DNA of 64,000 nt, from the NCBI GenBank assembly GCA_964035545.1, contig OZ037772.1, positions 3,997,538 to 4,061,537 of the forward strand, given 5' to 3'. Within the stretch, counting starts at the first letter, position 1. Every line of letters starts with the position of its first letter. This document shows positions 1 to 64,000 of the stretch, one piece after another. The position numbers were made by a program, and so were the translations under genes. The notes beneath the pieces were generated by a model. The model was not told the origin of the DNA. It searched no databases and worked only from the letters and a program-made list of their open reading frames with translations. This DNA comes from Bugula neritina (taxonomy: Eukaryota; Animalia; Bryozoa).

Positions 1-526
1 CAACTGAAACTTGTAAGTAAAGGAATGAAGAGCTCAATTGAGTATAAAATGTAGAGAATAATTGAACTGAACCTTCCTTATGGCCAACTGGTGTGTCATC
101 GACATACGTTACTACAGCCTTCTCCTTTTTCTCTTTCACTTTTTTCTAGAAAAAAAAAAATCAAATTTGAAGAAAATAAAATGGAAATTGTTAGCTACAG
201 ATACAGACAACTTCCAGTTAAAAGTACAGCCATACAGTCGCAATACGAATATGCAATTCAAGTAACACTTTCATGTAGAAGTACAACCATAAATCTGAAT
301 AGAAAGTAACACAAATATATACATTTAGGAGCAGTAGTGTAGAAATCGAGATAGCCTAGGTTCTTTAATCTTATTATCAAATTTTGGTTTGGGGTTTGGG
401 TTGACAATCTTACAAAAACACAACTTCTTATGCTACATTTCTAATCTAAAACACAGGCTTTCTCAATTTTTCCATTACTGCACCTACCTTAGTATATATA
501 GAACCTGTAACTAACTAAACAGACAC

Positions 527-679
527 CTCAGTAGTCATGGCAGACTCTGCCTTCTGTTTAGCCTGCTTAGCTTGAAACTTGGCTAGTTTAGCAGCTTTAG
601 CAGCTTCTTTCTTCAACTCTTTCTCAGATTTTACCTTGACCTCGCCAGTTGGCGCATCACCAGGGTTCACTTCCGACAT
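527..679 (-). CDS. VARS1: First coding exon of probable cytosolic valyl-tRNA synthetase; gene continues off the left end of the window
   Basis: ATG at 679 gives MSEVNPGDAPTGEVKVKSEKELKKEAAKAAKLAKFQAKQAKQKAESAMTTE and ends at a GAG|gtgtct donor. The KSEKELKKEAAKAAKLAKFQAKQ segment resembles the Lys-rich N-terminal extension of eukaryotic ValRS. Only one exon is visible. Confidence 0.65.
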
Positions 680-1660
680 GTTCGTTTATTGTGAGACTTT
701 CCTTAAAACACAATCAGCCGGCATGGAACTAATAGATATCTCAATACTAAACATACAAACTACTGACCCAGTATAGTTATAGACAGATATATTAATACTA
801 ATAATATAAACTAATGGCTCAGTATTGCGTTAGTTATGCGTGGGGGTTCAGTGATAACACGCCTATAAACCACACAGTTCAATAATGAAAGACTGTGACT
901 TTTCACGAACAGACATCTCATCTCTGATTCTAATGAAAAATCACGAAATTTTCAGACAAACGATACTGCATTTCAACTTTGTGACTATCACATGATAATA
1001 ATCATTGTCATTTGAAAGATTCTGCTAAAATCGAAATGCCAATGTTAATCACAAGGTCAACCATAAATGACTCAGTCTGATGACTGACGGTTATGCTTAA
1101 TGATTAATTAGTAATATGAATAGATTGCAAGTGATCAGCATGATGATGGTGATTATTGCTTTTCACCATCAAAGGTCAAACTTTGTAATTGCAGCTTGAA
1201 ATGTAAAATTAAAATATTACTTTTATTTAATTAAAAGAGTATAACTTACTATCATAACAACATTCAACTTTATGTAGTCATTATGAACATGATAATGGTT
1301 TACCTTTTACTTTAGATGATAATTATACTATTCACGATTATCATTATGTCTACCATTATGATTATCTCAACTTTAACTTATCAATTACGATAATTAACCA
1401 TTTATTTTCAATGATAAAAACTTAAATCATTGAATGAACACTAAAAGTAATTTAAATTCACACTTTTATTATCATAACTATCAAATTAATATTAATAGGC
1501 ATATTTGATTTTTAGATTACAATAATAATTATCAAATCATGGTATAGAATTAAATATTATAGTTAATACTATTATAAATATAATTAATATAATTGTATTT
1601 ATTGAAACTAAAACAGTAAGGTAAACTAAATAAATTATCGACATGAGTGTGAGTATGAGT

Positions 1661-2296
1661 AGGCCACAACTAGAAGGTGCAGCAGCAATTTGAGATCCCC
1701 GTTTGCAATACCTCATCAAAGATATAGAACAGGTGCAAAATAATGCAATCAGATTCATTGCTAAATTGAAAGGCAGAGACAGTATCACTGTGGCACGTGA
1801 CAAACTAAACCTAGAATCTCTCCCCGACAGACGCTTCAAGCTGAGGCACAAGTTACTGTTGCGACTTCTATCTAATGAGGGAAATCAGGCATCTCTAACC
1901 AACTCCTATGAACTGATGAACAGTAAAACCTAAAATACTAGGTTTACTAAGGCATCAAGCAGGGACGATCCTCCAACCATTTTTGCAAAATCAGCAGCCT
2001 ACTACAGCAGCTTCTTTCCAAAAACAGCCCGAGAGCTTAAGTCTATGCTAAATAATTAGTCAATGCACCAGAGTTGTATATGTGCAACATACTGAAAATA
2101 CTTGCTAGCCTGTAATCGGCAACTGTAGAGGTGTGCCTCTTGCTACATGCTCTAATGCGTGTAAGAGGTAAGAGGACTATCAATATGACTATCAATATTA
2201 GTAGGAGTACCCAAGTACCAGTAGACATAGTAGCTGTAGAAAGTCTATCCCAATCAGTAACTGTAAGCCGTGAGGGCTGAGACTATAACTAGAAAT
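1661..2296 (+). mobile_element. 5'-truncated, degenerate non-LTR retrotransposon (CR1/L2-like) ORF2 C-terminus plus 3' UTR
   Basis: RPQLEGAAAI*DPRLQYLIKDIEQVQNNAIRFI...LESLPDRR...SFFPKTARE matches the conserved post-RT C-terminal motifs of CR1/L2-type LINEs; contains stops. Confidence 0.8.
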
Positions 2297-3607
2297 ATAA
2301 AAAACTATAACTTGAGTATAACTAATTGAAGGTGAGTTAACATAAATTAAAAAATAATAAATATAATTACTACAAAATCAAAATGAAATATGCATTATGA
2401 TTATAAATATTTATATTTTTATTTTATAATAATTTTTTAATTTATTTATATCCTTTTATTTAGGTTCATCACCTTTCATTATGATTATTGAAATTCATAA
2501 ATCATATTCATAACGATAATGATAATCACTTAAAAAAAATTGATAAACCCATAATCATAATGATATTGATTATTATCATCATTTATCGCTTATCAGTGAT
2601 AATCACAATCATAACGATGATCTTGATCATAATCAATATGAATATCAATATCATGTTATACTTATTCAATAATTATAATTGATTGATTCTTATTCATATT
2701 AATAATGAATAAAAAATTATATTAACACTACAACTTTAACTTACAGTTACTTAATTAGAGTATTAGTATTAGTATTACTATTACTATTAGTATTACTTAC
2801 AACTTGCTTATGCAAGAGAATTAAATCTTTAAAGCGTAGCATCCTTTTCAAGCAAAATAAGGATAATAAGTTTCGTCAAATTGAGTTAAAAACTACAACT
2901 TATAAGTCACAAGTATAAAGCAACTTATGCTCAGTCATCACTAATCCTAGTGGGTACGGCAAGCATATAGCATAATTTATTTCACAATGCGACAAGATTA
3001 TCTAGACGGTGCGCTTACGCCTCTCATTGTACTTAAGCAATATCCAATCGTACGGTTTTTATGACTTTAAAATCCGTTTTTGAGAAGCAAGGCCAGTGTG
3101 GTATATTAAGAGTGTTGACTTTAAACCATGAAAAATCATTATGTCGCTAATGGTACCGCAAGTTCATATAAGTTATAAAGGAAAAATTTTGCCACTTTTG
3201 TGATTTTATTTTTTTTTTTATATTATGTGTCCATTTTTTTTAGTTTTGTTTATTGGTAAAGTTTTTAAACATATTTTCCATACATATAAAATTTAAAAAA
3301 AAATTAAAACTTAATCGTGCACGTAAATACAAAGCTATATGTAATAGTATTATACTTGAAGTTCACTGAAATATCTTTATTTTGAAAGCACAACTAATCA
3401 CTACGAACACATTTCTAAGACAGACAACATATATTATATAAACCACAAAGATGAAGGAATTTAGGACATAAAGGAAAACCACACAACAGCTATAATAATA
3501 TTTACAAAACGGTTACACAACTGCATGATGCAATGTCATGCACATTACATTTCCCCCTGATCTTATCAGATCAAACAGATATATAATAAAACAAAAAGAA
3601 AAAACGT

Positions 3608-6600
3608 TTAGTCATCTACATAAAAGTCTGCTAACCACCTAGGTGGCCGTCTATCTCTTACTGGTCGATCAATCACTTCGTCTACACTTTCACCTTCCTC
3701 AACATTTTCACCTTCCTCAACATTTTCACCATCCACAACTCTATTTGCATCTGCATCCTCATCAGCATTATCTGGGCTCAGGTTAATTTCAATGTCTCCA
3801 TGTACCTGAGATTGCTGTTTTGTACTGGACGAAACGTCACCACTTTCCCTGTTCCCTGCATTAGCCAGTCGGACATCACTTATATGTCGTGTCATACCAT
3901 CTACCATCACCGCAGTGTTTGACACAACCCTGGTAATCATGCCCTGTGGCCATGCAGTTGTGCATTTAGAATTCACAGGTTTTACATAAACTTTGTCTCC
4001 TACATTGTAGGGGTTTTTTGTAATGTCTGTGGGCTTGCCTATTGCTGATGGTGATACTTTAGGCAGCTTTACATCATAACTGTATAAACTTTGTGAGGGT
4101 ACTACATTGTTACTATTTGGGGTGTTGTTGTACCAAAATACCATATTTTCTATTGAAGATCTAGTTCGAGCTGCCATTCTTTTTATAGTCCTGTGATTGC
4201 GCTCTATGACACCATTCCCAGATGCTCTATAAGCACAGCTAAATATGTGCTGTACATCCCATTGCCTCAGTAGCTGTTCCAATCTGTCACTTCTGAAACA
4301 TGGTCCGTTGTCTGACAGTAACTCTGTTGGTGGACCACGTTGCTGAAACACCTTTAGTAGCTGATTTACCACAGAGTCAGCAGTCTCATTCTGCAACTTT
4401 ATCCACACAGCGAATCTACTTGGGCCACAGTCGATAATAGTCAAGTATGGTACACGATTATAATGACTCACATCCATTGCCAGCCTATACCAATTCTCAT
4501 TGACCTCCAGAACTCCTCTTTCCCATTGCACTGGAGAAGGATCAATACTCCTGCACACAGCACATTCCTTGACTACTCTTTCAACTAACTCCTTGTCTAT
4601 GCCTCCTCCGAATTTACATTTAGCTAAATAAAATGTTCTTTCAATGCCCAAATGATGCATTCCATGCAGCTTGGCTATTTCATCCTTCAGGTCAGCTACA
4701 TCAGGAGTTGTCACACCTGCACTTGCACAGGTTATTCGCTTACTAAGCCATGCTGAACTCACCCGTGTCAGAGCATCCGCCCAATTCTCAGCTGATTTCA
4801 CTAAATGTATTTTTAATGACAGCTTGTACTCTTCTATCAGTTCTGCTATAACACCTAACCTACGTTTCACAATCATCTCATTCATGCCATTAACTTTTGG
4901 TCTGACACTATCATTGATTACAGATGTGACCCACCTGAATACTGACATTGAATCGGTTTTCACTACAATGTTGCATAGATTCCATTTTAAAGCCAGATTT
5001 AGGCCTTTTACCACAGCTTCTAACTCTGCTACATTAATGTGGGTGCAATCATCGGGTTTTCTCATCCACGAAGCATCCTCCACTATCTGGCCATCTATTT
5101 GCACAGACACCCCTATTGCCAAACTGCTTGCATCACACCATACAGTGCCTGCATCAGTATTAGCCACATGCCACTTTCCTTTCACAGGATCAGATTTTGC
5201 AACTCTATCTAATGTCTCTAACAACATTTTTTGGACGTGGTCAGACACAGCACTATCCCACATATCTGATTGCGTCAACCTTTTCATAAAACTGCATGCT
5301 ACCCTAAGCCACCCTGCTACAGGAAAATGTCCAGTCAGTTTACCACACACCGAAAACAGCTCTCGCTTGCTTATGTTGCTATTTGACTCAAGAGATGGGA
5401 GCTCACCATCACGCTGCCAGCTATAACATGACATGCCGCCTCTCCACCCCTCTCTAACCCTTAGCCCTAAAACTCTAGCATTACTCAGTTTCTCTGGTTC
5501 TTTAGTTACCAAACCAAACTTCAACAAATGATTTCGAACTACTTCTACCGAAACAACAGTCTCATCAACTATAATGTCATCTATATAACTATCAGTACCT
5601 TTGCGTATAGTGTCATCTTGAGCCAAGACTGTAGATAAAACTTTTGACATGATTTTAGGCGCCACATTTAAACCAAAACCTAACCTAGTCATTACATAGA
5701 TCTTACCCTCATACCGTACAGCTTGGAACTTTTGCAAATCACTATCCACATGAAGTTGTAAGTAAGCTTTTCTTAGATCTAGCAAACTGGCATTGTCATC
5801 AAGTAACCTCCATTTCCTCAATTTATCCTGACAAATGGCAGTGTCACCACTGGGCTTACTGTAGATGTATTTGTTGAGTTCTCTACTATAATCCATAACA
5901 GGTCGGACCTGGGTTGGTTTATTTGGCTGGGCAGCAGCCATCAATGGTACAATTCCAGTGACTGTACCATGCAATTTATTGTCATACAATTGTAGCCATC
6001 CATCATTAATCCATTGCTGAATCTGCTCATGGTAACTCTGTTTGAATTTGTCTTTTACAGCATACTGACCACATTGATTCTGTAATATCGGCTCACCATT
6101 TTCCCATTTCCACCTCACTGTCCATTTTTTACCATCAAATTTAGCATTAAAGTCAATGTCACTAACAAAAAGTTCACCTTTACTATCACTAGTTAATGTC
6201 TTATCAAATCTATCTACTCCTACACCTACACTAACAGCACTAACTTTACCTACTTCTGTTGTTGGTTCAACTGCAGGAAACATCACTTGCTTATTCCTAG
6301 TAATTGTCACACCACCTAATTTGCTAATAGCATCCATTCCCAAAATTAAAGAGCAACCACCTACTAACATTGGAGCTATTAAACATTTTACAGAGAGACG
6401 ACGATTTCTAACCTGCACTGCTAATTGAGCTTCACCCCTACATTTAGTTATTTGTCCATTTAGCATTAAAATCCTCCGTTCAGGACCACATGGTGCAACA
6501 CCTATTTGAGTACAAAATCTTTCTAACACTACTGATTGTTCACAACCACTATCTACTAGTGCTTTTATGCCCACACTGTTTACATTTAAAGTTATTAGTG

Positions 6601-6670
6601 GTAGCACCGAATCGTAATTTAGTTGTTGGGGTGAGCATCCGGTGCTGACACTGCCCCAGCGCCGTTTCCC
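3608..6670 (-). CDS. pol: Pol (PR-RT-RNase H-IN), probably expressed by -1 frameshift from gag
   Basis: ALVDSGC (protease); LDLRKAYLQ and YIDD (RT); CDASS...AELEA...KTDS...ADALTR (RNase H); HHCC and D,D,E motifs (integrase). Domain order is Gypsy-type. Confidence 0.92.
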   Translation of the reverse strand, partial: GKRRWGSVSTGCSPQQLNYDSVLPLITLNVNSVGIKALVDSGCEQSVVLERFCTQIGVAPCGPERRILMLNGQITKCRGEAQLAVQVRNRRLSVKCLIAPMLVGGCSLILGMDAISKLGGVTITRNKQVMFPAVEPTTEVGKVSAVSVGVGVDRFDKTLTSDSKGELFVSDIDFNAKFDGKKWTVRWKWENGEPILQNQCGQYAVKDKFKQSYHEQIQQWINDGWLQLYDNKLHGTVTGIVPLMAAAQPNKPTQVRPVMDYSRELNKYIYSKPSGDTAICQDKLRKWRLLDDNASLLDLRKAYLQLHVDSDLQKFQAVRYEGKIYVMTRLGFGLNVAPKIMSKVLSTVLAQDDTIRKGTDSYIDDIIVDETVVSVEVVRNHLLKFGLVTKEPEKLSNARVLGLRVREGWRGGMSCYSWQRDGELPSLESNSNISKRELFSVCGKLTGHFPVAGWLRVACSFMKRLTQSDMWDSAVSDHVQKMLLETLDRVAKSDPVKGKWHVANTDAGTVWCDASSLAIGVSVQIDGQIVEDASWMRKPDDCTHINVAELEAVVKGLNLALKWNLCNIVVKTDSMSVFRWVTSVINDSVRPKVNGMNEMIVKRRLGVIAELIEEYKLSLKIHLVKSAENWADALTRVSSAWLSKRITCASAGVTTPDVADLKDEIAKLHGMHHLGIERTFYLAKCKFGGGIDKELVERVVKECAVCRSIDPSPVQWERGVLEVNENWYRLAMDVSHYNRVPYLTIIDCGPSRFAVWIKLQNETADSVVNQLLKVFQQRGPPTELLSDNGPCFRSDRLEQLLRQWDVQHIFSCAYRASGNGVIERNHRTIKRMAARTRSSIENMVFWYNNTPNSNNVVPSQSLYSYDVKLPKVSPSAIGKPTDITKNPYNVGDKVYVKPVNSKCTTAWPQGMITRVVSNTAVMVDGMTRHISDVRLANAGNRESGDVSSSTKQQSQVHGDIEINLSPDNADEDADANRVVDGENVEEGENVEEGESVDEVIDRPVRDRRPPRWLADFYVDD

Positions 6671-7386
6671 TGTGGGCAATTCCTACTAATATGCCCCCAA
6701 GCCTGACAATTATAGCACTGAATGCTCCATCTTCTGTATTGTTGATGATTATTGGCATTCCGATTAGCATTCATGTTCCCATTTTGACTTTTTCCCGTGT
6801 TACAGCTCCAAGCTGAATGGTGTGGTGAAAAACATTTAAAACACTTTCTAGTAACATTCCTACCAGCAGCACAGGGTGTCAAAGTGTCTACAGTTGCTGT
6901 TGATAACATTATCCTAGCTCTACCAACTAACTCTTCTAAGCTCAACTTTTCAACAGCAGCGACAGATTTTATTTGTGTAGCAACATCCACTGGCAAACCA
7001 GCAATAAATGCACATTTCAGTAAAGGCTCAGGAGTTTTCTGACCTATCAGTGTTACTAGCCTTCTCAAGTCAGCTACATAGACATCTACAGCCTCACCTT
7101 CTTTTAGACTTCTTGATCTAAGTTGATCGTAAGCACTGTAACTGCTCTCACAGAATGACGTCATCAGTTCAGCCTTTAACTTCGGAAAGTCTGATTTAAC
7201 ATCCTCTGAAAACTGCTTATACACAGCAAACGCTGGACCTGCCAAGAATAATGGCAGAAACGATGCAAGATCTTCTACTTTCTGTAACTTTGCTACTAGC
7301 TCCAGCTTCTCACACCACTCAGTAAAGTCTCCACTAACCAAACTGTCCTCATAATTTTTCACTAGATCCGACACCCTGACTGCCAT
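6619..7386 (-). CDS. gag: Gag with two CCHC zinc knuckles
   Basis: 255-aa ORF containing CFKCFSPHHSAWSC and CYNCQAWGHISRNC. Confidence 0.9.
   Translation of the reverse strand: MAVRVSDLVKNYEDSLVSGDFTEWCEKLELVAKLQKVEDLASFLPLFLAGPAFAVYKQFSEDVKSDFPKLKAELMTSFCESSYSAYDQLRSRSLKEGEAVDVYVADLRRLVTLIGQKTPEPLLKCAFIAGLPVDVATQIKSVAAVEKLSLEELVGRARIMLSTATVDTLTPCAAGRNVTRKCFKCFSPHHSAWSCNTGKSQNGNMNANRNANNHQQYRRWSIQCYNCQAWGHISRNCPQGNGAGAVSAPDAHPNN
6627..6670 (-). promoter_or_regulatory. Putative -1 ribosomal frameshift signal G_GGA_AAC with downstream stem/pseudoknot
   Basis: Heptamer at 6670-6664 sits in the gag frame (CAG GGA AAC) and its -1 frame is pol. It is followed by GCGCTG-GGG-CAGTGT and a distal CCCCA able to pair with TGGGG. 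Confidence 0.75.
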
Positions 7387-7813
7387 ATTTCTACCACTGA
7401 TAAATGCCGAAATAGCTTGTAATAGTATTATACTTGAAGTTCACTGAAATATCTTTATTTTGAAAGCACAACTAATCACTACGAACACATTTCTAAGACA
7501 GACAACATATATTATATAAACCACAAAGATGAAGGAATTTAGGACATAAAGGAAAACCACACAACAGCTATAATAATATTTACAAAACGGTTACACAACT
7601 GCATGATGCAATGTCATGCACATTACACTATAAAGTTTAAGCTTCGCTGTGATTACAATGTGAATATGAATTGAATAATGCTTGCAATAACCATTTTACA
7701 CAAAATACGTTACAGTTGCTATAAATGTAAGACTAGTAAATTGGATGCAAATAGGCACGGTAATACTATTTAACTTATGCTATTTTTGAAATTTGTAGTA
7801 AATATTCGGCATG

Positions 7814-9143
<1,330 letters not shown>

Positions 9144-11257
9144 GCCAAATATTTACTACAAAATTCAAAAATAGCATAAATTAAGTAGTATTACCGTGCC
9201 TATTTGCATCCAATCAACTAGTCTTACATTTATAGCAACTGTAACGTATTTTGTGTATAATGGTTATTGCAAGCATTATTCAATTCATATTCACATTAAA
9301 ATCACAGCGAAGCTTTAACTTTATAGCTTTGTATTTATGTGCATGATTGAGTTTTAATTTTTCTTTTAATTTTATGTGCATTAAAAATGTGTTTAAAAAC
9401 TTTACCAATAAAAAAAATTAAAAAAAATGTACACATAAAATAGAAAAAAAAATAAAATAACAAAAGTGGCAAAATTTTTCCTTTATAACTTATATAAACT
9501 CGCGGTACCAATCTCGGCATAATGGCGCCCATATGATTCCGTAAGATTTGCTAATGGCAACACTCTTAAATATACCACACTGAGCAAGGCTAGATAAAAG
9601 TTAATGATCGATATTGACTCGCTAAGAGTTTTCATGTAAACCCGCAAACTACAACTTTTAACTTGACCGCAAAGCTGGAAGTACGATAAGCGTCGCCGTA
9701 TTGATTTCAGGCGAATTTTAGTTGATTTCTTTCAAACTGCTGAGAAGTAATATTTGCTTCCATTTTATGTCTGTATCAGCCATCAGGGCTATCGCGATAC
9801 AATTTGTAATGTTACGAAATAGGATGTTTACAGATATTATAACTTGTAGTACAATCACACACAATCACAATGTCATTAACCTCAAATTAGCCTAACCACT
9901 AGCTGCTAGTAGTCTACCTAATGCTTCTTTAATCACTACCCCAAAACAGTAGCTACGCATGTAGAATGATTCATAGTCAGCAGCTATGCTTGCATCAGCT
10001 GTGATGTCACACGATGCTTGTTTACTTCAGCCCACTTCTTGAAACAGTAAGATCCTACCCCAAAATAGTAAATTGTAAAATCATACCTCTTACAACACAA
10101 TAATGTTTATCAAATGGATTAGTATATAAGACAAAACCATTTTTATTAGTTGCAATATTGTTAGAGTCATGCTGTCAGTTTGGACAGCATCAAATTTATG
10201 TAAGACTACTAAAGAGTAGCATTATTTGAAAGACTGTGCAAAGCCACAGCATTAACATAACAGTAGACTAGGAGAGAGAGAAAAGAGGTAATGAACATCT
10301 ATTTACAATTATATATCGTTATTACATTTTTATGTTATAAAGTTTTTAATAATATGGGCTGTAGTTGCATGTTATGTTGAATCATTATTTCATGCTGCTA
10401 TCTACGATTTATAATATACATTGCTAGTGCTTTTACATACATACTTATTATATTACGTACATTTTGTTTGCCTTATGCCTTATGTTGTATCATTATTATT
10501 TTAGTTTTTACGGTCAGTGTTTGGTCAGTGTTTGGTCAGTATTTGGTGACTCAAATAAACTCTGATCACGTCCAAAACCCTCCCTATTCCTAGTCAGGCT
10601 GTATAAGCTAGAGTGTCACTCTAAAGCAAGAGTCATAGCAAAGAGTGTCATTCTATAGTAAAAACTCTTTCTCAAAGTTCGGGAGTAAAAACTCTTTCTC
10701 AAAGTCCGGGAGAAAAAGCTCCATCTCAAGTCCAACAAAAGAAGTCGACAAACATAAGAAGACCATAAGGAGAACCTCACTTCTACCCACCTCAACTATA
10801 TAAACATTATTACCATTTATCAGGATTATTCTCAACTCCTCTCAACTACACACAAAGGTGACCTGGAATCAGCAGATTGGTGAGAGATTACCATATAACC
10901 CTCACCTTCACATATAAGTGACATAATTATAAAGAAAATAGTTGAATTGAAAGTTATTAGAACAGTTAGGCTTGCATGCAGTTTTATTTTTTGAAGTATT
11001 GTAATTATAGAAACTCCATTTGATAGACATTGTGTCAAAGCCCCATAAAATCAATTAGGATCTCCCTGTTTCTGATTGGGCAGTTGGGTACAATCCCTGT
11101 GCTGGCATCAGCTGTTTGTTTGCATTAGCTGTTGGCTAGTGATAATTCTTGACAAACTAGTTCAAACTAGTTTTCCTACTGAATTTAGGTTATAAAATAG
11201 CTGTAGTAAGTAAATGCATGCTTTTCACTAACTGTCTCTATTACTAACACAGCAACA

Positions 11258-13999
11258 ATGAATGATGACACATCCACATGTAGTAATAGCATTAGGATTA
11301 GCAGCCGAGTCAAAACCCTATCTACAAAGGGAAAACAATTAGAGGTAGAAAAAAGGTTTAAATCTGTCACAAGTGCAATTAAAAGGTTTAGAAGTAGGCA
11401 TGCAGCAACAGACAATCATGATAATGAATTTTGGGATGACATACAACGAATTATGTTAGATGCAGATGCTGACTTAGCAATTCTAAAGTCATTAGCTCCA
11501 AGTCATCCTCACCTTGAGGACTTAACACAGCAAATTAACAGTATACATGAACAATGTAAGGGCGAAAGCCATTCAGTACATGCTAGCAGTAAACACACAT
11601 CAAAAGCAAGCTCATTCATCTCAGCCAAGACAAAATTGCAAGTTGCACAATTAGAAATTGAAATGGAAGCCATGCAAAGACAGGCTGAGCTAGAAAGGCA
11701 GTTAGCCAATGTCCAGTTGGAATTAAGTAAAAGTAAGCTGTTAGAAAAACAGAAACAACTGAGAATAAGGCAGGAAATAATAGAGGAACATGATGTAGAT
11801 GTTAGAGATGAGCTAGCAGAGTATTTAGATAATTGCCAACCAATAGTGAATCAGGAAAGCAATAGTGAAGTTATTTTTAGTAGGCCAGTAGAAGTTTTGC
11901 AAAGCAACCAACCACAGCAAATAGGCAGCATGCAAAACAATGAATCACAGCATTCTACATGCAGTAATGAATACCTGGCCACATGCTTAACAAAAGCAAT
12001 ACAAGCCAACAATGTGCCGAAGCCACCAATATTTAGGGGAAATCCCTTAGACTTTATAGATTGGGAATATGCCATAGAGAGTTACATCAAGGATAAAATG
12101 ATAGGTGATGATGGTAAAATGTATGTCTTGAAACAGCATGTTGATGGACCTGCTAGAGAAGCAATTAGTGGCCTATGCAGTTTACATACACTAGCAGCAT
12201 ACCAAAAGGCCAGAATAATTTTGAAAGAAAGATTTGGGTCAGAATTCACAGTTGCTAATGAATTTCGAAAGAAAATTAATGCTTGGCCCAAAATGAAACC
12301 ACATGAACATAAGCAGATACAATCATTTTCTGACTTCCTCACACATTGTGAAATAGCAGCAAAAGATATTAAAGAGTTGGAAATTTTAAATGATTGCGAA
12401 AAGAATCTTGAGCTCATGTCCAAGCTGCCAGATAACATGATAAATAGATGGAAGCGTGAGGTAACCACGCATAGGAAAAATCACAGGAGTTACCCCAGTT
12501 TTAGTCAGTTTGTAAAGTTTGTACAAACAGAAGCAGAAATCCTAAATGATCCAATCACTTCATCTTTGCTAGGTTCAAGGGTCATAGACTCAAATAAGCC
12601 TCAAAAGCACAACAATAAGGGCATTAGCTTTGCTACTAGCATAGAAAAGCATTCTCCTGATGTTGAAAGTACAGAAAACCACAAAGCTAAACTATGCCTC
12701 TACTGCATAAGTAATCATAGCACACATGAGTGTAGAAAACTGGCTAGCATACCAGTTGATCAAAAACAAAAGTTCATTACTGGTAAAAGATTATGCTTTG
12801 GTTGCTTGAGAATAGGTCACATGACAAAAGAATGCAGAAATAGAGCTACTTGTAAAATATGCCAAAAAAGGCATCCTACTGTAACACATAGAAGCAATCA
12901 GCCAGCTACACAAGCTAACAACAGCAATACCAAAGTAGAAACAGTGCAGGTAAATGGAGTAGCAAGTAGCAACAACCCAGAGCAAGTAACAGCTAACAGC
13001 AACAATACAGTGACTAAAACAAATGGCTTGTGCTCAATGGTTGTGCCTATATACCTAGCAACTGTAGATAACCCTAATGAGGAAGTGCTAACTTATGCAC
13101 TTTTAGATAGCATGTCAGATACCACATTTGTAACCAACCGAGTTGTTAGTAAGCTACAAACAGCTACAAGCAAACCAGTTTCTCTTAAACTAACAACAAT
13201 GACAGCTGACAACTTGGAAATGAAGTGTAAGGTGTACAATAACTTGACCATTAGAGGACTGAACATGCATGAGCAGATACAAGTAGGAAAGACTTACAGT
13301 AGGGACAGCATTCCAATTAACAAGCAGCACATACCCACACCAGAAATTGCCACTAGATGGCCACACCTTAAATGCATTGCAGGTGAAATACCACAAGGTT
13401 TAGATATAGAGATAGGAATGCTTATAGGGTATGACAACTCCAGAGCTTTAGTGCCACTTGAAACTAGAATAGGCCCTGCAATCAAGGATCCCTTTGCTCT
13501 GAGAACACCTCTAGGATGGTGTATTGTAGGCAATAGTGGTAAGCATGAAACAAACTCATTTCCCACATGCAATAGGGCTATGGCTCATGAGCAGAATTTG
13601 AGTTCAGATATCTTGAATGTCCTACAGCAAGATTATACTGACACAAAGTACATTGGTACTCATAAAATGTCACAGGAAGATGCCAAGTTTTTAGATAACA
13701 TGCGCAACAATATTAAACAAAGAGAAGACAATTATTACAGCATGCCACTGCCGTTTAAAAATGCTAAGCCACAATTACCAGACAATAGACAATTAGCTGT
13801 GCACAGACTTGATACCCTCAAAACTAAAATGCCTAAAGACCAGAAATATGGAACAGATTACGTGGCATTCATGACAGACATAACAAACAATGGCGATGCA
13901 GAATTGGTACCTACAACTTGTGAGGCAAGCAACCATCAGTGGTACATTCCCCACTTTGGCGTGTATCACCCCAAAAAGAAAAAGATTAGTAAAGCATAA
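11258..13999 (+). CDS. BEL/Pao Gag-protease-partial RT polyprotein, truncated by internal deletion
   Basis: DUF1759-like FRGNPLDFIDW region; triple zinc knuckles (CLYCISNH..C, CFGCLRIGH..C, CKICQKRH..H); protease YALLDSMS; ends at WYIPHFGVYHPKK, the start of BEL RT. Confidence 0.9.
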   Translation: MNDDTSTCSNSIRISSRVKTLSTKGKQLEVEKRFKSVTSAIKRFRSRHAATDNHDNEFWDDIQRIMLDADADLAILKSLAPSHPHLEDLTQQINSIHEQCKGESHSVHASSKHTSKASSFISAKTKLQVAQLEIEMEAMQRQAELERQLANVQLELSKSKLLEKQKQLRIRQEIIEEHDVDVRDELAEYLDNCQPIVNQESNSEVIFSRPVEVLQSNQPQQIGSMQNNESQHSTCSNEYLATCLTKAIQANNVPKPPIFRGNPLDFIDWEYAIESYIKDKMIGDDGKMYVLKQHVDGPAREAISGLCSLHTLAAYQKARIILKERFGSEFTVANEFRKKINAWPKMKPHEHKQIQSFSDFLTHCEIAAKDIKELEILNDCEKNLELMSKLPDNMINRWKREVTTHRKNHRSYPSFSQFVKFVQTEAEILNDPITSSLLGSRVIDSNKPQKHNNKGISFATSIEKHSPDVESTENHKAKLCLYCISNHSTHECRKLASIPVDQKQKFITGKRLCFGCLRIGHMTKECRNRATCKICQKRHPTVTHRSNQPATQANNSNTKVETVQVNGVASSNNPEQVTANSNNTVTKTNGLCSMVVPIYLATVDNPNEEVLTYALLDSMSDTTFVTNRVVSKLQTATSKPVSLKLTTMTADNLEMKCKVYNNLTIRGLNMHEQIQVGKTYSRDSIPINKQHIPTPEIATRWPHLKCIAGEIPQGLDIEIGMLIGYDNSRALVPLETRIGPAIKDPFALRTPLGWCIVGNSGKHETNSFPTCNRAMAHEQNLSSDILNVLQQDYTDTKYIGTHKMSQEDAKFLDNMRNNIKQREDNYYSMPLPFKNAKPQLPDNRQLAVHRLDTLKTKMPKDQKYGTDYVAFMTDITNNGDAELVPTTCEASNHQWYIPHFGVYHPKKKKISKA

Positions 14000-14279
14000 A
14001 GGTAGCATAACTCCCAGACTCACAATTATTGACTTGACAGATGCTAAACATCTTATAATGCAGTGGGTACAAAAAGAGTCATTTTTAGATGAATATTACA
14101 GGCTAAGTAAAGACAATTGTGTAAGCAAAGATAGAAACACATAAAACTGAGATGACTTAATTCGTAAGGTAAAAGTACAACTAGCAACTACAGAGTTGAA
14201 CAGTAAAGATGTGAGACTAGCTCCACCCACATACTTAGATAGGCCTATCCACAAATTAATTTACCTATTTACCCCATAA
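13985..14279 (+). pseudogene. Residual BEL pol fragments flanking two deletions
   Basis: LTIIDLTDAKHLIMQWVQKESF (post-RNase H linker), then DDLIRKVKVQLA...YLDRPIHKLIYL (BEL integrase C-terminus). RT core, RNase H and integrase core are absent. Confidence 0.75.
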
Positions 14280-15159
14280 CCTTTGCATGCATACCTATAT
14301 TAGTATTTTAGCTTAGTATTTTAAATGCATAATAATATAATTGTTAATTCCCTCTAAGTGAATAGAGAGAAATTAAAGGGGGGAGTGTAATGTTACGAAA
14401 TAGGATGTTTACAGATATTATAACTTGTAGTACAATCACACACAATCACAATGTCATTAACCTCAAATTAGCCTAACCACTAGCTGCTAGTAGTCTACCT
14501 AATGCTTCTTTAATCACTACCCCAAAACAGTAGCTACGCATGTAGAATGATTCATAGTCAGCAGCTATGCTTGCATCAGCTGTGATGTCACACGATGCTT
14601 GTTTACTTCAGCCCACTTCTTGAAACAGTAAGATCCTACCCCAAAATAGTAAATTGTAAAATCATACCTCTTACAACACAATAATGTTTATCAAATGGAT
14701 TAGTATATAAGACAAAACCATTTTTATTAGTTGCAATATTGTTAGAGTCATGCTGTCAGTTTGGACAGCATCAAATTTATGTAAGACTACTAAAGAGTAG
14801 CATTATTTGAAAGACTGTGCAAAGCCACAGCATTAACATAACAGTAGACTAGGAGAGAGAGAAAAGAGGTAATGAACATCTATTTACAATTATATATCGT
14901 TATTACATTTTTATGTTATAAAGTTTTTAATAATATGGGCTGTAGTTGCATGTTATTGTGATAGTTTTGTGGATTGTGAATGAAACTAGTGCTGTTACAT
15001 GCTTGTATGAGAAACAAGGCGAGAAATAAGGTAGAATGTAGATAATCTTTATTGTAGTATAGTCCGAGTGAATCAATGGTCTTTATCCAGCGAGCTCCAG
15101 TAGTAGACTGAACTATACTGGAACTCGCTGGCTTTTATATACATGCAGGACAAAGACAT

Positions 15160-15320
15160 TCCTTTGTTTGCCGAGATCGGAGACCCGAAATACCGAATAT
15201 CGGCATTTCGGGGATCCGAAATGCCGAATCCGGCATTTCGGTACTTCGGTATTCCGATATGCCGAGAATCGGCATATCGGTGTTTCGGAGGACCGAAGTA
15301 CCGATCTCGGCAACAAAGGA
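15160..15320. repeat. Palindromic CCGA/TCGG array in U3 of the 3' LTR (longer version)
   Basis: About 18 CCGA/TCGG cores in 160 bp, many spaced 8 bp apart. Confidence 0.9.
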
Positions 15321-15653
15321 CACACACACACAACATAAATTTACCACACACACCCCCCATCGGAAAGCATGCTTTCCGATAAAGAGGCGTACACAACACA
15401 AACACACAACAGGGAATGACACGACAATAAAACACACAGTTGAAAGTAACACACGAAAAAAAATATGGTAAACATGCAGTGATAGTAATAATATAATGAT
15501 AACACAAAAAAAACAGGGAAGATTTGTGCACACACAGAAAAAACAGAGCATGAATAGGTACATGCATTACATGAAGAACTTACACACATATAATAAACAA
15601 ACAAAGAATAAGAGTAGAAAAGAAAAGAAGCAAAAAAAACTATACAAATAGTC

Positions 15654-17123
15654 TCAGCGGCGGTCGCCAGATCGACCCCGCTCCAGGCGGCTAACTCGTC
15701 TCCGGAGTTGCCCCAGCTCCTCTTCATATCTGCGGAGCTGCCGGCGTAACTGGTGAACCTCCTCTGCCAACTGAGCTGACGTCTGGTGCCTAGGGCGGTC
15801 GGTAGTACCACGGGCAGGACGTCGCTGGCGGTGCGTCTGCTTCTCGCCCGCCGCCGAGGGTCGGGGGCCCAGGTCCGATGAATCGGCCCTGGCACCTGGT
15901 CCGACCCGTGCCAGCATGACCCGAAGTGGCTGGGTGGCTGCCGGTTGGGGTGTCGCGGCGGGCTCCCCTTCTTCCTCCCGAACAGGCCTACACGCGGGGA
16001 ATCCCAGGGCGAGAGCAGCCCGTTTGTGGGGATCCGCCACGTGTGGCAGCACCAGGTCCCGAAATTCGGGAAAGGAGGCCTGGTCTACAGCAAACGTGTA
16101 GCCCGTGTGGCAGTGAGCTATGCGCTGATGTCTCAACACATAGTCTCTCTGGTAGGAGAACTCCCCACACGGGCAAAACACGTTGATGTAATGCTGAGGG
16201 GCGTGTACGCGCAACCGCCGTGCAGAGGAGAATTTCCTCTTACACTCATGGCAGATGCGGTTGCCCGGCTCACCGCAAGCATCACCAATTTTTAGGTTGG
16301 TGGGTCCAGTCACCCAATACTGGCGGGCGACCAGGGCCCGAGGCAGGGCCAGTATTGGGGAGGCATCTTCTTCTGCTGGCAGGTGGTCGCCGTGTAGGAT
16401 GCCCTGCTCCTCCCCGGCCGTGAGCTGAAGCTCGACCGGTTTGGGGCCAGGGCCAACCATGGCGGAACACACCTCTGTGGAGGAGGTGGCGGCCTGCTGG
16501 CTGGTAGAAGCCGAAGCAAGGCCCGGTGGGGGAGGGGAGTCGGACCGACTGGCCTCCTCAACGTCCATTCGCTCCTCTAGAATAGATAGTAGAGGCTGTG
16601 AGAAGCCGGTCTCACTATCGCCGAAATTCGGCACAGGTGTGAATGGAGATAAGTTAAAAACCGAGGGCCGAGGTGTATCGCAGAAATTGACTGAGCCTAC
16701 ATCGTGATTCAACAATGTATCAATGGCAGAGTCATCTCCGAGATCCATCTCGGCTTCCGGTCCTAAGATATCAGAACCAAGTAAATCTAGTAAAGACCAG
16801 TCTACTGTAGTTTGATTAGACTCCGCAACTGAAGGATCTAATCTAGAAGAAATACCTGATTGTGTATCTGGTAGAGTGATCCCCATAGCCGCTGATAGCG
16901 TACGGAGAATAGTGGTAAAATCAAAATGAGTATTAGAATCAGAATTTAGTTTGAGTTGCAACTGCCGTGCGAGCTGTGTGAAGTCAGAATGAGAAATGGC
17001 CGAACCTCGTGCTTCAGAAGTTTTACCTGCTGAAGCCCGAGTCGCGTGGCTCGTGGGAATTTCCCCCGGATTTCGAGGAGACAACTCGCGTGATCGAGTG
17101 TCTTCCGAAATTCGGTCGGCCAT
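15654..17123 (-). CDS. ORF3 of the Gypsy element: acidic/disordered region, two C2H2-type zinc fingers and a C-terminal coiled coil
   Basis: 489 aa from ATG 17123, frame open further upstream. Fingers CHECKRKFSSARRLRVHAPQH (C-x2-C-x12-H-x3-H) and CPCGEFSYQRDYVLRHQRIAH; heptad stretch LAEEVHQLRRQLRRYEEELGQLRRRVSRLE. No signal peptide or TM segment seen. Confidence 0.8.
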   Translation of the reverse strand: MADRISEDTRSRELSPRNPGEIPTSHATRASAGKTSEARGSAISHSDFTQLARQLQLKLNSDSNTHFDFTTILRTLSAAMGITLPDTQSGISSRLDPSVAESNQTTVDWSLLDLLGSDILGPEAEMDLGDDSAIDTLLNHDVGSVNFCDTPRPSVFNLSPFTPVPNFGDSETGFSQPLLSILEERMDVEEASRSDSPPPPGLASASTSQQAATSSTEVCSAMVGPGPKPVELQLTAGEEQGILHGDHLPAEEDASPILALPRALVARQYWVTGPTNLKIGDACGEPGNRICHECKRKFSSARRLRVHAPQHYINVFCPCGEFSYQRDYVLRHQRIAHCHTGYTFAVDQASFPEFRDLVLPHVADPHKRAALALGFPACRPVREEEGEPAATPQPAATQPLRVMLARVGPGARADSSDLGPRPSAAGEKQTHRQRRPARGTTDRPRHQTSAQLAEEVHQLRRQLRRYEEELGQLRRRVSRLERGRSGDRR

Positions 17124-17187
17124 TTCTTCTTCTTGGTGGAATTCTCCGGGGTGATGGAGGGAATTTCCAACCAAGATGGGGTGGCAG

Positions 17188-19283
17188 TCAGTGTGGGGGG
17201 GGGTCTTCCTCAGGAGGGGGCCCCTCCAGGTGTCCTACAGCATAGTCTGCCAGGTACCTGGGAGGTCTTCTTGGCCGCTGGCTCCTCTCAAGTGGAACAG
17301 ACTCTGGTGGTGTTGGTGGCTCCTGGGCTACCCTGGTAGGGGGGTCCCCGTCTTCACCCCGTACGGGGGTGGGGGTGTCCTCCCCCGGGAAGGGTTGTGA
17401 GCCAAGGGCTTGCTGCTGTTCCTGCTCCCGCTCCGCTCTCTGCTGTCGCTCCAGCTGCTCTATCAGGGCGGCTTGCTCCTGGTCTGCCTCCCTGGGGACC
17501 ATGATCTCCACCTCACGGGGCCGGGTGGCCCGTCCACGACGGTTGGGCTGACGGTGGGGCTCCAAGAGGGGTGGAGCCTGACCCACCGCGTCTGGGCTGG
17601 CATGGTAAGGTTTGAGGCGCTGCTCGCTCTGGACAGAGACCTGTCCAGAGCGCTCCACACGGTATGTGTGGTTGGGCAGCACCTCTACTACGCAGTAGGG
17701 GCCGACGAACTTGGGCTGAAGCTTAGCCGACTGTCCACGCCGCCTACGGTAACTCACCATCCAGACCCAGTCTCCCACTTGGTACAACGGGGGCTCCTCT
17801 GAGTCCTCGGTGCGGGTCTGCCACTGCTGGGTGCGCAGCGCATCATGAGCTTTGCCCATGATGTCCATCAGACCCTCCACATATTCGTGTACCGGTGACT
17901 CGGGGGCAGGAACATGGTACGTCAGGTGTTCCGGGACCCGCGTCTCCCGGCCTAACATCAGGAAGTTTGGGGTCTCCTGCGTGGCGGAGTGTGGTGTGCT
18001 GCGGTAAGCCCGCATGATCTGCGGCAGCACCACGTCCCATTCTTCCTGACCTCGACCAAGCAGCAGGCTCCGGAGCGCGTCACCCAACATCCTGTTGTTC
18101 CGCTCGACGACTCCGTTCCCTTGCGGGTGATATGGGGTGGTCCGACTCTGGTTCACCCCCCATATCCGGCAGAGGTCTCCCATGAGCTGGGACTGGAACT
18201 GGGCACCCTGGTCTGTATGTATCTGCTCGGGCAAACCGAGGTAACAGAATACATGTTGGTCCAGGGTTCGGGCCACCGTGGGGGCAGTGGCGTCTGGAAT
18301 AGCCAGAGCATCTGCCCACCGGGTAAAGTGGTCCGTGAGCACCAGTATCCAGTTGTTTCCTCTGGCGGATAACGGCATAGGCCCGACGAGGTCTACCGCC
18401 ACTACTTGCCACGGTCGACCAGCGTACAGCCGGCGTCGACCAGTGGTTTCCGTGGGGCGGCCATGCTTGCTAGCTTGGCAGACCTCGCATTGCCGTACCC
18501 GCAGTCGTACGTCCCGAGTCATTCCGGGCCAATACCAACGCAGCCGCAGACACCTGATGACCCGACTGACTCCAGCATGAGCCTGCTTATGGGTGTCCCA
18601 GATCAGTTCCCGCCGGAGGGCGCGTGGACAGACGACGCGGTCCCTCTTCTGCTGGCGGTTGTCTGCTGCTAACGTTATCATCAGGAGGCCATCAGGACTG
18701 ACCTTGAGGGCATCCCAGCGACGACAGAGGAGTTGGAACTCAACGTCTCCCTGCCGCTGCTGTTCCTCGCTAGGTCGTCGGCCCTCCTTCTTGGCCCGGA
18801 AGATGTCCGCTACCGCGCCGGGTAGTGTCTCCTGGAGTCGGCACAGCTCCTTGACGTTCTGGTGCAGAGTAGGGTTGGCGTGGAGCGCCTGGACACCGTC
18901 CTGGTGGGTTTCGGTCCGAAGATGGCCGTGCTCCCACCGGTAGGCGGTGCCCTCCACTAGCTCTGTTTCCACGTCAAGGCGAGCGGGTCCCCCGTCCCGC
19001 TGTTCGATGTGCAGGCATTGCTTACAGTCCTCTACCGGCCGGCGGCTCATGCCGTCGGCGTTCCCATGCTTCCGGCCTGCACGGTGCTCTATACGGTAAG
19101 AGAACTCGGCAAGAATCTCTAGCCAACGAGCTACCTGGCTCGAGGGCTCTGCACGTTTACACAGCCATATCAGTGATGCATGGTCTGTTCGCAAGCGGAA
19201 CGATTTCCCATACAGATATGGCCGAAAGTGCTTGACCGCCTTGACTACTGCTAGGAGTTCCTTCCTAGTGGTGCAGTAGTTCT
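17188..19283 (-). CDS. pol: Pol part 3: RNase H C-half and integrase
   Basis: NYCTTRKELLAVV...RTDH...NADGMSR; HHCC (HKQAH...CEVC); VAVDLVGP, HTDQG, GNGVVER; GPY motif; ends after RRPPRYLADY. Confidence 0.92.
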
Positions 19284-21845
19284 CACAGTTGGTTTAAGGT
19301 CATTACTTTCCAGATTCAGGCACTGCTTTATGTTATATATAAACGGTTTCCAGGAGATAGCTCGAACAGTTTTTGTCTCACATTAACAAATTTTACATGA
19401 AAAGATAGCTCTTGCATTCCTCTTTCATATACTTTTTTAATTTTTCAACAAAAAATTTTCTGAGAAAGTTGTTGCATAATAAGTAAAATTTTACACCCTC
19501 CATGTTCCACTGCTGTAGCACAGGGGATTCATTTTATAAAGTCTAAAAGTTAAACTTGACATTCCTTGATATGTTTTCTCTAATATACTTTCTTTGTTTT
19601 TTGAAATTCTGTTTATGCTCTTCACAATTTGGTAAAAACATACACCATTTTGCAAGTTTCACTGCAATTTTCTAAATTCTTCATATGGTGGTTCTAGCTA
19701 CGCTCCTGTGACTAATTATAGCATTCCTTGTACGTTTGCCGCTCTGCGAGCTATCACAATAACATATAGTACCCTCTCGCACAAATTGGCAATCTATTGG
19801 ATTTCTGCCAATATAATGTTCCCTGTTTTACATTAGCACTTAGCTGAATCATCTCACTATGTTACAATAATATATTGAAAATGCCTCAGCACAACATAAT
19901 TCTTTGTTTGTTTGGCAGAGTTAATTTCAGCTAAATCACTTCACTTTGCAGTCTTGTCAGTAAAGGTCTGTCTATAGCACAGCAGGTGTACTTTCAGTTT
20001 CTCTAATTCACATGATTATTTTAAGTACATTGTATTCTATAAGATCAATTTAAGGTTTAGTCCAGTGTTCAGTATCTAATTATTATGCATGTATGTTGTC
20101 TTACTGTTGAACAAAAGTTAAAAAAAACTTTACAATTATAGCCATATTTATTATACATGCGTAGGATTTGCATAAGTTGACAAAAAAAAATGCAACAAAA
20201 CAGGGTTGAACCATGACCAACCAACTCGTCGCTGACGCCACTAACCTCTGGACCACGCAATCATCGTTAATGAGATGCGCACTATATGAGTGACTATCAT
20301 TACATAAATATTTCGCGCGCAAATGGGTTATAATTATTAAGCTGTCAATTCATGTTGATAGCAGTCAACTGTTGCAATAGTCTCGGGTTACTAGCAAAGC
20401 TAATGGTTTTGAACAAATAACCCAAAAGTTTAAAAATAAGTAGCTTGCGTATTACTAGCTACAAAAACAGGTCTGAAATAGACTGGTAAAGCAAGCTCTT
20501 ATTGTAGAGTTTGCAGATGTGCTCTAAAATAAAACTTAAACTGTATGCTATTACATAAGTATTTGTATGCGAGAGATAAATGGACATTACTGAGTTTCTG
20601 GAAAACAACATACTTGAAGTTAACTTTGACAATGGTGTGTTATTTTCATCATAGCTAGCCTATAGCATAAATCTCTAATCATATGAATCTTTATGAAGCC
20701 CACAGCTCATGTAAGGGTGGCAATGTAATTTGAAATGAACAATTATGTTGCTGCATTGTGTCTAAGGTATATTAGAGAGCAGAATTTGGTTTTACTAGCC
20801 TACCCCAACGGCATTCTACAATGCAGCTTATATGCTGGCAGTTGTAATAAGTACTGCCAATAGCAAGGTTACTATCACTGCTAGCTCTGTGCAGTATGTA
20901 ACCTCTTGAATAATTGCGCCAATTTTAAACTCTTGGAAGTTGGCCAAGTTATCATATCGCAGCCAGCCACCGGAGACAAAGCATCAGAGCTATTCATATA
21001 ATATTATACTGATGCACTTGGTAGCAGAGTGGCTAATCTAATATAGTTCATAGTTCAACACCCTTTACTTTGGGAATACAGCCTCTTTTTTTAGGTTTAC
21101 CTTACAAAGCATGAAAATATCTAAACTGACATTCTGATAATTTAGAGGTACATTTTGAAAACTAGGTTAATTGCACTTGTTTGCACAACAACAATAATAA
21201 AATAGATATTATGCAGTATAATAAAAACACACATAATACTATATAATATATTATAATGATAATAATATAATATTATAAGTACCATTACTGCATTTTATAA
21301 ATCACATGGTTGCCAAAAAAATGTATCACAAATTTTGTAATTATACATCAAAAATAGAACTAGCTAGGCAGCAGGTTAGAATAGAGTAAATTTTTAAAAC
21401 ATGAAATCATGATTTGACTATCGTTTTGTTTAGGCCAACCAACCTAGGAATACAAGATTGGGTTTTAGCTGACAGTTTATAGCATTTAGCTTTTGAGCGA
21501 GCAGCACTGGCACTTGTGAAGTATAGGCAAAGTTAGTGAAGCGAGACTAACAAGCACTCAAATACAAGGCATATTGAGACACAATAACAAGTCAGGAGCG
21601 TATAAATTGAAAAGAATGTGGAAGGGGGACTATGTTTTTCAACAAGCTATAACTTAAACATGAATTGGCTTTTGAAAAAAATAAAAAAGTATATTGGAGA
21701 ACATAAGTTTCTTTATCTTTTCATATTTTTTTTGTTCTTGTGACATTCAACCTGTTCGAGCTATCAGTGGAACATTGTTCATATAGAACATAAAGCACCT
21801 GGCAAAGAGCCAGAAAATGAAAAGTATGACCTTAAACCAACTGTG
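19284..21845. mobile_element. Non-autonomous CACTA/EnSpm (CMC)-type DNA transposon
   Basis: TIR CACAGTTGGTTTAAGGTCAT / ATGACCTTAAACCAACTGTG with imperfect extension of ~170 bp; 2-bp TSD CT at 19282-19283 and 21846-21847; removing it restores AAAEKNYCTT in RNase H. Confidence 0.88.
20200..20262 (-). other. tRNA-like/SINE-head Pol III promoter remnant
   Basis: A-box-like TGGTCCAGAGG (20255-20245) and B-box-like GGTTCAACCC (20212-20203) at tRNA-like spacing. Confidence 0.35.
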
Positions 21846-23228
21846 CTTCTCGGCGGCCGCGAGAGTCTTGCTATAGTAAGCCACGACCACCTCACTTCCA
21901 CCCTGGACTTGAGACAGGACGGCTCCCACGCTGTGGTCGCTGGCGTCGGTGTCCAGGATGTACTCCTTGGCTGGATCAGGATACGCCAGGATTGGCGCTT
22001 CCATTAGCCGTTGCTTGAGGTGGTCGAATGCCTGCTGCTCCTCCTGTGTCCACTGCCACCGGACTCCCTTGGCGGTCAGCCGATTTAACGGCTGAGCCAC
22101 TCCTGCGAAACCAGGTATGTACTGCCGGTAGTACCCTACGAGGCCCAGGAATGCACGCAACTCAGGGAGGTCGCGGGGAACAGTCCACTCCTTCACAGCT
22201 TGTACCTTCTCTGGATCGGTAGCGACCCCATCACGGCCAACCACATGGCCCAGGTATGTTACTTCTGGCTGCAGGAGTGCGCACTTGGAGGGCTTCAGCT
22301 TCAGTCCGGCTGCCCGGAGACGGTCAAAGACCTCCCGCAGACGACTGACATGAGTCGAGAAGTCTGGGGAGATGACAATGACATCGTCCAGATAGATGAG
22401 GAGGGTCTTCCAGTGTAACCCACTGAGGACTTGCTCCATGAGCCGTTGGAATGTTGCCGGAGCGGACGTTAGTCCGAATGGCAGTACTTTCCACTTCCAG
22501 AGCCCGTCGCGAGTAATGAATGCTGCTTTGTCCTGGGCATCAGGACTGAGGGGCACTTGCCAGTACCCGCTAAGCAGATCCAAAGTACTGAAGTACTTGC
22601 TACCCGCGAGGGCATCTAGAGACTCATCTATCCGTGGGAGAGGGTAGGCGTCCTGGATGGTGGCGTTGTTGAGTCTGCGGTAGTCTACGCAGAATCTCCA
22701 GCTACCATCCTTCTTCTTGACCAGGACCACTGGGGAGCTCCACGCACCGTGGGCAGGCTCAATCAGATCCCGGTCCAGAAGATCCTGTACCTGTCGGCTC
22801 ACATCCTTCTCCTTCTCCGGGCCCAGACGTCGGGTAGGCTGCCTGATGGGAGTGGTGTCGGCTGCCAGGGGTATCTCGTGAGAGATAACCTTAGTCAGCC
22901 CCATGTCTCTATCGCCACGACTAAAGACATCACTGTACTCCGCGAGTAGTTGAGCCAGTACTTGGCGTTCAGTACTACTCGTACAGTTTCCGCGTGCTCC
23001 GCCATACAGGTCAGCCAGATGCTCCGGGACTGCTTCTCGTCTGGTGTGAGGGGGGTTTCCCTGGTTGTCGGCCACTGTCTCCAGTGCCGGACCCACATCC
23101 GCTTCCTGGATGGAGTGGTACTTCCCCACCAGCGCTCCAGCCGATAGTTGGACAGGTTCCGTGAAGGGGTTGGTGCACTGCACGAGGAGCTCTTGCCGAC
23201 AATCTAGCCGATTCAGGCTGTTTGCTAG
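21846..23228 (-). CDS. pol: Pol part 2: reverse transcriptase and RNase H N-half
   Basis: WRFCVDYRRLN, LDLLSGYWQ, PFGL, YLDD, DTDAS; cut after KTLAAAEK by the DNA transposon. Confidence 0.92.
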
Positions 23229-24110
23229 TCAGATGGCTCCGTGCGTTCCTTCAACCATCCCCAGGCCGGCGATCCCCTTGCAGTTGACTCTACATCGGAG
23301 AGTCGCCTGGGACCTCCCCGGAACTGTGCAGTCCCGTACTACCTGGACTCCGCCCACCAAGGGCCTGCCAAACTTGTCAACACAGACAAGTTCCTTCCCA
23401 GCCATCACCACCACTGACTTCTGGAAATCCATGTGGCACTGGTGTTTCTCCAGGAAGGGCATTCCCAAGATGGCGTCCTCCTTCAGCTGGCTGACGATAA
23501 ACGTCTCGTGAACTGCTTGATCACGGACGCGTCCAGGTAGTGAAATGACGCCGTAGAAAGGAATGCATGATCCGTCCGCCAACGTACCATGCGCACCTTC
23601 ATACGGCTCGAGGCTCGCCCGCTCTCGTGCACCAAGGGTGTCAAAGAGACGCCTACTCAGCAGGTTGGTAGTGCACCCAGTATCCAGTAGGAATGTGGCA
23701 GCTTTACCCGAAATCTTTCCGGGCAGGAAGTAGCTGCTTCCATACGGCTGGGTGCTCCTGGAGCGGTCAGTCTCTGGGGGAGACACGACTTGGGTCCGCA
23801 CAGCGGGCCTCCTCTTCGTCTTAGAGACAACGAGGGTTTTCTGAGGTCGGGAGGGTAGCTTGGGATACTCTTGCGAGTAAGCTGAATCCTCCTCCACAAC
23901 CTCCTCGGGCAACCCCGCGAACCGGTTACGGAGTGGCCAGGCTGGAGGATCGGGTAGGCCTTTCGGTCTCTGAGATCTCCGGTTTGCGTGCCACTCGATA
24001 TAGGTCGACTCTGGAGAGGTCTCTTCTACTGTCTTCCGAGTCCTATCCCGGACCGGATTGGCATGGGGCCCACGGGTGGCGGAATTCACCGTGAGCCTCG
24101 GGTGTTTAAA
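23229..24110 (-). CDS. pol: Pol part 1: aspartic protease, ending at an in-frame TGA
   Basis: FLLDTGC...DAILGMPFL; TGA at 23231-23229 is in frame with the RT that follows. Confidence 0.85.
   Translation of the reverse strand, partial: FKHPRLTVNSATRGPHANPVRDRTRKTVEETSPESTYIEWHANRRSQRPKGLPDPPAWPLRNRFAGLPEEVVEEDSAYSQEYPKLPSRPQKTLVVSKTKRRPAVRTQVVSPPETDRSRSTQPYGSSYFLPGKISGKAATFLLDTGCTTNLLSRRLFDTLGARERASLEPYEGAHGTLADGSCIPFYGVISLPGRVRDQAVHETFIVSQLKEDAILGMPFLEKHQCHMDFQKSVVVMAGKELVCVDKFGRPLVGGVQVVRDCTVPGRSQATLRCRVNCKGIAGLGMVEGTHGAI
24067..24110 (-). promoter_or_regulatory. Putative -1 frameshift signal T_TTA_AAC with stem-loop
   Basis: Heptamer 24110-24104 in the gag frame (CCT TTA AAC); the -1 frame is the protease ORF; downstream GGCTCACGG...CCGTGGGCC stem. 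Confidence 0.8.
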
Positions 24111-24985
24111 GGCTTCTGTTCCTTAGGGCAGTGCCTTCTCACATGTCCTGGCATCCCGCACTCCCAGCAAGTGGGCATAGGGGGGCGGACAGGGTCGTCC
24201 CGCGAGCGGGGAGCCCGCCTGTCCGTCTGGTTGCGCTGCAACTCCGTCACTGTAGCCTGCAGGCCTTTCATCATGCTCATCAGCATGTTGAGCTGCGTCT
24301 GCTCAGGTGACGGGGTAGCTGCTGCTGCCACTTGTGGGGTTGGGGGTATCTCTTCTGCATCTCCGGCCACCTGGCGAGCTGCGTAGTTCGCCCTCCGTGG
24401 CTCTTCCACCTGGAAGTAGGCCTTCCCCATCTCTAGTGCTTCGTCCAGGCTCTTGACTTTTGCGGCTAGCCAGTACCGCTGGAGGTCCGGGTGGTTCACA
24501 CTCCGGAAGAACGCGTTAAAAACGAGGCGCTTCCGATCGTCGCCAGTGGCGTGACCGAAAGCAGCCTGAGCCAGGCGCTCTACCTCGTTAGCGTGATCTT
24601 CCAGAGATGTCCGTCGGTCTCTCCTCATCACTTGTAGCTGGTCTGACGCCTCTTCCGTGGTCAACCCGAACCGGGCCCTAAGAGCCCGCAGGATGTGGGC
24701 TTCGTCGGGTCCCAGTGCGAAGTTCCTGGCCCGGCCTGTCAGACAGGCCCGGAGTTGGAGGACGCGCACCCGTACTGGCCATTCAGCGGTGGCGGCCACG
24801 TCCTCGAACTCCTTGATGAACTGTTCCACGTCTCCATCTCCTCCGAAAGTCGGGGGCTGGAGGCGATACCTGTCACCAGGTGCTGCCTGTCCTTGCCCCC
24901 GCAATCCCTGGAGGGCTGTGACCAGCGCCTCAATAGTGAGGGCTGGTGGTGCTGCCGCCTCAGGGGCTGGGTCCCCTGGGGCCAT
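24086..24985 (-). CDS. gag: Gypsy Gag with one CCHC knuckle
   Basis: PPTFGGDGDVEQFIKEFEDVA...LRACLTGRA...CWECGMPGHVRRHC; first ATG at 24985. Confidence 0.9.
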   Translation of the reverse strand: MAPGDPAPEAAAPPALTIEALVTALQGLRGQGQAAPGDRYRLQPPTFGGDGDVEQFIKEFEDVAATAEWPVRVRVLQLRACLTGRARNFALGPDEAHILRALRARFGLTTEEASDQLQVMRRDRRTSLEDHANEVERLAQAAFGHATGDDRKRLVFNAFFRSVNHPDLQRYWLAAKVKSLDEALEMGKAYFQVEEPRRANYAARQVAGDAEEIPPTPQVAAAATPSPEQTQLNMLMSMMKGLQATVTELQRNQTDRRAPRSRDDPVRPPMPTCWECGMPGHVRRHCPKEQKPLNTRGSR

Positions 24986-25018
24986 CCTATTTCTCTTTAG
25001 CAACTAGCTATTCGTAGA

Positions 25019-25036
25019 ATCCCACTGCTGCCACCA
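25019..25036 (-). promoter_or_regulatory. Primer-binding site, tRNA-Leu
   Basis: TGGTGGCAGCAGTGGGAT, 1 nt from the 5' LTR, complementary to a tRNA-Leu-type 3' end (ATCCCACYGCTGCCACCA). Confidence 0.8.
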
Positions 25037-25186
25037 ATGTGATAGTTTTGTGGATTGTGAATGAAACTAGTGCTGTTACATGCTTGTATGAGAAACAAGG
25101 CGAGAAATAAGGTAGAATGTAGATAATCTTTATTGTAGTATAGTCCGAGTGAATCAATGGTCTTTATCCAGCGAGCTCCAGTAGTA

Positions 25187-25220
25187 GACTGAACTATACT
25201 GGAACTCGCTGGCTTTTATA
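25187..25220 (-). promoter_or_regulatory. LTR core promoter (TATA plus Inr)
   Basis: TATAAAAG at 25220-25213; TCAGTC Inr with its A at 25190, 30 nt downstream; AATAAA further downstream in R. Confidence 0.7.
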
Positions 25221-25240
25221 TACATGCAGGACAAAGACAT

Positions 25241-25370
25241 TCCTTTGTTTGCCGAGATCGGATCCCCGAAATGCCGAATCCGGCATTTCGGTACTTCGGT
25301 ATTCCGATATGCCGAGAATCGGCATATCGGTGTTTCGGAGGACCGAAGTACCGATCTCGGCAACAAAGGA
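25241..25370. repeat. Palindromic CCGA/TCGG array in U3 of the 5' LTR
   Basis: Units such as CCGAAATGCCGA, CCGATATGCCGA, CCGAAGTACCGA and their reverse complements, enclosed by TCCTTTGTTTGCCGAGATCGG...CCGATCTCGGCAACAAAGGA. Confidence 0.9.
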
Positions 25371-26151
25371 CACACACACACAACATAAATTTACCACATT
25401 ATGTTGAATCATTATTTCATGCTGCTATCTACGATTTATAATATACATTGCTAGTGCTTTTACATACATACTTATTATATTACGTACATTTTGTTTGCCT
25501 TATGCCTTATGTTGTATCATTATTATTTTAGTTTTTACGGTCAGTGTTTGGTCAGTGTTTGGTCAGTATTTGGTGACTCAAATAAACTCTGATCACGTCC
25601 AAAACCCTCCCTATTCCTAGTCAGGCTGTATAAGCTAGAGTGTCACTCTAAAGCAAGAGTCATAGCAAAGAGTGTCATTCTATACAATTATAAATGTTCT
25701 TAATTCAATCAATATTATGAAATAATTAATGTAGGAAAATCAATTTTGACTATATAGAATAATCTCAATCTGAATAAGTATTATTTAGTTATTGTAACAC
25801 TTGCACATCGTCTTACTCTTACTCTTAGTCAGATAACATAGTACATACAGTAATACTAATAGTAATACTACCACTAGTAGTAGCAGTAGTGGTAGTAGTA
25901 GTAGGCTACATGATGATGATCATTATGATTATGATTATGATTATGAAGATGGTTATTACTATAACTATTACGGTATGAGTATAACTATAACTGTATTAGT
26001 ATTTGGTTTTATTTTGCATTGCTAATTGAAGACCATGCGTTAAAATTAACTGTTTCTCTCTTTTCTAAATTACATTTCAAGTTGCACACTAATAGACATA
26101 TATGCTTTCAATTTTTTGGTCTATCTTCAAGTTGTGAAACTTGACCAGTAT

Positions 26152-28813
26152 TGTAGTGTTAACCTACCAGGCTAAGCTCTAGCTCCAGAGTATTCCTTGT
26201 TGGCTTTCCTTCGGCTATCACTTGTCAGTAGCTTTAGTATTTGCTAGCTTGTAGCTTGTCAACATCAGATCATCTTACATGCTCCCTCCTTACAAAAGAG
26301 AAGCAGGGCACAAGAGCACATTTTCAGAATGCCAGAACACATATCTATATTATCATCATCATGATGCTAATAATTCCACATGCCCTTTTCTTTTAAAAGA
26401 GAAGTGCAATCAATTCAAACAAAACTAGCTTTCAACTAATGCCCTTGAATACTTAAACTTATTATGAAGTGGTTCAAAGTGGCTCAGTCCTAGATGTCGA
26501 ATTCCACCTCCTCGCATTGCTAGCACTGTTGGGAAGAACAATGCCAAATTTGACATTTATCATATTATCTGCAAGTGAAGTAGCAGCAGGGGTCAAGGCT
26601 GACTTCTCTTGCTAGCTTGCAGAGTCTCCTATGAGTTAAACTAAAGAACTCACAGGAGCAGACAACATTATTGGCAATGTTGATGTCATGTCAGTACTGA
26701 GGTCAAACCTCACATTTATCATATTATCTGAAAGTGAGATGTCGAGGGTCTGCATATAGACTACACTCGGCTCACACCCCGTGAAGCAACAGCGAGGGTC
26801 ACAACTGACTTCTCTCGTCGGCTTACAGAGTCTTCCATGAGTTAAACTCACAGGAGCACACAACATTAGTGGTAACTGCTTCTGCCTGTCATTTCTTAGT
26901 ATTCCACTGCAATAATGTGTTTATATCATTACAGTGAACATCAACACACTTTTCCATATCTACAACACACATGTATCATTTTATATCAACATTGTAGATC
27001 CAGCAATTTTAACCTAGTAATATCAGCTATACCAAGCAAATTTTCGGTAGAGTTTGCCAATACATAAATCTTGGTATCCACAAATCTGTTGAAGTAGCCA
27101 ATGCAAACCTTAGCTCTGCCTAGCACATTCACCAAAGACTTATCAACACCTGTAATATGCTTATCTGGTTCCTTTAATTTAATGTTCAACTTTTCTGCAG
27201 TAGCCTCAGTAAGTGTAGAAACTTCAGACCCAGTATCTAGCAAGAATTCTACACGTCTACCACTAACTAATAAAGTCCTTGTTATTTTAGGACTGACATT
27301 GTGATTATAAGTCCCATCACTCTTTGTAGAAAACTTCATTGATTTTAGGGAGTCCATAACTCCGATCCTGTTTTCTCTTTGTTCCACATATCTCTTTTTG
27401 TGATGGTATCTTTTGTTATCAGAACAATCTTGAGCAATGTGGCCGAATTTCTTGCACATGTAGCAACGGGTTTTAGGACAGTTTCTCACATAATGTCCTG
27501 TACGGTCACATCTAAAGCATCTGCCATGACTTTTGTAAGCATTTTGCAATTTATAACTACAATGTTGATATGAATGACATGCCTCTTTTTTCTTTGAAAA
27601 AGAGTTGTCTCTATTGATAGAAGTTGTCTTATCATAATTAGATCTATGTAGAACTTTATCTCTTTTCTTACAGTGTTCTGAGCTACCATTAGCTCGGTAA
27701 GAATATGTGAGTCTACCAATTGACTGTTCATCTATGCATTCATTGTTTATTGCATTTAAAGCATCCTCGGAAAGTTTACCTAAATGTGCAGCACGACTTT
27801 TCCTTTTCAGCTGTTCCCAGCTTAGATTAGCATGCTGCAACAAATGTCTACGTAATCCTGCATTTCTTAGACCATTAACTGCTAGCGCAACTGCAAATCC
27901 CATTCTAACATCATCATTATTGCCAAAGTTTATTGCTCTACTTAGCTTCTCAACTCTTAGCAAATAATCAATTTCGTTTTCTCCACAAGCTTGGGTCACA
28001 GTGACAAACTTCATGGTTTTCACATAAAATGTATCATCTCTATCATAGTGAGATTGCAGTAAGTCTAAGGCTAACTCATATCCATCATCAGAGTTATTAT
28101 TTAAATCAAAACCTAATGACTGTAAAGTATCAAGACCTTCTGGCCCTACAGCTCCTAACAGAGCTAAAAGCTTTCTCCTACCTCTAAATCTGCTAACCTG
28201 TTCATCCCCTACTACTTCAAACCCTGCATTAAGAGAAGTAACTTCTATACTCAATTTAAATTGAATGAGCCATGAGTTCCAAGATTTGGTTATGTTGCTT
28301 TCATCCAACTTTAATTTAGGAAAAGCATTAAGGTCTAATTTGATGTCTTCATGAGCCATACTACACTTCAGCAGTTTTAATAGAGTAAATAAACAATTTA
28401 ATTTTAAGCAGCTATCTCGTGATTATGCACTGTACTCTCAGTTTCAATCCCTGGGCGCATCCGTGTCTCTCAAAGTTTAATTCTCAGTTCCTTTCGCCGG
28501 CACTCTTATTCTGAATCTATTAGTATTATTTATAAATTGCTCAAAAGTCAACACTCACCACCTTTCTCAACAAGCCTCTCAACTCTTTTTTCTCAAATGT
28601 AAACCTCTGAAGTTTAGTGAACTCCAAACAACACACTTCTCTCTTTTGTAACTCTTGTCTCCTCAATATCCTGCCGACTGCGCCATGTAGTGTTAACCTA
28701 CCAGGCTAAGCTCTAGCTCCAGAGTGTTCCTTGTTGGCTTTCCTTCGGCTATCACTTGTCAGTAGCTTTAGTACTTGCTAGCTTGTAGCTTGTCAACATC
28801 AGATCATCTTACA
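26152..28813 (-). mobile_element. Non-autonomous Gag-protease-only LTR element (Mag-like gag), 2662 bp
   Basis: 128-bp LTRs at 26152-26279 and 28686-28813 (2 mismatches seen); TSD GTAT at 26148-26151 and 28814-28817; PBS TGGCGCAGTCGGCAGGAT (tRNA-Ser type, 28685-28668); PPT AAGGAGGGAG. Confidence 0.92.
26986..28359 (-). CDS. gag: Gag (two CCHC knuckles) fused to aspartic protease
   Basis: 457-aa open ORF: CFRCDRTGHYVRNC, CYMCKKFGHIAQDC, FLLDTGS, NLLG; stops right after the protease. Confidence 0.9.
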   Translation of the reverse strand: MAHEDIKLDLNAFPKLKLDESNITKSWNSWLIQFKLSIEVTSLNAGFEVVGDEQVSRFRGRRKLLALLGAVGPEGLDTLQSLGFDLNNNSDDGYELALDLLQSHYDRDDTFYVKTMKFVTVTQACGENEIDYLLRVEKLSRAINFGNNDDVRMGFAVALAVNGLRNAGLRRHLLQHANLSWEQLKRKSRAAHLGKLSEDALNAINNECIDEQSIGRLTYSYRANGSSEHCKKRDKVLHRSNYDKTTSINRDNSFSKKKEACHSYQHCSYKLQNAYKSHGRCFRCDRTGHYVRNCPKTRCYMCKKFGHIAQDCSDNKRYHHKKRYVEQRENRIGVMDSLKSMKFSTKSDGTYNHNVSPKITRTLLVSGRRVEFLLDTGSEVSTLTEATAEKLNIKLKEPDKHITGVDKSLVNVLGRAKVCIGYFNRFVDTKIYVLANSTENLLGIADITRLKLLDLQC

Positions 28814-30291
28814 GTATGACTACGACTAACTGTAACTAGAATAAAATATTGAATAATAGAGAAGTTCCATACTGTTACACCTCCTTTGACTTGTGCTACC
28901 GTCGGTAGTGCTAAAAGAGTGGAGCCAAAGAAAAGCATCATCACAGAATTCACAGCCTGCTGGTTTGAGATTTTTGTGGTCTAGAGATTGTACTGGGTTA
29001 CAGAGATCTTTTTCCGTCTGTGAATTTTTGATCCCTGCGGTTGTTTCTGGCTGTGGGTAGTTGGAGGTGTTGAGAGAGTGGGCTCACTGGGTAGGCTATA
29101 TTATTGTAATCATATTAACCAACTTGACAGTTTACTAATTCATTGTCTAAATCTTGTCTGCCTTTGTCTAGTAGCACTATTTATTTATTTATTTACTTAT
29201 TAATTTAATTAAATTACTAGTTTATATTACCAAGTTATATTACTAGTTTATACTGCTAGTATTCAACAACTATTCTCCATCACATCTCAACTCTGACGCA
29301 ACTACACTGACTAAACATTGGTATAGTTTATAGTTTATGTTGAACTCTTCAGACCCTGAGATATGTGCGTGTGGCTTCACCTGCGAGTGTGGTGCCTGTG
29401 TTGGGGTATGTGACCTTGACAGAGACTGTGGGAAGCTGCAGATCTGTTTGGAGAAAAGATGTTATCAGCAGGCCTCACCAGATGACAGAACAGTTGTCTG
29501 GGATCTTTATCACTCAGAACTAGTAGAATGTTCTTCAGGTTTGAATGCGAAATCTTTGTTCTAAACTCTATTGGAGTTTAAAAGTGTTGCTTTCTGTTGT
29601 ACTTATATCTGTGCTGGCCAGGATTTTTGAATGATTTTTGTTATGTATTTACGTAACAGAGTGTAACCTTAAAGCTGAATTTGCTTTATTTTCCACATAT
29701 TTTGGTTTGCGATTTTTCAGTAGAAACGAGGCATCACACTTGGTGTGATTATCAGCATTTTTTGCAGGTGCTTCTATCCGTGTACTGACAACACAGCCTG
29801 TCCTAGTGATGGACAAATCTGTCACCATGGTGTCTGTAAAGAGGGCTGTCAGGTGAGTAGTCGCTATGACCTACACTGCGAGTTATTGATGACTTTCATA
29901 CTATGAGTTGTGACTGCCTACTATAATTTATACTGCGAGTTCAAATAGCTGCTGTAACTTATGCTGTGAGTCATGACTAACTGAAATCACTTATACTGTG
30001 AGTCATAACTAACTGATATCACTTATACTGTGAGTCAATTATCAAAAATAGCAAAGAAGTAGAGATATGTTGTGTATGTGAGATATGTGAGGTTATTTAG
30101 TGACTAGTTCGCTATTTATAGAGTTTTGTTTCTATTAATAGACTGTACTGAAAATGAACAATGTGGATCTGAGTTTACTGAATGCATATCCAACATATGC
30201 TATCAGCTTTATCCTCTCAACAATCCAGATCTTTCTGATGCTGAGCAGGACAGACTCTTTGATGATCGGCTGGATCTACAGAATGATGGTA

Positions 30292-31230
30292 AGTTACTCT
30301 GTTAGTACAGTTACTCTGTTAGTACAGTTACTCTGTTAGTATAGTTACTCTGTTAATATAGTTACTGTGTTAGTATAGTTACTCTGTTAGTATAGTTACT
30401 CTGTTAGTATAGTTACTCTGTTAGTACAGTTACTCTGTTAGTATAGTTACTCTGTTAGTATAGTTACTCTGTTAGTACAGTTACTCTGTTAGTACAGTTA
30501 CTCTGTTAGTATAGTTACTCTGTTAGTATAGTTACTCTGTTAGTACAGTTACTCTGTTAGTATAGTTACTCTGTTAGTATAGTTACTCTGTTAGTATAGT
30601 TACTCTGTTAGTATAGTTACTCTGTTAGTACAGTTACTCTGTTGGTACAGTTACTCTGCTAGTACAGTTACTCTGTTAGTATAGTTACTCTGTTAGTATA
30701 ATTACTCTGTTAGTACAGTTACTCTGTTAGTATAGTTACTCTGTTAGTATAGTTACTCTGTTAGTACAGTTACTCTGTCAGTATAGTTACTCTGTTAGTA
30801 TAGTTACTCTGTTAGTACAGTTACTCTGTTAGTACAGTTACTCTGTTAGTACAGTTACTCTGTTAGTATATTTACTCTGTTAGTACAGTTACTCTGTTAG
30901 TATAGTTACTCTGTTAGTATATTTACTCTGTTAGTACAGTTACTCTGTTAGTATAGTTACTCTGTTAGTATAGTTACTCTGTTAGTATAGTTACTCTGTT
31001 AGTACAGTTACTCTGTTAGTATAGTTACTCTGTTAGTTTAGTTACTCTGTTAGTATAGTTACTCTGTTAGTACAGTTACTCTGTTAGTATAGTTACTCTG
31101 TTAGTACAGTTACTCTGTTAGTATAGTTACTCTGTTAGTACAGTTACTCTGTTGGTACAGTTACTCTGCTAGTACAGTTACTCTGTTAGTATAATTAATC
31201 TGTTAGTACAGTTACTGTTAGTATAGTTAC
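30292..31230. repeat. 17-bp minisatellite AGTTACTCTGTTAGTAY, ~55 copies
   Basis: Direct tandem array starting at a splice donor of the collagen locus. Confidence 0.95.
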
Positions 31231-31356
31231 AGTAACAGTTTGCTAGTCATAATAACTTTCACTGTTAGTTGCTGGACAAGTTCTTCTACATCTCTTGTAG
31301 CCACAACCAAAGTGGTGTCTATATATCCTGCTAGTGACTTGAGTAATGACTCATAT

Positions 31357-31807
31357 GTAATTGTAATTAATTACATATCTAATGTAATTGATTTTTGCAA
31401 TTACTTTACAATTACATCTCAATTACTTTAAACTTTTAAATCTTAAAATCTTAAGAAATTTATTCTTTTTTAGCATGACTACTGTTAAATAACAAGTACA
31501 GATTAAGTCAATGTAGTATAGTATCACTTTTGCGAACAAAGCACGTTCACCCCTGTCAAAATTGCCCCTGCTAGGTGGACCCTAGAGGTGAAATTGCATA
31601 ACTTCCAATTGTCCTTTGTGAGAACAAAAGTAATTGTAATTGTAATTATTTGCATTGCCATGTAATTGTAATTAATTGCTTTACAATGTAGTTTTGTACT
31701 GTGATTAATTACATTTATTTCAACTGTAATTATAATTGTAATTGTAATTGACAAATTCTCATGTAATTGTAATTAGTTACATTCACATGTAATTGACCCC
31801 AACCCTG
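31357..31807. mobile_element. GTAATT-rich non-autonomous repeat element
   Basis: Clusters of GTAATT/AATTAC ending GTAATTGACCCCAACCCTG; related piece at ~58010-58113. Confidence 0.5.
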
Positions 31808-32446
31808 GTTTATTATGGAGCTCATACTTTTATTTTTCTAGGTCTAGATGTATTCTCCACCATGTTTTTACTAGAAGTAAACTTTAATTTGGTAATAAGT
31901 TTAAAATAAACTGTTGTTTCGCATTGTACAGTTTACTATTGCCTGAATATTGTATTGAGAATATTGGCTTAACAATTCCAGTGCAGCGATGTGATTGGCC
32001 TGACAATATCAAAGTAGTGATGTGATTGGCTTGACAGTATCAGAGTAGTGATGTGATTGGCTACTCTGTTCTGTTCTGCAGGGCCATGCCTACTTGTATT
32101 ATCTGTTAATCTTGTTTTGCAGTGAACAGAAAGGGATAATGGGTCCCAAAAGACACCCGGGATCTTACCATGGAGAGGAAGGGTTCACCCGATGTTGATG
32201 GCCTGCCTGGTATATCCGGCAATCCTGGAGATGCAGGAGAAAGGAGACCACCTTGTTTGTCAGGAGATACCGGACTTTTTGGAGAACCAGGTAATGTTTA
32301 TGCTCAATTGAGTTTAATCTGTCAAGTTATGTTGGGATCTTTTTCGTTTTCGTTATTTTATGTTTGTTACGTGGAAAAAGGAAAAAACTCTGTCTTGGAG
32401 CATTTTGGTTTTTTCAGAGAGCTTTGGATTATTTGATTATGGTCTA

Positions 32447-32890
32447 CACAGGGGTGTAGACAAACTAAACTAGACAGGGGTGTAGACAAACTAAACTAGA
32501 CAGGGGTGTAGACAAACTAAACTAGACAGGGGTGTAGACAGACTAAACTAGACAGGGGTGTAGACAAACTAAACTAGACAGGGGTGTAGACAGACTAAAC
32601 TACACAGGGGTGTAGACAAACTAAACTACACAGGGGTGTAGACAGACTAAACTAGACAGGGGTGTAGACAAACTAAACTACACAGGGGTGTAGACAAACT
32701 AAACTACACAGGGGTGTAGACAGACTAAACTAGACAGGGGTGTAGACAAACTAAACTACACAGGGGTGTAGACAGACTAAACTAGACAGGGGTGTAGACA
32801 AACTAAACTACACAGGGGTGTAGACAAACTAAACTACACAGGGGTGTAGACAGACTAAACTAGACAGGGGTGTAGACAGACTAGACTAAC
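32447..32890. repeat. 26-bp minisatellite GGGGTGTAGACARACTAAACTASACA, ~17 copies
   Basis: Direct tandem array inside an intron. Confidence 0.95.
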
Positions 32891-33227
32891 CAGTGGTCTA
32901 GATGGACTAAACCTACTACGAACTTACAATTACCTTGCGTCATGACGTCTCTATTCTCTCCTATAATTTGACTTTTATTTAGCGAGCAGATTTCTAGTGG
33001 GCTATTCGATAGTGACCAGTCACACTGTTTATTATAGCAACATAGAAATCAAGTTGAAAACTAGTTGCACCTGTTGTGATGCTATCAATGGGTGCTTACA
33101 GGTAGAGACGGAGTACCTGGACCTGTTGAGATAGGATATCAGGGTAAACAAGGAGATCAAGGTCCTGCAGGTAAGAATGAGGAGTTACTCACCCTTGCTT
33201 GTGTATTTCTGTTCTTTTTAGGTATTC

Positions 33228-33437
33228 TATAATATGCTGGGGTTTCCCTCACAGCTATTATATATGCTGGAATTCCCCTCACACGTATGATATATGCCGG
33301 GGTTTCCCTCACAGCTATGCTATATGCTGGGGTTTCCCTCACAGCTATTATATATACTGGAATTCCTCTCAAACCTATGCTATATGCTGGGGTTTCCCTC
33401 ACAGATATTCTATATGCTGGGGTTCTCCTCACAGCTA
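33228..33437. repeat. 30-bp minisatellite (TATATGCTGGGGTTTCCCTCACAGCTATTA-like), ~7 copies
   Basis: Direct tandem array inside an intron. Confidence 0.9.
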
Positions 33438-36150
33438 GTCTGCACTAAGGCAGGGAGTGGGCTAAGTAATCATATTGAATCCCAGCAGTGATTGTTACTT
33501 CAACTGACAGGATTACTATGTATGATAGTTACTCTGACTGGTTTCCATGGATCATTTTTACCATATTGTTTGCCACATGATGCATTGTCTTAGTAAAAAC
33601 AAGAAAACAAAGAAATATACCAGAAATGTTGAGAAATGTGGTGTTCCAGAATTAATAAATGACCACTTGTAATGCATACTGGTGCTGCTTGGTTCATAGG
33701 ACCTGTCGAACAACCTGGAGAACCTGGTCTGGATGGCAGAAATGGAAAGACAGGAGAAACTGCACGAACTGGTATGCCTGGTCCAACCGGCTCAAGGGGG
33801 GTCACTGGAGAACCCGGATCTGATGGAAGGTATTTTTTGTGCTTTACTCTACCCTATTCAGCTTCTTGGAACTTTTTATTTGATTTAGTTTCTATAATTT
33901 GTTGTCAATTTTTTCAGAGACGGTTTACCTGGAGTACTGGGTGCTGATGGTAGACCTGGGGAGCAGGGTGATCAAGGACCTCCTGGCTCCATGGGTCCAG
34001 TGGGAATCCCCGGTAACCAGGGACCTGAAGGTGCTCAAGGAGACAAGGGTGATAAGGCAGGAACATTCTTTATTCAGTTTTCTATTTATTTCAGTTCTCT
34101 GGTTTTCCACTAGTCAATCCTGTAGTTGTTTATTTGTTTTAGTTTATTTATGTTAATACTAAAGTTGCTTCAGTGACATCACATGATGTAATATATTACA
34201 CAACAATGCAGTATAATACACCATAATATAATATGTTATACAATACAATAATATTACAGAAATTATAATTCACTAATATCTCACAGCTAAGTTGTGTCTC
34301 CTAAATATATTTATTACTATAGGGGCCAGCTGGGCCACAGGGTGCTTCTGGACCAACTGGATTGTTTGGGCCAACTAATCCTCAGGGACCCCACGGAGCT
34401 TCCGGGAATTCCCGGCGAACAAGGACTTAAAGGTATGAATTAAGTTGAACCATCGTTGACCTTAGTTATTGGCCATCAACAGAATCTTGACTCTAAGAGT
34501 TATCCTACTTGGTAAGAAGGTAAGGCAACTCCTAACTCATGATAATATGAATATCATCTGCTGTTGTAAGACCCACTGGTTTCCAGGGACCTCAGGGATT
34601 CCTCGGAGCTCCTGGTGTTGATGGTTAAAGGGGAGATGTTGGATCAGTTGGCATTGCTGGACCACCCGGGCTACGGGGTGCTGATGGCAAAGAAGGATTT
34701 ACTGGTTCTCCTGGTGCTATGGGTGCTATGGGACCACCTGGACCTGATGGTGCTAAGGTAAACACTTACACTGTTAACAGGTTATTGTTATTCATCTTGT
34801 TGGTTTAGTGGTAATAAACCAATAGTTTGTATTTCTAGGGTGAGCAAAGGAGAGATGGGGAAATGGGTAGTCCTGGCAGACCTGGACCTCCTGGTGAAGC
34901 CCCAGTATTTGGTTAGTTATTAGCAAAACCAAGTTATTGTTCATTACTTGTATCTTTTTCATTCTCTTTCAACTGTGTATTGGTAATATTTTGGGAATTT
35001 CATCCATAGCCTGTGATTGAAGCTTTTATTTTATTCTACCATGGGTTATGTTAGATGCTCCCCCTATGATGATGAGTGCAATGATGTCCAACGGTAAAGG
35101 TGTACAAGCTGATGATGCAGGCGCCAACAATGAGCTCTATAATATGTACCTCAGTGAGTAATGGTCATGATGTGCTTCGATGTTGCCCGATTTGTAGCAG
35201 AAAAGCTCTTTTAAATAGTGTTTTGGAACTCAAATGACGGACCTGTTTCAAATTGTGTGTATGTTTAATTTACAGACAAACAATTTTATAATTAACTGTT
35301 AGAATTTATTGTAATAAAAATATAGACAGCTGTTATAATGTATTTCTCCTCCTAGCATTAATGATTGACATTCTTGTTTGATGAGTCACCTATTTAGTTC
35401 GTTTCTCCAGTTAAATGTTGCTACATTCTGACATATTATATAATGTTGATTTTATTGCTGTTAGCTTACATCACTACTTCCACTTTATTTCTCTAGAAAC
35501 AAAAGTAAGGGACGGGTCCAAAGACAGCCCTGTTAGAGACTGTTGAGAACTCCTCACTGAAAACCCAGAGTTCAAGAGTGGAACTTATTGGGTGAGAGAA
35601 GATGCTGATATGTTTCTATTTTCTCTGCTCAGAGGAAATCTGCATCCAAGTCTAATGACTGAAATTCTGTGAACATGTTTTACATTCTACAATTACTACT
35701 CCTGAGATGTCAATATAATGTCATGTGAAGTTTCTACAGATATTTAATGAATTGTTGTTTAGGAAGAAGAGTTTTTCTATGAGTTGCCTGTAATATATAA
35801 TTCTGTAGATTCAACAGCTGAACATGTTTTAGTAGTTTTATTTGATATTAGCATTATGTTAGTGTGAAATAGAGAAGTTGTATTCTCTATTGTTTGTTGT
35901 CAGGTGGATCCAGATGGTGGCTCCATAGCTAATGCTATCCAGGCTTACTGTCGCAAGGAAATGAAGAGCACTTGTATCAATGCCAAGACCTTCGAGTTTG
36001 CCACCAAATCGTACGTCACCCAGCAGCTAGATAATCAGCCATTTGTTGCTAAACACATGGGAACAACAATTGTGAGTGTTTATCTTGCATCAACCATGAC
36101 TTTCTCAGTAATACTTGAGAATATTCAAAAGTTTTATGTTGAGAATTGTC

Positions 36151-36272
36151 GCTATAGTAACATATTTGTTTACTGTATGGATGTTGATAAGTGTTGCTAT
36201 AGTAACATGTTGGTTTCCTGTATGGATGTTGATAAGTGTTGCTATAGTAACATGTTGATTTCCTGTATGGAT
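36151..36272. repeat. 45-bp tandem repeat, ~2.7 copies
   Basis: GCTATAGTAACAT...TGTATGGATGTTGATAAGTGTT repeated up to the splice acceptor at 36277. Confidence 0.85.
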
Positions 36273-38089
36273 TGTAGTTTGAGTATCAGGCAGAGTTTTC
36301 CCAACTCAACTTCCTTCGAATTCACTCTGAGAGAGCAAAGCAAACCCTGACTTACAGGTAATAGTCACTGCTAGCAGCTTATCAAATAGTCACTAGTTGC
36401 TAGTCGCTAATCAGGTAATATTCACTACCAACAGTTTACCAAATAGTCACTAGTCAGTATTCACTGGTCACCAGTTGCTAGTCACCAGTTACTAGTCACC
36501 AGTTGCTAGTTGCCAATCACCAGATACTAGTCCTCTACTATGTTGCAAGTCACTTGATAATCTGAACAATCACAGGCTTCTTCTTAAGCTGAGCGAGTTG
36601 TTGGTATGTCTATTCCTTTTGCTGATTGTAGATGTATAAACTCAGTGGCGGTAGAAGACGCATACGGTAGGAAGAATAAGTCAGTCATTTTATATACAGC
36701 TGGTGATAAAGAATACACAGCGACAGATAGCAGGTTTCAATATTCAGTGCTGCAGGATGATTGCAAGGTATGTAAATGTGACCTATATAATGTAAATCAG
36801 ACCTATATAGTGTAAACCTGATCTATATAGTGTAAATCTGACTTTTATAGTGTAAATATGACCTGCATATGCACATGATTGCGATAGTTGCATCTTTTGT
36901 TCTATTAATTTACTGTGGAGCTTGCTTTTGAGGCTTGCAATAAATGTTTACGAGTTCAACCCAAAAGCCACTTTGAGTGCTGTACGAGTTTAGAGTTTTG
37001 AGTTTGCCGTCTGCCATTTTGTAGTATGCCAAATCATCAGAAGCTCAGACAGTGATTGAGATGACACCAAGACCGCCACCCACTTGCCTATTATTGACAT
37101 TGCTCCTGGTGACGTTGGGACAACCCACAAAGAGTTTGGGGTTCAGCTTGGAGAAGTCTGCTTTTCATAGACTCATATCTAACAACAGTGTTATTTGGCT
37201 GATTTTTTAAAACTGTCCCTGATTAGATAATTAGTGGCCAATCAGAGAATTCAATCAATGTTGGTTGGCTGAGACCAGCAGTCTGATTCTTATATAACCT
37301 AATTTTTGAATGAAATATTTGATTACTCTAAATAAATTTATCAGAGACTTCTGAGGCAGTGATGGTGATTTTTGTACATATAAATTTGAAGAAGTTTAGC
37401 TATAGGGTTTATGCTGTTTTTTTAATTATTCCACCATAACCTGAGATTGTGAGTAGTAATTCTAGAATAAGGTAGGGAGGGTGTAACACCGTTCCCTATG
37501 ACTTTATATATTTAGAAACTGTTGTTAATTTAGTAATTCTGTTGGTGTTATATTTTTAAATTCATTTAATCCAACCATTTCTCTATTACAAAATATATTT
37601 TACCATAAGGTGCTACACAATTTATTTCTCAGCTTGTAGATTTCATCATCAAAATTATTGAAGTAATAAAATTGGTCCAGAATTTGAAAGAAGCTGCAGT
37701 TTTCAGATCTGATTATTTAACCTATTTATCCTGAAATTAAACATTGTTAGTTTAAAATGGAGTGTAACATATATTTTAGTCACTTAGTTCCAACTGTGTT
37801 GACCATATCAACATTTTAAATTTTACTTTGGCTGCTATGAAGTACATAAGTAACTGGCATTAAATTTCACATGTCACATCATCTTGTAAAAGTTTTTGTA
37901 AATAAAAATAAATTTCAAGTGTTTTTGAGAAGCTATAGGTTTGTATGTTTGAAATAATGAAACATAATGTTCCTTAATGTCAAGATTCTGCTTATACCAC
38001 AATACCATAAACATTGTGACTCTGTCAGTAGCCAAAAGCAGTGATGAAAAAAGATGTTTACTAGCTAACACAACTACTAGATTTTGTCA

Positions 38090-39842
38090 CTACCAAGCAC
38101 AATTTAGAAAAGAGTTGATGCCGTCCTGATGCTGTCGGGACAACGGAAAATCTACGAGAATATAGAATGAGACTTTGACAGAGTCAGACTTGAGCTGGCA
38201 TTTGAAAGGCTTGAGTGTTACTGAAAGCTGAAACAATAAATATCAAAATTGTCTAATTTTCAGGTTTCTGGGAAGTTTCTTTAGATGTATATCTGAAACT
38301 AACAATGTTTTACTAACCATCATGTCAGGAGTTCTCTTCATCATTGTTGTACAGACTTTGAATACCGTCACGTATCAACTGGAAACACACATTACAATCA
38401 TTAACTCAAGCACATTCGATACATAGTGGTGACTGCTCTAACAGCAGCCCTGAACCTGCGCTTAGCTGAGATCTTGGTTGGGGGGTGCGGGTCTATTCCT
38501 GCCATTGCTTCTGCCCATCTCAGTGTCTCTGCTACACACTCCTATGTAACAGATGTATGAGTTATATCCATTATACTGTATGCCTTCAGCACATATATGT
38601 CATACATCCATATTGCACCTTATCACATTGGTAACTGGTATAAAATGTATCACCTTATATGCGTCACATTCCGTGACTATCAGCTTCTTCTGAATAGTCA
38701 AACTTTGGACTTTGGCTTCAGCCTTCGTCATTTGAGAATATTACTGAGAAACAACATCCTGCCAATAGGAAAACAGATAGCAGCGTGAATTTTTCAAATT
38801 TTGGTTTTCCTGATGTCAAACACAGAAAGGTTTAACTCATGAAAACACAGCACTAATTAAACAGGGAGAACTAATATAATAATTCAAGGGAACCTTTAGG
38901 TTACAACTGGTTAGCAAAGTGGGTATCTCGAGGATCTTGTATTGGTGAACTTCAGCCTATAAATGGCTCGTTTTACTCTTTTGCTCACAAAGTTTATCAA
39001 CAAGATAGAAAAGCTTAACATATTCACTAGAAGAAGATTGTATCTGCTAAAGACTATGTCCAGCTATTATAGATTATAGATTGTATCTACAATCACATGG
39101 CACACTCACAGTAAACTTGTTAGCTTATTACTGAGCAGTGAACTTCAAACTATTAGGCAGAGTGTTAACAAAGGAAGTCACTTCCAACAACTGCATGTCT
39201 GTTGAGAATAGCTCACTGCGGCCGGCTAAAGACTATGTCCAGTTATTATACACACTTTAGTCACAAATAATTATTTATATTTCAACTGCAACATGCGAGG
39301 ATTTGGTAACATACATTAGCCCTGGCGATATGTTTTCTCATCTTGATAATATCCCATTGTTGAAAGGCTATCATTCGTTCCTTCTTAGCGACAAGTGCAT
39401 TAGCAGCTTCCAGTTCAATTTTCAGTTTGTCATTGATGCTCTCTGCATCTGCCATGGAGTCACTAATCTGCTACATAGACACCTGCTGCTCGGCTAATTC
39501 TTTCTGAACTGTGAACAACTCACAGTTGAGGCTCTTCAACTTGTCCTGCAACTGGCCAACTTCTTCTTGTAGAGTTCCGGAAGTCTGTTTTTCAACAAAA
39601 AGCTGTGTTCACAGGTCACATGATTCTATCTACAGAAATGCACTCACAATACACAATGTTATATCTGTTATATATGTACTAATTGCCTCTTTATATTGGA
39701 AACATGGTTCTTTTACTGCATAACCAATTGTAAAACAACGCTGATGTTTCAAACTCAGCGCGCTTAGCACATTTAAAAATCATATGAAAAAAACGGGACA
39801 TTTTCAAATTGATGTATGTTGATTGGCTGAACAGTTTAGAAA

Positions 39843-39941
<99 letters not shown>

Positions 39942-40755
39942 AGTAGAAGAACTAACTAACCTCCTCTGCTTTCCTCTCCAGCTTATCCTGCAACACATGA
40001 CGCTCTTCAATCAAGGTCTCCACTCTGGAAGCCTCCTTTGATTTGATGGCGTTTTTACATTTCAGGGCTTCTAGCTGGACCTTCAGCATGCTGATCGAAT
40101 GGAGGTGCTCATAACACTGAACTTTCTAAAATTTATCATTGAAACTATTTCTTGAGCCTCAAAGAATAATACAGTCACAGTATAACTCATTATGCATTCT
40201 ATAAATCAAATTACAAACAAATCAATATCTAATAATTATGGTGACAGTCAACATCTCAAATATTCTTATTAGACTTTTATATTCTATAATATATTGTATT
40301 TATTACACTGCAATATAAAACCAAAACCTATACTGAAATTTATACCTACGACTGAAGATCAGCCTCTTGACTTTTACACTGGTCTAGAAGGGTGTTGACT
40401 TGTGGGTCTCTTTCTTTAGCTGAAGCTACGTAATAGTTGTTCTTCCAAAGTCTACAATAAGTAACGCAAAAATACGTACTTAATTGTGTGAGGAAGTCAT
40501 TGTGCAAAGAGGGCCATGTTAAATGATACTGTTATAAAGACAAACTATGCACCAACCACAGAAAGAAGTGGGTTATAAGTGAACATTTCTAGAGCACTCA
40601 AGTAGAAGCGTCTACACCTGGATTACTTTAAGAAACAAAATGACTGACTGATTTATACCTTTACAATTTCCTCATACTCATTGAGTCTCCTCTCATACTC
40701 TGACTGTAATTGAACATTTTCTGATGCAAGTTGGCTGTTCAAAGTGATCAACTCT
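38090..40755 (-). pseudogene. Multi-exon coiled-coil protein gene with in-frame stops; may extend to ~41930
   Basis: AG/GT-bounded segments read LITLNSQLASENVQLQSEYERRLNEYEEIVK, MLKVQLEALKCK...[11 protein letters not shown] and LQEEVGQLQDKLKSLNCELFTVQKELAEQQ. Stops at 39611-39609, 39473-39471 and 38743-38741. Confidence 0.65.
39841..39937. repeat. (TA)n microsatellite
   Basis: Direct reading. Confidence 0.95.
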
Positions 40756-40967
40756 AAAACAACACATGCTTTCTCAGACAACTAAAGGCAATAAGCTTTT
40801 ATCCAACTTACACTGTGAGATTAGGATAAATTAAGTGAGCATTTCAACACCACAATAAGCAGTATTAGAACCATCCACTTTCGTGCAAATAGTTTCATTG
40901 AATCCATTGCTGCATGAATGTAGTGAAAAACAAAAAGATATGGAAATTGAAAAGGAGACATAGGCTA

Positions 40968-41158
40968 TAGGGGTAACGGGGGCACAACGGGCCGAATTTT
41001 GCGTCTGTTTTTCAAGTTACTAGTTCAATAATCTCTAGTCTTAATGCTACATCTGTTGTTTATTACAGGTACCAGTTTGTTGTTTCTATCTCTTTCACAA
41101 CTTTCAGAATAATGAAATTTTCATGACGAAAAAATTGGCCTATTGTGCCCCGGTACCG
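40968..41158. mobile_element. Small MITE-like element
   Basis: GGTAACGGGGGCACAACGGGCCGAATTTT is an imperfect inverted repeat of AAAAATTGGCCTATTGTGCCCCGGTACC. Confidence 0.5.
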
Positions 41159-44100
41159 GTTTGAAACTAAACTATAAAGATCTGCTGAGAATAAGTGCCT
41201 GTTACTTGCACTCTAGTAAACAGTAAATCTAATGGATGTATATTTTATCTAAAATCGTATGTTTTGAACTGCCCCTAGCACATTTATAACCAAAGAGTTT
41301 TGGTAACAATATTTTTGTTTTAGTCATTTTTATATGATAGTTTTTATACTTAGCTCAATAATTGAATTTACTACTTGTCTAAATAATACATCAGAAAAAT
41401 GCAAAATAAATAAATGTCATTTTCAATATTAAAAGTAGATTTTACCTCCCACGTCTAACATCACACATTTATAGAGTTGGCTATTAAATGACCAAGTCTT
41501 TGGTATGAATAAACTGGACAGTATATTTGGCTAATGACTATGCACTGTACCATCATTATTGACTCTGTGGTTGGCATCACATTTCCCTGACTATTCTATC
41601 TTTTGTAGCTGAAACTTCTCAATCTATATATTAAGAGAGCAGAAGAAAAGCGCGCAGAGCTTCACCACGACACTATCACAAAGAAATAAGTTACTCAGGA
41701 ATCACTTCTTTATATTTACAAGAATCAGATGTCAAGAGCCAGCTATGCCTCAGTTGACAACAAGATGTGAAAAGCCCACGGTTCTACCGTCAACGCTAAC
41801 GGTGCCATGAAAAATATGAAGAAACATACCCTCAACATGTAGACATTGCATCACCAGTCTGAGCTAATGTCAAGGTTAAACTCTGTTTCCTGTTGATGGA
41901 CTTACTTCTTGAATATCAGCTGTACCTTTACCTTGCACCTTGTGAGGATTTTAATTATATTCTCCTTGTATGATTAGGAAAATAGTTTGGATACAAATGT
42001 CACAATTTACTCTTTATTGTTTATGTGCTTTTGAAAATCATGTTTGGTAATATTTTTATGTTGCTGTGATCAATTGTTTAATAATAATAGATAATGATTT
42101 TTCAATAATTACTTCTTCTGAAATTCCCTCAGGGTGTTGCATGTTGTCTATTTTAAAGAGGAAAGTAAAGCATTGTCTATAAACAAACAAATGAAGCAGC
42201 CGTGATTTAGGGTAAACACAATGTCAATGATTTGAATCTTTGGTAAACAATAAGACATTTTCATAATGACCATAGAAAGCTCCATTTACATGTTTGTCAC
42301 AAACAATATTTGTACATGCTTACTTTATTTAAGTGGTCCATTTCATGATAAAAATTCAGCATCCACAAAGAAAGCTATTAAAAAGTAGCTTATATACTTC
42401 AAGTGGTTCATTTCATGATGAAAGTTTAGCATCCAAAGAGAAATCTCATGATAAGTAGTCTATGAGAGTGCAAGGGAATAGAATAGATATGAGGAAAACA
42501 TTTAGAGTAGAAAAACAAAACAATATCTATAATTGGTAGGGAAATAACAAACAGCCAATGCCAAATAGTGACTATATATGTATATATATGTATGTAGAAC
42601 ACAGTATATTATGTGGCTCTGCTGAGTCAACAACCATTAATTCTGTACAAATTCAAACCCAGAATATTGAGGTGTGTCTATTTATTCTGAAAGTTGTATG
42701 TAGTTGTTTTTATAAACTTTGCATGTACCGCATTAAAATTTATTTTATTTAAAAAAATTCAACATTTGTTATGCAAATTTTGCCAGCAAATGACTAAAAA
42801 GATTATTTGATTTTTTGAAAATTTAGCAGGAAAAGTAACTCTTAAATAAAGTGACTGGCCCATGCTATGTCCTATTGATTTTAATATTGAACACATGATG
42901 TAATTATGTAATATTTAGCATGTAAACTATCATCCCTGGTTTGTAAACAGGCACAATGTGGTCTTCAGTCTCTACTGGTGTTTTCTTGGTAAAACTGTCG
43001 AGAAAACTACAATTAATGAAATTGTAAATATGCCATAATGAATGATAATATTTGATAAAACTGTCAGATCAGAATATGCATGGTGTTTTGTGTTTTTGCA
43101 GAGTAGATACTGCACAATAATGTAATACATTTACAGAGAATAATATGCTGGTAATGACGATAGTAGAGTTAACAATTTGAGTAGGCTGTGAGTGATAAAT
43201 AATTTACCAGTATACACCATCTAAATTATTAAAATTGATATTAAAAAGGATAATACAAATGCCATAAATGATTGTCAAAAATACTACAATAACAATAATT
43301 ACCTTGGTAAACCATCCAAGAATGGAGCTTATAACTTTGATGTTAATGTAGTAGGTATTTATTCTCTACTTTGATAATATTGATTTAAATGCAACAAAAA
43401 ATTTAACAAAGAAGTTACTCAGCAGTTTATGCTACATGTTAGCTGACTGAAAGTGTAGCATAGAATGAGAGCTGAGAGTAAAATATACCTCAATGAATGA
43501 ATCATTTCAGGAAGCTGATGGTGTAAAAAACTATTTATATAACTTAGTCATAGTGATATCATACACATGAGGAAATCATGTTGACTTTCGAGTGCAAGTT
43601 TGTCATAGCCATAAAAGCAAAACAGCTACATGTACGTGACTAATGCAATGGTTTTCTAATTATAGGCGCGTTGGGAAATTTTGTTTGTTTTGATGAGAGC
43701 AAGAAATTTCACTTGCATTCCGAATAATTACATAGCATATTATAGGACTAGGCAGATGTATATGCTGTAGAATGATTTTTGGACCTTTCAATCAGCATAT
43801 GAAAAACTGTAGTCAAAAAACAAGTGATCATAAAAATTTTATTTTATATGAATAAAAAGTGACTAAAATGCAAACAATTATTTTGAAATAATACTTGCAT
43901 AGACTTGCATGCTATACTAATTACAAGTATAAGCTAAATAACAAAAGAAAATTATATATATACTAACAGTTTATGAAGTAGAATTTGTGACAACGATTTA
44001 TAAAATAAGTTCGACAATCTTGCAGCACCTTGAAACACAAAGTGTAAAGATGCATGCGTCAGTATACAGAGTTTGTTGATGTAAAGTTGTTATATCAAAG

Positions 44101-44497
44101 TTTTGCTATACACAGGCTGACAGTCAAGCAGCCACCTACATATAATTATATATATGTGACCGAACACTACTAAACCAGGCAATCTAGGTACAAATTACAG
44201 ATTCATAATAACTATAAAATTATATATATATAAGTGTTAAAAATCATTGAAAAACTTGGTAAAACTTCTGTTTGATAAATATGATTCAATTTTTGATGAA
44301 TGCTTTCGAAAATATTTTTAGAAAGTTTAGATTATTAATTATTAATAACATGAACAGTAACGCTTTTGACCTCTTCAAAAAAATCGCAAGAGAGGCAATT
44401 GCTAATACACAAAAAGAAAACAGGAATAATGTTGCTGAAAAATAAGTTTGTACAACAGTGTTTAAATTAGGCCATAATAAAGTATAATAATATGAGA

Positions 44498-45205
44498 GGT
44501 AATAATGGCACAGTTAATAATATAATGCCACAGGAAATAATGGCACATGCAGGTGGTAATATAAGGACACAGGTGATAATGTCACAGGTAAGAAGGGCAC
44601 ACAGCGAAAAGTAGGAAAACATGGCACACTTATGTTCAATTTTTCCAAACACCCATTCTCACCCTTATACCCTAACATTAAAAATGTGCCATTCTTACCT
44701 ACTTTTCCACTTGTGCCATAATTACCTGTATGTGCCATTTTAACCATAGACACCACCCACAATGCATCAATTAGAAAAGATTTCAAATAACCCTTCATTG
44801 CTGAATTATTATGAACCAACTCAATACAATCCTCCTGTAATTCTTCTGAAATATTTTTAACAAAACGTTGGAATTTTTCACATGTCAAGCTAAGAATCTA
44901 GCTCCTTCTTTTTGAGAGGTAGCTCAGAGAAATATTGTTAAAACTCTATCAAGAATTCACAGAGATGCTTAGAACTTTTTTTGAAAACTTATCTGGAACA
45001 GGTGGTGTCTGGTAAAAATAGCACGGGTAAAATGGCACAGGTAGTAGTGGCACGAATGGAAAACTAGGTAAAAATGGCACATTTTCAATATTGAAGTTGG
45101 ATATTTAGGGTTTTTAGTTCAGAATGGGATGGTTTGGAGGTATGGCTTTTGGGATAATTTTACCATCAGTGTGCGATTTTTACTTAATGTGTCATTTTTA
45201 CCTAA
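44498..45205. repeat. Two inverted copies (44498-44756 and 45001-45205) of a GGTAAAAATGGCACA-motif interspersed repeat
   Basis: Each copy has AATGGCACA units on one side and TGTGCCATT on the other; the second copy aligns to the reverse complement of the first. Confidence 0.65.
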
Positions 45206-45999
45206 AATTGGAACAGGTTCTTCTCCTATAACAGTTCATTGAGTGTGGAGAAAGACACCACAATTTTGAAAAATACACAACCGCTTTAGTGTAACTTTAG
45301 AAACACTGACGCTGCTATGAAAAGCAATGATATATGATGATTGCACACCTGCATGTTTAGGTTCAGATTATTTAGAGTAGCAAATATATTTACAAGGTAT
45401 ATGTAGTATGCAGTTTATAGAGATTGACTATTGCATGGCTGCTAAGAGGTGGCCTGTTATTTTTAGCAAACTTTTTGACTTCCATTTGGAAGTAGCACAG
45501 AAAGCAGTAAGGGTAAAGTAATTAATAAATGCATTCATGTCGAAGTAAACTGAGATTGCAAAATATAGTTTGGTTAAATAAGGGAGCTAAGATGAAGGTT
45601 TATATAGATATTGTTATGATTTTCAGAATTAGGGTCGATGTGCAACCAAGAGAGTCTATTTATTGCTAGAGAACTTCACCAGGATAAGTCGAGTTAATAC
45701 AGTTATATTTTAAGTACAAGGATACATAATAAAAATGATACAGAAACAGTTAGTAATTTACACATCTATTTAATCTACTGCACTATCCTCAACTGACTAG
45801 TATAGAGCGAAGCTAACTAGTGCTACTAACTAACAGCCTCACTAATTGGCTGTACATCGTTCCGGGTCAATACGCGACCCCGCGTATTGTGCTGCAGGTA
45901 GCTCCACGAGCCACCACAATATATACACTTATATAACATGTAACTTGCAAGAGCCCAAAAGGCCTTCATCAAACTTTGTGAATTTTTCAAATTTCAAAT

Positions 46000-46061
46000 T
46001 CTTCCCCTAAAATGTCCAAATTTTCCCCTAGGAGGAATTTCCTCCAGGTTGGGAACCACTG
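46000..46061. mobile_element. hAT-type transposon terminus remnant
   Basis: Ends GGTTGGGAACCACTG, the reverse complement of a Charlie-like CAGTGGTTCCCAACC TIR. Confidence 0.5.
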
Positions 46062-46902
46062 AACTAAAAGAAAACATGTAAACATGAATATTACCAACTG
46101 CATGCATCACTGGTTACAAGACTATTTAGTTACAACTTACAATATTTGTAAGCTGAAGAGCTATTAATAGAGATGATGGTATTTTGTACAGTATAACTTA
46201 GTCAGCTTATTATCATGAGTTAGTCACTGCTAATATGCTATGCTGTGGCTAACAGTCACATAGCTACTAACAAATAATTCTACTATTTATTATGACTATT
46301 ATGACATCTATGCTGAAGAAGTAAAATGTGCCTTTAAACAACACATCATATTTTGTGTAAAAAAGTGTTTAAATACAGTACTCAAATTTCGGTGTTCGAT
46401 GTTTTTTTTTTTTTTCAAACGTTAATAAAATACAAATCAGAAGATTTTTCACCAATTAATAGTAAATTATGCTAAAGAACTAGTGTTGACTTGTAGAATA
46501 AATTAGCAAGAGAAGTAACTCCTGATTAACATGGTTAAACAGTCACAATAATATTTCTCAAAGATTATAGCCTAAAGTTTATACACTATTGTGATGCAGT
46601 TAGGTATTCTATAGAGTTGGTATTGATATTGCAGTACAATTAGGTCATGAGCTTTCACCAGGCATTAAGTTTTTACCTCCACTGATGGATTAATCTTAGG
46701 GCTGCTACAGTTTATCGAATAATTGCAAACTATTTTGTATATACAATGCAAATTTCTTACAGAAAAGTGTCCAATTTTTGTTGAAGAAGTTACTAAGACT
46801 TTTCTTTGAAATAAATGCTATATAATATGTTTAAAAATAAGATTTTAAAATTATTGTATATGCTTTTATTTATAGTGAATGAATTACTCGACGAATGTTT
46901 AC

Positions 46903-47170
46903 TTATGGTTTGGATTGGCAATGTTATTACTGCATAAACAATATAATATGCGGTTCTATGTGTATTGTGAAACGGTTAGCACTCAGGTTACTATTCTATG
47001 AGACAAATTTGGGATTTGCTCCCCCAAAAGAATTGAAACTATAATATATATGTTTTGTATAATATGCATATCTATTTGATGATAATATTGAAGCAAGCAA
47101 AATTATAATAACAAAATATTACAAGACAAAGATTATCCTAGCGATCCTTTGAAATCTTGCTGTGTTTATA
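46903..47170 (+). repeat. ~270-bp dispersed repeat, copy 1 (copy 2 at ~59971-60241)
   Basis: Shared GGTTAGCACTCAGG...GAGACAAATTTGGGATTTGCTCCCCC...TTTGAAATCTTGCTGTGTT. Confidence 0.85.
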
Positions 47171-47597
47171 TTATACTGACAAAAATTATTAACTTACTAC
47201 GAGGTTTTTAGTCAAATAACAAGAGACTAAATCCAAAACTAATTTATAATTATTCTTAACATATGACAAGTATGAATGCTACAGCTGCTCTTGTACAATG
47301 TACTTGTACAGCTCTTACTCATCCTAGTATGTTTAACTGGCATAGCATCCTTGTCTTTCTAGGGACTCGGTACATCGTTGGAGTGCAGAGGTCATCTCCA
47401 ACAAAAGACTTTGAATTAAAGTGGATAAATAAAAGTAAGCGCTTGTAATGTTTTTCAGCTCTAATTGAAGTTCCCAAAATGTTATTGTTGGTAAGTTTCA
47501 GGCTCAAGAATAATCTTGTATTTTCTTATTAAAGAACAAAAAAAGAAAAAAAAAGAAAATAAGGGTCCTAAGTCGCGAAAACCAAAAGATAGCTATT

Positions 47598-47765
47598 CCA
47601 GAGGTGTGGACATATTCAAAAGTTTCAAATTTGGGGAAGGAAAATCTAAAGAAGTTCACAAGGATGTCCTAGAAAAATTTGACAACTTTTGTAAAAAGAC
47701 CTTCAAGAAAATAATCAAGAGACATCAACTGCTATCAATAGATGAGTATGTCACCAACTTACATT
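47598..47765 (+). mobile_element. Gypsy (Mag-like) gag fragment, paralogous to ~51828-52020
   Basis: RGVDIFKSFKFGEG...KIIKRHQLLSIDEYVTNLH is shared with the downstream gag relic. Confidence 0.75.
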
Positions 47766-47788
47766 GTTTATGAGCTTGATAGAGATAA

Positions 47789-48078
<290 letters not shown>

Positions 48079-49479
48079 AGTGTTGGCTCACAAGAGTTTC
48101 TCATCCTGAGCATTAAAGTAGGCATTATATTTGTGTGAATTTTATCCAAGTTATCATGTAGTTTTCTTATCATACAATACAACTTATTGGGATGTGGTAG
48201 TAGAAAAATATAAAAAAGATATTTTATTTTAGGAGGAAAAACTGAAAAGTAATCAAAACCGAAGATGAGGTCTAGCGGAATATTAAGATACTTCTCACAA
48301 CAAAGTAATTCGCAATGAAGGGTCAGAGGTCAAGCATACACCAAATCTAGCAAATTTATTATCTTCAACAGCCTCTCAATGAAACCATGCCATGCCTAGT
48401 TCATGCCATAGCAACGCACCACTGGCGGGGGGGGGGGGGGGGGAAGCATGACTAGCAGAGACTTAGCTATTATAAACTAGGTCAGGAGAACATAACTCTG
48501 AAAATATATATATAATTTAGTATGCCCACATGGAACTATAGAAGGAAATGTCAGCTAGAAGAGGAAGGAAATGGAGGTCAAGGCCAGCACCGCAATGTCA
48601 AGGTCAACTGGAAGAAAGTAGTTTTAGGTCACGACTTGTCATTCTCAATTATGGCGGCTAGTTTGAGCACACTTTTGGACTAGAAGAGGAAGGAGACGAG
48701 GAGACCACAGAACTCTCTGGGGAGGGAGGTAAAACACGCTTCAGCTACAAAGCAAAAGTTGAAAAGAGAAATAATTGGAAAAAGTTGAAATTTTACTCGA
48801 TTTGATCAAAAATGAACAGATATTAATAAAAACTTTTTGGATGCACATATTTGTCTTTTATCCAAGTTAAAATAAATCATATGTTCTGTTACCTAATTTA
48901 TTCATTGTTTGAACAGCATGCATCTAAGTAATGTAGAATAGTCATTTGGTGTAAACATTATATGTACCTAGAGTAAATTTTTATTAAGCACTCATGTTTT
49001 AGGTTTTCATATTATTTTGGTATGCTGCTATAAACTGCAAGATTGATTGTTAAATAAGTAATATGCTAATAGCTGCAGTAACTAATCTAAACTATCTAAA
49101 ATAATATTCCAATTTTATTTGATTTGGGACAAAAAACAGTAATAAAATCATTATTAGAGTTGATACAATAAAGTGATCTTTCATTTGTACTCAAATACTT
49201 GGCTTATTCTCTCTAACAAAGAGTATGTTCAGGCACTAGTTGCATTCATAACCCACAGTTTACTACAGTATCATGATTATATTAGCTAAGAATGCACCTG
49301 TGGTATTGTTTGGAGTTTACAGCTTTGACATCAAAGGGGCTTTACTAATTTACATTTGTTTGATCAATGAATCATAGCACTTACTATCATGCAGTCCAAA
49401 TTTCTGTTCTGCATGCATCTTCAAATGAGATTTAAATGTTCAATTAGAATTATTTATTTACTGTTTTGTTTATTTTTAG

Positions 49480-51353
49480 TTAGCAATGTTGAAAATATTG
49501 GAGAGGTATCATGCAGCTCAACAAGCCATGGAAGGTTTGTGTTGACACTTTGAAAATGTTTTATGGTTACAATTGGCATAACATACAATTACATTAATGT
49601 GATGATGATTGTATTAAATTATCAGTATGACAAGACACTTTTATCTATGATATTTTTCCTGTTTTAAAGTACAAGAAATAGATGAAAATAACAGCTCCAG
49701 CGCCGGACCAGCTGATCCTATTGAAGCACTCAAGAAAGACATATAGAAGGTGCTTAGTAATGTACTATAATCAAATTTCTGTATTTATACAAGTTTTCAG
49801 CCAAAGAGTTGCAATCACATGTTCTCCTGTAGTTTTCAAAACAAAAGGATGCTTTTGTTGAGCAGAGTCTTGAGCTTGGTGACTTGACGAAATTGCTTTG
49901 GTCTTAGATAAGTCACAAAAGCATTCATTTGTAGTTAATCTAAATACTAATATAAGACAGTTATAAACTAGATCTTAGTTTTAGGTCATATATAGTATGA
50001 AATTTTACAGACATGAAGAAACAACTAAAGGAGGTGCTGGATGGGCAGAAAAAACTGATGGCTATAATCACTGATAGCCATAGTGGCAAAGACAATATAA
50101 CTGAGCAGCTGGAGGAGCCGCTAAAAACAATACAAGAGTTTGAATCTCTTGAAGAGCTTCTCCAATCCTCAAGAGAAAAACGTTCTGCTCTGGTACATAG
50201 TATACTACTATATAATATAGATTGTATATAGCTAGTTTAAAGACTTTTGGTGTATAACATGCAATATATAACATCCTGGCGTAGTTGATATTAGAATACA
50301 ATTTCTAGTGAACTATAGATTTTCAAGCTATAAACTGTGTTTCTCTTATGGAATGTTTCTCATTAAAGTGTTAGAAAAAATATTCGCCCCACTGCAATAA
50401 CACATTGAATGTATTCATGTAAAGTCATGCTATGAAATATAGGTGCATTAATGTTGTAGACAAAGTTTCTTTTCCAACTGGGGGAAAAAACTGCGCAGAT
50501 ATGGTGAAAAGAGCCATGAGAAGAATTGGCACCAATGGGCTGTGGAGCCAATTCAGTATAAAGGGCAAAGCCCATAAACAACATACAAAGCTGTCTCTAA
50601 AAAAACTGCAGCTTATAAATGCATACTCAGTAAGTCATATAAATTAATCTCGTTTATTTCATCATAATTAGTTTCACTTCGCTTGTTTTTCAGAAGTAAT
50701 TTCAAAGGTTACAGAAGTAAAGTTATAAGCTAAATTTACTTTGATTAAAAAGACATACAGTCAGCATATTTTTTGTTTCATATTAGCTCACAGTTGTTAA
50801 TATAAATTTGTTTTAAAAATGTTTGGCTATTTTATCTTCTTACTTGAACATGCAATACAGTCTGTATTTTGGGAGATAATATAATATTGAAATAAAATCT
50901 GTATCAAAACTTATCAAATCTCTGGGGCTGCATCAGCAGTTAAAATAGTTGTTGAGTTGTTGATTTTAGAATAATTGCTCATTTAAAAATTTACTGCGTT
51001 CACTAAGTTTTACTTTCTAATTATATTTCAGAAGCTCTGCTGAAAAGTAAAAATAATAAAGAAATAGATATAGAGATTGAAGTATCGCTATTTTTGTGGC
51101 AGTGCCCTTATCAACTGGGAGGAGATAAGTATAAAAAGACAAGTTTGCAAGATGAGGTAAAGCTATACGATTATTGCAGTGTATGAAAACCATTCATGCA
51201 ACGTAATGTTTATGGAACGTTGGTGAAACGTTTTGCGATAAACATTTGTTTTAAACGTTGTATTTAGTACAAAAATGTGTCGACATTTAAACGTTTATTA
51301 AACATTTTTCCCAACGTTTATACAACGTCATATCAATGTAAATTGTTAGTGGG
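49480..51353 (+). mobile_element. EnSpm/CACTA remnant: spliced DUF4806-like accessory gene plus right terminus
   Basis: Exon-like segments PLKTIQEFESLEELLQSSREKRSAL (50012-50192), GGKNCADMVKRAMRRIGTNGLWSQFSIKGK (50460-50629) and EVSLFLWQCPYQLGG (51033-51157). Subterminal AACGTT repeats at 51200-51330 end in TGTTAGTGGG. Left end not found. Confidence 0.7.
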
Positions 51354-51355
51354 GT

Positions 51356-51552
51356 GATTGCTAAAGAACTAAGAGGATATTTTGATGGCTCTATAACTGA
51401 ACCTGAAGAATCAGCTAGTGCTATACTAGACTGACTATACAAAGATATTAAGCAAGGCTATGTCAATTATTGTACTCGCGTTAATTTGCTATATCTCATA
51501 ACCAGCTGCACAAAACCAAAGCAAGCATGGGGCACTTTACAAAAACACAGAA
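51356..51552 (+). mobile_element. Ty1/Copia gag fragment
   Basis: IAKELRGYFDGSITEP...KAMSIIVLA...LYLITSCTKPKQAWGTLQKH with stops and frameshifts resembles Copia UBN2-type gag. Confidence 0.6.
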
Positions 51553-51685
51553 CCAGAAAGCAAGTCAGGAAACTGACAGTGCCTTCCTCCTATCAAAAAG
51601 GGAGACAACCAACTACTAACCAAAAAAAATACTTAAACGGACACTTCATCTAAATTTGTCAAAATGAAAAATAGTTGTTGTAAAC

Positions 51686-52443
51686 ATGACAACTGCACAA
51701 GATGGTGCAGAGTTGTCCACCCAATGGTCCTGCTTCAAGGAAGAGTTCAACTATTATCTAATAGCCTCAGAAAAATCTGATAAAGAGGATAAAATAAAAA
51801 TGGCCATTCTAATGCAGACCATTAGACCGAGAGGTGTAGACATATTCAAAAGTTTCAAGTTTGGGGAAGGAGAATATAAAGATGTTTACAAGGATGTCCT
51901 ATATAGGAAAATTTAACAACTTTTGTAAAAAGACCTCCAACAAAATAATCAAAAGACATCAACTGCTATCGACAAAACAGGAATGCTTATCAATAGATGA
52001 GTATGTCACCAACTTACATAGGATCACCAGAAAATGTGACCTTGGTGACATGTATGATGACTTATTTATGCAGGCCTTTCTTCTCGGCATCAACGACACG
52101 GACAACTTTGGAGAAAATTATTCGAGGAGTCAGAAAACATAAACCTCAAAAAAGCTATTAAAAGTGCAAAGTGGCTGAGAGCTCTCAGAGTGATATGAAG
52201 ACTATTAAAGCGGAAGGAGAATCAATTCATACACTTGGTCTCAAGGCCACTAAAACAAACAAAAGTGCCGAACTGTACTTACTCACAACTGACAAGGAAG
52301 CGAATAATCCTGCCAAGTCTATAACTGTGGAAACTGTGGCAACTCTCATCCTCTCGAAAATGCTTACGGTAAACAGTGTAGTAACTGCAAAAAATCCAAC
52401 CACTTCAGAGCAGTCTGCAGATCCAGGAAAAACAGCAGAATAA
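51686..52443 (+). mobile_element. Degenerate Gypsy (Mag-like) gag
   Basis: QWSCFKEEFNYYLIASEKSDKEDKIKMAILM...SIDEYVTNL...CDLG...CGNCGNSH...AYGKQCSNCKKSNHFRAVCRS, with frameshifts. Confidence 0.8.
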
Positions 52444-55400
52444 ATGCAGGCACTGGACACATAGCTAAAACATTAAAGCTTTAACTGCAATTTTTTTACC
52501 TTTTTTAGGTTAAATGCAATAAAAAGAAGTGCAGTGTCAAATATACATGTAGCTTCAAGTAGACTTGCACTCATGGCAACTGAAATTCATGGACACTAAT
52601 AGTTCTATACTCAAAATACGTGCAGATAAGTCAGTAATAAGTCTAAAGTTGTGTTTATACCTCTCCTGAACAAAGTATTTATGTTTCAGTTAATAACACT
52701 CTTCAGAGTACACCCTTATATAGTCTTACTGAAACTCGGTGACATTTCAACTTGAATTTATTTGCTGACTAAAAATTTGGAAGGTATAAATGCAACTTAG
52801 CAAATATTACCTAAAAACTCCATCTAATAAAATAGTTGTGAAGTTTTAGCTACATGCAACATTTTAATATGCAAAATTACAATCACTCACCCTAGTGCTT
52901 ACTAATCACAAAACCTGGTTTGATAACCGAGAATTTTAAATAACAATTCATTTCATCAAGATTAGCATTAAAGTAAATTTTTTATGGCATTCTCACCAAA
53001 TAAAGATTCGCTGTCATTGTCCAACTTTGCTCTTTTAATCAAATTATTAAAAGCACTTTGAACGATAGAAGCTGAGTCTACAAAAGAAGGGAGATGCATG
53101 TAAAGACAATTTAATATCGGAGTGTTATTCCGTGCATTTAATCCAAAAATGTTAATAAAAAAAACTGAAGGCTCTTGAGTGTGTGTTACAAAAATGTTAT
53201 ATAAAGCCTGAGATCATGCTTTAAAACACTTTAAATATTGCATAATATATATTAAATCAAATAAGTACAAGATCAAAATATATATCGATACTATAATTTA
53301 TTATACATGAAGTGCTAGCATAATGTAGCTAATATTTTATATTTTGATAAGCCATAAGTGATCATTATAATTTTAAACAATGTATATGTTTGCAGTCTAA
53401 ATACAATAAATAGATAGCTGTTGTCCATATTTTCAATGCAAGCTGATTAAAAATTGCCAGTGCAGAGTGTGACAGCCGATACTAGTTGCTGTATCAGCTG
53501 ATAATTGTTGCTGCGTCAGCACGGGTGCTGTTTGGCACGGATGCCTATGTATTATGATTCACTTAACAAAGGGTGAATGGATTGAGGACACAGATGCAGG
53601 CCGCAGCTCTATTTTTTGTTTATTGCCAAAAGTATATTTTCTAAGTTAGACTTAGACAAGAACTCATACTGATACTCATACTGTAACCTATAACCATGAG
53701 AATTACAAACATCATGTTAACTCAACATTAATTACACAGCTGACAAAACATTTAGTTAATGAAGTTCAAAACAAAAAATAATATAAAACTTGATACTCAC
53801 AATTAAGTATAGATTGCCTGCATCTTTAGCAGGAGGAAAATTGAGCTACACTGACTCATTGAATAAAAATAGCTAGCAAATAGCTATAGCGAAAGCTTTC
53901 ACAAATGGCTTTCATTTCACAATGGTTTTTGGAAAGCTGCCAAAACTCCTGCAACACGGAGATCTATATGGCCTTCAAAGCTGTTAAAATATATTTTATA
54001 AAGTTCCAATCACCATTAAAACAAAGTTTGAGTATAGTAGGCAAAAGAAGTTAGTTATATAGTTTTTAAAAGTACTATGGTTTCCCAGCAAGTTTTACCT
54101 TGCTGAAATGTAACTTTCCAGTGTCAGAATAGCAGGTTTAACAAAATTTCTTATTTATATACTGCTATAATAGTAACAAAGAAAATTATCTGTTCCTGCA
54201 ATTACTTCTACTAAGGTCTGGAGGGAGACTGCATCCCTATAACTATGCAAAAGATAATAGACCCTTTGTAGTTCTGGGCCAAGTTTCTTTTCATCTTCAT
54301 AATAATCAGGAAGCTTAAGTAAGCTTAAAAGTTTTTAATTTACCAAAAATGGCTGCCAAGAGTTGAACTTTAGTTTGAAACTTATAAAAAAATCCTAGAA
54401 TTTCCTATTTGGCCGCAACTTCAAAAGCACTGTCACAATTATAAATTCTTTTGAAGAAGTTTACCCCCAAATACTGTACAATAAAGAAAAATTTTCAAGC
54501 CAGCTGTTCTATTTTTCTTAGTTTTGTGTTATCTCAGTACATGCAAAGTTTATAGTCTCTATGAGAGACCTTCTTCAACTGACTGAGCATAATAGCTGAA
54601 AATTTTGTCTGCTGTCACTACAACGGGAACTTTTATAATAGGAGATGTTAAGAAATGCTTGCAGTTTACTTTTGCGACTATAAATATTAGACCCTGTAGC
54701 ATATAAGATACACCAAGTTTCGTTCACAATAAACCTAATGGGAATCAAGAGATAATAAATTCAAACTTATCAACACATATTATTGAAAACTATTTATACA
54801 TGTCTTACTCTTTTTTGTGTAGGTAGTCAAATTATATGACTAGCAAAAAATTTAGATTTTGAACAATATTTTTTCTAGCTGCATTACTTTACTTGAAAAA
54901 ATTTCAAAACAGGGAAACCAATTCAGCAACTAGTTCTAAAGTTTGAAAAAGGCATGTAGCACCAGTGCTACACTGGTCGTCTGTCTCTAAGAGTAACAAT
55001 TCAGTTTAATTCCAATTGGCAACTCCCCTCCATATAAACTCCAAACAATATATTCTACTTGAACTGCTATATTTAAAAACATAAGAAAATAAAGATCATA
55101 CTTTTTATAAATAGTATGTATAGTAACTTTCATAAAATAAGCAAGCGCTTTGCGGGGAATATTTTGTTGCATGCAATTAATAGAAACTGGGGGGAACCCT
55201 GAGTATGTCTTGTGTAAACACAGTTGGAGCAAATACACCAGTTAACTGTAGAATGGCTAAATATTTGCAGCTATAACACCTCTAAACAAATCAACTAAAA
55301 AGTAGACATGAATGTGGACATTGTAGCTATTTGGTTATAATTAGTATAATAGCTAAGCTGTGAATTTGCTCTTATCCTTACTAATTGACAGACAAAGTAA

Positions 55401-58400
55401 GAATTTAAAAGTAAGAATTTAAAGAATAAAATCTTTTAATAACCTCATACCCCAATACATTAGGCCAGGAACTACGACAAATTAAAACAAATGATGGGTG
55501 TCTTTAATTTGCCTATAACTTTTTTGCAGCTACTTACATTTTTCTTTCATATATTGAAGAAGACACAACCATTTAGTTTAGAATTAGCAAAAGCTAGCAA
55601 CTGTAAGACATGTTATAGTATTTATCAAGTAGCTAACCTATTACACAGGAAACTTGACAAATAAAATTTTCTGCTTCAGCAAGAGAAGTTTAAGTTTTTT
55701 ACCACCATGTCTCATTAAATGCTTAAATATTTTATGTGTATAAACACCTAAAGTAAGTTTGTGATTTGAAATTACTGGCAAAAGGTTATATTCAACTAAT
55801 TGACTATTGCCTATCTTGGCCTGGGCCAAGGCTAAACAACTTAAATAACTACTAAAAGTTTGTGGAGAACTCGAGCAGCTGACAAATTAAGTAATTTTAG
55901 AGGTAACGGTTTTCATTATAAATTAGTTAATAACAGGTTCCAACCTTAAAGAGATACACAGAGGGCTACATAAGGGCAATGACAACTACAATAAGTATAA
56001 CATAGGACATGTAGTTTGAAGTAAATCTGATGGCAATTCCCCAAGAATCAATATTGTACTAAACAAATGTAAACTTTGAACACATCTCTTTAACTTGCTG
56101 AAACTGCATACCAGCAAGAAATCTTTTAACGAAGATAAATTGCATTTTGTAAAACTGTTTGATGTTGCCGTGCAGCTCTGGCTGAATAAGGAAACATAGA
56201 GCAAGCTATTTTTGTAAAACTAATCATCGATAAAGTACAGAACAAGTCATGAAAAGTTGTATAATTTTGTATTTTATGCCGAAAAAAGTTTTCTTCAGTC
56301 AAATTATTATTTTAGTTTTTAAAAAAACAACTGCTATTTTGACTCTAATAGTTTCACTTGAAGCTTTCCTGCAGTGTAGCACTGCTTGTTCTATCCATTC
56401 AGTCAGTTACTTAATTGTTACTTAAAGTCAGTCAACAACTAAAGTTACTAGTCTGTAGGCTGTTCTATTTACTCTAGGACCTAGGCTTTAAAAATGAAGA
56501 ACTTCATTCTCCACCATCTAACACTTGTAACCTATTGATGGTCCAGGGTGCTTTGCTTGCCATACTCTGGCTTACAGACAGAGAATTAAAATTGCTTTTT
56601 ATTACTGGGTACCTGTTATATTTTGCTCTTACAAGATAAATAAGTTTTAAAATATGCTAAAAGTATAAAAAGTATAAAAACATTTTTAATGGTAGCACCA
56701 TACATTGTTGTCCAGTTCGTATCTCTATCCTAATATTTTGCGTTATTATTATTGTTATCAATTTGTGAAAAGAGGTACTGAAAGAGCTTTTTATGAAACT
56801 TTGAAACATTTACCCCATACACAATAGTTTTGGAAAACAATAGAAAAAAAAGTTCAATAAAATATTACTAAAATACCAGGAAAGTCTTGCTGATGTTTAT
56901 AAAGCATGCATTAAACATTCTGTATTTCAATGGACGATGTCTTACACATTGTAGAAGAAAAGTTATGTCTACTTGCCTTAGTTTACAAGGCTATAGCATA
57001 ATGGTAGTAGTAGACTGATACTCAAACAAGAAAATTAGGAAGAAATTTGGTGCTTGTCATAAATATTATGTTAATTCGTCTCTCTAGCATTAGGACAAAA
57101 AGCGAGATAAACCAGTTGCCTATATTGTGAGATTGTGCAGAAACTGCTATATATACTATAGCTTACAAATTGTTGAGTGCCAATATTTAAATTATCAATA
57201 TATTTATGCCAGGTAAGGCCAGTAAGAAAATTTAGTTTACCAGTGCATAGTAACTTATATATTTTGACTGCTAGAAAGTTCAACTGCATTAACAAATAAG
57301 CCTCCTTATGCTGTGTAAGATTAAATAAAAAGTACATAAAAGCAGTAACAAAGACAAGTTCTGAAATGTCTGCTCTTGCAAACAAAATGCCCAATTGCTA
57401 AGTGTTGGAAGCAGTTTCGAAGAAGCTTGTATATTATACCACTAATTGTTAACATTCAATCTATAAGTTACTGCTAAAAATTGAAAAAAAATTCAAGGCA
57501 CATTCAGAAGCTTGCTAATATATTTCTTTTAAAGCTGCAATTAAAGAGTAATTTGTAGTGTAACGGCTGGATTTCTAGCCTACAAAAAGTTTCAATTGCT
57601 TATAAAAGGGGAGACAACAGACGTGCCTCACCTGCCTGCATGCCACAGACGTGTGTCACTTGCAGTAAATGGTAAATAATATTATAATGAGTGTTAATGA
57701 GAGATGAGCTCCATTACATATGAATGTTATTAATTACATTTAATTAGGTTTTCACAAGGGATAAATAGAAGTTATAAAATCTTACTCCTGGGGTCCAACT
57801 ATGTGAGGCAATTTTAACATTGGCAAATCTCCTTTGTTCTCAGCAGTGATTACTAGTAGATACAATACTGCATTGAATTATTCTGAACTTGTTTAATTAA
57901 ATACTTGGTATGGTAGAACAAGTATGAATTTTGTTTTAAGATTTAAACTTTGAAATATAATAGATATGCAATTCTAAAACCCGATTCCATTTCTAGATGT
58001 GTCATATATGTTCTACAATTACAGTTTTATACATATGTAACAAATTACATTCAATTACTTGAAAAAAAATTAATTGATCACAACTAATTACAAATTACAA
58101 TTTCTCAAACCCTGGTGGTAATGGTTAATAACTGGCAGACTCAAATATCCTGTGTGCAGAAGTTTTTAGGGTTAGGTATTGATAATATTTAAAAATATTT
58201 TTAATTTGTTTTTTCATATTTCTAATTTTGTCCCCAAAATTTGAGGGCTGAGAGTATGAAAGCTGTTGAAGGTGAATGGAATATTCTTAACTTTCTGAAC
58301 TGAATTATCCTGCATGTACTGCACAATTTGTTAGATATTTTCCCAGAGTATACAGGTATAACTGCTTGATTATCTCTCCACTTTGTCACTCAAACCTCCT

Positions 58401-59481
58401 TCAGAGCTCATCAGCACTTGCCTATTATACTAGCAGATCTGTCTATAAATATGAATTTTAGCCCAAGTAGAGTTAGCTAGCAAAACAGGCATGTAAATGT
58501 TGTATACAAGGGCTTTAGATGTCTTGAGTATGGGTTTGTCTATTAGTTATTTTCTTTTTTACGAAAGAAGATTCTAGTGAGCTAACTGTTTGGTGACTTT
58601 CTCTCTAAGAATCAATAAGAATATTTTGGTCATGAATCACTCATTTTATATCTCAGTTTTTTTTATATGTTGGAAATAAAGATTAAATTGGCTCTCTATA
58701 GTTAACATAGTAGTTTATTTAGTGGTAAATGAGCATCATACTCTACTTATGCACCAGAATTGGTCACAAGTTTTGAGAAGGTGAAGTGAAAACTTCATAT
58801 ATACTACTAGCTGTAGTAAGACAAAACTACTGCTACTGTTGCAGGCACACTCAGCTCTCATGTGCCTCACAGACATCTCAAACATAAAACAGTGAACCAG
58901 CGTACGATGCTGAGGGAGACAACTCTCGAGTCTCTCCATCTATTCCTCACTACCTCTCGCACGCTGCTCAGCACAAGGTCACACAGGTGTGAGCCATCAC
59001 TTCCAGTGCCAACTTAACATAATATCCTTTTCATTCGTCAGCCAATCAGATCAGCTCAAGTGATGCACCAATAATATATCACATTGTTGACTTGAGAAAG
59101 CAGGTGCTACAGCAGGAGCCCTGTACCATCACTGGGCAATCTGTCATGAGCTCACGGGTTTCCTCTTGCACTGCTATGTGTAAAGTAACAGTCTTCTTTT
59201 ATACAATATTAAGCTGTTAGTTCAGCATATAACTTGTCTCTATGGTTTTATATTTTAGTTTATAAGACCGTGCCTCTCATGTGTTATTGATCCATTTATT
59301 GCAAGACATAATAACCTGTACACCTTTTGTTTTGAGTATATTATTACAAGAACAAGTTGTGTTTTTGATTGCATTTCATTTGACTTATTTATAAATTCAA
59401 CAATAAATACCAATTGGTGCCATGTTAATGATGTCGAGCTTCCTTGTAAGTCTTCTTGTCTGTAAAGGAAAAAAATGATAA

Positions 59482-59484
<3 letters not shown>

Positions 59485-59573
<89 letters not shown>

Positions 59574-59600
59574 TATATATATATTATATATATATATATA
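59485..59600. repeat. (TA)n microsatellite
   Basis: Direct reading. Confidence 0.95.
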
Positions 59601-60384
59601 ATAATAATTGTATCGTGAGATTTTTAAAAAACAGCGATAAAAAAGTGCTCAAATTATTATGTGTATAATAATGAGCAATTATATTATTGAGGAAAAGAGC
59701 AATTTAATTATATAGATGTTGTTTTATTGTACTACTAATAGTGTCGAACAAAAATTTAAAAAATAATTATTTTAATTATTAAAAATAAACTTTGCAATTT
59801 ATAATTTATAACTGAATTAAATAATTGAATCGGATTAAATTGAACCTCTGGTTTAGTCAGATTGGTCAGTTAAAATGAAGCGAAGTTACTTATTAGCTTT
59901 TAGTTTCAAAATTTCTATATAATTTGCAATTGATTAATCAAAAACAAGAGTTATCTTTGCTCGACAAATATTATGGTTTGGAAATCATGTAGTAATGTAT
60001 ATATGTGGTTCTATGTATATTGTGTAATGGTTAGCACTCAGGCTAATATTCTGTGAGACAAATTTGGGATTTGCTCCCCCAGAAGAATTGAAATTATAAT
60101 ATATATGAGTTGTATAATATGTATATCTATTTGATAATAATATTGAAGCAAGCAAATTACAATAATAAAATATTACAAGAAATTAGCCAAACTAAAACAA
60201 AGATTGTCCTAGCGACCCTTTGAAATCTTGCTGTGTTATACTAGCAACAGAAATAGCTAAGTTTGACAATTGGGATAGAAAGGCTTATACGAAATTGAAT
60301 ACACAATGAGAATTGCAAGTAAAACATCAATATTAAAATATATGCTTTAACATAAACTCATACAGCCTTGAAATAAATTCTTCA

Positions 60385-60858
60385 ATATAAATTAGTGCAG
60401 CTTTAGAATTCAAATATTTTTTCAATGTAAATTTGTGTAGACTAGAAACAAATTTCTCAATTCAAATATAAATTTATGCAGCTTTTTTTTTTTTTTTAAA
60501 AAAATTCAAATACTTTCTCAATCCAAATATTTCTCAAATATAGATTTGTGTAGACTAGAGACAAATTTCTCAATTCAAATATTTCTCAAATATAAATCTG
60601 TGCAGCTTTGACATAAATTTTCTCAATTCAAATGTTTCTCAAATATAAATCTGTGCAGCTTTGACATAAATTTTCTCAATTCAAATGTTTCTCAAATAAA
60701 TTTGTGCTGCTTCAGAATCAATAAATCAAATCAACAGATTTCTTAAAATAAATTTGTGCTGCTTCAGAATCAATAAATCAAATCAACAATTTGTGCTGCT
60801 TCAGAATCAATAAATCAAATCAATAATTTCTTAAAATAAATTTGTGCTGCTTCAGAAT
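60385..60858. repeat. Degenerate tandem array of ~35-55-bp units built on AATTTGTGCAGCT / TTTCTCAATTCAAAT
   Basis: Two to three adjacent subfamilies of repeat units. Confidence 0.8.
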
Positions 60859-62828
60859 TAAAAGAACATTGATTAACTTGTTAGTTCAAATAGCGTAGTA
60901 GGCTACAAGAAGTTAATACATAAACATATCCATAAAAAATTGTAATATTACTTACTGCAATCAATACGTGTATTGTCAGTCTCTTGAAATTTCCCTTAGC
61001 GTTAGCAATTACTATTATTACGGTTAATACTAATATATATATTTTGTATTCCGATTATCTTTGTATACCAATTAATTAATTACTCAATTACTCAATTACT
61101 GATTTTCCAGAGACCCGGTGGCTCCTTTTATATCGGATCTTCTTGGCGGTGGTTCAGATTTCAAGGATACCGGCAACAACTGGTGAAAACTGGCCGACGA
61201 AAACTGGCGGCAGAAATTGACGCGGAATTCGGTCAGGTATGTTGTTGTTTACAGCCAAGATGGGGATTGACGTAAGAGGATCTGCTGTTGTTGACTCATC
61301 TTTGTATTTTGTAGGCTATATCATCGTTAATTGTACCTCAGTCTATAATTTGAAGAATAATTTTTGACTATAATATGGTAAAATATATCAGCCAATGGTC
61401 ACGTGTTGATCTCTATAATAGGCTATAATAATGTTAAATAATTTATTAAGCATCTAAATTGTTGTATATCATCTATATGTTGGCATGAATAAATATTCAC
61501 ACATATACATGTATATATCTCTATTTGTAAACAGCATCTGTTATATGTTTCAGCTTTTTATCCATTTCCATTTGTTCAGCAATTAGTGTTTTATTTCAAA
61601 AGTCAGTATCACAAATTTCAACACGTGATCATGGCATGTAGTACTGTCTCAACACCGCAATTACTTATTTAAAAGCCACATTACTAAATAATACTATTTG
61701 CATTATCTAAAAGAAGCTATAAAACCATGTGTCATATATATTAATTATTGCATCAAGCAATTTCTATGCAAGACCAAATATTTAACTTACTCAAAACTTG
61801 TATATTTGAATTTTTAACTTCACTCAATTACTGGGCTTCATGTATCATATAACTTTTGAATGTACTTTATATTCTTTTTTGAATGTTGTAGATAAACTGT
61901 AGTCTACATACCGTGGTGGAGCAGATATAATAATTTCTATTCCCATCAATAAAATAAGCATTTTCTACGTAAGAGAGAAACTATGTCTGTTTACCTGGTA
62001 GATTATTTTGCAAGGCCATGATAGAGTTTTGACTTTGCAAGTTATTCTGCAAGGCCATGATAGAATTTTGAATTTCCTCTCCACTATTTTTACTAAAACT
62101 CTTAAGCTATACTCATATATTCAAACCATTAGTTCTAATCATAACTACTATTAGCATATCATTCTGTAAAAACATCAAGTTGCTGTGCAGTATCTACTCT
62201 GCAAAATATAAATTACTGTGTAATCTCTGATCTGACAATAGTTTCATGCCTCTTCGGCACTCCTCAGGCTCAATATTGACGAATTTAAATTTTTACATTA
62301 AGAAAATCAAAATGCTAAACACAAGGTAAAACGTAACGAAGACATAGCAGTGGCTGTATTGTTATATAGGTTTGTAGGTGTAAATTAATATATAAAAAAA
62401 ACCATAATGTAATGTAAAAACATAATTTATAGCAGATGCATGAAGTTTTTGTTGGGTGACTATTCTCTATGGTTATTTGTATATTATTTACTATAGTACT
62501 TAAAATATAAATAGGCTACAGAGTTTCTAGGTTTTGTGGTTGCACAGTAAGAATTTTTTTGAGTGTCGGCAGGTTGATAAGAGTTCATTTCGCTTGTTTA
62601 AAGTACACATGTTAGGTTTGTATAAAATAAAGAAACCTTCCCATAGGCATAAATTACATCTTTTGGTAGTTGTGTTGTATGGTTTCGCTTTTCTTAATAT
62701 TTTCCAGCTTATGTTGTGCTTAATGTTTTTGTTAGTTAGTTGCCAAATGTGTTTGCTAAGTTCTGTTTGATTTGCTTTCTCCTTGTTTTTAAATGATGAT
62801 CTGTGGTTTGCGTATCTTAGTGTTGATA

Positions 62829-62936
62829 AATTTCATTCATTGCTACTCTTAAGATGGGTACAGTGGTACCCGAAATATCAGTGTAATTACTTTACCTAAT
62901 AAAGTAATAAATAACAATGTTTCTCGTATACCTATT

Positions 62937-62972
<36 letters not shown>

Positions 62973-63105
62973 TTACGAGCTAGAAATTTGATTATAAATA
63001 AGTATATGAGAAACATTGTTGATTTCTTACTTTATTAGGTAAAGTAAGTATACTGATACTTCGAGTACCACTGTACCCATCTTCAGAGTAGCAATGAATG
63101 AAATT
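62829..63105. mobile_element. Foldback MITE with ~110-bp inverted arms around a (TA)n core
   Basis: AATTTCATTCATTGCTACTCTTAAGATGGGTACAGTGGTAC... pairs with ...GTACCACTGTACCCATCTTCAGAGTAGCAATGAATGAAATT. Confidence 0.8.
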
Positions 63106-63685
63106 CGAAGATTATTATGTTACGTTAGACGTTATGCATGACACAAAGAATAGAGTGGCAGTTATTGTAAATTATTGAAACTTAGGGAAATAATCTTATT
63201 TTATACATTACGCAGGTCAAAAATTATACTGATTTTTTTGCATAAAAAATAAATTAGAGTTGACAAAAAAATAGATATCCAAATATAAAAACAGCAAAAA
63301 TTAGTGAAACTATGTGAGAGTTGAGTAGTGTGGAGCTATTGATATAGTTTTAGTGGTATGGAGTAATTTTGTTTATTGAGTTGCGGTTTTATTTGTTTAA
63401 TGTAGAGAGCTTCGGCTACTTTTCGATGATGGATTCCTTTAAAATTTAAATGAATGATTTAAAACTGTTACATTGTCTATTGATATGTTTCCATGATTAG
63501 CGGTGAAGTTGTGTTGATAAATTTTGGAATTAATGTCATGGCATGCAGTGTTCATGTATCCTGTGTGATAGGCGACGTTCGGTTTCGCCTACATATGTTT
63601 GTTGACAGGTAGCTTCAGGGCAGGTTATTTTGTAGACTAGGTTGTAAATGTGTTCTTTATTGGTTTTATTTTTGAGATTAAAATG

Positions 63686-63719
<34 letters not shown>

Positions 63720-64000
63720 GTACTAATACAATTTTGGATATAAAAATAAATTTAGATCTTCATTTATTGACTACAATATTGTTTCACGTAGTGCGAGCTA
63801 CAATCATCAGGTCATTGTGTGTACGCTTGAGTGATTTTGTTTTGAAATTAGTATTGTTAGTGTGTTACTACGCTGGAATGTTTTAACTAGCGTCTGTTAA
63901 GTGCGCAAGTAAAAATTTGCGTTTATGTCTACATGTGGTGGAAAGCTCTTTTCGTTTGTTGAGGGGAGATAATTCCGGTTGTTTTAAAATCATATACTTC

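Follow-up and report, generated by a model that had tools for sequence, protein, structure and literature searches.

The host element and its 3' cassette

The window (the whole 64,000-nucleotide stretch of Bugula neritina DNA analysed here) contains a 10.4-kb Ty3/Gypsy LTR retrotransposon, flanked by a 4-bp target site duplication (TTAT) and inserted into the right-hand LTR of a BEL/Pao element (Table 1). TG...CA LTRs, a target site duplication and a primer binding site (presumably of the tRNA-Leu type) are all present, and gag is followed by PR-RT-RH-IN in that order with a GPY/F module, as is characteristic of Ty3/Gypsy. The two LTRs show 2 mismatches over 361 aligned bases, in addition to 31 gap columns. 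The gag and pol frames overlap at a slippery-type heptamer, TTTAAAC, at which we infer -1 frameshifting. The copy is young yet damaged, its pol being broken twice, by an in-frame stop and by a 2.56-kb insertion that is absent from the sister contigs. This insertion, which in our view resembles a non-autonomous CMC/EnSpm-type DNA transposon, has inverted repeats beginning CACAGTTGG and a very high summed contig depth. The surrounding BEL/Pao element (window positions about 9805-25684) has near-identical LTRs, has most of its pol deleted and carries a gag-protease frame of 929 aa with DUF1759 (11210-13999); together with the Gypsy element it forms a nest of young insertions. Two more LTR-type elements lie at 3340-7627 and 26152-28813 (repeat pairs D11 and D15), with long minus-strand ORFs at 3611-7440 and 26989-28422, and tandem arrays with units of 17, 26 and 30 bp occupy positions 30122-33471.

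Table 1. Features of the Gypsy element and its cassette, in window coordinates.
Feature	Position	Strand	Basis or remark
Whole Ty3/Gypsy LTR retrotransposon	14957..25398	-	LTR pair, domain matches, contig joint across whole element
5' LTR, 361 bp, TG...CA	25038..25398	-	alignment to 3' LTR
Primer binding site	25020..25037	-	sequence
gag frame with CCHC knuckle	24086..25003	-	open frame, domain match
pol, PR-RT-RH part	21848..24122	-	frame broken by in-frame stop 23229-23231
Non-coding insertion in RNase H, with terminal inverted repeats and flanked by a 2-bp TSD	19284..21845	.	joint 19281-21846 in sister contigs
pol, RH end, integrase, GPF/SH3 module and RRPPxYLADY tail motif	17188..19281	-	stop 17188-17190
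Homopolymer run of 9 bases in pol/cassette frame overlap, frameshift site versus relatives	17195..17203	-	run-length variant
Zinc-finger cassette frame (ORF3 of the first-pass annotation)	15654..17234	-	in relatives an in-frame C-terminal extension of Pol
Possible internal start at conserved Met80 (MGITLP)	16884..16886	-	relatives' alignment
Probable intron with GT-AG ends, in frame (279 nt or 93 codons, GC 0.44)	16577..16855	-	deletion in relatives
Acidic-hydrophobic patch, residues 108-138, activation-domain-like	16710..16802	-	sequence; inside probable intron
Near-invariant Met186, candidate start of short spliced form	16566..16568	-	8 nt after acceptor
Compact double zinc-finger domain, residues 256-385	15969..16358	-	conserved; C291-C294-H307-H311, then C317-C319-H332-C338
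C-terminal heptad coiled coil, L452-L480, preceded by Arg-rich stretch	15684..15770	-	heptad/coil scoring
CCGAAATTCGG palindrome, copy 1 of 3	16059..16069	.	window motif count
CCGAAATTCGG palindrome, copy 2 of 3	16621..16631	.	window motif count
CCGAAATTCGG palindrome, copy 3 of 3	17105..17115	.	window motif count
U3 nested palindromic array of CCGA(A) half-sites, candidate response element	15160..15320	-	just upstream of TATA box
3' LTR, 392 bp	14957..15348	-	alignment to 5' LTR

Between integrase and the 3' LTR, in sense orientation to pol, lies the open frame here called the cassette, with 526 codons from stop to stop and 489 aa from the ATG at 17123. The first-pass annotation had described it as an uninterrupted ORF of about 490 aa, and both the open frame and the features listed for it (acidic-hydrophobic patch, canonical C2H2 finger, CxC finger, Arg-rich stretch and heptad coil) are indeed present. 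It had also reported that signal peptide, furin site and TM helix are missing, which holds for the signal peptide and the TM helix (the best 19-residue Kyte-Doolittle mean of the window protein is 0.94) but not for the furin site, as there is one R-x-R-R at residue 432; this motif is irrelevant because signal peptide and TM helix are absent. With no signal peptide, TM anchor or fusion protein domain, the product is not an Env protein.

The notion of a discrete third ORF is not borne out in that form: members of the window family normally read from Pol into this region without a change of frame, and in the present copy a frameshift separates the two. Taking the RRPPxYLADY tail motif as reference point, the integrase tail is in frame with the cassette in all five junction-spanning relatives among 159 proteins (P0007, P0009, P0057, P0097 and P0130, the last being decayed further upstream of the junction). 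A Met matching the ATG at 17123 is found in one of the four relatives aligning there, the sister contigs also vary in this codon, and this ATG is probably no true start. By comparison with the spanning relatives, the separate ORF of the window copy is the product of a frameshift at the homopolymer run in the frame overlap. One sister contig of run X1 has another length of this run, with a depth of 883 of 3226, contig depth not being readable as copy number; the run length found in the window may reflect polymorphism, descent within a shared sub-lineage or an error of assembly. The internal starts of the cassette are likely M80 and M186. A regular-expression search of the window gave no TATA box and no strong polypyrimidine acceptor between the integrase tail and M80. 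Two GGGAATTTCC sites, which we take to be NF-kB-like, lie in the integrase-cassette linker (17055-17064 and 17159-17168) and nowhere else in the window, and around the same linker (17122-17178) the summed depth was very high in run X3.

The double zinc-finger domain and the clade that carries it

A first homology search returned 11 relatives of the cassette protein. At E<=0.001 it is matched by 167 representatives (150 of them listed), with no named protein among the entries for which names are given. In 72 aligned sequences C291, C294, H307, H311, C317, C319, G320 and H332 are kept at 92-100%, the finger ligands being near-invariant down to about 20% identity. Finger 1 fits the canonical C-x2-C-x12-H-x3-H pattern, in agreement with the C2H2 type first given for both fingers. 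For finger 2 this type has to be revised: position 338 is Cys in 58 of 64 aligned rows, with His in other clade members, and in the window subgroup the fourth ligand is, to judge from the alignment, most likely C338 and not H337, which makes the finger C2HC. A 5-residue inter-finger linker and a CxC second finger are found family-wide, the 7-residue TGEKP-type linker being absent.

Residues 252-385 are predicted as one compact domain (pLDDT 93.8, pTM 0.86) in which the two fingers pack together. The full-length protein is predicted with a mean pLDDT of 49, and its fold matches nothing in the PDB. For the finger core, Foldseek gave no match at E<=0.001 in PDB or BFVD, the best structural match covering the finger pair only (5vmu_A, VIA Z 3.6, rmsd 2.7 A, 57 residues). 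The best PDB sequence matches of the domain profile are DNA-binding C2H2 transcription factors; every Pfam C2H2 score of the window protein is below the curated cut-off, and the ESM Atlas matches are unnamed clusters or generic C2H2 only. A homodimer prediction for residues 256-489 scored 0.12 and gave no usable answer. Considering that there is one globular two-finger domain with a 5-residue linker and structure matches of at most Z 3.6, the ligand could be protein or RNA. Whichever functional reading is adopted, the module represents a zinc-finger domain family that has no name and that no Pfam model matches above its cut-off. In P0021 and P0044 the whole finger module is present in two tandem copies followed by the terminal coil.

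A DNA pattern for the finger pair identified 70 loci, of which 20 were kept (profile E<=1.6e-10), 8 weak ones were set aside and 42 were dropped as unrelated. Pol lies upstream on the contig in 9 of the 20. Many kept loci come from one related assembly series and belong to about five families, and they are therefore not 20 independent cases. The pattern had 0 matches in viral contigs, and protein-based locus searches gave no confirmed relative in metagenome or viral contigs. L027 and L040, which belong to one family, have a single unbroken PR-RT-RH-IN-finger-coil ORF (1744 and 1760 aa) terminating just before the polypurine tract. At L047 and L012, intact pol stops after the tail motif; beyond an AT-rich gap of 300 nt, the cassette forms a separate ORF of 225 aa that has an ATG of its own. 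About 200 codons are read past the tail motif at L036/L014 before the frame changes, and in the L036/L014/L063 family this change lies near an A-rich run before the fingers. An acceptor-like AG immediately precedes the cassette ATG at L036, L030 and L054, the last of which is decayed. Across the clade the cassette keeps its position between integrase and the 3' LTR, either as a fused Pol tail or as a separate ORF, depending on the family. Four loci of one family (L004, L030, L035 and L067) share a 400-aa ORF that contains this finger module and ends in the coil, but pol is not matched upstream of it, nor does a polypurine tract follow; it is possibly a domesticated or non-autonomous form.

The cassette module ends 19 of 64 clade Pols and 0 of 56 others among the 120 long Pols retrieved with L027, a query which itself contained the module and so favoured fused matches, while many clade members end at contig edges. 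An earlier result, the absence of fused homologues (0 of 690 longer candidates with a finger-region query), is overturned by these 19 Pols and by L027/L040. The 64 clade Pols have about 50-80% integrase identity to the window, and none has an NCBI or UniRef name. The fused ones extend about 340-1030 residues beyond the integrase core, with linkers of 90-600 residues. An integrase tree (FastTree, 115 rows, 9 short ones dropped) supports the clade at 1.0 and groups the window with P0170, P0162, P0161 and L027 at 0.95; with IQ-TREE (69 rows) the support is 99.9 for the clade and 91.6 for the window plus the fused elements. P0170, the closest relative, continues for about 200 codons beyond the tail motif, in a frame without a finger. 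On these trees Pol fusion is common around the position of the window. The architecture of patch, double finger, basic stretch and coil recurs across the clade, and the ORF with the transcription-factor-like layout noticed in the window is element-borne and conserved.

P0157 and its cluster-mate P0313, whose tail is the same, are single ORFs of 1145-1208 aa; in P0157 the protease is joined directly to the finger cassette, and no RT or integrase match was found. They are possibly a non-autonomous derivative retaining the cassette. In the P0167 Pol the tail motif leads almost directly into a terminal coil similar to the one in P0164/P0165, and the fingers are missing. Precomputed domain matches include PF00692 (presumably dUTPase) in the clade Pols P0202 and P0216, PF00628 (which we take to be PHD) in several out-of-clade Pols, and PF01885 (source name RNA 2'-phosphotransferase) in P0248.

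The finger-domain dN/dS of L027 is 0.04, 0.15 and 0.06 against L040, L068 and L010, respectively, with dS saturated in the last pair; it is 0.04, 0.27 and 0.05 for L030 against three copies, 0.43 and 0.16 for L008 against two, and 0.45, 0.30 and 0.75 for L047 against three (0.75 for L047/L017). It is thus 0.04-0.45 in 10 of 11 informative pairs, with small substitution counts. For the separate ORF of L047/L012 the values are 0.28 and 0.21. The fingers of the L045 family have 3-5 nonsynonymous differences and no synonymous ones, and in the window family 40 of 345 variant sites gave 6 synonymous and 7 nonsynonymous changes in the fingers (11 and 16 elsewhere), which are too few and too biased for dN/dS. 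The cassette is under purifying selection, and ratios well below 1 in most pairs speak against neutral decay.

Probable intron, acidic patch and palindromes

Residues 90-183 are precisely missing in P0006, P0057 and P0097, that is, in 3 of 16 relatives spanning the patch. Mapped onto the window DNA, this deletion is bounded by CAG|GTATTT and by a CTAG rich in pyrimidines. The intervening 279 nt keep the phase and have a GC content of 0.44, against 0.62-0.64 in integrase and the downstream exon. The precise loss of a 279-nt GT-AG stretch points to splicing and the stretch is a probable intron, although the three proteins may form one subfamily and hence represent one deletion event. With approximate splice-site matrices, the acceptor came out on top of 97 AG sites, and did so before attention had been drawn to the deletion. 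The donor was no better than joint third among 36 candidates, and the 5' region of the window element contained no strong upstream donor (best score 3.0). L027 has no good acceptor near its acidic patch, and there was no intron-matching joint among the 15 contig joints listed of 31. A 12-kb contig recorded for one of the three patch-deleted proteins suggests that spliced RNA had been copied back into the genome. Since the long form conserves the patch at the protein level, we infer two isoforms. Compared with shuffled linkers, the patch scores higher in 14 of 23 proteins. A (V/I/A)(P/A/S)(Y/H)K motif is found in 9 of 23 linkers against 0.4 expected; this PYK motif, like the palindrome described below, was picked post hoc after inspection. 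In 15 of 19 fused Pols the terminal coil outscores every one of 20 shuffles.

The U3 palindrome is about 160 nt long, with a DNA fold z of -15 and most of the length of the array upstream of the TATA box. The density of CCGAA is 60 per kb in U3, compared with gag and pol densities of 1-3 per kb. The whole window has three copies of the 11-mer CCGAAATTCGG, all of them inside the cassette, a count reached in 0 of 2000 synonymous resamplings. Repeated U3 motifs are present at 3 of 9 loci, with sequences differing from those of the window in L040 and L036, and absent from six further loci. The internal echo of the palindrome was found in the window only, and generalising it to the loci of other families failed.

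Possible functions and comparison with known systems

The cassette is the conserved 3' module of a Gypsy clade, and we tentatively favour the reading that its product is the element's own DNA-binding transcription regulator. This reading accounts most simply for the activation-like patch, the finger pair, the coil, the palindromic half-sites in the element's promoter and the candidate routes to expression independent of integrase. There would be two sources of the protein: the Gag-Pol tail, which would be packaged and possibly freed by the element's protease, and a spliced subgenomic RNA translated from an internal Met. The protein would dimerise via its coiled coil and bind inverted CCGAA half-sites both in U3 and within the cassette, with its acidic patch activating the LTR and, more speculatively, removal of the 279-nt intron giving a patch-less form that damps the activation loop. 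Simple LTR retrotransposons are thought to depend on host transcription factors, self-encoded DNA-binding transactivators being a mark of complex retroviruses. A broader and less probable proposal is that of an envelope-less Gypsy clade with self-regulation in the style of complex retroviruses, whose own zinc-finger transactivator, supplied as Pol tail or from spliced RNA, would recognise family-specific U3 palindromes and be toggled by splicing between activating and activation-less forms. Observations against a regulator include the packing of the two fingers into one globular domain, unlike canonical DNA-reading arrays, the limitation of repeated U3 motifs to 3 of 9 loci and of the internal echo to the window, and the long linkers kept open to integrase in 19 Pols, which tethering explains at least equally well.

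Such tethering would make the cassette an integrase targeting module, linking the integration complex to particular DNA or chromatin by staying on integrase or, when made separately, by binding it via the coil. We consider this rather unlikely. It agrees with the in-frame fusion to integrase in 19 of 64 clade Pols over linkers of 90-600 residues and with a position that is that of the chromodomain, C-terminal to the GPY/F module (PMC5006619, PMC2774666); captured readers are likewise described as steering insertion in other LTR elements (PMC6673714). However, a tether needs neither a conserved acidic-hydrophobic patch nor an internal intron, the separate ORFs of L047/L012 are under selection, and in P0157 and P0313 the module belongs to a protease-containing ORF with no integrase match.

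An RNA-binding accessory factor for export or packaging of the unspliced genome, like CERV or Rev/Rec, is less probable still. The RNA of the element appears to be spliced, which would create a need to export the unspliced form, the Arg-rich stretch and the palindromes, which fold strongly, could both act at the RNA level, and CERV is described as a Gypsy protein whose mRNA is spliced and which may have a leucine zipper and a Cys finger (PMC10309623). The layout of the cassette is nevertheless unlike that described for CERV, which has a G-protein-like domain and exons shared with gag. In addition, the finger profile is closer to DNA-binding C2H2 proteins, and the U3 array lies mostly upstream of the TATA box.

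It is similarly improbable that the split seen in the window is a functional state of its family, either a true ORF3 or a programmed shift at the homopolymer run, amplified among young copies, in which case the first-pass architecture would be right for this lineage. The length variant accounts for only 883 of 3226 depth units, so that the window form is maybe common, but contig depth does not translate into copy number. A second family (L036/L014/L063) also shifts frame near an A-rich run, and the cassette of the window is intact though pol is broken twice; on the other hand, all five spanning relatives are continuous, the ATG lacks conservation, the rest of the copy has decayed, and homopolymer runs are prone to slippage and long-read assembly error. 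A one-off host gene capture or decaying passenger without function is very improbable and in the main already ruled out, even though most database relatives are fragments and the L004/L030/L035/L067 family has no nearby pol or polypurine tract, given the near-invariant ligands in 72 sequences to about 20% identity, the confinement of the module to one Gypsy clade (19/64 versus 0/56 Pols) and a dN/dS well below 1 in most pairs.

If the cassette is a regulator, its switching between Pol fusion and separate ORF and its alternatively spliced patch would permit a direct test of a Gypsy feedback loop; if it is an integrase tether, it would be a new sequence-reading targeting module. A word of caution for annotation is that an apparent ORF3 in a single decayed copy can be a detached Pol tail.

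No description of the cassette was found in the literature searches, whose scope excluded Repbase, GyDB and paper supplements; the main texts of mollusc and annelid surveys (PMC6238403, PMC8556966) contain neither 'ORF' nor 'zinc'. The env ORF3 of errantiviruses has the same position between integrase and the 3' LTR and possibly the same expression from spliced RNA, but it encodes a signal peptide, a TM helix and a fusion-protein domain, all of which the cassette lacks. Krueppel-type C2H2 factors (Kaiso/ZBTB33, SALL4, HIC2) share the canonical finger 1, and the two-finger core superposes on them weakly (Z 3.6); the cassette differs in its 5-residue linker, CxC finger 2, flanking helices and compact 130-residue domain.

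The closest functional analogue of the proposed regulator is Tas of foamy virus. Like HTLV Tax/HBZ, it is a regulator encoded beside the 3' LTR, the position that the cassette also takes, and the intron-less cassette relatives are paralleled by the delta-Tas provirus, which arises when spliced RNA is copied into the genome. We know of no Pol fusion of Tas or Tax/HBZ. These systems belong to enveloped retroviruses, unlike the window Gypsy, and the comparison is one of position and proposed function. For foamy virus, both Tas-mediated transcription regulation and an internal promoter are described (PMC7828637).

Within Gypsy, the report on Cer1 of C. elegans (Ty3/Gypsy) describes CERV as a non-Env accessory nuclear protein made from a spliced mRNA, and the cassette resembles it as a Gypsy accessory protein with a possible zipper and Cys finger (PMC10309623). 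By that description, and not by sequence, CERV is built of H/M/G domains and has some exons in common with gag, whereas the cassette follows integrase and has a C2H2 plus CxC pair. No chromodomain was detected in the window frames or in the precomputed domains of the 120 Pols, which sets the element apart from chromoviruses, and the window frames gave no PHD finger match. LTR elements with captured C-terminal modules are nonetheless on record, with the chromodomain, the PHD finger and the MBD of CopiaMBD as examples (PMC5006619, PMC2774666, PMC6673714). Chromoviruses and the other captured-module elements, as outlined there, likewise carry an extra folded domain in the Pol ORF, that of the window lying downstream of GPY/F; the cassette differs from them in combining a double zinc finger with an acidic patch and coil, in occurring also as a separate ORF and in its probable intron. 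Both captured C-terminal modules and a non-Env accessory protein thus have precedent in LTR elements.
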